Source of the DNA: a virus
Lineage: Duplodnaviria > Caudoviricetes
Length of the DNA: 50,056 nucleotides
IMG/VR virus record: IMGVR_UViG_3300005526_000003
Coordinates: 1-50,056 of that record
Strand: one strand, 5' to 3'
Shown: piece after piece, positions 1-50,056 of the stretch
Layout: each line of letters starts with the position of its first letter
Position numbering within the stretch: position 1 is the first letter of the stretch
Position numbers and translations under genes: made by a program
Notes under the pieces: model-generated
Database searches by the model: none
Seen by the model: the letters and a program-made list of their open reading frames with translations, nothing else
Told to the model about the DNA's origin: nothing

Positions 1-70
1 CCAAGGTGCTGCCTTGGGTGTACAAGGCGGGGAGGGTTTCGATCCCCGAAGGGTTGCTGGAGGCGAACTT
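1..70. repeat. 70-bp exact direct repeat with 49987-50056 (circular assembly overlap)
   Basis: ccaaggtgct...ggcgaactt is identical at both ends and an ORF reads through the junction. Confidence 0.95.
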
Positions 71-1051
71 GGTCGTATACCAGCCGGTGCGGCGCAAGAA
101 CTTCGAGGTGAGGTTGAGAGAAGTGGCGCCGGCGAGTATCGTACCAGTCGCGGTGAAGGGAGTGTAGCGCGCATCTGGGATGTACGAGTAGCGGGGCAGG
201 AGGCCCGCCGCGTTATAGAGCGGCTCTTGATCGCTGACGATCCAGATGTTGCTCAGAGTAGCGGGGACCGTAAAGGCAGCCGTTCCAATCGCATTCGTGT
301 AGACCAGGCCGCTGGTGCATACTATGATATCTCCATTCCCTGCATTGTTCAGGGCGTACTGGAGGCCGCAGTTCTGGTTATTCTTAGGCCCGGCGTTGCC
401 AGCCTGGTTGGGGAGCGTGTTCTGATTCGCTGTCCACACCAGGCCGCTGGGGAGGATGTAGCCGGGGATGTACGTCTCGGGCGCTGTCACCGCCGCTGGC
501 GGTGTGCAGCCCGTTGCATCTAGGGTGACGATCGAGAGGGTGGGGCTGTTCCCACTCTCCACCCCTCCCACCGAGGAGCGGGCGAAGTAACTGTATGGGC
601 TGCTGGGCGTGAGGCCGGTGTCGGTCCAAGAGGCGTAGAGGATGCCGTTGGTGCCGGAGGGGTGGGGGACTACTAGCCCCACCGCGGTATTGAGCGGGAC
701 GCCAGGGCCCAGCGGCATATCGCTGCGATAGAAATTGTACCCATCCGGATTGGAGCCGTCCGCCGGGGGCCAGAGCGTCATCCTCGCGCGGTTGCTGGTG
801 AAGCCGCCATTCCAAATAGCCTGGGGAGCCTGGGGTGTGACGCCGGGCTGAGTATAGGTGAGGACAGTCCCCGTTCCGCTGTACGAATAGGAACCCACGC
901 CAGCCGTCAGCGCGTAGGCGATCGGCGTCCGTACCGTAGAAGTGAGGTTCGCCGCCGACCCCTGCATCAGATAAACGCCCCCCAACGCCTGGAGCACGTA
1001 GGCGTGCGTCTGGCCTGGGAAGCGAACCCGGATACCGAGGTTCAGCCCCAT
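1..1051 (-). CDS. N-terminal part of a ~1412-aa fibre/depolymerase-like virion protein (continues at 49986-46799); contains an FN3-like domain
   Basis: ATG at 1051, just after the TAA of the upstream gene; open to base 1 and in frame with ORF 46799..50011 (…IETLPALYTQGSTL…); FN3-like W..P..GYNFYRS…WTDTGLTPSSPYSYFARS; absent from the ORF track because the window cuts it. Confidence 0.85.
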   Translation of the reverse strand, partial: MGLNLGIRVRFPGQTHAYVLQALGGVYLMQGSAANLTSTVRTPIAYALTAGVGSYSYSGTGTVLTYTQPGVTPQAPQAIWNGGFTSNRARMTLWPPADGSNPDGYNFYRSDMPLGPGVPLNTAVGLVVPHPSGTNGILYASWTDTGLTPSSPYSYFARSSVGGVESGNSPTLSIVTLDATGCTPPAAVTAPETYIPGYILPSGLVWTANQNTLPNQAGNAGPKNNQNCGLQYALNNAGNGDIIVCTSGLVYTNAIGTAAFTVPATLSNIWIVSDQEPLYNAAGLLPRYSYIPDARYTPFTATGTILAGATSLNLTSKFLRRTGWYTTKFASSNPSGIETLPALYTQGSTL

Positions 1052-1052
1052 C

Positions 1053-1490
1053 TTAGCTCATCTGGAGGATGCCGTTCGTGGCGTCGAACTGAACGGTGAA
1101 GGTATCACCATTCTGCATCGTTATCGAAGAGCCGTAGTCCCACCAGCCCAGTAGCGGCTTATTGGTGGGAGTAGTGGGAGTGGTGTCGTAGACGATGACA
1201 TAGCGGAACGGCCCCACCGCGCCCGTTGCTGACCAAGTAGGCGAGGCCGCCGTGCCTATGAACTTCCACAGTCCAGCAGACTGGGTACTCGACACGGTGG
1301 TGACGGTAGCTCCACCGGCGGTGTAGCCATTCGCCGTAGTCAGCTCACCGCCGGAGACGTCGGCATAGGCGGCGTTGCTGGAGACTGGCACTGTGTTCGT
1401 TAACAGTACCTTCAGCGAGTCGGTGGAGAGTATAACCCCTCCATTCCAGGGCAGCGCCGCTACCGAGTTGAATTTATTAAACGTTGCCAT
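1053..1490 (-). CDS. Conserved phage structural protein (MATFNKFN…LKVLLTN…ANGYTAGG…YGSSIT family)
   Basis: GGAG RBS; T/G/S-rich beta-type sequence resembling a family common in phage virion modules. Confidence 0.75.
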   Translation of the reverse strand: MATFNKFNSVAALPWNGGVILSTDSLKVLLTNTVPVSSNAAYADVSGGELTTANGYTAGGATVTTVSSTQSAGLWKFIGTAASPTWSATGAVGPFRYVIVYDTTPTTPTNKPLLGWWDYGSSITMQNGDTFTVQFDATNGILQMS

Positions 1491-1647
1491 CTGGCGGCTC
1501 CTTCACCGGCTCGGGCGGAGTATCCGGTGGAGTAGGAGTCGGAGGAGGTTGCTCAGTCGGGGGCTGCTCGGCACGCCGGGGTCCTCCCAGGGCTCCGCCC
1601 TTATGGTCATAGACTCCGGTTTCGGCTTTCAGAGTATAGTCGGTCAT
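1477..1647 (-). CDS. 56-aa Pro-rich protein with a YTLKAETGVYDHKG repeat unit
   Basis: Manual translation MTDYTLKAETGVYDHKGGALGGPRRAEQPPTEQPPPTPTPPDTPPEPVKEPPDGNV*; ATGA overlap with upstream stop; fills the operon gap. Confidence 0.6.
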   Translation of the reverse strand: MTDYTLKAETGVYDHKGGALGGPRRAEQPPTEQPPPTPTPPDTPPEPVKEPPDGNV

Positions 1648-2231
1648 GCTGGTCCAGCTCCTTGTATCACCACACCGACGAGCGAACCGGCAGTGCGGGC
1701 TGTTGCTTTCAGAACTAGGCCCCGCCAGGGACCCGTGGTTGAATGGCTGATTGCGGCCGAGATTCGAGTAGTAGCGCCGGTGATGGCCGCCGGCGCTGCG
1801 AATATCCGGAAGTAAGCGTGGTAGCCACCGGTTGCCGAGACCGACTGGGAGGTGCCTGAGGTGACGGTGTAGGTGGTCGGAGAGGGGGCTGTTACGATCG
1901 TGTACCAGCCATCTGTCGTGGGGCCGGTGCCAGTTATCCGGACGATATCGCCAGCCGCCACCCCGCCCCGGGCCTGCAGGTTCGGATCAGTTACCGTAAT
2001 CGTGGTGGTGGTCTGGGAGATCGAACAGGGGACCAGCGCGTCGGGGCTGTTATCGTCCGGAGTTAGGAAGTACGAATAGGTGATGGCGTTGTTGTCTTGA
2101 GACAGTATCCCTCCCGCCGTAACCCCGAAGGCGAGCTGAATGTAATCCAGGGGCAGGACAAGCGTCCCATCCACCTGCCACTTGGCTGTCCCAATAGCCG
2201 CCAGGGATTGGGAGTAGATTGGACTCCTCAT
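1644..2231 (-). CDS. Putative structural protein with FCCH-like small beta domain
   Basis: TITVTD…GVAAGDIVRITGTG…DGWYTIVTAPSPTTYTV pattern; translationally coupled to neighbours. Confidence 0.65.
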   Translation of the reverse strand: MRSPIYSQSLAAIGTAKWQVDGTLVLPLDYIQLAFGVTAGGILSQDNNAITYSYFLTPDDNSPDALVPCSISQTTTTITVTDPNLQARGGVAAGDIVRITGTGPTTDGWYTIVTAPSPTTYTVTSGTSQSVSATGGYHAYFRIFAAPAAITGATTRISAAISHSTTGPWRGLVLKATARTAGSLVGVVIQGAGPA

Positions 2232-2461
2232 ATCTTCGCTCCCCGCTTTCGCTGCTGCTGCATCCTGATCGGATGCGCGTCAGTGGGAGGGTGCTGTTCA
2301 ACCTGAAAGCCGGGGTTGGCCAAGTAGGGCGGCTTCGTCCCATGCGGACGGTAGCCGGAGGTGACGGGGAGGTGGCTCCCCTTACTCCGGTGGGCGAGGC
2401 TCGCCGGCGGGTGCGTCCCCTTGCTGGAGTTGTGTATCCCACCCTTTGATAGCTTGGCCAT
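2228..2461 (-). CDS. Small basic hypothetical protein
   Basis: AAGGG RBS-like sequence; in operon with overlap to the next gene. Confidence 0.6.
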   Translation of the reverse strand: MAKLSKGGIHNSSKGTHPPASLAHRSKGSHLPVTSGYRPHGTKPPYLANPGFQVEQHPPTDAHPIRMQQQRKRGAKI

Positions 2462-2467
2462 TTCAGT

Positions 2468-2755
2468 TCACCCTTTTGGTTTCCACGAGGGATGGGCAGC
2501 AGCTTGCTTATCAGCCGCCTTCTGCTCAGCCGCTTCTTCCTTCGCCGTCGCCTTCGCCTCGGCGGCATCGGCCTTCGCCTTAGCGGCGGCCTCAGCCTCA
2601 GCCTTCTCCTCCGCCTCAGTCTCCGCCTTCTCTTCCTTCATCCTATCCTCGACGTGCTTCGCCCAAAGCTCCTTCCTCCCCGCCCGGATGCGGCCGAAGA
2701 GGCGTTCCGCCGCCCAATCCTCCAGCGCAGCCACTCGTTGCTCTAAGCTCATCAT
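2468..2755 (-). CDS. Ala/Glu/Lys-rich coiled-coil hypothetical protein
   Basis: Likely start MMSLEQRV after AAGGAG, directly after the TerS stop. Confidence 0.6.
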   Translation of the reverse strand: MMSLEQRVAALEDWAAERLFGRIRAGRKELWAKHVEDRMKEEKAETEAEEKAEAEAAAKAKADAAEAKATAKEEAAEQKAADKQAAAHPSWKPKG

Positions 2756-2756
2756 G

Positions 2757-3326
2757 TCATTCTCCTTTACTGCTCGTATCAGTAACCGGCGTAATCTGAC
2801 CCTCAATGACTTCCGCCTTCCGGCGTCTCAGCAGATCTACTAGGTTATTGCCTAGTTCCTCGAGGTGAACGTGGGTCTCTTGGATCGACACGCGGGCACC
2901 CTTATCTCCCAGGCCGAGATTCGACCCCGCCATCTTGGCGACCTGGACCGCCAGTTGATCCGGAACCTTGTCCGGAGTGGCGTCCAGCTTATAGCGGAGG
3001 ATCTCGAGGCTGCGGGAGAGGATGCCCTCGAATTGATTCTTCAGGGAGGCTCTGACTTCAGGATCGACCAGCTTATCCCGGCGCTCGGCGAGGCGGCTCT
3101 GGAATAGGTCGGAGCAGATAATCGTGCTGATCCAGCTCGCGCTCATGCCGAAGCGATCCGCTAGCTCGTTCTGGGAGATCCAAGGCTCAGCGATCAATTG
3201 ATCTATGAGAGCCTCATGCGTATAGCGGAGCTTCTGAAGTGGCTCCCGGCGCGGCGCGAGCGGGGAGGCGCCCGGCACTACCTCACCAGGCTTCGCATCC
3301 ACCAACGCTTGGAGCAGGGGATTCAT
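2757..3326 (-). CDS. terS: Probable terminase small subunit (HTH)
   Basis: HTH-like ISQNELADRFGMSASWISTII; first gene of the late arm; GGGAG RBS; assignment is by position and motif only. Confidence 0.6.
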   Translation of the reverse strand: MNPLLQALVDAKPGEVVPGASPLAPRREPLQKLRYTHEALIDQLIAEPWISQNELADRFGMSASWISTIICSDLFQSRLAERRDKLVDPEVRASLKNQFEGILSRSLEILRYKLDATPDKVPDQLAVQVAKMAGSNLGLGDKGARVSIQETHVHLEELGNNLVDLLRRRKAEVIEGQITPVTDTSSKGE

Positions 3327-3400
3327 CTATTCTCCCATGCCCCCTGAGTTAGGTCAATTTCGGCCCCCGCAAACTCAGTGGATTTGTCAGCTCGCCCGCG

Positions 3401-3430
3401 ATTATCCCCCGGCTCGCCGGCGAGTGTCAA
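3401..3430 (-). promoter_or_regulatory. Sigma70-type promoter for the late arm
   Basis: TTGACA (3430-3425), 18-bp spacer, GATAAT (3406-3401) on the minus strand. Confidence 0.6.
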
Positions 3431-3455
3431 TCAAGCACTCGAAGTGCTGGCGGTT

Positions 3456-3498
3456 ATTATACGGGTATATAACACCATGTGTTATACGGTGGTATAAT
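3456..3498. promoter_or_regulatory. Symmetric divergent promoter/operator with palindrome ATAACA-N5-TGTTAT (copy 1, 3469-3485)
   Basis: TATAAT on + (3493-3498, TGn-extended) and on - (3461-3456), each 17 bp from a TAACAC half-site. Confidence 0.75.
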
Positions 3499-3637
3499 AC
3501 AGGTGCCGCAGTATCGCAAGGAGGATTGGGCGCGCGCGCGTGCGCAGCGGAATTTTCCCCCCTCCCCTTCGCTGGCGCAGCGGAACGCCCGGCGAGGCTG
3601 ATTGTCGCACCAGCGACGCAATCGAATCGCGGGCGCG

Positions 3638-3703
3638 TGTTGCGCTGCACCATGACCAGCCGCCGGTGTTGCACTGCACCATCAGCCACGTTGCGGTGCA
3701 GCA
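3638..3703. repeat. Three GTTGCRSTGCASCA boxes (3638-3652, 3667-3681, 3689-3703), PhaR-box-like
   Basis: tgttgcgctgcacca / tgttgcactgcacca / cgttgcggtgcagca. Confidence 0.6.
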
Positions 3704-3776
3704 CCTCATGCATGCGGCATGCCTGGCGCACCTCGCCAATTGTTACAACTGAAATAATCGGGATGCGCGAAACCCG

Positions 3777-3806
3777 TTGACGGCGAAGCCGCGCTCGTGG
3801 TAGGTT
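3777..3806 (+). promoter_or_regulatory. Early promoter for the 3855 gene
   Basis: TTGACG, 18-bp spacer, TAGGTT preceded by TG (extended -10). Confidence 0.5.
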
Positions 3807-3854
3807 TCACATCGACCCCGCCCAATTGCGGGCGGATTTCGGAGACTCGCTCAC

Positions 3855-4454
3855 ATGAACACTCAAACGACTCCCAAATTCCGCGAATCGTCCGTGACGG
3901 CTGTCACGCGCGACGCGGCTGGCATTACGGTTTGGTTCCGCGAAGTTCGCAAGCGTGCGGATGGCGAAGGGGTGGAAACGGTTCGCGTACTCGACCCCAT
4001 CACGCTGGCGTATTCCGACTGCTCCGAGGCCGTGCGCGCCGAGGCGCTCGGGTATGGGTTCGAGGTGCGGCTGACGCGGCAGGCCGCGATGGAGCGCGAC
4101 CCCCGCACGCACAAGCCCGTCTCGGTGGAGGTGAAGGCGGCGGCGGTTCGCGAGCTTCGCGACCATTACGCCTCCGGGACCGACTCTTGGACGTTGGCGG
4201 CTGGCGGCGGCGGGGGCGGTGGGCTGTCGGCTGAAACGAAGGCCCTCATTCAGGCCGTTCAACGGGTGTACGGGTTGGAGGCGGATGTGGCCGAGGAGGC
4301 CGTGCGCGCCATGTCGGGGCCGGAGCGGGATGCGCTGCGGGTGGACGCGGAGATCAAGGCCGTACTCGACACCATCTACGCGCAGCGCGCGGGCGCGGCT
4401 GACGCGGGGGCGCTCAAGGCGAAGCTCGCGGGCCTGGTCAAGAAGGCGGGCTGA
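3855..4454 (+). CDS. First early protein, unknown function; paralog of 10209..10850
   Basis: GGAG RBS, own promoter and terminator; aligns with the 10209 protein. Confidence 0.85.
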   Translation: MNTQTTPKFRESSVTAVTRDAAGITVWFREVRKRADGEGVETVRVLDPITLAYSDCSEAVRAEALGYGFEVRLTRQAAMERDPRTHKPVSVEVKAAAVRELRDHYASGTDSWTLAAGGGGGGGLSAETKALIQAVQRVYGLEADVAEEAVRAMSGPERDALRVDAEIKAVLDTIYAQRAGAADAGALKAKLAGLVKKAG

Positions 4455-4469
4455 ATCGGGGCGAATTGC

Positions 4470-4497
4470 GAGGGGGCTTCGGCCCCCTCTCTTTTTG
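4470..4497 (+). terminator. Rho-independent terminator
   Basis: gagggggc-TTCG-gccccctc followed by tctttttg. Confidence 0.9.
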
Positions 4498-4557
4498 TCC
4501 AGCTCTCTTGTAGTCCAGACGCCGACCCGCCACTCTGCTGGCGTGCTGGGGGTTGTA

Positions 4558-4817
4558 CAACAACAACAACAACAACCACCAAAACCAAGCACGAACCCCT
4601 CATTCCCCCCGGGCATAATCGCCCAGTCAGGGGTGTGCTCAGCTGAGCGGGGTATAGGGGCTTGATTCTCATTTTTTTTTCCTTCAAAAAGACATAACGC
4701 TCAGACGACATCCCTAGGCGGCTAAGACGACTGGGGAGGAGGCCAGCTGGGCGGGTTTCACCATGGGGAAAGGGAGGCAATCGTATTGGGTTTTGGTTGT
4801 TGTTGTTGCGGTTGTTG
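4558..4817. repeat. Large imperfect inverted repeat with (CAA)n/(TTG)n arms around a T9 tract; candidate replication origin
   Basis: 4558-4610 versus reverse complement of 4765-4817: about 40 of 53 match; inner pairs cgcccag/ctgggcg and ctgagcg/cgctcag. Confidence 0.75.
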
Positions 4818-4931
4818 CTCAAGCTCCACGGTCAGCACTCAATGTCCTCCCTTGCCAGCACCCCGCCGGTGTGCCACAATACCCGAGATCGGGACCCGAC
4901 GGCACCACACTTCCCCCGGAGGCAGGCGAAA

Positions 4932-5408
4932 ATGACCGGCAGTCGATTCGACAAGGGTAACACAGCGGCAGCTCGCCTCACCGCCGAGCACGTCTTCTCG
5001 ATTAGGGAGCGCTATGCGAACCGGCAGTCCACGCAGAGGCAGCTCGCCGCCGAGTTCGGTGTCACCATCACCACGATCAGCAATATCGTGCATGGACTGA
5101 CCTGGCAGCGCGTACCGCGTCCAGAGTCGCCCGAGGATGTTGAGCATCGCATTGCGGAGAGCCAACGCCGGTTGCAGGCGCTACTCCAGCACGACGCCGC
5201 GGATGAGGCGATTGAGAAGCAAATTCTCGACCTCACCGCGCCCAAACTCGCGGTGCAACCGCCCAGATCAATTTCAGAGAATGCGGCCGATCTGGCCAGC
5301 ATGGCAGAAGGCCTCCGCAAGCGGAAGGCCGATCTTGACTCGCAAGCAACTGAGGAGACTCGCGATGACCAATCCCACGATAATTCAGGCTCTCAACCAA
5401 CTGAGTGA
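4932..5408 (+). CDS. HTH DNA-binding protein
   Basis: ARLTAEHVFSIRERY…QRQLAAEFGVTITTISNIVHG; GGAGG upstream of ATG 4932. Confidence 0.75.
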   Translation: MTGSRFDKGNTAAARLTAEHVFSIRERYANRQSTQRQLAAEFGVTITTISNIVHGLTWQRVPRPESPEDVEHRIAESQRRLQALLQHDAADEAIEKQILDLTAPKLAVQPPRSISENAADLASMAEGLRKRKADLDSQATEETRDDQSHDNSGSQPTE

Positions 5409-5862
5409 AGAGCACGCCAGGCGGATGCGCCGCTGGCAGTTCACCATCAACATGCACCTCCCTCTCTTCGATATCCTCACGGATAAGGAGGTGGAGTTCG
5501 CCTTCGACACACACGATTCGGCGATAACTCTCCGAGTAGCGGGGGATGGGGAGCGATTCAAGACGATCTGGCGTACCCTCCGGCAGGCCGGCTGGCATCC
5601 TAACAATCACCCCAAGCCGGAGGCGGTTAGCTCGTTCTGCTGCTTCTGGAGCTATCCGAGGGAGGGGAAGGATCGCTGGGATCACGACGAGCGATTCGTC
5701 CAGCTCTGGTATACCTACTCTTCCACAGTCTGTAAGATGAAGAAGATAGGGACACGCCAGGTGACTCGGGAGGAGGACGTTTACGAAGTAGACTGTGGGC
5801 AAACGCCGCTCGGGGAGCTGCTCGCCAGCGAGAACGACAATCCGCAAGTTCGGGAGGGCTGA
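5365..5862 (+). CDS. Hypothetical protein
   Basis: GAGGAG RBS before ATG 5365. Confidence 0.7.
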   Translation: MTNPTIIQALNQLSEEHARRMRRWQFTINMHLPLFDILTDKEVEFAFDTHDSAITLRVAGDGERFKTIWRTLRQAGWHPNNHPKPEAVSSFCCFWSYPREGKDRWDHDERFVQLWYTYSSTVCKMKKIGTRQVTREEDVYEVDCGQTPLGELLASENDNPQVREG

Positions 5863-5865
5863 GTC

Positions 5866-6069
5866 ATGGAAGTTCCAGTAACACTGCTGGCCCAAGCTCT
5901 TCGAGAGGCTTGGGACAAGCAGGATGCTCGGGGGAACTACCCCGAGTGTCATGGTATTGTGCTAGCAGCTCAGTCCATAGCAGATGTGCTCAAGACAATC
6001 AACCCCAGCCTAGATCCTGAGACTTTCCTAAAGGATGCTGGAATGGGCCACTGGAGGAGGCAATCATGA
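5866..6069 (+). CDS. Small hypothetical protein (…INPSLDPETFLKDAG motif)
   Basis: GGAGG RBS; operon spacing. Confidence 0.65.
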   Translation: MEVPVTLLAQALREAWDKQDARGNYPECHGIVLAAQSIADVLKTINPSLDPETFLKDAGMGHWRRQS

Positions 6070-6323
6070 TTCTCTACTATCTGACCGACGACGAGGGGGA
6101 GCACATCATGACTGCTCCCCTCTCCACCATTGCTCATTTCTACCGACTCCACCCCGATGCGATTCGGCGGATTGAGAAGGAGACCGTTAGCCTCAAAGGC
6201 ATCTGTACTCTCTCCTTCGGCTCCCTCTACGAAGGAGCCCGAGTTTCGAGGGTGCACGTTCGCCGGCTGCCCGAGGAGATACCCTCCGCTCCCATTACTG
6301 TGACGATCCACGATAGGAGATAG
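6066..6323 (+). CDS. Hypothetical protein
   Basis: ATGA overlap; GGAGG RBS. Confidence 0.6.
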   Translation: MILYYLTDDEGEHIMTAPLSTIAHFYRLHPDAIRRIEKETVSLKGICTLSFGSLYEGARVSRVHVRRLPEEIPSAPITVTIHDRR

Positions 6324-6327
6324 GAAG

Positions 6328-6522
6328 ATGAAGACTCGCAAGACCATCTCCGCACTCGTCCGGCGCAACGCCGAGGCCTGTGCGAATGCCTGGAAGCCGC
6401 GCTGCACTTGCCAGTGCAAGCGGACCCTCCACCGAAAGCCCCACTCGGAGGAGTGGATGCAGGAGACCATTGAGCGGCTCGTCGCGGAGCACGAGGCCGA
6501 GACGGGGGAGGCACTCGAATGA
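6328..6522 (+). CDS. Small Cys/His protein, probably Zn-binding
   Basis: CANAWKPRCTCQCKRTLH. Confidence 0.6.
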   Translation: MKTRKTISALVRRNAEACANAWKPRCTCQCKRTLHRKPHSEEWMQETIERLVAEHEAETGEALE

Positions 6523-8015
6523 ATATCCTCACTCAAATAATCCCGGAGCCCTCCGGGGGCTCCGGCGCTCCGTCCCGGAGTTGGAAGGCCTCTCCCCTCC
6601 AAGAAGCAATCTTCTCCGCAGTTCGGGAGACTCTCGATCCTGTGATCGTGGAGGCAGTCGCCGGCGGGGCCAAGACCACTACCATCATAGCGGCAACCGA
6701 GTGGACGGCTGATCCCACTCTCTTCCTCGCCTTCAACAAGAGCATCGCGGAGGACATTCGGGGGAAGCTCAGGAAGGGAGAGGCCAAGACCCTCAATGCT
6801 CTCGGGCATCGGCTCTGGATGATTAATCAACCTCAGGCTCGGCTGGACGCCAGGAAGACCGAGAAGTTGATTGAGAAAGTCCTCCCCTCCGAGGATGTGA
6901 GGCGGAAGTTCGGCTACATCCTGGGGAGAGTAATCTCCACGGCCAAGGCTAACGGGCTTGGGATTGACTCCGAAGTAAATGCCAGCGACTTCGACCGCTT
7001 TATAACTAATGGGGAGTGGGATATCGATGACTCAGACATTATGGCTGCGGCACACTACGCCGCCCAAGTATTCAACTTCTCCCGTTCTGACGTGGCCACC
7101 TTTGACTTTGATGACCAGCTCTACGGGCCAGTCTATCACGGCTGGCACTTCCCAAGCTTCGGCACCGTTCTTCTGGACGAGGCGCAGGATCTCAACCGGA
7201 TTCAGCATCTCTTCGTCGAGCAGCTACTCAATCAAACGGCCAGGCTCATCGCAGTCGGGGACCGACACCAGGCCATCTATGCGTTCCGAGGGGCGCTCTT
7301 CAATAGTTTGGATCTGCTGAAGGAGCACTTCCGGATGAGGGAGATGCCCCTCTCGATCACCTACCGCTGTCCTCAGCGGGTGGTGACGCAGGCACAGCAG
7401 CTCGTCCCCCATATCCAGGCGAGGGAGGGAGCACCCGACGGTATGGTCCTTCATCAGTCCGACACCTCCGACGACGACCCCGAGGTCTTCTTCGGGGAGG
7501 ACCAGCTGGTCCTCTGCCGCAACAACGCTCCCCTCTTCGCCGCCGTCATGCGGCAGGTCCGAGCGAGGCAGCCATGCCGGGTGCTCAGCAACGCCCTCGA
7601 GGGGCTCGCCTCGTTCATCAAGCGATTCCGAACTCAGGATGTTCAGGCGCTCCTGATCCGGGTCGATCGCTGGTTGGATAAGGAGACCCTCGCCGCCGAG
7701 TCGAAGGGAATGCCCTGGAAGGTCGCTGCCCTAGCCGACAAGGCCGCAACTGTCCGCAGCCTGGCCGAGGGCTTCACCACTACGGATGAGGTGCTGAATG
7801 TCATACGACAGCTTGCAGAAGGAAGGACTGGTCCCTTGTTCAGCACAATACACAAAGCCAAGGGCCTTGAGGCTGACCACGTTTACTTTCTCCGGCCTGA
7901 CCTCGTGCCGGGCTGGTGGATTAAGGAGGAGGCCGCCCTTCAACAAGAATACAATCTTCGCTATGTTGCTATCACGCGTGCGAAGCAAACTCTCACGTAT
8001 GGAGTAAGGAAATAG
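6519..8015 (+). CDS. SF1 UvrD/Rep-like DNA helicase
   Basis: EAVAGGAKTT, LAFNK, LLDEAQD, VGDRHQAIYAFRG, TYRCP, STIHKAKGLE, YVAITRAK. Confidence 0.92.
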   Translation: MNILTQIIPEPSGGSGAPSRSWKASPLQEAIFSAVRETLDPVIVEAVAGGAKTTTIIAATEWTADPTLFLAFNKSIAEDIRGKLRKGEAKTLNALGHRLWMINQPQARLDARKTEKLIEKVLPSEDVRRKFGYILGRVISTAKANGLGIDSEVNASDFDRFITNGEWDIDDSDIMAAAHYAAQVFNFSRSDVATFDFDDQLYGPVYHGWHFPSFGTVLLDEAQDLNRIQHLFVEQLLNQTARLIAVGDRHQAIYAFRGALFNSLDLLKEHFRMREMPLSITYRCPQRVVTQAQQLVPHIQAREGAPDGMVLHQSDTSDDDPEVFFGEDQLVLCRNNAPLFAAVMRQVRARQPCRVLSNALEGLASFIKRFRTQDVQALLIRVDRWLDKETLAAESKGMPWKVAALADKAATVRSLAEGFTTTDEVLNVIRQLAEGRTGPLFSTIHKAKGLEADHVYFLRPDLVPGWWIKEEAALQQEYNLRYVAITRAKQTLTYGVRK

Positions 8016-8105
8016 ACAGGATCGATTGGATCTGGGAAGACCCGGAGGGGGACGACGACGAGTCCTCCCCCTTCGGCTTCAACGAAGACTTCGAATCGGA
8101 GGAGT

Positions 8106-8615
8106 ATGGGGATGACGAAGGATGAAGAGATCGCCCAACTGCGCCAGAAGATCGAGGTGTATGAGGCCGAGCACGCCGCCCTGTACAAAGCGCAGCAAGA
8201 GCAAACGGGCAGCCAATGGCCCCTGGCGTTGAAGGCACAGTGCGATTATTTCGCGGCAGAGTGCGAGCGGCTGACGCGCGAGCGGGACGGGCTGCGCATT
8301 CTCCTCAACAGTCCAGCCGCCGAGCGGCTCCAAGAGATCAAGCGGCTGCGCGCGGCGCTGGAGCGGATCATCGAGGTAGACGACTACAGTACGCACGCAC
8401 CCAACAGCATCAAGCTATTCAAGCAAATTGATGCTATCGCCCGCGAAGCCCTGCGACCCGCTGACGAGCTGGATACGACGCCAGAGCATCTTATGAAGCA
8501 GGGATACAGGTCAGGTCGAGCAGCGGACGAGACGACGGCTGTTCATCGGGTCCAGCCCGACGGTAGATGCTCTTGCGGCTATGACCCCAAGGTCCACTCA
8601 ATCCATGCCATGTGA
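8106..8615 (+). CDS. Coiled-coil hypothetical early protein
   Basis: GGAGG RBS; heptad-like segments. Confidence 0.65.
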   Translation: MGMTKDEEIAQLRQKIEVYEAEHAALYKAQQEQTGSQWPLALKAQCDYFAAECERLTRERDGLRILLNSPAAERLQEIKRLRAALERIIEVDDYSTHAPNSIKLFKQIDAIAREALRPADELDTTPEHLMKQGYRSGRAADETTAVHRVQPDGRCSCGYDPKVHSIHAM

Positions 8616-8824
8616 GAGCGAGTCAGATGCGCGATAGGATAATGGAGAAATTTGGAGCTTTCTGGCGCAAAAGCGGGCATAGATTCGGCTGCCTCGCGGA
8701 CGAGTTCAGAGAGAAGTCGCCGGAGGCCCATGCGAAGTTGCGCAGAAATATCATGTCGGCTGGCTATCGCGCTGGCTATGAAGCCGGAAAGCGAGCCACT
8801 GTGGGCAAGGCAGAAAGTCGATGA
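8612..8824 (+). CDS. Hypothetical protein
   Basis: GTGA/ATGA overlaps with both neighbours. Confidence 0.5.
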   Translation: MRASQMRDRIMEKFGAFWRKSGHRFGCLADEFREKSPEAHAKLRRNIMSAGYRAGYEAGKRATVGKAESR

Positions 8825-9015
8825 ACCGCCGCTCTTTCCTGAAATTCGCCGCCATTCTCACGGCGATCCCGGTTCAAGTGTTCGCTTGGGCGCGCGACCG
8901 CATCTGGTATCCGCGTAACGGACCGCAGTTGACTGAGGCACTGAGGAATGCGAGCGAGGGAGATATGATCGTTCTGGAGGCGGGGAAGACATATGACATG
9001 CACCACAGAATTTAG
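8821..9015 (+). CDS. Small protein with twin-arginine (Tat)-type signal
   Basis: MNRRSFLK, hydrophobic stretch, AWA. Confidence 0.65.
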   Translation: MNRRSFLKFAAILTAIPVQVFAWARDRIWYPRNGPQLTEALRNASEGDMIVLEAGKTYDMHHRI

Positions 9016-9178
9016 AGATGGTGGCTGGCGCATCATGGGCCACGGATTCTATGGGGACAAATGTACGTCTTGTGGACTGCCGACAGAGGATTTTGAATAC
9101 CTTACTAGGGACGTTCGCGTGTTTTGTGATGTGAATCTGACCACTGGTGAGGTGACATTCCCAGTGGACAAGGAATAG
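8993..9178 (+). CDS. Small CxxC hypothetical protein
   Basis: CTSCG; in operon; start uncertain. Confidence 0.45.
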   Translation: MTCTTEFRDGGWRIMGHGFYGDKCTSCGLPTEDFEYLTRDVRVFCDVNLTTGEVTFPVDKE

Positions 9179-9281
9179 AGTCATCGAACAGCGTTGTAGA
9201 GCGAGGTCAGGGAATGAGACTGGTCACCGCCGTTGTCTTCTAAAGACGGGGCATCGAGGCCCGCATATGAAAGACCTTAAA

Positions 9282-9374
9282 ATGATGCATCCGCTCTCGG
9301 TTTGGGCTATGGCCTTGGCGGTCGCCATTGCGCTGACTAGTTTATGTTTGTGGGTCTTGGGCTTGTTGGGCTAG
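9282..9374 (+). CDS. 30-aa transmembrane peptide
   Basis: MMHPLSVWAMALAVAIALTSLCLWVLGLLG*. Confidence 0.4.
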   Translation: MMHPLSVWAMALAVAIALTSLCLWVLGLLG

Positions 9375-9383
9375 GGAGCAAAA

Positions 9384-9644
9384 ATGAAATACCTACTGAT
9401 CTTCTGGACCGTAACTTCTTTGGGGTTTTTGGCTTCGCGCCTGATGTTGCGCAAGTACGATAGGGCTGCACTGCCAGCCGCATGGAGTCCCTCGACTCGA
9501 GGAGAACTCTTCATTCTGGCAGGCGTTATTTTCGTAGTCCTGCCGGGACTGCTGCTGGAAGTCCTCTATGAGACGCTGATGTTGCCCAAGCGCCGGCGAG
9601 AGGAAGAGCGCCGGTGGCAGATGAAATTAGACAAAGGTTGCTAA
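9384..9644 (+). CDS. Two-TM membrane protein
   Basis: GGGAG RBS; two hydrophobic segments. Confidence 0.65.
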   Translation: MKYLLIFWTVTSLGFLASRLMLRKYDRAALPAAWSPSTRGELFILAGVIFVVLPGLLLEVLYETLMLPKRRREEERRWQMKLDKGC

Positions 9645-9657
9645 AGGAGAAAGAAAG

Positions 9658-10161
9658 ATGGACACAATCCTAATCCAAGGTGGAGAGATGCAGCTGGTGA
9701 GCTGGGACCCTGGCTCTACCGGCGGCACCTACACAGTAGAAGGCATCAATATGATCCTAGGCGGGAAGTCCTGGGCATTCGAGCTGGACTCCTCTAGCTC
9801 TACCTGCCTCAGTATCCTCCCCGGTGGCCAGCCAGTGCCGACCGGCCCAGTCTCCCCCAACATCTGCCACGTCTCCGCCATAGATAGTGTCCGACCATAT
9901 GGCACTCCCTGCGATGGCTGCTTCAACATCAGCACCTACTCGAGCGGCCAGTACCAGCGGGACGGGGGCTTCTTCACCGGCACCCTCCTTCGAACCGAGT
10001 CCGTCCCCTACGCCGACCTGCCGAGTCTCCGTCTCGGCGCCACCAGTGTCTCAGAGCCGAGCCTCCTCGCCCTCGCCGCTGTGGCGGTTGTAATCAGCAC
10101 TTGCATGTCTTTGTTGACACGCGGGCGCGGGCGTGCCATGATCGTAGCGCATGTGGAATGA
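9658..10161 (+). CDS. Protein with PEP-CTERM-like C-terminal sorting signal
   Basis: AAGGAG RBS; ends VSEPSLLALAAVAVVISTCMSLLTRGRGR. Confidence 0.65.
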   Translation: MDTILIQGGEMQLVSWDPGSTGGTYTVEGINMILGGKSWAFELDSSSSTCLSILPGGQPVPTGPVSPNICHVSAIDSVRPYGTPCDGCFNISTYSSGQYQRDGGFFTGTLLRTESVPYADLPSLRLGATSVSEPSLLALAAVAVVISTCMSLLTRGRGRAMIVAHVE

Positions 10162-10208
10162 ACGGGGGCGCCACCCGACTAAAGGCCCCCGCAAACTAGG
10201 AGATAGAA

Positions 10209-10850
10209 ATGGCTGAGACAGAAGGCAACGGGGCAACCCCCGCCAAGGCAGAGAAGAAGAGGGAAGTCGAGAAGGTGAAGATGGAGGATGGACGCGAAGT
10301 GGAATTCGTTGGTAAGGCGAAATTCTACAAAGACGTGATCGTTGCAGGGCGGACGATTGATGAGCTGTCCCCAGAAGAGCTGGCCGCTGCGAACACCAGC
10401 GACGTCAGCATCCGACTCGATTTCCGCAACGGCACTACCCGCAACTACCCCCTGAACCCGGCGCTGGGCATTCAGTATGCCGGCCACGGCGGGAAGCAGA
10501 AGTACGGGGACGAGCTGGCTGGCGAGGATGCGCCAGATCTGGATGATTGGGCTGCGAAGACGGATCGTCTCCACGAACGTCTGACCAATGGGGAGTGGAC
10601 CCGGGAGCGGGCTGGTGGTAGCATGGCGGGGACTTCCGTTCTCCTCCAGGCTCTCATGGAATTCACTGGGCGCTCGGCCCAGGAAGTCCGCGACCACATC
10701 AAGGACTGGACGCCCCAGGACAAGCAGCAGCTCAGGATGGACCCTGAGATTAAGCCGATTGTCGAGCGGATCGAGCAGGAGAAAGCTGCGAAGGCCACCA
10801 AGGTCGATACTGGGGCGCTCAAGGCCTCCCTGCGGAGTCTGGCTGCCTGA
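10209..10850 (+). CDS. Early/middle protein, paralog of 3855..4454
   Basis: AGGAG RBS; homologous blocks shared with the 3855 protein. Confidence 0.85.
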   Translation: MAETEGNGATPAKAEKKREVEKVKMEDGREVEFVGKAKFYKDVIVAGRTIDELSPEELAAANTSDVSIRLDFRNGTTRNYPLNPALGIQYAGHGGKQKYGDELAGEDAPDLDDWAAKTDRLHERLTNGEWTRERAGGSMAGTSVLLQALMEFTGRSAQEVRDHIKDWTPQDKQQLRMDPEIKPIVERIEQEKAAKATKVDTGALKASLRSLAA

Positions 10851-11027
10851 TGAATAGCTCCGCCTGCGGCACTGCTGTATCCCGTTATGGCTTCGAGACC
10901 AGCAGTGGGTTTGGATCGGAGGGGGATAGGGTAATGCAGGTATCCCTCCCCACTTTCCCCGCCGCCTAGCCCCGCGGCAAAGAGGCAGCTCCCCTGCTGC
11001 CGAGTCCCCGAATGCGAGTCCGGGGGC

Positions 11028-11059
11028 GGAGAAGGCCACCGAGAGGTGGCCTTTTCTCC
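11028..11059 (+). terminator. Rho-independent terminator
   Basis: ggagaaggccacc-GAGA-ggtggccttttctcc. Confidence 0.8.
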
Positions 11060-11108
11060 TAGTGAGGATGCCGGATTATTCGGTGGTGGAAGCATGTAGA
11101 ATGCTCCA

Positions 11109-11144
11109 TTGACATTTACGCCCGGGTATAACACAATGTGTTAT
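11109..11144 (+). promoter_or_regulatory. Sigma70 promoter overlapped by palindrome copy 2 (11128-11144)
   Basis: TTGACA 11109-11114, 17-bp spacer, CACAAT 11132-11137, which lies inside ATAACA-CAATG-TGTTAT. Confidence 0.75.
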
Positions 11145-11176
11145 TCGATGGTAAAACCAAAACGAGGGGAAGCAGC

Positions 11177-11374
11177 ATGCCAATGAAGGGAATGTGTGCC
11201 GACTGCCGCCATTCAGGCGTCATTCACCAATTTGGGGCCAGTCAATTAGTCTGCCGGGAGAAGCCGCCCGTTATCCTCCCCCTTCCGAGTCCGCAGGGCG
11301 TCCAACTCACCTCCTGCTTCCCCGTCGTCGAGCGCACTTGGGTATGTGGGAAGTACGAGGGGGAGCTGCAGTGA
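11177..11374 (+). CDS. Small Cys-rich (Zn-binding) protein
   Basis: GAGGGG RBS; CADCRH…CREKPP…WVCGKY. Confidence 0.7.
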   Translation: MPMKGMCADCRHSGVIHQFGASQLVCREKPPVILPLPSPQGVQLTSCFPVVERTWVCGKYEGELQ

Positions 11375-11670
11375 GCGCCGATCGCCTCCAGATCATCCTC
11401 AAGCGCGCCCTTCATCGGGCTGCTCTCGCCAGGGAGGCGAAGAAGAAGCTCAAGGGGAAGATCCAGGCGGAGGCGATCGCGGAGGACTATGCGAATCGGC
11501 TCGCTGAGAAGCACCTCTACCGCCAGTTATTGTCCGACGAACGGATGGATGGGCTGCGATTCCGCTGGTTCTTCACCCGGATTCAGAAGGACACTTCGCT
11601 AGATGAGCTGAGACTTTGGATCGATCATAAGATTATAGAGGAAGACTCCCATGCTAAAGCTGCTCGATAG
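11371..11670 (+). CDS. Hypothetical protein
   Basis: GTGA overlap with upstream stop; GGGAG RBS. Confidence 0.6.
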   Translation: MSADRLQIILKRALHRAALAREAKKKLKGKIQAEAIAEDYANRLAEKHLYRQLLSDERMDGLRFRWFFTRIQKDTSLDELRLWIDHKIIEEDSHAKAAR

Positions 11671-11984
11671 GTTGCACCGGACGATAAATCGCTGGCGAAT
11701 ACGCCGCCATCTTGCTTGGCTGAAGAGGAGCCGGTACGTCTCCTCCTCCCCGAGTCACCTCTGCCAGCGGGGCAAGACTGAGTGTGCGGGGAAGGTATGA
11801 GACACCCCTCCCGCGTCGGCCTCTACAAGAGCCGCAAAGACCGACTGCGAAGCACATTACCCAAGCGGGCGGCAGTGCTCAGCTACGGGCACCGCAACTA
11901 TCAGACGAACGGAAACAGCGCCAGCAAGCTGAGAATCTGGCTACGCAAGCACCTGAGTAAAGTGCAATATGCGAGGTACTCATA

Positions 11985-12173
11985 GTGCCGCGCCCGCCTA
12001 ACATCATCCGCCCGATCCCGCTCCAGACCTCCCTCCCGGAGGATCTCCGCGCTCGGCTCGACCTTCACTTATGGTCCAACTCCGAGATGCGGGTGCCACT
12101 CGGGGCGTATCAGAAGCTAATCGTCCAACTACTTTCCGAGTACTTAGACAGAGTTGAGAGGCCCAAAGTATGA
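11985..12173 (+). CDS. Ribbon-helix-helix-like DNA-binding protein
   Basis: IPLQTSLPEDLRARLD…AYQKLIVQLLSEYL (strand-helix-helix pattern). Confidence 0.6.
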   Translation: MPRPPNIIRPIPLQTSLPEDLRARLDLHLWSNSEMRVPLGAYQKLIVQLLSEYLDRVERPKV

Positions 12174-12385
12174 TCCAATCTCCCGAAATCCAGGCCCGCA
12201 TCGCAAACTGGCGAGCGAAGCAGGCCGCCGGCACTATGACGCCAGAGGACTGGCAGCAGGCGATGGCTGACCTGCGGCAAGCCCGCACCGGCGCCCAGGC
12301 CGCACGCGCCAGCAAGGCCACCGTGAAGAAGGTGGTGGACACCCAGGCACTCAAGGATTCCCTCCGCTCGCTCGCGAAGAAATAG
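12170..12385 (+). CDS. 71-aa protein carrying the shared C-terminal tail
   Basis: Ends VDTQALKDSLRSLAKK; ATGA overlap. Confidence 0.75.
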   Translation: MIQSPEIQARIANWRAKQAAGTMTPEDWQQAMADLRQARTGAQAARASKATVKKVVDTQALKDSLRSLAKK

Positions 12386-12393
12386 GAAGAAGA

Positions 12394-12576
12394 ATGGACC
12401 GTTACATCGCCATTTATCAGGTGAATTGCGCAGTGTGCGAGCACACGCCGGTCGTTGGACTGCGTACTCCGTCAGGACAGATCGCCAGCACCGGCCTCTG
12501 CGGTTCCCATTTCTGGGGCGACCGCTCCATGCTCGACCCGGAGGACTGGAATAAGCCCCAAGATCCAACTGAATAG
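12394..12576 (+). CDS. Small Zn-finger-like protein
   Basis: CAVC…LCGSH; AGGA RBS. Confidence 0.65.
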   Translation: MDRYIAIYQVNCAVCEHTPVVGLRTPSGQIASTGLCGSHFWGDRSMLDPEDWNKPQDPTE

Positions 12577-12586
12577 GTAGATTCCC

Positions 12587-13498
12587 ATGAAAGACTCGCA
12601 ACTCTCCTTCCCCGAAGTCATCGACTCTTCGATGCTCGCGGCCTTCAAGGCCTGTCCTCAGTTATTCTTCAAAACCTACATCGCCCAGTGGAAGTCCAAG
12701 ACCGAGAAGGTCGACCTCCACGCGGGCAAGGCATTCGCCCACGCTCTCGAAAAGGCCCGCCGGGGGTTCTTCGAGGATGGGCTGAATGCTGAGGTCGCCG
12801 AAGCTCGTGGCCTCGAGGCCTTCTTCGACGCCTACGGAGATTTCGAATGCCCGCCCGACAACCCCAAGTCTCGGGAGAGGATGGCAGGAGCCTATGGGTT
12901 CTACATGGACCACTACCCCCTCACCATGAACTCAGGCTTCCCCATCCTCCTCCCGGGAGGTAAGCGAGCCATAGAGGTGAGCTTCGCCCAGCCTCTCGCC
13001 ATCGATCACCCGGAGACTGGCCACCCCATTATCGTCTGCGGCCGGGGAGACATGATCTGCCAGTACGCCGGGGCGAACTATGGAGAAGACGACAAGACCA
13101 CCAAATCGCTCGGCCCCACCTGGTCGCAGCAGTGGGACCTCCGCGCCCAGTTCATCTGCTATACCTGGGGGTTCCGGCAGATGGGGTTCGATATCGCCGG
13201 CTTCCTCGTCCGGGGAGTTAGCATTCTCAAGAGGAGCTACGACACCCAGGAAGCCATCTGTAACTTCTCCCCCTGGGAGGTGGACCGCTGGTATGGGGAG
13301 ACTCTCGAGTGGGTGGGGGATATGATCCGGGCCTGGAAGACTAATCGCTGGCGATACAACCTCGACCACTCTTGCACGAATTACGGCGGCTGCGGATTCC
13401 GCACCGTGTGCAAGGCGCAGGATGAGACGCCTTGGCTCGAGCAGTACTTTGAGAGGCGCCGGTGGGACCCAGTTACCCGCTTGGAGACTAAGCTATGA
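12587..13498 (+). CDS. Cas4-like PD-(D/E)XK exonuclease
   Basis: SSMLAAFKACP, GRGD…EDDKTT, C-terminal CTNYGGCGFRTVC (four-Cys Fe-S pattern). Confidence 0.85.
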   Translation: MKDSQLSFPEVIDSSMLAAFKACPQLFFKTYIAQWKSKTEKVDLHAGKAFAHALEKARRGFFEDGLNAEVAEARGLEAFFDAYGDFECPPDNPKSRERMAGAYGFYMDHYPLTMNSGFPILLPGGKRAIEVSFAQPLAIDHPETGHPIIVCGRGDMICQYAGANYGEDDKTTKSLGPTWSQQWDLRAQFICYTWGFRQMGFDIAGFLVRGVSILKRSYDTQEAICNFSPWEVDRWYGETLEWVGDMIRAWKTNRWRYNLDHSCTNYGGCGFRTVCKAQDETPWLEQYFERRRWDPVTRLETKL

Positions 13499-13587
13499 TT
13501 GAAGAAACAATGGCTTACATCTTCGTCGGCGTTGGCCTAGTCATCCTTGGAGGCGCCGTGATAATCTGGCTCTGGAGGCGGATGTGA
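13495..13587 (+). CDS. 30-aa membrane peptide
   Basis: MIEETMAYIFVGVGLVILGGAVIIWLWRRM*; ATGA and GTGA overlaps on both sides. Confidence 0.55.
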   Translation: MIEETMAYIFVGVGLVILGGAVIIWLWRRM

Positions 13588-14306
13588 TTCAACTGCTGGA
13601 GATCGACACCTCCTGCTGGGAGATCGAGCGCCCCACCCACTACCACGGTTGGCGCGTCTACAGCCAGGCCTTCGTCTGCCCAACCTGCCTCCACATCTGG
13701 GCGAAGATTGGGCCTCCTCCCTATCAAGTGATCGGAACCGCCTGCGAGCACCATCCCTCGCACAATTACTACATCTGCCCCATCCCCGGCAGTATCCTCG
13801 ACAACATTACCTTCTCCGACGGGCCGGACTTCGATCTCCTAGATGCCCTCCCCGTCGAGCTGAAGCAGAGAGAATTCGACCTTCACGTGAAAGCATTGGA
13901 GTTAGAGCATGGCGACAATTACCACCTTACCTCCTACGGCCTCCGTCCCGACGGTAGCCTCGGCTCCCTCCCTCCTACCGGGGGTGAACGTCCTCCTCGA
14001 GGGTCCGACCGGCACGGGCAAGACCTACTCGATCGGAACCCTGATCGACGCGGGAGTGGAGGTATTCTATCTCGGATTGGAGAATGGGTTCGAGACTCTG
14101 ATCGGCTACTACACGGATCGGGGGAAGCCAGTCCCGGAGAACCTGCACTGGCACACCCTCCAGATCGCCATGCCGGGGGGCTTCGCAGCGATGGCGGACG
14201 GGGCGCAGATGATAGGGCAGATGAACTACGAGTCCCTCACCAAGATGCAGGACTTCACCCGAGCGCAGAACAACCAGTTCGAGAAGATCCTCCGAGTGAT
14301 GAATGA
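13584..14306 (+). CDS. Zn-binding hypothetical protein (globular part ~13584-13910)
   Basis: CPTC…CEHH…PGSI; the C-terminal half overlaps the ATPase gene out of frame. Confidence 0.5.
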   Translation: MIQLLEIDTSCWEIERPTHYHGWRVYSQAFVCPTCLHIWAKIGPPPYQVIGTACEHHPSHNYYICPIPGSILDNITFSDGPDFDLLDALPVELKQREFDLHVKALELEHGDNYHLTSYGLRPDGSLGSLPPTGGERPPRGSDRHGQDLLDRNPDRRGSGGILSRIGEWVRDSDRLLHGSGEASPGEPALAHPPDRHAGGLRSDGGRGADDRADELRVPHQDAGLHPSAEQPVREDPPSDE

Positions 14307-14811
14307 CTTCTACGACCAGCGCACCGGGAAGAAGTTCGGAGGGGTTGACTCCTGGGGTCCCGACCGAGCCATCGTGATTGATGGTCTGACAGGCCTGGGC
14401 GCCTTCGCAATGGCGATGGTTATAGGTAAGAAACCCACCAAGAGCCGACCTGATTGGGGTATCGCTCAGGACTCGGTAGAGAGGTTCCTGCGCTACACCT
14501 GCGATGGCTGCAAGTGTCATTTCGTCCTGATCGCCCACGTGGAGAGAGAGCAGGACCTCGTGATGGGAGGTACGAAGATCACGGTCTCCTCCCTCGGCCA
14601 GGCCCTTCCTCCCAAGATTCCCCCCATGTTTTCCGATGTTATCCTCTGTATTCGACAGGGAACCAAGTGGACTTGGAGCACAGCCAACAACCTGTGCGAC
14701 CTCAAGACCCGTTCCCTCCCAGTCGCCGACGATATCCCCCAGAATTTCTCCCAGATTGTCGAGAAGTGGAAATCTAGAGGCGGACGCTTCTCGAGCCTCG
14801 TAAAGGTATAA
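13909..14811 (+). CDS. AAA/Sak4-like ATPase (recombination/replication)
   Basis: GPTGTGKT, IVIDGLT, LIAH; lies between the nuclease and the SSB-like gene. Confidence 0.85.
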   Translation: MATITTLPPTASVPTVASAPSLLPGVNVLLEGPTGTGKTYSIGTLIDAGVEVFYLGLENGFETLIGYYTDRGKPVPENLHWHTLQIAMPGGFAAMADGAQMIGQMNYESLTKMQDFTRAQNNQFEKILRVMNDFYDQRTGKKFGGVDSWGPDRAIVIDGLTGLGAFAMAMVIGKKPTKSRPDWGIAQDSVERFLRYTCDGCKCHFVLIAHVEREQDLVMGGTKITVSSLGQALPPKIPPMFSDVILCIRQGTKWTWSTANNLCDLKTRSLPVADDIPQNFSQIVEKWKSRGGRFSSLVKV

Positions 14812-14837
14812 CCCGCCTCTTCCTTAGGAGAATCCAG

Positions 14838-15320
14838 ATGAACGATGTCACTAGTGGCTTTGACCCTGCCAGCTTCCTCGGTGCAACCCTGACCGATGCC
14901 AACACCCGGCGTCCCCCGATCCCGGGCGGCCTGAGCTTCCCCGGCACCCTCGGTGTCCCCACCTCTCGCCAGAGCGAGGGGAAGAAGGAATCGAATCTCG
15001 GGCAGCTCTACACCTGGGTAGATATCCCGGTCGAAATCGACCTGACCTCCAACCCCCAGGTTCGGGAGCAGGTGGGTGCGGATAAGGTGAGCCTACGGTA
15101 TTCCTTCAGCCTCCAGCTGACTCCCTCGGGCGGTCTAGACATGTCGCCGGGGAAGAACAATGGGCTGCGAGTTCTGCGCGAGGCGGTGAACATGAACACC
15201 CCTGGTCAGGCCTTCCAGATCCAGGCCGTCGCCGGTCGCCAAGTCCTCTGCCGCATCGGTAACCGTCCCTATCAGGGGGAGGTGTACGACGAAATCGACT
15301 CGATCGCCCGGCTGGGCTAG
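14838..15320 (+). CDS. Putative ssDNA-binding protein
   Basis: Follows the Sak4-like ATPase; beta-rich, …GKNNGLRVLREA…YQGEVYDEI; AGGAG RBS. Confidence 0.55.
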   Translation: MNDVTSGFDPASFLGATLTDANTRRPPIPGGLSFPGTLGVPTSRQSEGKKESNLGQLYTWVDIPVEIDLTSNPQVREQVGADKVSLRYSFSLQLTPSGGLDMSPGKNNGLRVLREAVNMNTPGQAFQIQAVAGRQVLCRIGNRPYQGEVYDEIDSIARLG

Positions 15321-15329
15321 GAGATCCGA

Positions 15330-15557
15330 ATGGCAACACAAGAATGGCTGAGCCATCAAACCGAACTTCTCGGTTACCTAGCAGGCTGCCGGGAGGACCT
15401 GACCTCTATCTCAGAGGGGGCGGACCTCGACCACATAGCGGAGTCGATCCAAGAACTCCAATCCGCCATCGAGGCCTCCAACGAGGAGAAGATGGGGGAG
15501 GACGAGGACGAGGAAGATGAGGAGGAAGAAGAGGAGGAAGACGACGAAGACGAGTAG
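15330..15557 (+). CDS. Very acidic small protein
   Basis: Ends EDEDEEDEEEEEEEDDEDE; AGGAG RBS. Confidence 0.7.
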   Translation: MATQEWLSHQTELLGYLAGCREDLTSISEGADLDHIAESIQELQSAIEASNEEKMGEDEDEEDEEEEEEEDDEDE

Positions 15558-15572
15558 TTAATCCACCACTCC

Positions 15573-15604
15573 GAAGGGGGGCGCCCGCGGCTCCCCTTCC
15601 TTTC
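15573..15604 (+). terminator. Probable rho-independent terminator
   Basis: gaaggggggc…gctccccttc followed by ctttc. Confidence 0.6.
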
Positions 15605-15627
15605 TGCATTAGATGAGGGGCTTAGAC

Positions 15628-16950
15628 ATGCAGTTACACGTTATCCCCGCTGACGACATTGTAGTAAAAACCAACCGTCAGCGACGCGAACTCGACCAAT
15701 CTAAATTGCTGGAGCTAGCAGGCTCCATCGCCCAGAATGGGCTGATACACCCTCTCGTAGTCCGGCTGGCGGACGACGAATACACCCTAGTCGCCGGTGA
15801 GCGCCGGCTCAAAGCTCTCGAACACTTGTGGTTCTTGGGCCAGGAGGTCACCTGCGGTGAACGAATTATTCCTGAAGGACACGCTCCGTGTCTCTTCCTC
15901 GGGGACATTGACCCTGTGGACGCGGAAGAAATTGAACTTGAAGAAAATATACGTCGCGAGGATCTCAGCTGGAAAGAACGGGCGGACGCTGTTTCGCGAC
16001 TTGCAGATCTACGAACCCGCCAGGCTGCCGCCAATGGCAAATCCGCGCCCTCGGCGGAAGCCATCGCGGAAGAGGTCGCCGGCGACGGTAAAGGCCAGAC
16101 CATCACTAACATCCGCCAGGATATCATCCTCGGGCGCGCCCTCTCCAACCCCAAAACAGCAGAGGTGATAAAGAATGCAACCTCCCGCCAAGAAGCCTTC
16201 AAGCTCCTCAAGCGACATGAAGAATCAGAGCGACACGCCGCCCTCGGCGCTGCCCTCGGCCCGACATTCTCCTCATCTCTGCACGTTCTGCAGAGAGAGG
16301 ACTGCTTGCGTGCTATGCCTGAGCTGCCAGCGGCGTCTTTCGACGTTATTCTCACTGACCCGCCATACGGGATCGGTGCGGACGACTTCAAGGATTCGGG
16401 CGGGAAAGCTTCAGGTGGTCATTTCTACGACGATTCCTACGAGTCTTGGGCTAAACTCATACCACCTTTCGCAAGCCATTCATTCCGCCTTGCGAAAAGC
16501 GAGGCGCACCTCTACGCCTTCTGTGATGTTGAGAGGTTTGCGGAACTCAAGCAGCACCTTGCTGCGGCTGGGTGGAAAGTATTTAGAACTCCCCTCATTT
16601 GGTATAACCCAGGAGCTGTTCGAGCGCCCTGGCCCGAGCACGGACCGCAGCGGAAATGGCAAATGATCCTCTACGCGATGAAGGGAAGCAGGAATGTTAC
16701 TCGGCTTTACGGAGACGTCCTCACTTATCCCTCAGACCCTAACCTTGGCCACCCCGCCCAGAAGCCTGTTGACCTGTACTGCGATCTTCTGCGACGCTCT
16801 ATCCGACCAGGAGATGCAGTACTTGATCCTTTTGCTGGAAGTGGAACTATCTTCCCGGCAGCGCATGCGCTCAAGTGCCGGGCGACAGGGATTGAGGCAG
16901 ACGAAGCGGCGTACGGGGTCGCGGCGAAACGGCTCAAGGAGCTAGTATGA
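15628..16950 (+). CDS. ParB-N domain fused to N6A/N4C DNA methyltransferase (beta class)
   Basis: SIAQNGLIHP…VAGERRLKA; TDPPY, HPAQKP, VLDPFAGSGT. Confidence 0.9.
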   Translation: MQLHVIPADDIVVKTNRQRRELDQSKLLELAGSIAQNGLIHPLVVRLADDEYTLVAGERRLKALEHLWFLGQEVTCGERIIPEGHAPCLFLGDIDPVDAEEIELEENIRREDLSWKERADAVSRLADLRTRQAAANGKSAPSAEAIAEEVAGDGKGQTITNIRQDIILGRALSNPKTAEVIKNATSRQEAFKLLKRHEESERHAALGAALGPTFSSSLHVLQREDCLRAMPELPAASFDVILTDPPYGIGADDFKDSGGKASGGHFYDDSYESWAKLIPPFASHSFRLAKSEAHLYAFCDVERFAELKQHLAAAGWKVFRTPLIWYNPGAVRAPWPEHGPQRKWQMILYAMKGSRNVTRLYGDVLTYPSDPNLGHPAQKPVDLYCDLLRRSIRPGDAVLDPFAGSGTIFPAAHALKCRATGIEADEAAYGVAAKRLKELV

Positions 16951-17150
16951 TTATGCAGTACGAGCGACTAAAGCTATTGGAGCAAGATGGACTACTCACT
17001 AAGATTCAGTTGGAGGCAATAGCAGCAATGTTGGACGCCTTCCAAGAACAGATGGAATTAAGGGCGTGCCATGAAAGCATAAAAAACCATGCGCTTACGC
17101 TGAGTTCAGCTGTAAAAGAGTTTCTAAAATTGGAGCCACCTACGCTATGA
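16947..17150 (+). CDS. Hypothetical protein
   Basis: ATGA overlaps; AAGGAG RBS. Confidence 0.55.
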   Translation: MIMQYERLKLLEQDGLLTKIQLEAIAAMLDAFQEQMELRACHESIKNHALTLSSAVKEFLKLEPPTL

Positions 17151-17299
17151 GCGATCCTCGTCTCTTCAACTTCATAATCATGACCCTCTACTCCGGCACA
17201 GCCATCTGGTGGGCCTGGCATCGCCGGTGGGCGGATGTTTGCTATTGGCTCAGCGCCCTCGCCATCACCGCCACTGTAACCTTTGGATATAAACACTAA
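17147..17299 (+). CDS. 50-aa membrane protein
   Basis: MSDPRLFNFIIMTLYSGTAIWWAW…FGYKH*; coupled on both sides. Confidence 0.55.
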   Translation: MSDPRLFNFIIMTLYSGTAIWWAWHRRWADVCYWLSALAITATVTFGYKH

Positions 17300-17469
17300 T
17301 GGCTACCATGAATGAAATCTATAAGTTCTGGAAGGAAAACGGAGCGTGGGTGCGGCTGAAGGACGGCAGGGAGATGCCTATGAAAGACTTCTGGGAGGAG
17401 GTCTTCAACGCGCACCCAGAATGGTTGCGTGAGTTTGAAGCTGCTTACAATGAGACTGAGAAGAAATGA
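17299..17469 (+). CDS. 56-aa hypothetical protein
   Basis: TAATG start; stop overlaps the polymerase ATG. Confidence 0.55.
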   Translation: MATMNEIYKFWKENGAWVRLKDGREMPMKDFWEEVFNAHPEWLREFEAAYNETEKK

Positions 17470-19997
17470 CCGTCCTCGGTAGCGGCCCCATCCCCGCCAG
17501 GGTGATGATCGTCGGCGAGGCCCCTGGCGTGGAGGAGGAGCGCCATCACCTCCCCTTCGTCGGGCCCTCGGGAGCTGAACTGAATAGGATGCTCGGAGAG
17601 GCCGGCATCACCCGCGCCGAGTGTTACGTCACCAACCTCTCCAAGGAGCGCCCCCCTCGAAACGACATATCCCTCTGGATGCGGAAGTCCCTCAAATTCA
17701 CCTCCAAGCCTACGAAGGAGGATGAGAAGAAACGGGCGGCTGGCGTGGAGCCTCGGAACTTCGTCCGATTCAGAAACCAGCTCGTCCACCCCTTCATCGA
17801 GGATGGCTTCGCCCTGCTGAAGAAGGAGATCGATCTTGTTAGACCTCAGATCATTATTACAGTGGGCAATTCGTCAATGTGGGCGCTCACCGGCAAGTGG
17901 GGAATCACCAAGTGGCGAGGCTCAATGCTTTACGCCGACCTCGCTGGCGCGCCGAAGCTCATTCCTACCTACCACCCCGCCGCGATTCTCCGACAATGGG
18001 ATTGGCGTGCTATTGGAGTTAACGACCTTCGACGGGCCGCTAGGTTTCGAGATGGTACTCCATTTCCAGCTAAAGACTACCGCTTCGTCCTCCGACCTAG
18101 TTACGATCAGGCTAAAGGTGTATTACTTACTCTACTCTATCGCCTGGACAACTGGCCCGAGCCCCTTAGACTATCATTCGATATCGAAACTCGCGCAGGA
18201 CATATTGCATGCGCAGGAATCAGCTGGAGCTATCTGGATGCAATCTGCCTCCCTTTCATGTGTGTCGAACGGGGGGAAGGCTATTGGAGCCTGGCAGAAG
18301 AATCTCACCTCGTATCCCTCCTATGCCGAATCCTCACCCACCCCAATGTTCAAGTTGTAGGGCAGAACATCATCTACGACTCCCAGTACACTTGGAAGTG
18401 GTGGCACTTCGTCCCGCGGGTCGCCCAGGACACTATGATTAGCCAGCACTCCATCTTCTCCGACATGCCCAAGTCCCTCGCCTTCCAGGCCAGTATGTAC
18501 GCGGACCACTACGTGTTCTGGAAGGACGAGGGGAAGGATTGGGAGAAGAATATGAGGGAGGAGGAACTCTGGCATTATAATTGCCTGGATTGCGTGTACA
18601 CAGACGAGGTGGGCCAGGTAGAGCTGGAGACGGTTAAGAAGCTCAGCCTCCAGCCGGTCCATGATTTCCAGCAGGCGATGTTCTGGCCAGTCCTCCAGGC
18701 GATGCAGCGGGGGGTGAGGATAGATACTCGCCGGCGAGATGAGTTGATCCTTGAGGTCCAGGGAGAGATCGCCCGCCGGGAGACTTTCATCCAATTCCTG
18801 CTAGGCCATCCGCTAAATCCTGATTCGCCCAAGCAGATGCACTCGGTCTTCTACACCGATTTCTCCCTCCCCAAGCAGCTCAAGCGAGGTAAGCCCGGTG
18901 AGCCATCCCGCCCGACTCTTGATGACGATGCTCTTAACAAGCTCGCTCGTCTTGAGCCTCTTATCCGTCCTCTTGTTAACGCCATCCTTGATATCCGAAC
19001 TCTTCGAAAGTTTCTTTCTAATTTCCTGTGCCGTCCTCTTGACAGTGACGGTCGCATGCGTTGTTCTTTCAATATAGGAGGATCCGCCAGTGGTAAATCC
19101 GCACCCCGCACCTACCGCCTCTCCTCGTCCGAGAGTGCCTTTGGCTCTGGCACCAACCTCCAAACTATCCCCTCGGAGAAATCGAAAAGTATTAATAAAG
19201 CTGCGGCGCGAGGGCCAATTGACGGAATCGGAGATCCTTACGCTTTCCCGAATATTAGGGAGATCTTCATTCCTGACCCAGGCTACACCTGGTTCGACCT
19301 TGACCTCGAAAGGGCTGACCTTTTCGTCGTATGCTGGGAAGCCGAGGACGATCTCCTTAAGACTGCGATGCGGATGGGGGTGGATATTCACCTTCTCAAT
19401 GCCTTTGTTCTGGCCGGCAAAGAGCCGCCCCCGCTTGAGGAACTAGTAAAAGGACACCCCCGGTATGAAGATTACCTTGGACCCCGTAAGAGTGCCAGAG
19501 AGTTCGCCAAAACCTTCTGCCACGGAACCAACTACGGCGGTAAGCCCCCCACAATGGCAGCAAACACTGGACGAACTATACGAGAGACTGAAAGAGCTCA
19601 GCGAATCTGGTTTGGGGCGCACCCTGGGATACTCAAGTGGCACGAAAGGGTCAAGGATCACGTTGTTAGACGTAGGTTTGTCGAGAATAGATTCGGAAAC
19701 AGGTGGTACATTTTCGATAGAATTGATGGTGTCATACCGGAAGCCCTAGCTTGGATACCGCAATCCACGGTCTCCATCGTTATCAATAGGATCTGGGAGC
19801 GCATCTACCGGGAGGTTCCCGAGGTGCAGGTTCTTCTCCAGGTTCATGACTCCCTCCCTGGACAGTTCCCTACGAGTCGCCGCGATGCTTGCTTGACTCG
19901 CATCCAAGAATGTGCTAAGATTGTGGTTCCCTACCCGGACCCGTTGGTCATACCGGCGGCCATCAAAACCTCCGAACTTAGCTGGGGGCACTGCTAA
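17466..19997 (+). CDS. polA: Family A DNA polymerase with N-terminal uracil-DNA glycosylase (family 4-like) and 3'-5' exonuclease domains
   Basis: GEAPG…PFVGPSG…YHPA (UDG); FDIET (exonuclease); TYRLSS, DLERAD, REFAKTFCHGTNYG, VHDS (polymerase). Confidence 0.92.
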   Translation: MTVLGSGPIPARVMIVGEAPGVEEERHHLPFVGPSGAELNRMLGEAGITRAECYVTNLSKERPPRNDISLWMRKSLKFTSKPTKEDEKKRAAGVEPRNFVRFRNQLVHPFIEDGFALLKKEIDLVRPQIIITVGNSSMWALTGKWGITKWRGSMLYADLAGAPKLIPTYHPAAILRQWDWRAIGVNDLRRAARFRDGTPFPAKDYRFVLRPSYDQAKGVLLTLLYRLDNWPEPLRLSFDIETRAGHIACAGISWSYLDAICLPFMCVERGEGYWSLAEESHLVSLLCRILTHPNVQVVGQNIIYDSQYTWKWWHFVPRVAQDTMISQHSIFSDMPKSLAFQASMYADHYVFWKDEGKDWEKNMREEELWHYNCLDCVYTDEVGQVELETVKKLSLQPVHDFQQAMFWPVLQAMQRGVRIDTRRRDELILEVQGEIARRETFIQFLLGHPLNPDSPKQMHSVFYTDFSLPKQLKRGKPGEPSRPTLDDDALNKLARLEPLIRPLVNAILDIRTLRKFLSNFLCRPLDSDGRMRCSFNIGGSASGKSAPRTYRLSSSESAFGSGTNLQTIPSEKSKSINKAAARGPIDGIGDPYAFPNIREIFIPDPGYTWFDLDLERADLFVVCWEAEDDLLKTAMRMGVDIHLLNAFVLAGKEPPPLEELVKGHPRYEDYLGPRKSAREFAKTFCHGTNYGGKPPTMAANTGRTIRETERAQRIWFGAHPGILKWHERVKDHVVRRRFVENRFGNRWYIFDRIDGVIPEALAWIPQSTVSIVINRIWERIYREVPEVQVLLQVHDSLPGQFPTSRRDACLTRIQECAKIVVPYPDPLVIPAAIKTSELSWGHC

Positions 19998-21227
19998 GTG
20001 ACAATCAATGGCAAACAACCCTCTCGAAACTTCCCAGATTGGCTCGCCGCTTACACTCAGTATGCAGGATTTTCTGAAGCTCCACGCCGAATGCATTACT
20101 GGTCTGGCATCGCGGCTGTGGCAGGTGCCCTGCGACGGCACGTCTGGATTGACATGGGATACTTCCGCTGGTTTCCCAATTTTTACATTATTCTGGTCGC
20201 ACCCCCCGGGGTTGTCTCCAAGTCGACCACAGCTAACATTGCTATGCAACTACTGCGCCGAGTACCTGGAATTAACTTCGGACCGGAAGCAGTAACCTGG
20301 CAGGCCCTAGTCGACTCCTTCGAGAACAGCACCGAGTCCTTCCAGATCGATACCACGCATTACATCCAATCTGCGATGACGATAGAGTCGGCGGAGTTCG
20401 GGAATCTAATAGATCCCTCTAACCGAGAGCAGATCGACTTCCTCGTCAGCTTGTGGGACTCGAAGATCGGCTCCTTCCAGAAAGTCACGAAAGGCTCGGG
20501 TACTAACAATGTCGAGAATCCTTTCATCAATCTTATCGCTTGTACTACTCCAGCTTGGATTGCTGGCAACTTTCCTGAATATGTTATCGGAGGTGGTTTT
20601 ACTTCCCGCTGTCTATTTGTTTACGCTGAGGAGAAGGAAAAGTACATTGCGTATCCAGCTCGACATATGCCTGCGGAGATGGCAGAAGTCCAACGCGCTC
20701 TTGTGGAGGATCTGGAGCGAATATCAACACAGATTATGGGACCCTACGGGATCGATAGGTCGGCGATAGAATGGGGGGAGGAGTGGTATGCGACGCATTG
20801 GCAGAACAAGCCAGACGAACTCGACGACGACCGCTTTTCAGGGTATCTCGCTCGAAAGCAGACCCATATTCACAAGACCGCCATGTGTGTGGCTGCTTCT
20901 CACGCCGACGAATTATTTATCACCAGGGCAGATCTTGAAACTGCTAACCAGGCAGTGTCCGACCTCGAGCGAGATATGGTGAAGGTGTTCGCCCGGATTG
21001 GACGGACGCAGACTTCCGTCCAAGCCGAGCGATTTATTAGATTTGTGCAGAAGAGGGGGCGGGTCTCATACGCCTCCGCCTACCAGTTCATCCATACCGC
21101 CTTCCCCTCAGCGAAGAACTTCGAGGATATAGTCGCCGGCGCCTGCAAGGCGGGGTACATACAGATTCAGGCGGCTAATGGGGGCGGGTATGAGCTGGTG
21201 ACGGTTACGCGCCCGAATAACACATGA
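19998..21227 (+). CDS. DUF3987/YfjI-like ATPase, putative replicative helicase
   Basis: APPGVVSKST P-loop variant, AEFG, LWD, GGGFTSRCLFVY; directly follows polA. Confidence 0.7.
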   Translation: MTINGKQPSRNFPDWLAAYTQYAGFSEAPRRMHYWSGIAAVAGALRRHVWIDMGYFRWFPNFYIILVAPPGVVSKSTTANIAMQLLRRVPGINFGPEAVTWQALVDSFENSTESFQIDTTHYIQSAMTIESAEFGNLIDPSNREQIDFLVSLWDSKIGSFQKVTKGSGTNNVENPFINLIACTTPAWIAGNFPEYVIGGGFTSRCLFVYAEEKEKYIAYPARHMPAEMAEVQRALVEDLERISTQIMGPYGIDRSAIEWGEEWYATHWQNKPDELDDDRFSGYLARKQTHIHKTAMCVAASHADELFITRADLETANQAVSDLERDMVKVFARIGRTQTSVQAERFIRFVQKRGRVSYASAYQFIHTAFPSAKNFEDIVAGACKAGYIQIQAANGGGYELVTVTRPNNT

Positions 21228-21239
21228 TGTTATCCGGGT
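21211..21239. promoter_or_regulatory. Palindrome copy 3 (21217-21233) in an extended hairpin where the two arms converge
   Basis: gcccga-ATAACA-CATGA-TGTTAT-ccgggt; contains the TGA of the last + gene. Confidence 0.7.
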
Positions 21240-21242
21240 GTA

Positions 21243-21425
21243 TTATCTCAGCCCCGGCCCCGCCAGCGGATGCCCTAGCACCCAGTTGAGAATCCAGAGC
21301 AGGATAACAATGCTCACCACTACGTAAATCACTGTCTTAACGATAGGTGAGATGCCAGGAATCTGCCCCACCACCCACAGTAGCAGCCCAACGATCGCCA
21401 GCACTATCACAAATACAATCAGCAT
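21243..21425 (-). CDS. Small two-TM membrane protein (Thivi_2564-like)
   Basis: IVLAIVGLLLWVV..IP…IVILLWIL. Confidence 0.7.
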   Translation of the reverse strand: MLIVFVIVLAIVGLLLWVVGQIPGISPIVKTVIYVVVSIVILLWILNWVLGHPLAGPGLR

Positions 21426-21437
21426 CGTAATCCTACA

Positions 21438-21887
21438 TCACCTCACACTGCATTGAGCTAGAAGAGATCGACAGGTAGCAAAGGCTCCCTCATATTTAAG
21501 CTCGAAGGCGGAGACGGCGGGGCGAAGATTTTCTCCAGATCCCGCGTCAGGTCGCCCGCCGCCGGTAGGACTACCTGGGGAGGAGGTGGGAGCGCCGGGC
21601 AGGGCGCCGGCACCACTCGAGTTGCACAGCCGAATAGGCTGCTGGTGCTGGCGAACAACGCCCATGATAGCAATCGAATCCGCTTCCCGCTGTGCGTCTG
21701 CATTTTTCCTCGCCTCCTCCCGCCTCGCCTCGATGGCCGCGTTGGCGGCCAGCTGCTTATTAACCGCCACCAAATCCTGGCTGGTGATGCGATCCTCCCC
21801 CTCTCTGTAGATGTGGAAGATCAGCCACCCCACACCGACCACGATCAGCGCCCGGTAGACCAGCTCAACTATTTGGCTTGGTGTCAC
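21438..21887 (-). CDS. Rz-like inner-membrane spanin
   Basis: N-terminal TM plus coiled coil; embedded lipoprotein ORF. Confidence 0.75.
   Translation of the reverse strand: MTPSQIVELVYRALIVVGVGWLIFHIYREGEDRITSQDLVAVNKQLAANAAIEARREEARKNADAQREADSIAIMGVVRQHQQPIRLCNSSGAGALPGAPTSSPGSPTGGGRPDAGSGENLRPAVSAFELKYEGAFATCRSLLAQCSVR
21458..21703 (-). CDS. Rz1-like outer-membrane lipoprotein spanin, embedded in Rz
   Basis: Lipobox SLFG-C, Pro-rich mature part, alternate frame inside Rz. Confidence 0.75.
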   Translation of the reverse strand: MQTHSGKRIRLLSWALFASTSSLFGCATRVVPAPCPALPPPPQVVLPAAGDLTRDLEKIFAPPSPPSSLNMREPLLPVDLF

Positions 21888-22128
21888 TCTTCGTCTCCGC
21901 GATAACCTTCGCCGCCTGGCTGTGCCGCATGTGCGAAGCGACGAAGAGGAAGAAGAGCATCAGCCCCGAGGCTATTTTCGCTCCCGTTATATTCACCACG
22001 TGTGGGAGCCAGACGTTGGCGCTATCCGGCAACGCTGCAATCCCGGTGCCGAGCGCGGTCAGAATGGCTCCCAACGTCGTCACGAATCGGCCCCAGCGAT
22101 TTCTAAACCACTCTTTAATCTTTTCCAC
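21865..22128 (-). CDS. Putative holin (two TM)
   Basis: AAGGA RBS and GTG 22128; lies between endolysin and spanins. Confidence 0.6.
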   Translation of the reverse strand: MEKIKEWFRNRWGRFVTTLGAILTALGTGIAALPDSANVWLPHVVNITGAKIASGLMLFFLFVASHMRHSQAAKVIAETKSDTKPNS

Positions 22129-22130
22129 AA

Positions 22131-22538
22131 TTAAGTCCTTATGAGTGTAACAACCTGTTTCCAATGCGGCAGTTCGAAGTGGGGGTACTCCATAAACCCG
22201 GAGGTCGGGTTGCCGAGCCAGGTGAGCCCCGCCTGCTCTCCCATATCCCCTATCGTTATCCAGACCGGATCGAGCGTACTCCACTCCGGCTTCCCATTCA
22301 CGATCGGTACTACGTCGATCGCCATTCCATAGTTGTGGGCCGATTGCCCCGGCATGGCTCGGGTGACGATCTTCCCCGGCACACTCCGCCCCTGCGCATA
22401 AAGGGCCGCCTGGTCATCCAGCGACCGATACGTGCAGGTCACCAGCAGATCGATCCCTGCTGCCGCTACGGCATCCAGAAACTTATCCACCAGCGGCCTC
22501 ACCTCCGGTCTCAAATCATTCAGCGACCTACTCATCAA
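22131..22538 (-). CDS. Endolysin, M15 family (L-Ala-D-Glu peptidase-like)
   Basis: YRS..DQAALYAQGR, SAHNYGMAID, EYPHFE. Confidence 0.9.
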   Translation of the reverse strand: MMSRSLNDLRPEVRPLVDKFLDAVAAAGIDLLVTCTYRSLDDQAALYAQGRSVPGKIVTRAMPGQSAHNYGMAIDVVPIVNGKPEWSTLDPVWITIGDMGEQAGLTWLGNPTSGFMEYPHFELPHWKQVVTLIRT

Positions 22539-22762
22539 ATCCTCCCCGTCTTATGCGCGGACCTCAGCCCTACCCCGAACCAGTACCTCGCCTCTTCGAG
22601 TCTCGTCGAAGCCACCGCCAAAGCCCGCCGCGCTTCAACTCCATCGATACCTCTCGCTGTCTCAACCGCTCTCTGCGCTTCGTCCATGACCAGGGAGAAT
22701 TTCCTAAGTTCCTCCACCACTCTCTCAAACTGTTTACCAGGCTGGTGGTCATCTGGATTCAC
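22535..22762 (-). CDS. Acb2/Tad1-like small helical protein
   Basis: RALAVASTRLEEARYW resembles the R-x-L-x-x-A-x-T-x-L-E-E-A-x-x-W signature. Confidence 0.5.
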   Translation of the reverse strand: MNPDDHQPGKQFERVVEELRKFSLVMDEAQRAVETARGIDGVEARRALAVASTRLEEARYWFGVGLRSAHKTGRI

Positions 22763-23082
22763 CTTGTCCTCCTAGGCGCGCTGTCAGATTCGCGCTTAGC
22801 GTTGTCCCAGTTAGCCTCAAGACGTATCATCCTCGTCTCGAGGTCCGTGATTCGAATCTGATTCGCTGTTTCTTCCTTCCTTGCTTCCAGGACCGGCACA
22901 ACTCTGGTCTCCAATACTACCACCCTCGTTCCCAGATGGATAATATAACCACCACCTACAGCGAGTATGCCCCCTATCGTTCCAAGGGATAATACAGAGA
23001 ACTGTCTTGCTATCCATCGCCACCATCTCCAATATGGCCCGAACTCCTTCTTAAAGACCCCCGATGCAGTCGGATCAGTCAC
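22759..23082 (-). CDS. Single-TM plus coiled-coil protein (lysis-associated?)
   Basis: GTG overlaps upstream TAG; TM segment followed by heptads. Confidence 0.55.
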   Translation of the reverse strand: MTDPTASGVFKKEFGPYWRWWRWIARQFSVLSLGTIGGILAVGGGYIIHLGTRVVVLETRVVPVLEARKEETANQIRITDLETRMIRLEANWDNAKRESDSAPRRTR

Positions 23083-23762
23083 TAGGCGATCCGCGTTACC
23101 AGCAGGGCGCTGGCGCTCCCCACTGTAGTACCGTTGGCGGAGGAGGTATTCTGCGCCCACGCGAAGCCAAGGGTTCCGCTGGTCGTACAGATGACATAGC
23201 CATTTGCAGTAAGAACGGAGGTGAATCCGTTTGGTAGTACAGTAAGGGAGAACTGTACTGCACTCTGACTCGTCCCCAGCGAGGAGACAAATGCATTGTA
23301 TGCAGTTGGCGGACCACCTGTATTCGACTGGCCCGCCATAGTGTACACAGGAGTGGAGGTGTCAATCGTACCACTGAAATTCACATTCGCGTTTATTCCG
23401 ATGTTGCCGGTAGTCGCTTGCAACACGTCACATATCAGCGAGAATGTATAGGTCCCTGCGCCGGAGATGGCGAAGACCAGATCAGGATCGTTCGCCGGTG
23501 TGACGGTGGAAGTTCGGACAGTGGTCGTCGGCTTCTTCACCAGCGTTGGGATATAGAGGCCGAGTTGTGCGGCGGTTATCGCCGTCCTCTGTCCCGTCCC
23601 TCCATTCGCCACCTCCAGCGGCGCATCCGTGAAGAGTGCTGTCCTCGCCGACGCTCCATTATTGGCGTTCTGGAAGACCGTAGTGGCGAGGATATCCACC
23701 ATATTCAGCCAGGCCGCGCTCACCACCGGCCCCACTTTATCGACGAAATTCTGAAGTGCCAT
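23082..23762 (-). CDS. Short tail fibre/spike-like protein
   Basis: VVSAAWLNMVD N-terminus, LEVANGGTG fibre motif, beta-rich C-terminus. Confidence 0.65.
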   Translation of the reverse strand: MALQNFVDKVGPVVSAAWLNMVDILATTVFQNANNGASARTALFTDAPLEVANGGTGQRTAITAAQLGLYIPTLVKKPTTTVRTSTVTPANDPDLVFAISGAGTYTFSLICDVLQATTGNIGINANVNFSGTIDTSTPVYTMAGQSNTGGPPTAYNAFVSSLGTSQSAVQFSLTVLPNGFTSVLTANGYVICTTSGTLGFAWAQNTSSANGTTVGSASALLVTRIA

Positions 23763-23783
23763 TTATCATACTCCGCTTCTGAG

Positions 23784-24182
23784 TTAAGGAGGTGGACCGC
23801 CAGGGAGAAAGCAACCCCCGACGGAGTCGCCGGGGAGGCCATCCATGCTGAGGGTGGTGCAGGGGAATCCTGTGCTCACCCCCGGCAGCATGCACCCTCC
23901 CACCGCCACGCCGGGGAGGGAGCCACTCGTCTCGAGGGTGCAAATCTGAATATCTACCTCCCCCATCGTCTGTGGATAAGGGATCGCCATCTCCTGGCTG
24001 TTGATTGCGTGGACGAAATCTTGCGCCGGGCGAGGCTCGTTGCAGCGAACGTGCCTCCACATCCCCTGCCAGTTCCGCACCGCATCCCCGAACTTGAGCT
24101 TCGTCCCACATATGCTGCAGATTATGTTCCAATCCCCAGGCTTCCAGTAATCCTCTGGCCCGGGTGCGGGAGGGCTACCCAT
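23784..24182 (-). CDS. Conserved Cys-containing virion-module protein
   Basis: GDWNIICSICG…WQG…EPRPAQDFV. Confidence 0.65.
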   Translation of the reverse strand: MGSPPAPGPEDYWKPGDWNIICSICGTKLKFGDAVRNWQGMWRHVRCNEPRPAQDFVHAINSQEMAIPYPQTMGEVDIQICTLETSGSLPGVAVGGCMLPGVSTGFPCTTLSMDGLPGDSVGGCFLPGGPPP

Positions 24183-25518
24183 ATCGCATCCCTATGCAGT
24201 AGCCGTGCTTCTGCAGCCGCTTCAGGTTAACCTCGAGGCTCGCTCCGATATCGGTGCGGAACATCAGGTTGGAGGGGATGCTCAGGCCCCAGGCCACTTC
24301 GTAGGCGGCGTTGGCCGCCTCCCGTACCGTCTCGCCGGTGCCTGTCACTACGCAGGGGAAGTTACCCGCCGTGCAAATCTCCGAAACATTCTCCACTTTA
24401 TCCCCCACCAGCATCGGCATCTTCCCCATCATCGCCTCCTGCCAGTGGATATTCTTCTCCACCCTCTCGCTCACTCCGTAGATCGGATACCCTTCCCAAG
24501 TCCCAAGAGGATCCTTCGGACGCGAATCTCCCCCGCGTGGGAAATCTCCATGCACCAGGCACACGCCCACGGCTATATCGGAGGAGGGGCGGAAGGTGTC
24601 CTTCCCTTCCAGCAGGTCCTTCATCCACTCCACCGGGTCTCCCCGAAGCAGGGCCTGACGAATACAGAAGTCGGGCCATCCGAGTCTCATTGTGAATTCC
24701 AGCGGCCATGCGTTCCCCTTCTTATCCACGATGCAATTGACATTACAGTCGCCCACGTAATTGATCTGATGGAGGTAATCGGAGATGGGGTCGAGGATAT
24801 CGTCGAACAGTTTGCTGCGGGGGACGTGTCGGATAACTGTGCCCATCTCCCCAGTGTTCTCCCCGAGGTTGTCGTTGAGGAATTTCTTGTGCTCAAAGCT
24901 CTCCTCCAACATCCGACACCAGCCGGCGGGGCCGAACATCCCCGAGATCCCAACCTCCACCCCTTCGGTCTTCTCCTGCATCATCAGCTGTCCTTTGAAC
25001 TTCCCCTCCTTCTTCCACCGCAGCACGGTAAAGATCGCATCGTCCACGGTGCTGGAGACGTAGGTCATCGCCTTGTCGGCCTCCCCTCCCCAGGGCTTCA
25101 TCGCGTAGGGCTGGCGGGTCTTGATGATTAGCTCAATAGCCTCCTCTGGACTGGAGACCACCTTGTAGGGGATTGTCTCCACGCCAGAGTCCTGGAGGAC
25201 CTGCTGGCCCAGCTCGCGATTGCACTCCAACTCCGCCGCTTTCAAATTGCAGCCGAAGATCGGATAGCCCTTTCCGAAGTAGGGCACTAGGTCCGGCATG
25301 AAGTTCGCATTGCCCGTCAGGATCACCAGGTCCGCCCACTCCATACTGGGCTGCCACTCTTTTACTTTACCTATCATCCCATCCCCATAGGGGCGAGAAT
25401 CGCCCGTGCCGGCGAAGGGGGGAAGCCAGTACCTCACATCGTGGTCAGCGTTAAACGCGCGCACCGCCAAGTCGAGGCCGCTGGCCTCCCCTGCGTTGTC
25501 CATCAAGAAGACCTTCAT
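24175..25518 (-). CDS. PurD (GARS)-like ATP-grasp ligase
   Basis: AAELE, MKP, QEK..GVE, FEHKK…GENTGEMG, LEFTMRLGWP, FRTDIG; ATGA overlap at 25518. Confidence 0.85.
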   Translation of the reverse strand: MKVFLMDNAGEASGLDLAVRAFNADHDVRYWLPPFAGTGDSRPYGDGMIGKVKEWQPSMEWADLVILTGNANFMPDLVPYFGKGYPIFGCNLKAAELECNRELGQQVLQDSGVETIPYKVVSSPEEAIELIIKTRQPYAMKPWGGEADKAMTYVSSTVDDAIFTVLRWKKEGKFKGQLMMQEKTEGVEVGISGMFGPAGWCRMLEESFEHKKFLNDNLGENTGEMGTVIRHVPRSKLFDDILDPISDYLHQINYVGDCNVNCIVDKKGNAWPLEFTMRLGWPDFCIRQALLRGDPVEWMKDLLEGKDTFRPSSDIAVGVCLVHGDFPRGGDSRPKDPLGTWEGYPIYGVSERVEKNIHWQEAMMGKMPMLVGDKVENVSEICTAGNFPCVVTGTGETVREAANAAYEVAWGLSIPSNLMFRTDIGASLEVNLKRLQKHGYCIGMRYG

Positions 25519-28500
25519 TGCTCCTCCGGAGGCGTCCACGTATTCCGTACGTGCTTCTTATTCGAGTGGGGGAGGAGCAAATCCACTTCCTCCGGGCTGG
25601 CCTTGTTGAGGATCTTAATCTGTTCCTCCCAGGGCAGCCGGCTGAACATCCTCACCTCCGAAGGCAGGGTTGAGTTGAGGGAGCGAATCAGCCGGCGCTG
25701 GTCGTCGCCCGAGAGTTGGAACTTCTCCACCATCCCATCCAGCTTCTCTCCATAGCTATCCGCCCCCGACTGATAGGCCTGCCGCAGTTGTGTATACTCT
25801 TTGGAGTACTCGGCTCGTTCGAAGGGTGTCTCCCGTGGAGCAACGTAACTGCGGAAGGCCTGTTTAATATGAGCAGTGGTGACGGACTCGGTGAGGTACT
25901 TGGGCGCTGGCGTGAAGCCCATCGCGGACAACACCCCCATCTTCTCCGGTCGATCGGTGATCTGCTCCTGCATGCTACGCATGGAGATTGGTTCGATATC
26001 CGCCATCGTGTAGGCGAGAGTTTGCTCGAGCTTTGTAAAGGCGTCCGATTCTGGATCTCGAATCTTCTGCCCGAACCCATTCACGCCAGTCGCCCATTCG
26101 TGCATCAGCCCGAACAGGCCCGATCCCTTATTGAGAGCCAACTCCGAGACGCCCGACACCATGCCTTCATTCTGGATATGCTTGTACAGAGAGGCGAATT
26201 CTCGAGAGTAGAACATTGTCGTAACGCGCTGATCACTGCCATCCGGATTCTTCTCACCCGTTCTGGGAGAGATATAGTCGAGGCCCGTCGGCTGCTCCCC
26301 CGTCATCGCCCAGGTCATCAGCCCCGCCACGCCAGCGCCCAGCGCCGTGTAGGCCGAGACAAACAGGACCTTATCCATCTCCCCCTTCCTAATCCTCCCA
26401 ATCTTATCCGAGCCTTTTGCCCACTGCCCCAGGTCCAGCATCCCTCCCCCATACTCTCGGATGAAGCCGAGCTGCCAGCCGAGGCTCAGTGTATCGAGCA
26501 CAGCGATATCCTTCATCCACCGCTTCCAGAACAGCTTGTTGTAAGCCATTTCTCCGTATCTATTATCTACCGACTTCCCAATCCTCCTCATCGCCAGGAG
26601 GCGGGCGGCATCATTCTCCAGCAGTTCGGGATTACGCGCCAGCAGGCTCTTCGCATCCTTAATGGCAGATGCGGCCTTGAGGGAGGGAATCCACGCTTCG
26701 AAGACTGGCGCGCCCATCGCACTCAGCACTGCCCAGGGCGCATGCCAGGTAGCCTTCACTACATCGCCCGCAGCATGCAAGGGCCGTATCTGTCGCATCT
26801 CTGCCATCGCATCCCGCAGCGCATTCGCAAAGTTCTGCCTAGCGTTGGTCCGATACTGAACAGACATCTCCGGCGCTACACCCGTCTCGATCAGGATCTT
26901 AAGCGCCTGCGCATCCGCAGTGGTGAGCTTGCTAGTGGGAATCTGCCCCTTCCAAGCCTTCATTACCCTCCACCCCGCCTTCGGGTTCTCGAAGACTGGC
27001 CCGAAGCTCGCCCTCAGCATCTTCCCGAATCCGTGGATCGGGTTGATCTGACCGGATAGCATCTCCGCCATCGCCCTCGTATATCCTGCTGCCATGTCGA
27101 TGCCAGCGACGTGCAGCGGGTGGAATAGGCTGAGCGCCAGCCGAATCGGCACCACCGCATTCTTCAAACTCATCATCCCTCTAAACCCAATCCCCGCTAT
27201 CCCTTTATCTCCCCAGAGACTGAACGATTTAAAGGCGTTCTGCATCACCGCATCTGCATGCTGGTCGATCCAGTACACCTCTCCATTCGGCGCTCGCCAG
27301 CGGACGCTCCCCTCCGGCTGCTTCGTCCCCTCCGTCTTCTCCACTCGAAAGCTCACCTTCCCCTCCGGGTCGATATCCCTTACAATCCTTTCTCCTCCAA
27401 CCACTTTTCGAGTTGCCAAGCCAAATCGCTCAAAGTCCTGGAGAATGTTCGTATGCATCTCTGCCAGATCGCTGGCGTGCTGGCGTGCGAGCATAATATC
27501 TTCTGGGTTGGAGAATCGGGGTCGGAAGCCGGCGGCAATTGCCTCCTTATAAAGATCAAAGGATCTGTCCTTGATGAATCCTGGGTCGCCCCACTTGCTC
27601 CCATACTTCCGGGTGAAATACTCTGCGACGCCCGATGAATCCTCGAAGACGTGATAGAGATAATTTTCCCGCGGTTCATAGCTCAGCCCCGTCTTAGCAT
27701 CCTGATCCGCAATCCTCTTCCCCCAGGCGCGATAGTGGTTGGCGATCCGCTGGAGGATAGAATCGGAGAACCCTTGGCCCTTCTCGAATCGCTCGATGAA
27801 CTCGGCGGTCATATCAGGCCGAGCACGCCAGAAGTTGGCCCTCGTCTTGGAGCCGGCGTGCCACGCCGAGGTCCGCTGCTCCAGCTCAGTAATCCTACTG
27901 GCGATCGTCGCTGCGGCCAGCTTCGCATTCCGACCTAGCGACTCGGGGGAGACGGCTCGGATGATTTGCTCAACGGAGATGGCGAGAGAGGATTTCGCCT
28001 TACGGACGGCAGCATTATCAACCGGCTTCCCGATCACCGGCGTGGCTCGCTCTATGTCGCCCCTCGTAATTACTGCATCTCCCTCCCTCGCTACGATCTG
28101 GGAGATGCTGTGGTGAGGCGGCTTATGCTCGGCCTGCAGCTTGATGAGCTGCGTCCCCACCTTCATCGACTGATTCAGCAGCTGCAGCTCATGCGGTCCC
28201 TTCAGCCCGAGGTGCCGACCGATCAGCATTCCCAGCTGATTCAGCATGTTCTTCCATTTGTAGCCAATTGAAGCATACTTCTCAGAATTAGCCAGGAATT
28301 CTTGAAACTCACTATTACTAAACAGCTCAGCCACAAACTCATGCCGGGGGCTCATCCGGTTGAAGGCCATCGCAGTTCGTGCCCCATAGAAGTCCTGCCT
28401 TACGCTCGCCCCCCTCAGCCCGTAGAAGTCCCTCCCTGCCCTCTTCGCCCTGAGCCTCGCCTCTGCAATGATCTGATCCAGTTCCTTCATTATAGGTGCG

Positions 28501-29651
28501 CTGGGATTATTCACCACATGCATCGTTTCTGGAAGAGTTAGATCCCTCCCCAGCTCTGCTTTCTTCGCCTTTATATCCCGATCTAAGAAGTCCTCCATCA
28601 TATTCACAGTGGCAGAGTGGACAATCTCATGTGTAGTTGTCTGAACGATATGCGCTGCCTGCTCTCCCGTTAGAACCTCAATCTGATGTATCTCTGGCTT
28701 GTAGACGCCCAGATACCCGGGCAGCCTCCTGCTGAACATAACAGGCACATTCTTATCCATGTGCTCCGCTAGCTTAGTCAGAAAGCTCTTCGCATATCCC
28801 TCTGCGTGAGGGAGCATCCGATCAATTATTTGTCCAGCAGGAATCACTGTCTGATCGGGTAGCTTTGTCAGCCTCTCTCCCTCAATATTCGCTACCCTGC
28901 TGAACCCCATCGTCTTATCCAGCGCCGCCGTAACCGCAGCCGGCTTCACCTCCGGTGGGATCGAATCAGCCGCTCTGGTCGATTCAGTAACGTCCCTCAA
29001 CGCCACCCGCGCCTTCGCCGCCGCCTGCTCTGGAGTAGCAAGAGCCTTCGCTCCCTTCAGTCCCGGACCTGGGATGAACATCGTCCCTAGGTCGTAGGCG
29101 AAGTCCAACGCGGTGTCAGTTGCGTTGACCGTATTCAGTATATCCCTCTTATGAATCGCCCAATCAATCCCCTTCTTCTTCGCCTCATCCGGCGAAGCCG
29201 CCCTGGCGAGCAGCGCCCCCGCCCTGTCCAGCCCTCGCTGAATTGGCGCTACAATGGCCGCTCTCCCCGCTTCCAGCAGGGGTGCGATCCCAATGTTCAG
29301 CAGATCCATTGCTGTCTTCAGTCCGTGGAGAGGCTCAGCCTCCGCGCTCGGATCAGCGAAGTCTTCTTTGTACTGGGCAACCGCCTGCCGATAACCAGCC
29401 ACCGCAGCATCCAGACTCGGCTGTATCTCCTCCTGAATCTTCCCCTTCGCCTTCTCCACGCCAGGCTTCATGCCCTCCAGCTTCTTCCCTCCCTCAATCG
29501 CCACATCTCTCAGCTTGCTGCCGAGCGAAGCCGGCTTCGGCTGGGCGGCCAGCACCTCTTGGATGTTAAGCCCTCTAGCCGCCGGTGGGGGAGGGACCGT
29601 GCCCGCTGGCACGTCCGGCGTTTTCAGCGCGTCGGCGAATTCAATCGGCAT
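25515..29651 (-). CDS. Large internal virion/ejection protein with zincin-like HExxH domain
   Basis: 1378 aa, third of three ejection-type genes; THEIVH…HEFVAE. Confidence 0.75.
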   Translation of the reverse strand: MPIEFADALKTPDVPAGTVPPPPAARGLNIQEVLAAQPKPASLGSKLRDVAIEGGKKLEGMKPGVEKAKGKIQEEIQPSLDAAVAGYRQAVAQYKEDFADPSAEAEPLHGLKTAMDLLNIGIAPLLEAGRAAIVAPIQRGLDRAGALLARAASPDEAKKKGIDWAIHKRDILNTVNATDTALDFAYDLGTMFIPGPGLKGAKALATPEQAAAKARVALRDVTESTRAADSIPPEVKPAAVTAALDKTMGFSRVANIEGERLTKLPDQTVIPAGQIIDRMLPHAEGYAKSFLTKLAEHMDKNVPVMFSRRLPGYLGVYKPEIHQIEVLTGEQAAHIVQTTTHEIVHSATVNMMEDFLDRDIKAKKAELGRDLTLPETMHVVNNPSAPIMKELDQIIAEARLRAKRAGRDFYGLRGASVRQDFYGARTAMAFNRMSPRHEFVAELFSNSEFQEFLANSEKYASIGYKWKNMLNQLGMLIGRHLGLKGPHELQLLNQSMKVGTQLIKLQAEHKPPHHSISQIVAREGDAVITRGDIERATPVIGKPVDNAAVRKAKSSLAISVEQIIRAVSPESLGRNAKLAAATIASRITELEQRTSAWHAGSKTRANFWRARPDMTAEFIERFEKGQGFSDSILQRIANHYRAWGKRIADQDAKTGLSYEPRENYLYHVFEDSSGVAEYFTRKYGSKWGDPGFIKDRSFDLYKEAIAAGFRPRFSNPEDIMLARQHASDLAEMHTNILQDFERFGLATRKVVGGERIVRDIDPEGKVSFRVEKTEGTKQPEGSVRWRAPNGEVYWIDQHADAVMQNAFKSFSLWGDKGIAGIGFRGMMSLKNAVVPIRLALSLFHPLHVAGIDMAAGYTRAMAEMLSGQINPIHGFGKMLRASFGPVFENPKAGWRVMKAWKGQIPTSKLTTADAQALKILIETGVAPEMSVQYRTNARQNFANALRDAMAEMRQIRPLHAAGDVVKATWHAPWAVLSAMGAPVFEAWIPSLKAASAIKDAKSLLARNPELLENDAARLLAMRRIGKSVDNRYGEMAYNKLFWKRWMKDIAVLDTLSLGWQLGFIREYGGGMLDLGQWAKGSDKIGRIRKGEMDKVLFVSAYTALGAGVAGLMTWAMTGEQPTGLDYISPRTGEKNPDGSDQRVTTMFYSREFASLYKHIQNEGMVSGVSELALNKGSGLFGLMHEWATGVNGFGQKIRDPESDAFTKLEQTLAYTMADIEPISMRSMQEQITDRPEKMGVLSAMGFTPAPKYLTESVTTAHIKQAFRSYVAPRETPFERAEYSKEYTQLRQAYQSGADSYGEKLDGMVEKFQLSGDDQRRLIRSLNSTLPSEVRMFSRLPWEEQIKILNKASPEEVDLLLPHSNKKHVRNTWTPPEEQ

Positions 29652-30783
29652 CTGAATCGTCCTCTTCGTCCTCTTCGTCTTCCCCCTCCGTCGCCTTCAG
29701 CTCACTCTCCGTGTAGAATTTACTCCCCATCGCAATCATCGGCTGGCCATTAACCATATACCACTGATTCTGCCTGACCGACTTGGCATCCTTCGGCAGC
29801 GGTAGCGGCGCCCCCGCCTTCGATCCCTTCACCACCGGGGCCACCCGCAGGCCGGTAAAGACCCCTGAACTCCGGGCATTTTCATATACCCTGCGGGCCG
29901 CCTCAGATTCTGTCAGATGTTGATCCCTCACCATCCTCACCATCTCCTCGGCCAAAGGCCGGGAGCGAACGCGGAGATCGGCAGCATCCGCGCCAGGGTA
30001 GTCGACCTCCGCCAGATCGGTCATCGCCTTCAGCTGCTGCGCCTTCACCGGCGTCCCGCCCTCCTTCTTCACCTTCGTATCCCGATCCAAGGCGAGCTGG
30101 GTCTGGGCTCGGATCAGGGGGATCCTCGCCGCATCCACCAGCCCTGCCATCTCCGCATGTGCTCCCGCCTTCTTCCGATAGTCGACCTCCGCCTGCTCCT
30201 TCGCCGTTAGCACTGCCCGCTTTACTTCATCCATCATCCCCGGCCTCCAGGGCTGCTGAGCGAGCTGGGCGAACCTCTTATCCTTCACCACGCCAGGGTC
30301 CGCCGCCACCATCGCTTGAATAGCCTGAGCGTACCCGCCGGGGCTGTCCGGTACTCCATCTAAGATGTTGGCGAACTTCGACAGCCTATCATTCTGCATC
30401 CGATAGTTTCGAGAATCGACCTTCGACGCTGTGTCGGCTATTCGAGCGGCCGTCGAAGCCGTCTTCGCCGCGGCATCCGGCATTCCACTCTCGAGTTGAA
30501 TCGTCGCCAGCTCTGTAAAGACCCCCGAGAGTGCATCCGGGCTATTCACATCCTGGGGCGGATGGAGGTTCTGCATCAAGCTTAACATCCTCACTTGCTG
30601 CGCTAGCTGGATCTTATCCTTCTGCAGCTGCATCTGCTCTTCCTGCAGCTTGATCGGGGCCTCCTGGAGACGGAACTTATTGAGTTCCACCTCCTGCCCA
30701 CCCAGTTGGATCCTCTGCAGATCGAGCTGGCTCTCCAGCATTCCCGAGGTAAATCCACCGCCCAGTGCACCTGATTCCGGCAT
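29641..30783 (-). CDS. Internal virion/ejection protein
   Basis: Q/A-rich helical protein; position in module. Confidence 0.65.
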   Translation of the reverse strand: MPESGALGGGFTSGMLESQLDLQRIQLGGQEVELNKFRLQEAPIKLQEEQMQLQKDKIQLAQQVRMLSLMQNLHPPQDVNSPDALSGVFTELATIQLESGMPDAAAKTASTAARIADTASKVDSRNYRMQNDRLSKFANILDGVPDSPGGYAQAIQAMVAADPGVVKDKRFAQLAQQPWRPGMMDEVKRAVLTAKEQAEVDYRKKAGAHAEMAGLVDAARIPLIRAQTQLALDRDTKVKKEGGTPVKAQQLKAMTDLAEVDYPGADAADLRVRSRPLAEEMVRMVRDQHLTESEAARRVYENARSSGVFTGLRVAPVVKGSKAGAPLPLPKDAKSVRQNQWYMVNGQPMIAMGSKFYTESELKATEGEDEEDEEDDSDAD

Positions 30784-30784
30784 C

Positions 30785-32587
30785 TCACCCTCCGTACTGC
30801 GGTAGGCCCGCTATGTTCTGCCCGCTGATCCCCACCGGCGTCTGGGAATTCAGCATCCCCGCCTGCCACTGAGCGATCAGGTTCGTCAGCAAACCGCCCA
30901 CCGCACCCTTTGTAGGTGCTCCTTCGCTGGTATTTGCATCTCTCCACCCCGCTGCTCCTCCCATGGAGGTGATCCAGGGCTGGACGACTTGGGTGTAGAT
31001 TTGGGCAGGGTTGGCGTCGGGGGCGATCTTCCCTCCCTTGATGGCGTTGTTGATTGTCTCAGCCATTCCCACAGTGAATTGCGTCTCTCCCATCCTGCCG
31101 TATCGCTGGTAAAAAGGTATAGAAGAACCGCGAGAATCAAAGATTCCAGTAAGAGCTTGGAAATTCTGCGCAGGCGAAGCACCAGCAACCAGGGAGGGAT
31201 TCTTGTGGTATGCAGCGGCATAGTTGTTCCACCCCACATTCTCTGGGTCCATCTTCCCCGGGCCGAAGGCGCTGGACAGGGCACCGACCGCCGCACCGAC
31301 TCCCGCACCGATCACAGTCCCCACTCCCGGTATTACCGATCCGATCGAGGCGCCTGTCGCCGCCCCGCTCAGAGCATCCGCGCCGGTGTTCCCTGACTGC
31401 CAATTCTTCGCAAAGTTATAAACTGAGAGAGGGATGGCGGCGTAGCCCAGCGCACTTCCTACTTCGCTCGCGGTCCCGCTCGAGAGCAGCCCCGCCGCCT
31501 TTCCTCCCATCACCCCCAGCCTGGCTGCATCTATTCCCGCCTGCCCGTATCCCGACACACCGCCCGCCTTTACTCCCTGGATGATTCCCAGGATGTCGCC
31601 TCCAGCCGCGCCCACCGCGCTGAGGTTCTTCGCAATCTGCGGGTCCATGCCGGGATAGCGGGAGAGAAATGAGGCGGCGCTCAGGGCTGCTGCCCCGGGT
31701 TTGCCGCTCGCCAGATTTAATCCGATCCCTGCCAACCCGCCTCCCATCGCGGCGGCTTCCCCGCCAGCGGCTTTAAAACTGAACATTCCCGTTAGATCAG
31801 GGACCGAGACAGCACCATCTGGGTAGCTGGTAGCTCCGCCCCCTCCTCCCGCTACTAGGTCGCCTCCACTTCCACCAGCCCCAAAGAGACTGGGGATGTT
31901 ATTGAGGTTCGGATCCTGTTGGAAGGCCAGGTCTTGGTAGCCGAGGTTCAGATCCGTATCGATCCCCGGTGCTCCGGCCCAGTAGGGGGTTGCATCGCTA
32001 CTTCCGCCTCCTCCGAATCCACTCGCCAGTCTGGAGAGTAGGCTAATGCTCCCCGGCAGTCCGCCCGCAATTCCTCCGACTGAGCTACCCAAAATGTTCG
32101 AAGCGCCCGCCATGCCTTGGAGGGCCTGGAAGGGATTCGCCGGCGAGATATCCGCACCGGCGAGGTGAGAGAGAGTACCGACCTGTTGCTGATAGAACGA
32201 GTCCGCTAGACCCTGACCATACTTTATCAGATCCGCATCCATCCCTCCCGATCCGTATCCCTTGCCGCCCGGCGCCGCTGCCGTCCTCGCAATAGCCTCT
32301 GTCCCCTGGTCCATCAGGAATTGGTATCCGGGGAGCTTGGTGACCGAGCTGGGATTCTGCATCAGCTTCAGTAGGTCCGCCCCGTACCCTGCCCTGTACC
32401 CCCCGAAGGGATCGCTCTGGCGGAATACGTCCTGAGCGGCGCCCTGGAGGTGGGCGCCCTCATACAGCCCATAGAGGTTGCCGGCGAGGTTCAGCCCCGC
32501 GCTGATATCCTGCATCCAAGGAGGAGTAGTATTTCCTCCCCCTCCTCCGCCCATTGCATCGTTCAGCTGATACTGGGGAGCAGGCAT
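30785..32587 (-). CDS. DNA-transfer (ejection) protein, Gly-rich with glycine zipper
   Basis: PGYQFLMDQG…YGQGLA; GAATGASIGSVIPGVGTVIGAGVGAAVG. Confidence 0.75.
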   Translation of the reverse strand: MPAPQYQLNDAMGGGGGGNTTPPWMQDISAGLNLAGNLYGLYEGAHLQGAAQDVFRQSDPFGGYRAGYGADLLKLMQNPSSVTKLPGYQFLMDQGTEAIARTAAAPGGKGYGSGGMDADLIKYGQGLADSFYQQQVGTLSHLAGADISPANPFQALQGMAGASNILGSSVGGIAGGLPGSISLLSRLASGFGGGGSSDATPYWAGAPGIDTDLNLGYQDLAFQQDPNLNNIPSLFGAGGSGGDLVAGGGGGATSYPDGAVSVPDLTGMFSFKAAGGEAAAMGGGLAGIGLNLASGKPGAAALSAASFLSRYPGMDPQIAKNLSAVGAAGGDILGIIQGVKAGGVSGYGQAGIDAARLGVMGGKAAGLLSSGTASEVGSALGYAAIPLSVYNFAKNWQSGNTGADALSGAATGASIGSVIPGVGTVIGAGVGAAVGALSSAFGPGKMDPENVGWNNYAAAYHKNPSLVAGASPAQNFQALTGIFDSRGSSIPFYQRYGRMGETQFTVGMAETINNAIKGGKIAPDANPAQIYTQVVQPWITSMGGAAGWRDANTSEGAPTKGAVGGLLTNLIAQWQAGMLNSQTPVGISGQNIAGLPQYGG

Positions 32588-32596
32588 TCAGTTCTC

Positions 32597-32800
32597 CTAG
32601 GTCGCCGGCGTCTGTGACACCAGCACCCCATTTACAAAGATCATCGTCCCATTGGCTCCGCCGCCGGTGAGCTTCGCTGTCACGATCGTCCCGCTGAATC
32701 GGCTGGGGGCGCCCAGTTCACTAAACCAAGTCCACCACCTATTCGTGGCGTGCCCCTGCTTATCTACCATCGGTTCTCGGAGATTAGGAACGTTGCTCAC
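32597..32800 (-). CDS. Small tail-associated protein
   Basis: GTGA overlap with the gp10-like gene. Confidence 0.6.
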   Translation of the reverse strand: MSNVPNLREPMVDKQGHATNRWWTWFSELGAPSRFSGTIVTAKLTGGGANGTMIFVNGVLVSQTPAT

Positions 32801-34284
32801 GACACACCTATACTCATCGACAGATCCACCGACCGTATCCGGAACGGAGTGGGAGACATGTGGGCGAAGTGATAGGCCCGGCGAGTGAAGGTTCCCTCAT
32901 CCCGCAGCTCCGGCCTTCTCTTCCCCATATCTACTCGGCGGGGGATGCTCCAATGCTGATAATCATCATCCGACCTGCTCACGTACAGATAGCTGCCAGT
33001 CTGCTGGTCGGAGTTGAAGTACATCTTATTCAGTATCTTCCTGTTCCGGGTGCCGAAGTCAACATTCGGAGTGTAGATATGAACCGGCGCCACCACTCCA
33101 TTATCCGTCGGGAACTCATAGTCTCCCTCGAAGAAGTACACCGACCCATCATAGATGCCCTGGAGGACGTGCCGGCTATTGCTGTCGTAGGCCATCCCCG
33201 TTACCCTCCACAGGGTGTCGCCGGGGCTGGACCACTGGTACCAGAGATTCTGATCAATATCATACACCAGGGTGAAGCGGGGGGAGGTAATATCCAGCCC
33301 ACTCCCCTGGTAGGTAATCCCGTAGAAGCGATGCCCTCCATGCTTAAAGGTCCATGAGTACAGCACGGTGGGGTTCTGGGTGAGCAGTGGGTCCAGTATC
33401 CTCTCTATCGGCGGTGGGGAGATGGGAGTGATCTGCAGGTTGTCCACCCTCACAATCTGTGGCGACACCGTGCGATTCGCTGTGGCGAATATCAAGATAT
33501 CATCAATCGTCTGCGCCGTGCCCTTCAGCGCTCCATAGTTTGAGAGCGCTCCCGCCAGTGGGGAGAGCGGCGAACCGGGGGGAGGATTGTTGGCGTCATA
33601 GAAAACCTCCATGCTATTCTCCTTCAGCGCAATCACATAGTTGAGCTGCTGAGTGAGAATTATCGCCTCTCCAGGAATTGCATTCGCAATCACCTTGTTG
33701 GTGGTGGTCCAGCTGGCTGGATTGTCCAGGGCACTTCCAAATATCTGCCCCTTCTCATCCATGAAGTAGACGGTCTGATCTAAATAGGCCAGACCTCGGA
33801 TGAACGACCCTCTAGTCCCAGGGAGGGTCGGCGTGGCGTAGGCAGAGGAACTGCTAGTGTAATACATGGTGCCATCACTGGCGAAGACCAGCGTGCTGGG
33901 AGTGGGCTGGAAATAATACTTCCACCCTGAGGCTTGCGGGTCTAAGCCGTTTGGCGTTCCGAAGACTACTCCATCGTTATAGATGGAGGCGTGCGCTCCA
34001 TTGGTAAGGACAGCGAAGGCACCGGCGAGTGAACCAAACCCTCCGACTTGGGCTGTCTTAAAATAGAAGATTCCATTCCCCTGGGTGGCACCGCCAGGGA
34101 TTATATTATAATCCAGGCTATACCCAATCCTCTTCTGCACCCAGTACTCGCCGGTGTTCGGGTCTTTCTCCCCGAACGCATTCACCAGCCGGGCATCTGT
34201 AAGAACACTCTCCCCTCGGTTGGAGGGCTGGGCAATCAGCGGCCACCGATGAAGGGGACGCATCCGAGGTGCCGGTGCATTCAC
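32797..34284 (-). CDS. P22 gp10-like tail hub / packaged-DNA stabilisation protein
   Basis: Beta-propeller-like repeats; TLVYD…W..W; SRSDD…WS motifs; GTG start overlaps upstream stop. Confidence 0.75.
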   Translation of the reverse strand: MNAPAPRMRPLHRWPLIAQPSNRGESVLTDARLVNAFGEKDPNTGEYWVQKRIGYSLDYNIIPGGATQGNGIFYFKTAQVGGFGSLAGAFAVLTNGAHASIYNDGVVFGTPNGLDPQASGWKYYFQPTPSTLVFASDGTMYYTSSSSAYATPTLPGTRGSFIRGLAYLDQTVYFMDEKGQIFGSALDNPASWTTTNKVIANAIPGEAIILTQQLNYVIALKENSMEVFYDANNPPPGSPLSPLAGALSNYGALKGTAQTIDDILIFATANRTVSPQIVRVDNLQITPISPPPIERILDPLLTQNPTVLYSWTFKHGGHRFYGITYQGSGLDITSPRFTLVYDIDQNLWYQWSSPGDTLWRVTGMAYDSNSRHVLQGIYDGSVYFFEGDYEFPTDNGVVAPVHIYTPNVDFGTRNRKILNKMYFNSDQQTGSYLYVSRSDDDYQHWSIPRRVDMGKRRPELRDEGTFTRRAYHFAHMSPTPFRIRSVDLSMSIGVS

Positions 34285-35009
34285 GCTCCGAACCTCCGCC
34301 GATTGAAGAGCCGCTGATCCGGCTGGGGCAGGATCGAAGTATCCTGCTCTGCATCCCACTCCTCCAGGGCTTGGAGGTAATAGGCCGCCATCCCGTCGCA
34401 GCGGGAGATGATCTCCGGGGACTGCCCTTGGCAGATCTCCTTCGACAGTCCCCACTCGAGAGTCAGCGCCCACTCGACCGGGAAGTTCATCTTATCCGTG
34501 ATCCCAACAAAGTTAGTCACCTGATTCCTGAACACCAGATGCAGGGTCCCCGTCGCTTCGTTCGCGTCCGGGACTAGCCAGCAGTTCACGTTGAGGCTGT
34601 ACTGCTGAGGGTCCACGAAGATCTGGGTGATCGGGCCCTGCTGGGTTGTTACCGAGAGCTGATCCCATTGCTGGCGGGAGATCTTGAATACTGGCCTGCG
34701 GGTCGAGCCCTGGCCGGCCGCGTACAGGTAATACTGGTCCTCCACCTGCATCGGCCTCGGCATCACCACTGTTCCGCTTGGGCCGAAGGTGTAGAGTCCC
34801 TGACCAGCGGCCAGTGTTACTGAGGTGTCCTGGAGGAGCCATAGGCGGATGCCTCTAGTCTGAATGAAATTGATTAGCTGGTTGAGCGTCCGAGAGTGTC
34901 GGGCGATCTCCTCCGAGTCGGGGTCGTCCCCAGCGGGGAGGAGACAGGCCTTACTCATCGCACCGCTTATAATCGAATAGCCGGTGTTGTCTGTCGCTGG
35001 TGTAGTCAT
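34281..35009 (-). CDS. P22 gp4-like head-tail adaptor
   Basis: IISGAM…G..P..E…LNQL…FPVEW..L.WGL pattern; position. Confidence 0.7.
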   Translation of the reverse strand: MTTPATDNTGYSIISGAMSKACLLPAGDDPDSEEIARHSRTLNQLINFIQTRGIRLWLLQDTSVTLAAGQGLYTFGPSGTVVMPRPMQVEDQYYLYAAGQGSTRRPVFKISRQQWDQLSVTTQQGPITQIFVDPQQYSLNVNCWLVPDANEATGTLHLVFRNQVTNFVGITDKMNFPVEWALTLEWGLSKEICQGQSPEIISRCDGMAAYYLQALEEWDAEQDTSILPQPDQRLFNRRRFGA

Positions 35010-35392
35010 TGCTTGTCGAAGTCCAATAGAATCATGAAACACTTCGGAAGCGGACCCTCCAACACCCTGCAACCGGAGAGGTACAGTATCCCCCTCCAGT
35101 TCTTCTCCATGCGGGGTGAGGGAAGGCCCTCGTCGAATCGCATAGCATTCCGGCTTTCCAGGGGGAACATCAGATCGGCCTCCGATTCCGGCTTATTCCA
35201 CCAGAGTTTGAAGGTCATCTTCTCCTGAATCGCCCACACCGCCCCGTCCAGCCGAACTCCCTTCCAGCCAGTCGCCGGCGTTTGCAGCTTCGAGAGGTCG
35301 AGGATCGGGGTCGGGTCGAAGTCCACCTTCACAATTCCCTTGATGAGGATGGAGAAGTTCTTCTGCCCGTCCTTGATTACCTCGACCAACAT
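35006..35392 (-). CDS. Virion-module hypothetical protein
   Basis: Coupled within the operon. Confidence 0.65.
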   Translation of the reverse strand: MLVEVIKDGQKNFSILIKGIVKVDFDPTPILDLSKLQTPATGWKGVRLDGAVWAIQEKMTFKLWWNKPESEADLMFPLESRNAMRFDEGLPSPRMEKNWRGILYLSGCRVLEGPLPKCFMILLDFDKQ

Positions 35393-35393
35393 C

Positions 35394-36173
35394 CTAGCGC
35401 TCCTTCATCGCAGCGTGGAAGTCGACCGTCATGGTCTTAACCGCTGCCGCCCCGGTCTGCACTCCCAGTGTCGGGGACAGATTGGCGGTGGTGAGGGTTA
35501 GGCCCGTTACCTGCAGCACTCGCCCCCGAGTGGGAAGCGTGGCGCCAGTTCCGCTTTGTGGAACATAGCCCACCATGCTGGGACTGCAGAACACGTTCAG
35601 GTTCCCATACCAGTCAACGTAGAACCCGAGGTCGATGTTCACAGCATTCGTCAGCGTATAGGCCGAGGTCGGAACCGCGGTTGTGACAGCGGTGCTGCTG
35701 ACTACACTAACAATATTCAGCACCGTCCCACCGCTCGCCTTCGTGAAGTAGATGCCATCCGCGATGGCGGTAAAGGGAGTGGTGGTGATGTTAGTCAAGC
35801 CGGCGATGAATGCTGAGTTCGTCACATCACTCAGCTGAAGGCGGGTGATGTAGAAGAGCTTCTTCCCCGCCAGCGTTCCCTGGGGGAGGGTGAAGTCAGC
35901 TGCGGGCAGCTGAATCGACTCGTAGTTACCCGAGGCGCCAGCCGTGGTGAAGAGTGCCAGTCCTCCATCCCCTGCCGAGTGCGCCACCGTCCCGGCACCG
36001 CCAGCCGATACTGTGTAGAGGCCCGAGACGCCGAGCGCATAATCGAAATCGTCTGCAAACATGTGGTAGAAGAAAGGGTTCCCGAATCCGCAATCGGCCA
36101 GTGGCCCATACGGCCAATCTGTGGTGAAGCCGGCTTGACCGCGGGCGGGCGTTGGGGAGCGTGGAACTGGCAT
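35394..36173 (-). CDS. Beta-rich virion protein (possible decoration)
   Basis: AGGAG RBS; follows the MCP. Confidence 0.7.
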   Translation of the reverse strand: MPVPRSPTPARGQAGFTTDWPYGPLADCGFGNPFFYHMFADDFDYALGVSGLYTVSAGGAGTVAHSAGDGGLALFTTAGASGNYESIQLPAADFTLPQGTLAGKKLFYITRLQLSDVTNSAFIAGLTNITTTPFTAIADGIYFTKASGGTVLNIVSVVSSTAVTTAVPTSAYTLTNAVNIDLGFYVDWYGNLNVFCSPSMVGYVPQSGTGATLPTRGRVLQVTGLTLTTANLSPTLGVQTGAAAVKTMTVDFHAAMKER

Positions 36174-36197
36174 AGTTGTCTCCTGATAGACGGAGGA

Positions 36198-36238
36198 TTA
36201 TGTGGGTGAATAACACATCATGTTATCCACCCACATAA
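36198..36238. promoter_or_regulatory. Palindrome copy 4 (36210-36226) in a long hairpin just downstream of the MCP gene
   Basis: ttatgtgggtg-a-ATAACA-CATCA-TGTTAT-c-cacccacataa. Confidence 0.75.
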
Positions 36239-36250
36239 CCGTGAGCCTGA

Positions 36251-37171
36251 TTACGGCCCGTTATTACCAAAGATCGAACGCGGGTCCGTAGCGCCCACGC
36301 TCAACCTCATATACGACCTCGCCTTCAGATTCATCGTGTCGAAGTCGTTATCCTGGGCAAAGCCAGGCTTCTCTCTCCAGTAGAACTTCAACCCCTCCGG
36401 ACAGTTGGTTCGGACGAACCAAGCGTGGGCGGCGGTAAAGTAGTGGTTCATCTTGATCCCGCCGGGGAAGGCATTCGTCGCCTTCAGCACGTTAATGTCG
36501 TTGTTAGCCGTGCCGGGCTGCAGCACACTCTTCAGAATGCGGTGTGCATTAAACCACTCTTGCCGGGGGATGTGGAGGGACGTTGGCATGATATTGACCA
36601 GCAGCCCACGGTCGTTCTGCACGCCCATGATCTGGATGACCATATCCTCCAGCGTAGACTCCGACAGGTCCCCAGTCGGACTGGCGGCGTTGCTGTAGGT
36701 GCCGCCAGTCGTATTAGGGTGGGCCGTATTACACAGACTCACCCCATCTCCCCCCAGAAAGAACGTTCCGGTGAACGCATCATTGTAGGGAACCACCGCC
36801 ACATTCTCAATCGTCTGCACCATGGAGAATGCATTCGACTTCGCCCGCCTCGTCGAGACCGTCTCGTAGAGGTTATCCGACAACTCCTCGTAGGTCACCT
36901 TATAGCCGAGGAAGTACGCCAGATGGGTGTAGCGAGTAACGGGTCCCTGAGTCTCGTAATCAAAGTACCCTGTCGCACCCTCCCCCTTGAATTGCGCGAG
37001 TCCGAAAGGCGTGACCTGCACGTCTTCCTCCCACGCCTGGGTCGAACTATCCACATCGTAGAGGTCAGGGAATTCATCCGGGTGCTCCGAATATACCTGC
37101 CCCCACACCGCCTTGATGCCGGGCCACAGTAGTTTTGGGTGGCTGCCAGTAGTGATAACGCCGCCTGCCAT
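36251..37171 (-). CDS. Major capsid protein (gpT-like/HK97 fold)
   Basis: LWPG…G.A..K.EG…Y.H..Y.LG..VT.E…GGDGVSL…AHP…AWF…DFDT pattern; AAGGAG RBS. Confidence 0.9.
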   Translation of the reverse strand: MAGGVITTGSHPKLLWPGIKAVWGQVYSEHPDEFPDLYDVDSSTQAWEEDVQVTPFGLAQFKGEGATGYFDYETQGPVTRYTHLAYFLGYKVTYEELSDNLYETVSTRRAKSNAFSMVQTIENVAVVPYNDAFTGTFFLGGDGVSLCNTAHPNTTGGTYSNAASPTGDLSESTLEDMVIQIMGVQNDRGLLVNIMPTSLHIPRQEWFNAHRILKSVLQPGTANNDINVLKATNAFPGGIKMNHYFTAAHAWFVRTNCPEGLKFYWREKPGFAQDNDFDTMNLKARSYMRLSVGATDPRSIFGNNGP

Positions 37172-37183
37172 TTGGATTCTCCT

Positions 37184-37810
37184 TTAGACGCCAACAGGAC
37201 GTGAAACATAGGCGTGGTTCTGGAAAACGCACCACCACCTCTGCCACGCTCCCGGCGCATTATCGATACTCTGCTTCAGCCCCAGCAACCTCATGTTGAA
37301 GGTGATGGTTGTGGCAGCGGCAGTCCCGTTGTCAATGAAAGCTCCACTCAACCACCCCGGCGCCACCGCAGCGTTGATGCCGAAGTTGGCATTCTTCCCT
37401 GCGGCCGTCTGAGTGAAGTTGGTTCCCGCCCCACCGGAGGCCTGCTCCTGCGCCTCGAAGACGATATTCGGGTCGTCTGCGATCAGGGCGTACCAGTCGG
37501 CGCTCTGCGCGGCCGCTGGCCTATGCAGGATGGTGTTGAGCTGAGTCGGATCCACCCAGGGACCCATGCCCCTCTTGGTCGTGCTCAGCCCCAGCACAAC
37601 CCCCACACTCGCCACGCCGGCTGAGCCGATGGTGATACAGGGATAGTAGAACGATGAGTCAGCCCCCGCCAACTGCGCCACCGGGTCTCCCACCTGGAAG
37701 GCATTGGTGTTCGCTGCAGGGATTGTGTAAATACGGCCTCGACCGTCCCAGTCCGCTCCGTTCAGATAACCGACTGGCGTGAAGCCGTTTAGCTTGTTGG
37801 CATTTGCCAT
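37184..37810 (-). CDS. Putative capsid accessory/decoration protein
   Basis: Immediately upstream of MCP; MAN…GFTP…GDPV…DDPN.VFE. Confidence 0.6.
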   Translation of the reverse strand: MANANKLNGFTPVGYLNGADWDGRGRIYTIPAANTNAFQVGDPVAQLAGADSSFYYPCITIGSAGVASVGVVLGLSTTKRGMGPWVDPTQLNTILHRPAAAQSADWYALIADDPNIVFEAQEQASGGAGTNFTQTAAGKNANFGINAAVAPGWLSGAFIDNGTAAATTITFNMRLLGLKQSIDNAPGAWQRWWCVFQNHAYVSRPVGV

Positions 37811-37838
37811 TTGTCAAACTCCACGGTTAGTTAAAGGA

Positions 37839-38492
37839 CTATTTATCTACCTTACGGAAGCGGCCATTACTCATGTCGATCACGGCCTCACGCGTATACC
37901 TCTGGGAATAATCTGCCTGTGATTCTTCAGGCGCCATTATTGGAGCCTTCTTATGGAAAATCTGTTGGATGATGGAGAGGTTTCGCTCGGCGATTTTGCG
38001 CTGTTCTGCGAAGTACCACTCCAGGCGAATCTTCATAAGGACGAGCTGCTCAGGCTGGCCCATCTCATTCGTCCCTCCAATCTGGGAGACGCGGGCACCG
38101 CCGAGGTCCTCTGTTGTATTACCAGCAGTTCTCCCACCGATAGATCGATCGACGGTGGGGACCTCCTCTGGCGTGACGAACTCATACCAGCCCGCCAGCG
38201 CCCGAGGGATGTTCCTCTCCAGAAACCAGTGCATGTGATAGCCCGGTAGCGGGGGTACCTCCAGCCGGCGGGTGGGTGCATTCAGCGACATCCGAGGCCC
38301 GCGCTCTCGGAGCATCTTCTCCGCATAGCTATCCGCAGGGTTGTTGTTCTCGGAGATCTGCTCCGCCTGTTTCTCCTCCGCCCCCTTCGTCGCGGGGGAG
38401 GCTGGCGCCTTCTGCGCCAGATTCACATCCAGTGCCGTCACCGCTCCCTTCGGAGCGGGTGGGAGGGGTGGAAGCCCCGCGTTGCTGCTCAT
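37839..38492 (-). CDS. Head-module hypothetical protein
   Basis: PPLPGYHMHW…GWYEFV…LVLMKI; GAGGAG RBS. Confidence 0.65.
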   Translation of the reverse strand: MSSNAGLPPLPPAPKGAVTALDVNLAQKAPASPATKGAEEKQAEQISENNNPADSYAEKMLRERGPRMSLNAPTRRLEVPPLPGYHMHWFLERNIPRALAGWYEFVTPEEVPTVDRSIGGRTAGNTTEDLGGARVSQIGGTNEMGQPEQLVLMKIRLEWYFAEQRKIAERNLSIIQQIFHKKAPIMAPEESQADYSQRYTREAVIDMSNGRFRKVDK

Positions 38493-38493
38493 G

Positions 38494-39411
38494 TCATTCT
38501 CCTCGTCGCTGCTCCGCGGTTATCGCGGAGGGACCATTATATTCAGTGACAAAATGTTTCCGCCAGGCGGCTTGATCTTTAAACGCTTTGTTAGTACCTA
38601 CGAATTTCGCCTCTTGTTCATCGCACTTCGCCCGGGCCTCAGGCGGTAGGTCGGCGTAGCCTCGCCCGGAGGGGCGGCCCCCTCCCCTTCCTTCCGACCT
38701 GCTCTCCTCCGTCTTCGGAGGCGCCTGCCGGCGGCTGTTCCCACCCAGTGTCTTCTCCACTTCTTCCCTCGCCTCGTTCAGAAGGGCAGTGCCCTCCACA
38801 TCCCCCACCCTCGCATCCCCAGCCTGCCGTCTCTCCAGCATCACCGCGTTGAAGAGCGCCACCTTTCTTGTATTCTTAAAGAAGTCATCATTCGTCTCAA
38901 TGAACTCCTTCACCCAGGGTTGGATGGCAGGCTGCTGCTGCCCGTTCGGCTTCGTCTCCTGCTTAACTGGCTCAGGTTTCTTCACAACCTCCCCCAGCTC
39001 GTTCTGCAGCTCCGCCACCCTCACATCATCGCCCGCCTCTCGAGCAGTCTTCAGCTCCTGGCCAATCTCTACCTTCCTCCGCTCCGTTCTTTCCTTCGCC
39101 ATGTCGGCGTTGAAGGTCTTAACTTCCTCCACCGACGCTCGGGTGGCGGCGAGGTCGGCCTCTAGCCTCTGTCTCGCCTGCCTCTCCGCATCCAGCGCCG
39201 CCTGCAGTTTCTTCCTATCGTGCTGGAGAAAGGGGATGAAGGTCTCCCCCTTCTTCACGAACTCAGCCGCGTCCACCCAATTCTCCGGCCTTCCCTTCCA
39301 CTGTTCCTTGGGCTGCCAGCCCATCCCCCGAGCCTCACGCTCGGTGTTCTCGGAGGACCTTTCTTCTCCACCACTCTCAGTGCTCTCAGTCGATGTAGTT
39401 TCGTCAGTCAT
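38494..39411 (-). CDS. Scaffolding protein
   Basis: Charged coiled coil with EARGMGWQPKEQWKG; lies between portal and MCP. Confidence 0.75.
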   Translation of the reverse strand: MTDETTSTESTESGGEERSSENTEREARGMGWQPKEQWKGRPENWVDAAEFVKKGETFIPFLQHDRKKLQAALDAERQARQRLEADLAATRASVEEVKTFNADMAKERTERRKVEIGQELKTAREAGDDVRVAELQNELGEVVKKPEPVKQETKPNGQQQPAIQPWVKEFIETNDDFFKNTRKVALFNAVMLERRQAGDARVGDVEGTALLNEAREEVEKTLGGNSRRQAPPKTEESRSEGRGGGRPSGRGYADLPPEARAKCDEQEAKFVGTNKAFKDQAAWRKHFVTEYNGPSAITAEQRRGE

Positions 39412-39727
39412 GTTTCTCTTCCTTCACCGCATAGATGGCGTGGTCCGGGATCATTCGATAGATGAATCCATCCGACCCTGGCAGCACTCCACCTGAAAAG
39501 CGGGTTATCAATACTTTATCCCCGACCTTCGCCCGGGGCGTCTCCAGCGGTCCATTCCAGCAATCCGGGCCAATCTCTACTACTAATCCTTGCGTATCGC
39601 AGGTGGCTGAACTCATCGCCACCTCCGCTGTTACTTGGATGAGGGATTGCTTCTCCGCCAGTTCAAACGCTCTAAGCAGCACGGCCTTTCCTACTGGTCG
39701 ATATCCCGAGTTGTTCTCTACCTTCAC
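39404..39727 (-). CDS. GroES-like co-chaperonin
   Basis: RPVGKAVLL…G.VVEIGP…AKVGDKVLI.RFSG…YRMI.D..I.AV. Confidence 0.75.
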   Translation of the reverse strand: MKVENNSGYRPVGKAVLLRAFELAEKQSLIQVTAEVAMSSATCDTQGLVVEIGPDCWNGPLETPRAKVGDKVLITRFSGGVLPGSDGFIYRMIPDHAIYAVKEEKHD

Positions 39728-39959
39728 TTCTTTCCTCCTCATTCAGCTCATCTGCATCTATATCGATTATCTCTTGCAGCGTCCTCAGTGCAGTAACAGC
39801 GCTGGTATTGGCAGCGGTGCAGACGTTCGGGTTCTCACTGTTGAACCTCCCCTCCGCCCACTGCTCCTTCAGCTCCGTTACCCTTCGGTGCAGGTAGTGC
39901 CAGAGCGCCCTTCCCGCCGGCGTTGCTTTCATCTCCACCAGCTCTTCCTGATTTATCAT
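39672..39959 (-). CDS. Small head-module protein overlapping the portal 3' end
   Basis: Helical ORF between portal and the GroES-like gene; start uncertain. Confidence 0.55.
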   Translation of the reverse strand: MINQEELVEMKATPAGRALWHYLHRRVTELKEQWAEGRFNSENPNVCTAANTSAVTALRTLQEIIDIDADELNEEERSEGREQLGISTSRKGRAA

Positions 39960-41964
39960 CGCCTTCATCTCCCATCATCGCTTCTATCCTCTGATTCATA
40001 ACCTCCCCCATGCTCGTCAGATGAGTCAGGAGAGTATCGAATATTTCAATCTGGGTGGCGGCTTTCTGTGCCCCGATATCCGCAATCAGCTTCGCTGCCT
40101 GCGCCCGGAGCAGCTCAATCTGCGCCTGGATTTCCTTCTGCTGTGCCTGCAGGGTTACGACTGTCTTCCACTTCTCATATTGCAGCTTCGCCTGCACCGC
40201 CTGCATCTTCATCTGCTCAGCTTGCATCTTAGGATTGGGTAGGGGATGCTTAGCATACCACTCGGAATAAGCACCAGGATATATCTGGGGAATGTTATCG
40301 ACGCCAAGCGTCGACAGCCAATCCTTCTCCACTTCTTCGACATTGTAGCCGGGAACCGAGTGAGCACCCTGTCGAACGAGTCCGGCCCTCTGGATGCGCA
40401 TCTGATCAGACACCATGTTGGGGTCAGCCGTCGGTACGAGCAGGTTGGGGTCCGTCTTGTAGGCCTCGCGGGCAATCCTCTCATCTCCCTCTCCAAATCG
40501 CTGGGAATCGGGGAGGAAGCGGGCGTTCAGCATGTGGAGCTTCTTCCCCTCCTCTTTCATCGATCTCCAGATTCGTTTGAAGATCGATCGGTAGATTTGC
40601 ATCCCGTTTTCGACCATTCCCTGGTAAGTCGATGCGGGAGTGTTCTGCCCAGGATTCTCTCCCACCAGCGTCTCGGTCGCCCCCGCCAGCCGATCAGCGT
40701 ACTGAATGACAAGGCTGAGCACTTGGAAGAGGACGTTGCTGATGGGGATCTCGGGCCAGCTGACGAGCGACTTTCGAATGTCATCAGCGGCTCCCTTGAT
40801 GATCTTATATTCGCCTGGCGTCCTCGTGTAGACGCCCGACTTCATTTTAGCGCCTGTAGCAGCAAACCCACCACCCAGCATATTCGAAGTACCGGCGTCA
40901 AAAATCTGATTGATAGCCGTATCAACAGTTTCGTTGAGCGGCCCCAGAAGGACGCCGAACCCCATATCATAAACTCCTCCATCCGGAGCCGGTATGAAGC
41001 CATATTTGGTGTAAGACTCGACAGGCCTGATATAAAGTATCTCCCCCGCGTTATTAGTCTCCACATCCTCCATCCGGTCACACCTCGCCACGATTCTAAG
41101 GATCGATCGCGAAGCGGCCTCCTGAAGGCAGATATAAGGTTCGGCGTATCCGTCGCCATCCAAGTCGAGATAGCGGTGCTGCTCCAGGCAGGTGAAGGGG
41201 GTGTCTTGATCGCCCTGTAGCGCGCTCAAGCCTATCCTCTTATCATGCTCCGCCTCGTTCAGCGCATCTACTATCCCGACCCTGGCGTTCTCACTAAACC
41301 AGGCCTCGTCTGTCACATCCCGATAGATTCCTCGTTTGCAGCGTTCGTAGATCTCATTGCGATATAGCTTAATAACCTCAGTCTTACGACTGCAGGATTC
41401 AACGCTCCTGGCAAAATAATCCATGACGAGGTCCCTGGCTGGGACCAGAGTGGAAGTGTTGTGCTTATCTGCGGCAGAGAATCGAGTCTTGATGAAGGCG
41501 GTTCCAACGATAGATACGTTAATGAATAGGCGATCATGCTGCTCTTCCCACGCTTGGTCCTCTTCGATGCATTGCCAGGAGAGGTGGCGGCCCATCAGGG
41601 CGGCCTGCTGGAGGAGCTGGGGCTGCTTCCCACCGGCGACTCGATACTTATAGATCTCCGTCCCCCGGATGAGATTCGCATAGCTCCGGGTGCTGAATTG
41701 CAGCGCGGCAATACTCACCAGCGGGAAGATAATGTTCGAGCAATTCGGCCAGGGGAAGTTCTTCGCTTGCTGGATCTGCATCGCCAGGTCCATCGCAGCG
41801 TTGTTCCTCATCTCCCACTGCAGCCGGCTGGCCTTATCCTTCGTGAACCCCTCCCAGACCCAAGAGGCGATCTTCGCGAGGTCCTCCGCGCCGAAGCGCG
41901 AGGTGAGGTTCTGATCGTCGATCAGCGCCTTGTTAAAGACCAGCCTCGTGTCGAGTTCTATCAT
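39835..41964 (-). CDS. Portal protein
   Basis: 709 aa after TerL; KNFPWPNCSN, LDLDGDGYAEPYI, C-terminal Q-rich coiled coil. Confidence 0.88.
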   Translation of the reverse strand: MIELDTRLVFNKALIDDQNLTSRFGAEDLAKIASWVWEGFTKDKASRLQWEMRNNAAMDLAMQIQQAKNFPWPNCSNIIFPLVSIAALQFSTRSYANLIRGTEIYKYRVAGGKQPQLLQQAALMGRHLSWQCIEEDQAWEEQHDRLFINVSIVGTAFIKTRFSAADKHNTSTLVPARDLVMDYFARSVESCSRKTEVIKLYRNEIYERCKRGIYRDVTDEAWFSENARVGIVDALNEAEHDKRIGLSALQGDQDTPFTCLEQHRYLDLDGDGYAEPYICLQEAASRSILRIVARCDRMEDVETNNAGEILYIRPVESYTKYGFIPAPDGGVYDMGFGVLLGPLNETVDTAINQIFDAGTSNMLGGGFAATGAKMKSGVYTRTPGEYKIIKGAADDIRKSLVSWPEIPISNVLFQVLSLVIQYADRLAGATETLVGENPGQNTPASTYQGMVENGMQIYRSIFKRIWRSMKEEGKKLHMLNARFLPDSQRFGEGDERIAREAYKTDPNLLVPTADPNMVSDQMRIQRAGLVRQGAHSVPGYNVEEVEKDWLSTLGVDNIPQIYPGAYSEWYAKHPLPNPKMQAEQMKMQAVQAKLQYEKWKTVVTLQAQQKEIQAQIELLRAQAAKLIADIGAQKAATQIEIFDTLLTHLTSMGEVMNQRIEAMMGDEGDDKSGRAGGDESNAGGKGALALPAPKGNGAEGAVGGGEVQQ

Positions 41965-41967
41965 CTT

Positions 41968-43428
41968 CTAGTAGCCTGTATGAGAGTTCCGTCCACCCAC
42001 AGTGCGAGCCGCCTCCGACATCTCCCTCCACTCCAGCGCAGCTTCGCTCAGAAGGTCATCCAGCGCGAGGTCGTAGAAGTCCTCGAAGCCTCTACAGAGC
42101 AGGCTATCTGCGTCGAATTGGTCATCGAGGGTAGCTTCAGTAACACCGGTAAATCGAAGCACTTCTTGCTCCCATCCGGGATACCAGCTCGCTTCTTTAT
42201 CGACCTTGAAGCCCCCGGCGCGCGTCCTCTTCTGGAAGCTCCGCCCGCGGGTCGCCTTATCCTTCGTGCTCGGGATCTCTTTGAAGTTAATCCATACATC
42301 GCGCTTATGCATCTCCTGTCGGATCATCGGCCAGAGTGTCTGCCAGATCACCCCATCTTCCACCCAGAAGACCTCTGGCTTCCACCTCGCCTGAACGCTG
42401 AACAACTCTTCAATCAACTTCAGCGCATCCCACCGCCCCACCCTGTTATCCACCTTGTGGATCATATTATCGATGTCTTTGCCGCCCACCGTCAGCGCCG
42501 ATCGATTCGCCTTGTCCTTCGTGGAGACGGCGAAATCGGCCGCGGCGCAGTACTTCTTCAGCTTCTGCTTATCCTCCTCCGTCATTGGGAGGAGGTCTTC
42601 CTTCCGCAGATAGCCCTCGTCCGTGTCGAAGGGGTCGTTGAGGTACTCTTGGCTGTATCCGCCTGAGTCCAGTCGCTCGATGAATTCCTGGCGAATCGCC
42701 CTGAGCCGTTCCTCGGGAAACTTTTCGGGCCAGAGGATTTCGGAGAAGTCATCGAACCCGGCGTGCGCTTTGTAAAGCTTCCCCTTCCACTGGCGGATGA
42801 GATTCGCCAGAAGGGAATCTTCGTGAAGTATCGTCCCATGAACTCGGATCCTCCCTCCGTCCCTGAGGGCTTGCTTGGCGGCTCGGAAGAACCAGTGAGA
42901 GAATTTGCGGCGACGGTCTTTAGATTCCACCTGTTCATCATCTTCGAGATCATCGCCGATGATAAGGCCAGGCCGTTTCCCTCTCCATTTCCTTCCTCTA
43001 ATCTTCTGTTCTGCTCCTCGAGCCAGAATTCGAAACTGGTGTCCATCAGTACACTCCACGATGATATCGGTCTTCTGCTCCTGCAGGAAGCCCTGGATCT
43101 TAAAATCACGGCGGAGGTACTCATTTTCCCTCAGTTCCATGGCGATATCGCCTAGCCGCTCTACCGCCATCTCCTCGCTCGCCCCCATCACAATCACGTA
43201 TTCTTCGACACGGAAGCAGACGTTCGCGAGTGCGTAGTCATCTGTGAGAGCAGTCGTCTTTGCATGATTGCGTGGTGCAGCAAGAGCACACGCCGTACTG
43301 TCTGAGCAATAATACTGCCAGGCTTCTCGGTGGAAGTCGGGAGTGGGCTGGGGTGTGTCATACCGGGGACTCAGGTAGATGCCTGCGAAAGCCTCAATCA
43401 TCTCCGCCGTTAGAGAGGTGGGAGTCAT
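41968..43428 (-). CDS. terL: Terminase large subunit
   Basis: APRNHAKTT, RGRK…RPGLIIGDDLE, GTILH, YSQEY.N.P, ADFA, DDQFDA. Confidence 0.93.
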   Translation of the reverse strand: MTPTSLTAEMIEAFAGIYLSPRYDTPQPTPDFHREAWQYYCSDSTACALAAPRNHAKTTALTDDYALANVCFRVEEYVIVMGASEEMAVERLGDIAMELRENEYLRRDFKIQGFLQEQKTDIIVECTDGHQFRILARGAEQKIRGRKWRGKRPGLIIGDDLEDDEQVESKDRRRKFSHWFFRAAKQALRDGGRIRVHGTILHEDSLLANLIRQWKGKLYKAHAGFDDFSEILWPEKFPEERLRAIRQEFIERLDSGGYSQEYLNDPFDTDEGYLRKEDLLPMTEEDKQKLKKYCAAADFAVSTKDKANRSALTVGGKDIDNMIHKVDNRVGRWDALKLIEELFSVQARWKPEVFWVEDGVIWQTLWPMIRQEMHKRDVWINFKEIPSTKDKATRGRSFQKRTRAGGFKVDKEASWYPGWEQEVLRFTGVTEATLDDQFDADSLLCRGFEDFYDLALDDLLSEAALEWREMSEAARTVGGRNSHTGY

Positions 43429-44357
43429 AGGCTATCTGGCAGGACGGTTAGGAAAGCCATCTGGGATAGGATTCCAGACACCGACGCGGTTACTGTTACC
43501 TCAATCTGATAGATGACTCCAGCAATACCGTCCACCAGCGTCACGTAGACGATATTCCCACTCACCACAGTGCTGCCTTGCCAGAGCGCCTGCGGGTTCG
43601 CATCCACCCCCGACCAGACCTTTACGGTCACTTGGGGCAGACTCAGCACATCGCCGGCGAGCACCGAGTTGCTGAAGTCGAACGGCGCCCCAATCTCCTC
43701 CGAGACTCTCTTCGGTCCGAAGATGCTACGCATGGAGGTAGTCAAGATTGGCCCCAGTAGGTTGCCCTTGAGGAAGCGAAACTTACTCGCCGGGCCTCCC
43801 TGGTAGGAGTAGGTGCCAGTGCTCGGGGCGAAGACGATGCTGCGGCCGACGAAGCTGAGATCAACGCCCACCTCTTCGTAAGGGATGAAATCAACGGCGA
43901 TCCCGAAGTCGGACTGCGAATCTGCCCCCTGATAAGCGTAGATGCCGCCCGACAGTACGAGGCTGTACTTGTGCTGTGCTCCCAGGTTCGCCGCCTGTCC
44001 CGCGTACAGATAGATTGCACCTCCGGCGAAGAAGGCGTACTTGGCTGAAGGGACGTACGGAGTGTTGAACCACCAGTTATTCCAAACCGTCGGGCCCAGG
44101 TCAGCGGCGGCCCGCTGGATGAAGGGCCAGGGCTTCGGGAAGCTATGACTGGGAGTGGTGATCCAAGTCGAGCGGAGCAGGCGCCCCTGGTCGAAGAACG
44201 GAGGGGGGATGAAGACCCAGGTGACCAGCCACCAGTTAACCCAGACCGTATCGCCCGCCGAGACCCTCGCTCCCACGTCGATGCGGGGGTAGATGAGGGA
44301 GGTGCGGCTACGGAGCAGCCAGGCATTACTGTCGAATGTCTGTCCAAAGGCAGCCAT
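43425..44357 (-). CDS. Fibre-module protein with Y-x-L-x-x-x-x-G-x-Y repeats and a C-terminal adaptor-like Ig domain
   Basis: YAFFAGGAIYLYAG, YSLVLSGGIYAYQG, FAPSTGTYSYQG; PK..SE…FDFS…G..G.IY.I.V. Confidence 0.65.
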   Translation of the reverse strand: MAAFGQTFDSNAWLLRSRTSLIYPRIDVGARVSAGDTVWVNWWLVTWVFIPPPFFDQGRLLRSTWITTPSHSFPKPWPFIQRAAADLGPTVWNNWWFNTPYVPSAKYAFFAGGAIYLYAGQAANLGAQHKYSLVLSGGIYAYQGADSQSDFGIAVDFIPYEEVGVDLSFVGRSIVFAPSTGTYSYQGGPASKFRFLKGNLLGPILTTSMRSIFGPKRVSEEIGAPFDFSNSVLAGDVLSLPQVTVKVWSGVDANPQALWQGSTVVSGNIVYVTLVDGIAGVIYQIEVTVTASVSGILSQMAFLTVLPDSL

Positions 44358-45161
44358 TTATCCCTGAGACTCGCCATAGGTTCCGAACACTGGGTTACCG
44401 GGGGCGCTGCCCAGGGAGTAGATGAAAAACGGTACGCTGCCATTGTAGATGCGGGGGAAGCAACCTGTTAGGCAATCACCGGAGCCAAAGTTCGCCAACA
44501 GCTGGAGCATGGTTAGGGGACGGTAGGCGACGACGTTGATGGTACCAGAGGTCCACGCATTCGAGAGGGTAATCGACTGCACCGAGCGCACGCCGGTGTC
44601 GCCGGCTTGGAGGCCGATTAGGAAGGTCGAGCCTGCCGCTGGCGCTCCTACTGTTGCGAAGATGTTCGCGCCTGAACGGCTCGCCGTCCCCGCCTGATTC
44701 GTATAGCCGAGGGTGAAGGTCGGCGTTGCCGCCCCCACTACCGTTACGGATACATCTACCGCGAGGAACACCCCCGTTCCGCCAGTGCCGCCGGTCGCAT
44801 CGCGGGAGGGCCAAGTGGGGGAGGCGATGGTCTGGGAGGTGGTGCTAGTAACATCGATGTTGCCGTTGTCCCAGATCCGATCACAGAGCATCACCCACCC
44901 TCCCGGCGTGCCGGAGAGGTGGGAGAAGTGGAGGCGGGCGAGATTCGTGTTCAGGCCGCCGCCGGGATCGGTGTGCGGGAGCTGACCATTAACTGGTGCA
45001 GTATAGGTCGCGCCGTTCAGGGTGTTATTCCAGCTCCCCGCCCCCGGTATGCCGATCTGGCCCCAGGTTGTCTGTGGGCGGGTGATAGCAAGGGCAGCTT
45101 TCGCGAAGGACCGTACCGGCTGCACACCGGCGAGCATCCCGTCCAGTGTTGTGATTGTCAT
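44358..45161 (-). CDS. Tandem paralog 3 (267 aa), beta-rich virion-type protein
   Basis: Start MTITTLDG via TAATG overlap; shares LCDRIWD, WP.RD, YTNQ.G, GDTGV.S. Confidence 0.8.
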   Translation of the reverse strand: MTITTLDGMLAGVQPVRSFAKAALAITRPQTTWGQIGIPGAGSWNNTLNGATYTAPVNGQLPHTDPGGGLNTNLARLHFSHLSGTPGGWVMLCDRIWDNGNIDVTSTTSQTIASPTWPSRDATGGTGGTGVFLAVDVSVTVVGAATPTFTLGYTNQAGTASRSGANIFATVGAPAAGSTFLIGLQAGDTGVRSVQSITLSNAWTSGTINVVAYRPLTMLQLLANFGSGDCLTGCFPRIYNGSVPFFIYSLGSAPGNPVFGTYGESQG

Positions 45162-45970
45162 TAGCCTGCTGTCTCCAAGTAGTGACCCGCCACCAGGGCG
45201 ATCGTCGCTCCGGAGGGAACGTATATGAGGAAGGGGACGGTGCCGTTGAAGATCTGAGGAAACCCTGCAGTGATCGCATCGACGGCGGAGGAGAATCCTA
45301 GCACCGGCGACTCGAGCGCTGCCAGCACCCGGTAGGCAACCATATTGATGCTGCCCGAGGTCCACGCGGTTGAGAACTGGATGTTCTGGATCGAGCGCAC
45401 CCCAGTATCACCTGTCTGTAGCGTGAGGCGAAAGAACCGATTCGCCGCCGTGCTGGTCGTCGGGGTGTCCAAGAAGAGGCCGGTGTGGGAGGCTGTTCCT
45501 GATTGGTTAGTGTAGGTGTAGCTGGATAGTACCGCTGCGGTTGCGGAGACGGTTGCCGCGACCTCGATCCCGATCAGGATACCATCCCCATTCGTACTCC
45601 CCGCCACGTCGCGGGCGGGCCAGGCTACGCTATTAACTGTCTGATTCGTAACGTCGTTAATCGCAGGCCGTCCATCCCACAGCCTATCACACAGGAGTAT
45701 GGTACCGGAGCCAGCGTTCCAGGCTGTCTGTATACGGGCGAGGTAGGCATTTGATCCGCCTGGCGGATCAACGTGGGGAATCTGTCCTGTTACAGGAGCA
45801 ACGTAGGTTGCACCAGCGATGCCAGTATTGAAGCTACCCGCCGCCGGTTGCCCACCGATGCCCCAGAGACTCGTCGGCGTCCCCGCCACCGGCGTTGGGG
45901 AGGAGCCCTTGGAGATCTGTTGGACCTGTTGCAGGTTGGAGATCACGCCGTTAAGTGTAGTAATAGCCAT
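45161..45970 (-). CDS. Tandem paralog 2 (269 aa)
   Basis: Same motifs as paralogs 1 and 3. Confidence 0.8.
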   Translation of the reverse strand: MAITTLNGVISNLQQVQQISKGSSPTPVAGTPTSLWGIGGQPAAGSFNTGIAGATYVAPVTGQIPHVDPPGGSNAYLARIQTAWNAGSGTILLCDRLWDGRPAINDVTNQTVNSVAWPARDVAGSTNGDGILIGIEVAATVSATAAVLSSYTYTNQSGTASHTGLFLDTPTTSTAANRFFRLTLQTGDTGVRSIQNIQFSTAWTSGSINMVAYRVLAALESPVLGFSSAVDAITAGFPQIFNGTVPFLIYVPSGATIALVAGHYLETAG

Positions 45971-45972
45971 GA

Positions 45973-46791
45973 CTATTTCTGCGTTTCGGCGTAGCAGCCT
46001 GCAAAGCTACTCGCTGTGGTGACGTTGGGGACTATGACGAGGAAAGGAACCACTCCATTCCAGATTTGTGGGAGGCCACCTGTTACTGGGTCGAGGACGT
46101 TCGGCTGCGCTGACAGCGCGCACTCGATTTCTGCCAGTATCCGATAGGCGACCATATTCACGGTGCCGCTTGCCCAAGCAGTGCTGAATTGGATACTCTG
46201 AATCGACTGGATACCGGTGTCGCCTCCCTGGAGGCTGAGACGGAAGAACTGCCCCGCGTTCGCAGCGCCCGTTGGGTTGTCGATGAAGTTGCCGGTGCGA
46301 GAGGTCACCCCGCTCTGATTCGTGTAGGTGTAATTGGTGAGGACGACTGTAGTCGCGGAGGTGGTAGCGGAAACTTCGATCGCCGCCACAATCCCTACGC
46401 CAGCTGTCGTCCCCGTCGCGTCCCGAGTAGGCCAGCCCGCTGTATTAATATTCTGTACCGAGGTCGAGTTGATCGTGAGCTGGTTATCCCAGATTCTATC
46501 ACAGAGCAGAAACGGACCCGCCGCACCATTGATCTGTCCTTGGATGCGGGCCAAGTACGAATTGACTCCGCCAGCAGGGTCGGTGTGGAAGATCTGCCCG
46601 TTCACCAGCCCACTCGAGGAGCTGTAATTCGAGCCGCCCAGGCTACCATTCAGGCTGCCCGGTCCAGGGATGCCGGCGAGCTGCCAGAGGCTCTGTGGCC
46701 TCCCCGCAACGAGCGTCGGCGTGCCCACTTTGAAGATAGGCCATACCTGCTGCATGCCAGCGAGGACGTCATTGTTACTTGCAAGTGGCAT
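45973..46791 (-). CDS. Tandem paralog 1 (272 aa)
   Basis: Same motifs; AGGA RBS. Confidence 0.8.
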   Translation of the reverse strand: MPLASNNDVLAGMQQVWPIFKVGTPTLVAGRPQSLWQLAGIPGPGSLNGSLGGSNYSSSSGLVNGQIFHTDPAGGVNSYLARIQGQINGAAGPFLLCDRIWDNQLTINSTSVQNINTAGWPTRDATGTTAGVGIVAAIEVSATTSATTVVLTNYTYTNQSGVTSRTGNFIDNPTGAANAGQFFRLSLQGGDTGIQSIQSIQFSTAWASGTVNMVAYRILAEIECALSAQPNVLDPVTGGLPQIWNGVVPFLVIVPNVTTASSFAGCYAETQK

Positions 46792-46798
46792 AGCGATC

Positions 46799-49700
46799 CT
46801 AGATGGTTAAGAACCGACCATCTCGGTCGGAGAGGGTGATGGAGGTTACTGACACTGGCGTTACAGGATTAATGCTCAGATCGCCGAAGCCGTTCGAGGC
46901 GCAGGTCTTGTATCCGGTCAGCCCGAGCGCGGTGAGGTTAACAACCTGCGTCCCATTCCCCTTCGGATTCATAAACACCACTCCTCCGGGGTAGACTCGA
47001 TACCAGACGCCGGCGGTCCGCGCAGCCGACTGTGGAGGATCGCCGCCTACCCCTAGCCAGCCGAACATTCCATTCTGCTGGAGCATCTCATCCAGGAAGT
47101 AAACCCGATCGGGGCGGTAGTCCTCCTGGTTATTGAGGGCGTACATGTAGTCCCGCATCATCGTAAAGGCCATGCCGAACCTGGCGGCCTGCCAGTCCGC
47201 CGCCACCCAGCTCGCCTGGTTCGTGGAGGTGAACGCCGTGGTGCGGTTGCGTCCGCACTGCTCTACGATCAGCGAGCCGCCTGGCGCAACCATCACCTCA
47301 GCCGCGATCAGGTTCTGCATCACCTGGGCGGTCGTGGTGGTGCCCTGCCCCTCTATCGAGGTGGACATCCCTATCACGGCCTGACAGTAGACTACATCGA
47401 ACAGCCCAATCTGGGAGGGATCGAGGGCGACCTGGTAGCTGAAGTTGGTGGTGGAGTGGACGTAGTAATCGCAATTCCCCAGTATCATAATCTTCGGGTT
47501 TATCGCCCGAAGCGCCATCACGTGGATGCCGATACCCTGCTGGAGCCAGGTGGAGATCTGCGGGTCAGCGGAGCTTGGCCAGTGGGAGGTAAAGCTCGTG
47601 GTGGTGTTCTGCCAGGCGCCAGTCTCCCGCGGCTGGCACATCACGTTATCCATCTGGTAGCCATCCAGATAACGATTCACTGCCATCGCCTTGCCCGATG
47701 GATAGCCCAGCACCGTTGACTGCCCCATTCTCAGCACGCCATCGTAGTGGTTCCAGAAGCCCTGAGCGAAGGTCCGATTATTACTATCGAGGGCAGTATT
47801 CTGGTTGGACTGCTGCATCCGGCTGCCGTCGCTGGCGCCGAAGCTGTCGATTACGATCGAACCGGAGGGGTAGGAGGTAAGCAGCCACCATTTAGCGGCG
47901 CTAATCGCAGCGGTCCACTGATAGTAGGTACCGCCGTTAGTCTGTGAACCTGAGCCCCCCGAGGTCGCTGTGGCTGACTGGTTGGAGGAGTTGACATAGT
48001 GGATGCAACGGCAATTAATACCGTTCGCCTTCGCCAGGCTCTTGATGTTAGCGAAGATGGTGGGGAAGGTAGTGTTCCCCATATCCTGTTCGATGTTTAT
48101 GTAGGGACCAGGATTGACGATATTGAACTTCGCGGCATTCGTCTGGAACGTGGCGTTGGCGTAGGAGGTGCCAGCGCCCGAGGGGTTGTTCGGGTTTATA
48201 ACCTGCCAGAAGGTACGAGGGGCCGGATCTGTCGCCACCGGCGGTGGGTAGAAGAAGGTGCCCCGCGACTCGCCCGTTGTCGAATCGCTGGCGTAGGTAC
48301 CACTAGTCACATTCCAATCAGTCGGAGAAACTGGCATGGTTGTCTTGCTGACGAAGTTGTCAAAGCCGACGCTACCATAGACGACGTGCACGCTGCCGGG
48401 ATAGGCTCCTGTATCTGTCAGGTAGATGTTCTTGTTGAACACCAAATTGCCTGAATTGAAGGCGTGCGTGATCCACGCCCCGTCCGTCGCTCCGTTGTTG
48501 GGATTGAAAGGAGGGGCGCCAGCGATCGATAGATAGCCTCCTACCGTCCCATCTACGATGTTATCGACTACAACCCAACGATCTTGCAAGACATCGTTCG
48601 GCCCTGCAACAATTTCCTGTATCCCCTTCGTGATAGTGGGGTCGGCGTAGCCAGTGCCAGCGTTGATAGCGATGTGGAGGTTGTTGTTGATTTTGACGTC
48701 AGGGGTGTATCCCTGACAGTCGATCCAGACTAGCTTCGTCTTTTGCCCAAGATTGTCAGTCATCGCTGGGTTGTCCCAGCAGATGTTGTTGTGAATCCAA
48801 ACCCTGGCGAGGAAGAGACAGGGGTTGAAATCGGCGTTGGAGGCGAGGTAGGTTAGCTGGCCTACACCATAGACTTGGTTGTCATGTATGTGAACGTCGG
48901 TGATGCTCTCCCACATGCCGCCCGCCTGAGGAGGGCGCTGGTACTTGGGAGCACCGCCGGCGATTCCTCCGGGAGGGGTGAGGGTGTTGTAGGTAAAGGT
49001 GGTGGAGTTCACCACAGTGCAGGTGAAGCTGCCGTTGTAGGCGGCGTTGTTAGCGCCGGAGATCGTAGTCCAGAATTTCGTCCCTGGCGGCATAGCGACC
49101 GCTGGCATGGCGAACTGGAGTATCGCAGTCGCCAGCGTCCCGACCGCGGTCAGCCCAGTAATGGTCTGGGTGGCAGCACTGGAGACCTGATCGCGGGCAG
49201 TCAGGGGAAAGGCCCGGCCCTGCTGTCCCTGCGAATCATTCAAGAACGCGTTGTTCTGGATCAGATTCCCATAGTACTCAAACCTCGACCCGCTCTTAAT
49301 CTCCATGTGATTCTTGACCCGCTGGGAGAGGGAGACGGTATTACCGTTCTGCGGATCGATCGTTGTGACCTGCTGCCAGGAAGTGGGCTTGTGGCTGTAG
49401 TTGTAGCGAATCGTCTCGTCGTGCTCTAGGTTGGCCTGGGCGACGTAGCCGCCACCGACGAAGGTGTTCTCGGTGGTGGACTCGAGGTAGCAATTCTGGA
49501 TGCAGAGGGGGCCGTTCGCGGCCATCAGGACGGTGTGGGCGTCGGTGCCCTCTGGGCCGGCGTCGCAGCCGAACAGGTAGCACTGATGAAATACTACGTT
49601 GGTGCCGGAGGAGGCGCAGCAGCGATCGAAGTACGATCGAGTGCTGACGAGGTTGTTGCGACCGATCACGCAGCGGTCGAACATCACCCCCACAGCGTCG

Positions 49701-50056
49701 CCGGCGACTGCGCTGCAGTTGATGAACTGGTTCACCACTACGTTATTGGCAACCGGCTGAATGCAGATACCTACAACGCGGACGTTATCTCCATGCACCA
49801 CCAGCGCCCCGAAGCCGTTCCCGTCGTTGTTGTTCGTCTGATTGTACTGGAGGATGGGCATGGTCGGAGAGGGGTTGATGTTGCCCCCGGCGATCCCGAT
49901 CCCTGCATCCCAGGGACTCACGTGGTTGCCCAGGCCGACTAGGAGGTTGGCGGTGCAGTTTGCTTGGAGGCCGATATCCCACACCACCAAGGTGCTGCCT
50001 TGGGTGTACAAGGCGGGGAGGGTTTCGATCCCCGAAGGGTTGCTGGAGGCGAACTT
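46799..50056 (-). CDS. C-terminal part of the ~1412-aa protein: pectate-lyase-like beta-helix with FCCH-like insert and a C-terminal putative glycoside hydrolase (GHL15-like) domain
   Basis: N/I-rich beta-helix repeats (IQNCYLES…ENTFVGG, KNHMEIK, ITDVHIHDN); YLDGYQMDN…ILGN…ARFG…WLG…GVWYR.Y..G.V..NP.GNG…L.DRDG. Confidence 0.75.
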   Translation of the reverse strand, partial: KFASSNPSGIETLPALYTQGSTLVVWDIGLQANCTANLLVGLGNHVSPWDAGIGIAGGNINPSPTMPILQYNQTNNNDGNGFGALVVHGDNVRVVGICIQPVANNVVVNQFINCSAVAGDAVGVMFDRCVIGRNNLVSTRSYFDRCCASSGTNVVFHQCYLFGCDAGPEGTDAHTVLMAANGPLCIQNCYLESTTENTFVGGGYVAQANLEHDETIRYNYSHKPTSWQQVTTIDPQNGNTVSLSQRVKNHMEIKSGSRFEYYGNLIQNNAFLNDSQGQQGRAFPLTARDQVSSAATQTITGLTAVGTLATAILQFAMPAVAMPPGTKFWTTISGANNAAYNGSFTCTVVNSTTFTYNTLTPPGGIAGGAPKYQRPPQAGGMWESITDVHIHDNQVYGVGQLTYLASNADFNPCLFLARVWIHNNICWDNPAMTDNLGQKTKLVWIDCQGYTPDVKINNNLHIAINAGTGYADPTITKGIQEIVAGPNDVLQDRWVVVDNIVDGTVGGYLSIAGAPPFNPNNGATDGAWITHAFNSGNLVFNKNIYLTDTGAYPGSVHVVYGSVGFDNFVSKTTMPVSPTDWNVTSGTYASDSTTGESRGTFFYPPPVATDPAPRTFWQVINPNNPSGAGTSYANATFQTNAAKFNIVNPGPYINIEQDMGNTTFPTIFANIKSLAKANGINCRCIHYVNSSNQSATATSGGSGSQTNGGTYYQWTAAISAAKWWLLTSYPSGSIVIDSFGASDGSRMQQSNQNTALDSNNRTFAQGFWNHYDGVLRMGQSTVLGYPSGKAMAVNRYLDGYQMDNVMCQPRETGAWQNTTTSFTSHWPSSADPQISTWLQQGIGIHVMALRAINPKIMILGNCDYYVHSTTNFSYQVALDPSQIGLFDVVYCQAVIGMSTSIEGQGTTTTAQVMQNLIAAEVMVAPGGSLIVEQCGRNRTTAFTSTNQASWVAADWQAARFGMAFTMMRDYMYALNNQEDYRPDRVYFLDEMLQQNGMFGWLGVGGDPPQSAARTAGVWYRVYPGGVVFMNPKGNGTQVVNLTALGLTGYKTCASNGFGDLSINPVTPVSVTSITLSDRDGRFLTI
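49987..50056. repeat. Copy of bases 1-70
   Basis: Exact identity. Confidence 0.95.

Follow-up and report, generated by a model that had tools for sequence, protein, structure and literature searches.

Three early phage proteins share a C-terminal tail that changes in concert within genomes and is a probable docking element

Why should three early proteins of one phage, two of them paralogs, end in the same short tail? The question is raised by an uncultured soil phage, the complete genome of which (50,056 bp) is the window analyzed here. The three genes, called B (P1), A (P2) and C (P3) in the following, are located in the early/replication arm, away from the virion genes, and the open reading frames as well as their endings have been confirmed as given in an initial annotation made from the DNA letters (Table 1). 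The trio is widespread. Among 80 related loci, homologs have been found for A in all 80, for B in 58 and for C in 54, and an HMM scan of these loci together with the window has returned two family members in 56, one in 21 and three tail matches in 4. All three genes are kept throughout a large group of phages that are known from uncultured genomes of 40-50 kb and appear to be lytic; they also occur in the cultured Microcystis phage Mel-JY34, whose host is a bloom-forming cyanobacterium and whose proteins end in ALLAKFA, ELLEMFK and QVLDLFK. The A family amounts to 2,335 representative clusters at 50% identity, and 363 proteins have been found with the C profile. The initial annotation recognized no family, and indeed A, B and C match none in Pfam, PHROGs, NCBIfam or the PDB: no Pfam entry exceeds its cut-off (the best being DUF2442 for A, E 0.066, and Styelin for C, E 0.0013 and 19.5 bits versus a cut-off of 27), no PHROG falls below E 0.05, and NCBIfam has given no meaningful match. 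One C homolog, among the 120 matches listed, bears an automatic JGI label of the "ribosomal stalk" type.

Table 1. Positions of the three genes, their tails and loops, and nearby transcription signals in the window
Feature	Position	Strand	Basis or remark
Promoter-like site upstream of B	3469..3498	+	consensus match only; overlaps palindrome TAACAC-N3-GTGTTA (3470-3484)
B (P1), 199 aa	3855..4454	+	ORF; opens rightward early transcription unit; paralog of P2
B loop D164-A165-E166, homologous to A loop 178-180	4344..4352	+	charge-flip scan, alignment; basic in most lineages
B tail, last 18 residues, includes GALKAKLAGL	4398..4451	+	
Intrinsic-terminator-like hairpin and T-run 3' of B	4470..4498 (hairpin 4470-4489)	+	fold z -4.15, 0/200 shuffles
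Promoter-like site upstream of A, TTGACA-17-CATGAT	10114..10142	+	consensus match only
A (P2), 213 aa	10209..10850	+	ORF; best conserved of the trio
A loop D178-P179-E180	10740..10748	+	charge anti-correlated with tail charge
A tail, residues 199-213, VDTGALKASLRSLAA	10803..10847	+	
Terminator-like hairpin 3' of A	11028..11058 (approx.)	+	fold z -3.97, 0/200 shuffles
C (P3), 71 aa	12170..12385	+	ORF
C tail, last 16 residues, VDTQALKDSLRSLAKK	12335..12382	+	

The paralogy of A and B, proposed in the initial annotation, holds. BLASTP aligns the two proteins over 103 aa with 31% identity (E 1e-9), with the motif pairs singled out earlier inside the alignment, and profile-profile comparison of the two families by hhalign extends over 153 columns with a probability of 99.8% (E 1.1e-28). 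The terminators described downstream of both paralogs have likewise been recovered as terminator-like hairpins, the one behind B being strong and followed by a T-run, and of the two hairpins that had been described just before the ribosome-binding sites, that of B has found partial support (z -2.5; 5/200 shuffles as good) and that of A is at chance level (z -0.31; 67/200). The relation of C to the paralogs is of a different kind. C aligns with A by BLASTP over 66 aa (E 9e-6) and gives no BLASTP alignment with B, and hhalign of C against the A family is restricted to 18 tail columns (probability 38%, E 3.4e-4). At the profile level C does not look like a shortened A/B protein, as the similarity is confined to the tail and the body is not detectably related to A; the 66-aa span of the BLASTP alignment leaves room for a distant common descent.

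A is composed of an N-terminal domain with beta strands and a long helix hairpin, which a Gly-rich linker connects to a C-terminal domain that is small and helical and carries the terminal tail. C begins with about 35 aa whose pattern is conserved and looks helical; an Ala/Ser/Lys/Arg-rich linker of variable length and the tail follow. Two models predicted for A/B reach pLDDT values of 90.3 and 95.7, and in the predicted A structure the tail is a confident helix (201-212; pLDDT blocks of 83-91) which belongs to the C-terminal domain. The Foldseek search suggested in the initial annotation has returned nothing at E ≤ 0.001 from the PDB, a wider structure search with the A/B models has reached best Z values of 5.1-5.5 for the helix hairpin only, and profile and structure searches have detected no match of A/B to an OB-fold or SSB family.

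The ends of A, B and C share the motif [VI]-D-[TS]-x-x-L-[LK]-x-x-L, and most lineages have an acidic, hydrophobic version of it. When a loose regular expression of the tail was required to match within the last 22 residues of an open reading frame, exactly A, B and C were obtained from the 397 frames of at least 40 aa on both strands of the window. In the 80 related loci plus the window, 176 of 5,616 closed frames on the gene strand matched versus 18 of 5,612 on the opposite strand. The motif is also carried by bodies with no detectable relationship: besides C, these are a SprT-like HExxH protein (L014; PF10263 with E 6.4e-5, under the gathering score) and a Cys-rich protein (L073). Between 9 and 65 further residues follow the motif in 18/86 A and 16/49 B proteins, so that a free C-terminus or carboxylate is unneeded. 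This observation bears on the idea that the tail serves in sorting or turnover, be it as a C-terminal degron, as a membrane-targeting amphipathic helix, or as a tag by which the protein is loaded into a particle or compartment. Such a signal would be in line with the ending L-A-A, seen in A of the window and in many of its close relatives, and with the basic, amphipathic tails of the window's clade. However, neither LAA nor a basic tail is seen outside this one clade, the majority of tails being acidic, B and C of the window end without LAA, and the genes do not lie among those of the virion, so that we regard this explanation as very improbable.

A common constraint on the three tails is evident from their concerted change. 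The initial annotation had expected the tails to co-vary within genomes, and they do. For a set of 107 sources, reduced to 86 once those more than 90% identical had been removed, genome labels were shuffled 5,000 times, a procedure which preserves column make-up but not phylogeny and speaks to concerted change and not to the number of independent events: tail identity within genomes has been found to be 0.590 for A-B (0.485 shuffled), 0.540 for A-C (0.445) and 0.546 for B-C (0.422), in each case with 0/5,000 shuffles as high. When the window's clade is left out, the corresponding shuffle counts are 0, 12 and 0 of 5,000. The lineage variants can be read directly from the endings, e.g., LLAGLGEIPG, LLAGLGAIPG and LLAGLGQLPL across the trio in one lineage (L137), LAKL, LAKF and LAKF in another (L135-136), ALLADF common to A and B in L064, and a final Ile in all three proteins of L049. 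In the window's clade the tails of A, B and C have all turned from acidic (DxLLxEL) to basic and amphipathic (ALKxSLRSL).

One may ask whether such similarity requires a partner at all. The tail could be nothing more than the inherited last structural helix of the A/B domain and C a remnant copy, with the tails kept alike by occasional gene conversion, recombination between paralogs or shared composition. The paralogy of A and B is genuine and spans the 153 columns, the tail is predicted with confidence as part of their C-terminal domain and co-varies with a loop in the same chain, the BLASTP alignment of C and A covers 66 aa, and the non-tail columns of A and B show a small within-genome excess as well (0.361 versus 0.337). 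Against this, the excess identity between A and B peaks sharply at the tail, which ranks top among 125 sliding windows of 11 columns (0.093; median 0.020) and is followed by a second peak in the loop region. The tail of C tracks those of A and B, yet its body is unaligned to A at the profile level, and unrelated bodies carry the tail too. The tails of A and C in the window differ by many synonymous substitutions, such as AGT versus TCG for Ser, which argues against recent gene conversion in this genome, and the joint change of tail charge in one clade is not easily accommodated either. An origin without a shared partner is therefore considered improbable, and the tail is probably a shared protein-protein docking element. 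Of the initial proposal of a short linear motif with one common partner, the motif under common constraint thus stands; no result singles out host RNA polymerase, the polymerase or helicase of the phage, or any protease as that partner.

Where, then, might such a tail dock? A hint comes from the loop that lies before the helix preceding the tail in A and B. In the window's clade this loop has turned from basic to acidic in A (178/180) and in B (166), opposite to the tail; in the charge-flip scan, position 166 of B is K or R in 42/52 other loci and D or E in the window's clade. Across 317 A sequences, loop charge and tail charge are anti-correlated (r = -0.545; 0/5,000 shuffles), and the correlation persists without the K-type tails (n = 279, r = -0.336; 0/5,000 shuffles), while in the 59 loci used for the comparison across proteins, with the window's clade left out, it amounts to r = +0.26. 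The top mutual-information pairs that involve the tail (167-205, 180-209, 164-205 and 178-205) all fall within the C-terminal domain and hold ranks 33-80 when every pair separated by 6 or more residues is considered, a signal which stems partly from the contrast of the window's clade with all other lineages. Exceptions to the rule exist (L050 and P0093 combine E at 180 with an acidic tail), and charge compensation across proteins, e.g., of the A loop with B or C tails, depends on the one clade (r -0.17 to -0.06 without it). As tail charge and loop charge change together within one protein, the receptor may sit in the paralogs rather than in a third protein, a placement that appears quite possible, if somewhat short of probable.

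Nearly as likely is a third-party partner, on which A, B, C and the occasional other tails would all dock, the seating of the A and B tails on their own C-terminal domain then being a resting, self-inhibited state. Intramolecular docking fits this possibility equally well, as in proteins with a self-inhibitory tail, and the same can be said of the co-variation within genomes. Known phage systems (T4, T7) operate in this way, and the tails are mostly acidic and hydrophobic and extend to the SprT-like protease. Candidates lie near the trio in the same genome: a family A polymerase that also contains a UDG-superfamily domain as a fusion (17466-19997; DNA_pol_A, E 1.6e-26), a DUF3987 primase-helicase, a Sak4-like AAA_24 ATPase and a PD-(D/E)XK nuclease; a host hub, e.g., a sliding clamp, could also serve. 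However, no sliding-clamp family has been detected among the ~45 ORFs of the window that were compared with Pfam, PHROGs or both. Because the tail charge is reversed in the window's clade, any partner would have to follow, and among the conserved phage proteins within 10 kb no complementary charge change specific to this clade has been seen except in A and B, the polymerase and the primase-helicase being covered by the locus flanks in 16/80 and 4/80 loci, respectively. Complementary charge changes do occur in the nuclease, a helix-turn-helix protein at 2757 and a ParB-methylase, but they are not specific to genomes with basic tails. A highly conserved host hub would need to bind a tail of charge -3 as well as one of +2, and is an unlikely acceptor.

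We tentatively favor the reading in which the tail acts as a docking helix tuned in each lineage and the C-terminal domain of A/B is its receptor, A and B being hubs and C a client or competitor. A and B would be produced from separate transcription units, each with its own promoter-like site and terminator. In both, the predicted tail helix follows the last helix of the C-terminal domain via a short linker and would pack on the domain beside the loop 178-180 (A) or 164-166 (B), so that the site may be filled by the protein's own tail or by one swapped between molecules. Owing to the short linker, fold-back within one molecule suffices for A and B. As hubs, A and B may associate with themselves and with each other, and tails on long flexible linkers, i.e., that of C and in some relatives that of the SprT-like metalloprotease or the Cys-rich protein, may plug into the A/B site as clients or competitors. 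A further extension, which we consider unlikely but worth stating, would see in A/B a very large phage-only hub family that holds both docking helix and receptor site, with the lineage versions as a private address code that gathers, at a single place early in infection, a changing set of tail-tagged clients (among them the small basic C, the SprT-like protease and the Cys-rich protein); drift of the code up to charge reversal would prevent cross-talk among co-infecting relatives. The naturally acidic and basic tails are ready-made specificity variants, and the hypothesis is therefore directly testable by swaps of tails and loops. If A/B indeed hold both tail and receptor, they would form a self-contained recruitment code for which the literature searched offers no phage precedent.

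The closest parallels are found in phages T4 and T7. The T4 account describes C-terminal epitopes of gp43, gp55 and gp33 that all bind the clamp gp45 as a hub and are interchangeable, the gp55 epitope being separated from the rest of the protein by a linker that is divergent and varies in length (PMC2988020). Similarly, several proteins of one phage carry here a near-identical hydrophobic, mostly acidic C-terminal motif, with a variable linker in C. In contrast to T4, no clamp gene has been recognized among the window ORFs scanned, the motif is a predicted helix of another pattern, the carriers include a pair of paralogs, tail and loop co-vary within one protein, and one clade is basic. The T7 tails are disordered acidic runs with a terminal aromatic residue, and that of gp2.5 reportedly binds gp5 in competition with gp4 for the same surface. 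For gp4 itself, the acidic C-terminal tails are described as binding to gp5, a family A polymerase, at basic patches (PMC12593628). The present genome resembles this arrangement in that its replication module includes a family A polymerase and more than one protein has an acidic tail in most lineages, but the present motif is a Leu-rich, amphipathic predicted helix, not always terminal and basic in the window's clade. The C-terminal tip of bacterial SSB is an acidic/hydrophobic peptide of an abundant DNA-metabolism protein, which serves to recruit numerous partners and is able to fold back onto the body. For A/B, the searches have returned no match to an OB-fold or SSB family and the motif needs no free C-terminus, and the roles would be reversed if A/B are the receptor. 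In the ribosomal stalk, large and small proteins of one complex (P0/P1/P2) share a C-terminal peptide on Ala/Lys-rich flexible hinges. C resembles them in its small N-terminal body, Ala/Ser/Lys-rich hinge and tail, but occurs in a phage early-gene context, and no homology is claimed. Shared C-terminal docking tails organize the best-studied phage replisomes and late-transcription machines, those of T4 and T7, and a similar principle is probably at work here in families that are unnamed in the databases, of which A and C are abundant in environmental phages.

The endings that the initial annotation had ascribed to three early proteins of the window (P1, P2 and P3, Table) have been found in their open reading frames (ORFs), and a loose form of the common C-terminal helix motif (the tail, [VI]-D-[TS]-x-x-L-[LK]-x-x-L), when sought in the last 22 residues, has singled out these three alone among the 397 ORFs in the window. 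The observation of a common tail is solid. P1 and P2 are full paralogs as proposed, with a BLASTP alignment over 103 aa (E 1e-9) and a profile-profile alignment of their families over 153 columns (E 1.1e-28) that begins at the beta strands of the N-terminal domain, which together indicate paralogy over nearly the whole length. P3 aligns with P2 by BLASTP (E 9e-6, 66 aa) and gives no BLASTP alignment with P1, and the profile-profile alignment of the P3 and P2 families is limited to 18 tail columns. Terminator-like hairpins stand downstream of P1 (z -4.15) and P2 (z -3.97) as expected, whereas, of the hairpins claimed before the RBS of both genes, that of P1 scores modestly (z -2.5) and that of P2 no better than chance (z -0.31). 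P2 and P1, whose families are hereafter called A and B (with C for that of P3), each have a promoter-like site in front and a terminator-like hairpin behind, an arrangement that, judged from the sequence, would suit abundant proteins.

The P2 homologs carry no informative names. They number 786 at E <= 0.01 in a clustered protein collection, many on 40-51 kb contigs, and the P2 profile has matched 2,335 clusters at E <= 0.001 (1,055 at E <= 1e-10) among 1.84 billion representatives. In a viral contig collection P2 relatives are encoded on 198 stretches, from which the best 80 and then 27 more non-redundant ones have been analysed as loci (L-numbers). When all ORFs of the 80 loci and the window were scanned by HMM, 56 sources proved to have two family members, 4 to have three tail hits and 21 to have one, contig ends having truncated many of the last group. 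The window proteins have homologs in 80/80 (A), 58/80 (B) and 54/80 (C) loci. Among 50,697 deposited phage records only 2 include the family, one from an uncultured 'Bacteriophage sp.' and the other from Microcystis phage Mel-JY34; prokaryote genomes (one each of 185,579 species) have yielded only 6 loci, which all sit on short or metagenome-assembled contigs and therefore give no host assignment, a sparseness that fits rarely cultured lytic phages. Mel-JY34 (PP438425.1; L083 and L150) encodes A, B and C, annotated as hypothetical throughout, with a Phe common to the tails at the last motif position. A literature search on this cultured phage has returned nothing, and the phage offers the one laboratory system in which the docking idea could be tested.

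C is a family in its own right, as its profile has retrieved 363 proteins of about 65-90 aa in which a conserved N-terminal segment of ~35 residues is followed by a variable-length linker rich in Ala, Ser, Lys and Arg and then by the tail. The consensus tail is identical across the A, B and C classes ([VI]-[DN]-[TS]-D-[AD]-L-L-x-E-L), is also carried by other bodies (Table) and need not be terminal, with 9 to 65 residues beyond the motif in 18/86 A and 16/49 B proteins. In B of L054, L065, L066-L070, L076, L131, L133 and L114 an extension of 30-65 residues past the tail has at its end another conserved basic motif, T-[SR]-K-K-[KR]-L, which may be a further docking peptide. Upstream of P3 lies a 62-aa gene with a ribbon-helix-helix-like pattern by eye, whose stop overlaps the P3 start; it has no Pfam match and has homologs in 72/80 loci, and it has been rejected as a fixed companion of C, which it adjoins in just 7 of 44 loci having both.

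The tails have been compared within and between genomes, anchored on the conserved Asp, after redundancy removal at 90% identity over the C-terminal part of A (81 to 64 sources; 107 to 86 in the larger set), leaving out the spurious C candidates of L047, L079 and L081 and proteins without a residue at the anchor column. The core idea of the initial annotation, a common docking-like tail, has withstood this comparison, the very test that the annotation had set for it: the tails co-vary, with an identity within genomes of 0.590 vs 0.485 shuffled for A-B (n = 49), 0.540 vs 0.445 for A-C (n = 40) and 0.546 vs 0.422 for B-C (n = 22), each at 0/5,000 shuffles. Without the window's clade, the lineage with basic tails formed by the window and L003-L008, the counts are 0 (A-B), 12 (A-C) and 0 (B-C) of 5,000; as the shuffles ignore phylogeny, these values demonstrate concerted change and not the number of events. 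Private tail variants common to members of a trio have been seen in many separate lineages, e.g., in L137 (LLAGLGEIPG, LLAGLGAIPG, LLAGLGQLPL), L135/L136 (LAKL, LAKF, LAKF), L064 (ALLADF in A and B), L049 (last residue Ile in A, B and C), L146 (KF in A and B) and Mel-JY34 (ALLAKFA, ELLEMFK, QVLDLFK). Along the A/B alignment the within-genome excess identity peaks at the tail (0.093 vs a median of 0.020 over 125 alignment windows), and its second-highest peak is the region around a loop (residues 178-180 of A, homologous to 164-166 of B) that precedes the last helix before the tail. A purely structural helix with no common partner is a poor fit both to C and to this sharp peak at the tail, and we regard it as improbable. 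The tails of A and C in the window differ at many synonymous sites, including Ser codons AGT vs TCG, and recent gene conversion is therefore not the source of their identity.

In the window's clade the tails of A, B and C all read ALK-x-S-L-[RK]-x-L, whereas nearly all others read D-x-LL-x-E-L, so that a tail charge near -3 has become one near +2 in the three families. A role of the tail as degron or membrane signal fits one clade only and is very unlikely. A scan of eleven conserved protein families for an opposite change of charge has pointed to A residues 178 and 180 within the loop (NSPKIKP to MDPEIKP) and to the homologous B residue 166, and also to single or paired positions of the PD-(D/E)XK nuclease, the 2757 HTH protein and the ParB-methylase. 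The latter three have been discarded because their changes are common to acidic-tail genomes: the nuclease, considered as receptor since Arg 241 and Arg 245, four residues apart, are acidic or neutral in the window's clade, has the same replacements in the acidic-tail L009, L010, L011, L013, L014, L020 and L027, and the changes in the 2757 HTH protein and the methylase, which occur in acidic-tail genomes too, are non-specific.

Over 317 A sequences the charges of loop and tail are anti-correlated (r = -0.545), as they are for the 279 that remain without basic K-type tails (r = -0.336; 0/5,000 shuffles in both cases). The mean tail charge is -1.98 where residue 180 is basic, -1.21 where it is neutral and +1.08 where it is acidic, and mutual information with average-product correction has given residues 164, 167, 178 and 180 as the strongest tail partners. 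Compensation between proteins (e.g., of the A loop with B or C tails) is due to the window's clade alone. For P0098 and P0043, two A sequences of independent basic-tail lineages, searches of the viral collection have yielded no close relatives; the independent A lineages with neutral or basic tails include the P0065, P0098, P0131, P0248 and P0249 types. The AlphaFold model of A (pLDDT 90.3; pTM 0.56) shows a helix at 182-195, five residues and then the tail helix at 201-212, and an antiparallel hairpin would place residue 209 beside 180, in line with the charge coupling.

The N-terminal domain of A, modelled alone (pLDDT 95.7), combines five strands with a long helical hairpin and bears a set of charged residues that never vary (D, R, K, H-G-x-x-Q-K-x-G-D). 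The fold search that had been suggested for the paralogs has proved uninformative for models of full A and of this domain against PDB (Foldseek), in the wide VIA search and in BFVD: Foldseek has given nothing at E <= 0.001 in PDB for the domain, whose best match in the wide search (Z 5.5) is restricted to the helix hairpin, and BFVD holds unnamed relatives only. Likewise, the ESM Atlas search has matched unnamed viral clusters only, the sole PDB sequence-profile match of A is to 30 residues of a designed toroid protein, and Pfam, PHROG, NCBIfam and PDB sequences hold no match that accounts for P1, P2 or P3. The H-G-x-x-Q-K-x-x-D motif, otherwise kept in A and B, is missing from B of the window and of L004; in these genomes B may be degenerate, have no catalytic role or serve regulation alone.

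The window is one whole virus record, 50,056 bp long and bounded by direct terminal repeats, and a soil and a mine metagenome are the only datasets listed as containing its DNA, with no RNA dataset alongside. Early and replication genes form a rightward arm (about 3,500-22,800), the large terminase, portal and other virion genes a leftward arm, and an Rfam scan of the window has returned no family. The palindrome TAACAC-N3-GTGTTA has 4 matches at <=1 mismatch vs 0.02 expected; its exact copies, one in the early divergent region and one at the P3-containing operon, overlap the promoter-like sites there, and it looks like an operator common to two promoters. No copy is present at the promoter-like site of P2. 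A 475-nt non-coding stretch 3' of the P1 terminator contains an imperfect inverted repeat of 64 nt, with 73% complementarity, 154 nt between its arms, cores of (CAA)n and (TTG)n, and no Rfam match. The Sak4-like ATPase is followed by a 160-aa protein of no family, kept in 48/80 loci, with a weak match to DUF669 in 1/36 members (E 0.0063) and an empty PDB sequence-profile search; by its position it may be a single-strand-binding partner of the ATPase. Beyond it, a 75-aa protein ends in a run of ~25 Asp/Glu and has homologs in only 3 loci, all of the clade whose tails became basic.

Table. Coordinates of tail carriers, neighbouring genes and sequence elements
Feature	Source	Coordinates	Remarks
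P1 (family B)	window	3855-4454	199 aa
P2 (family A)	window	10209-10850	213 aa
P3 (family C)	window	12170-12385	71 aa
A	Mel-JY34	912-1490	
B	Mel-JY34	42758-43270	
C	Mel-JY34	7773-7967	
B lacking the H-G-x-x-Q-K-x-x-D motif	L004	3156-3752	
Tail on other body	L014	6109-6618	169-aa HExxH protein; SprT-like match sub-threshold
Tail on other body	L073	10868-11257	129-aa Cys-rich protein
Tail on other body	L011	12164-12661	165-aa protein, no family
HTH protein	window		rightward arm
UvrD-like helicase	window	6519-8015	rightward arm
Ribbon-helix-helix-like gene	window	11985-12173	
PD-(D/E)XK nuclease	window	12587-13498	rightward arm
Sak4-like AAA_24 ATPase	window	13909-14811	rightward arm
160-aa protein	window	14838-15320	
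75-aa protein	window	15330-15557	
ParB-methylase	window	15613-16950	rightward arm
UDG-superfamily domain fused N-terminally to family A DNA polymerase	window	17466-19997	UDG E 2.9e-26; DNA_pol_A E 1.6e-26
DUF3987 protein	window	19998-21227	rightward arm
TAACAC-N3-GTGTTA	window	3470-3484; 11129-11143	exact
TAACAC-N3-GTGTTA	window	21218-21232; 36211-36225	near matches
64-nt inverted repeat	window	4547-4610; 4765-4828	

Two readings of the tail fit these data nearly equally. Tentatively, we prefer the one in which A/B itself, through its C-terminal domain, provides the receptor, a reading that would explain why tail and loop are the two concertedly evolving segments of A/B, why no other conserved neighbour has a matching change and why the tail occurs on unrelated bodies. 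A and B would then self-associate and associate with each other via tail and C-terminal domain, and the tail-only proteins, C foremost, would dock on A/B or compete with the A/B tails. Somewhat less probably, all tails bind one other protein, and the contact within A/B is a resting state. A complex prediction of A and B with C as partner has given no answer (score 0.00) and weighs for neither reading.

In the literature searched and in four family libraries, the A, B and C families, the motif and its predicted helical form appear undescribed; so do the carriers' own site that is coupled to the tail and the way in which the tail has been retuned from lineage to lineage, even to the opposite charge. 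That several proteins of a phage may have a C-terminal docking tail in common is already known in principle, and the reading with one other protein as partner is analogous to T4 and T7. T4 gp43, gp55 and gp33 have interchangeable hydrophobic and acidic C-termini in common for the clamp (PMC2988020), and in T7 the acidic tails of gp4 contact the family A polymerase at basic patches (PMC12593628).
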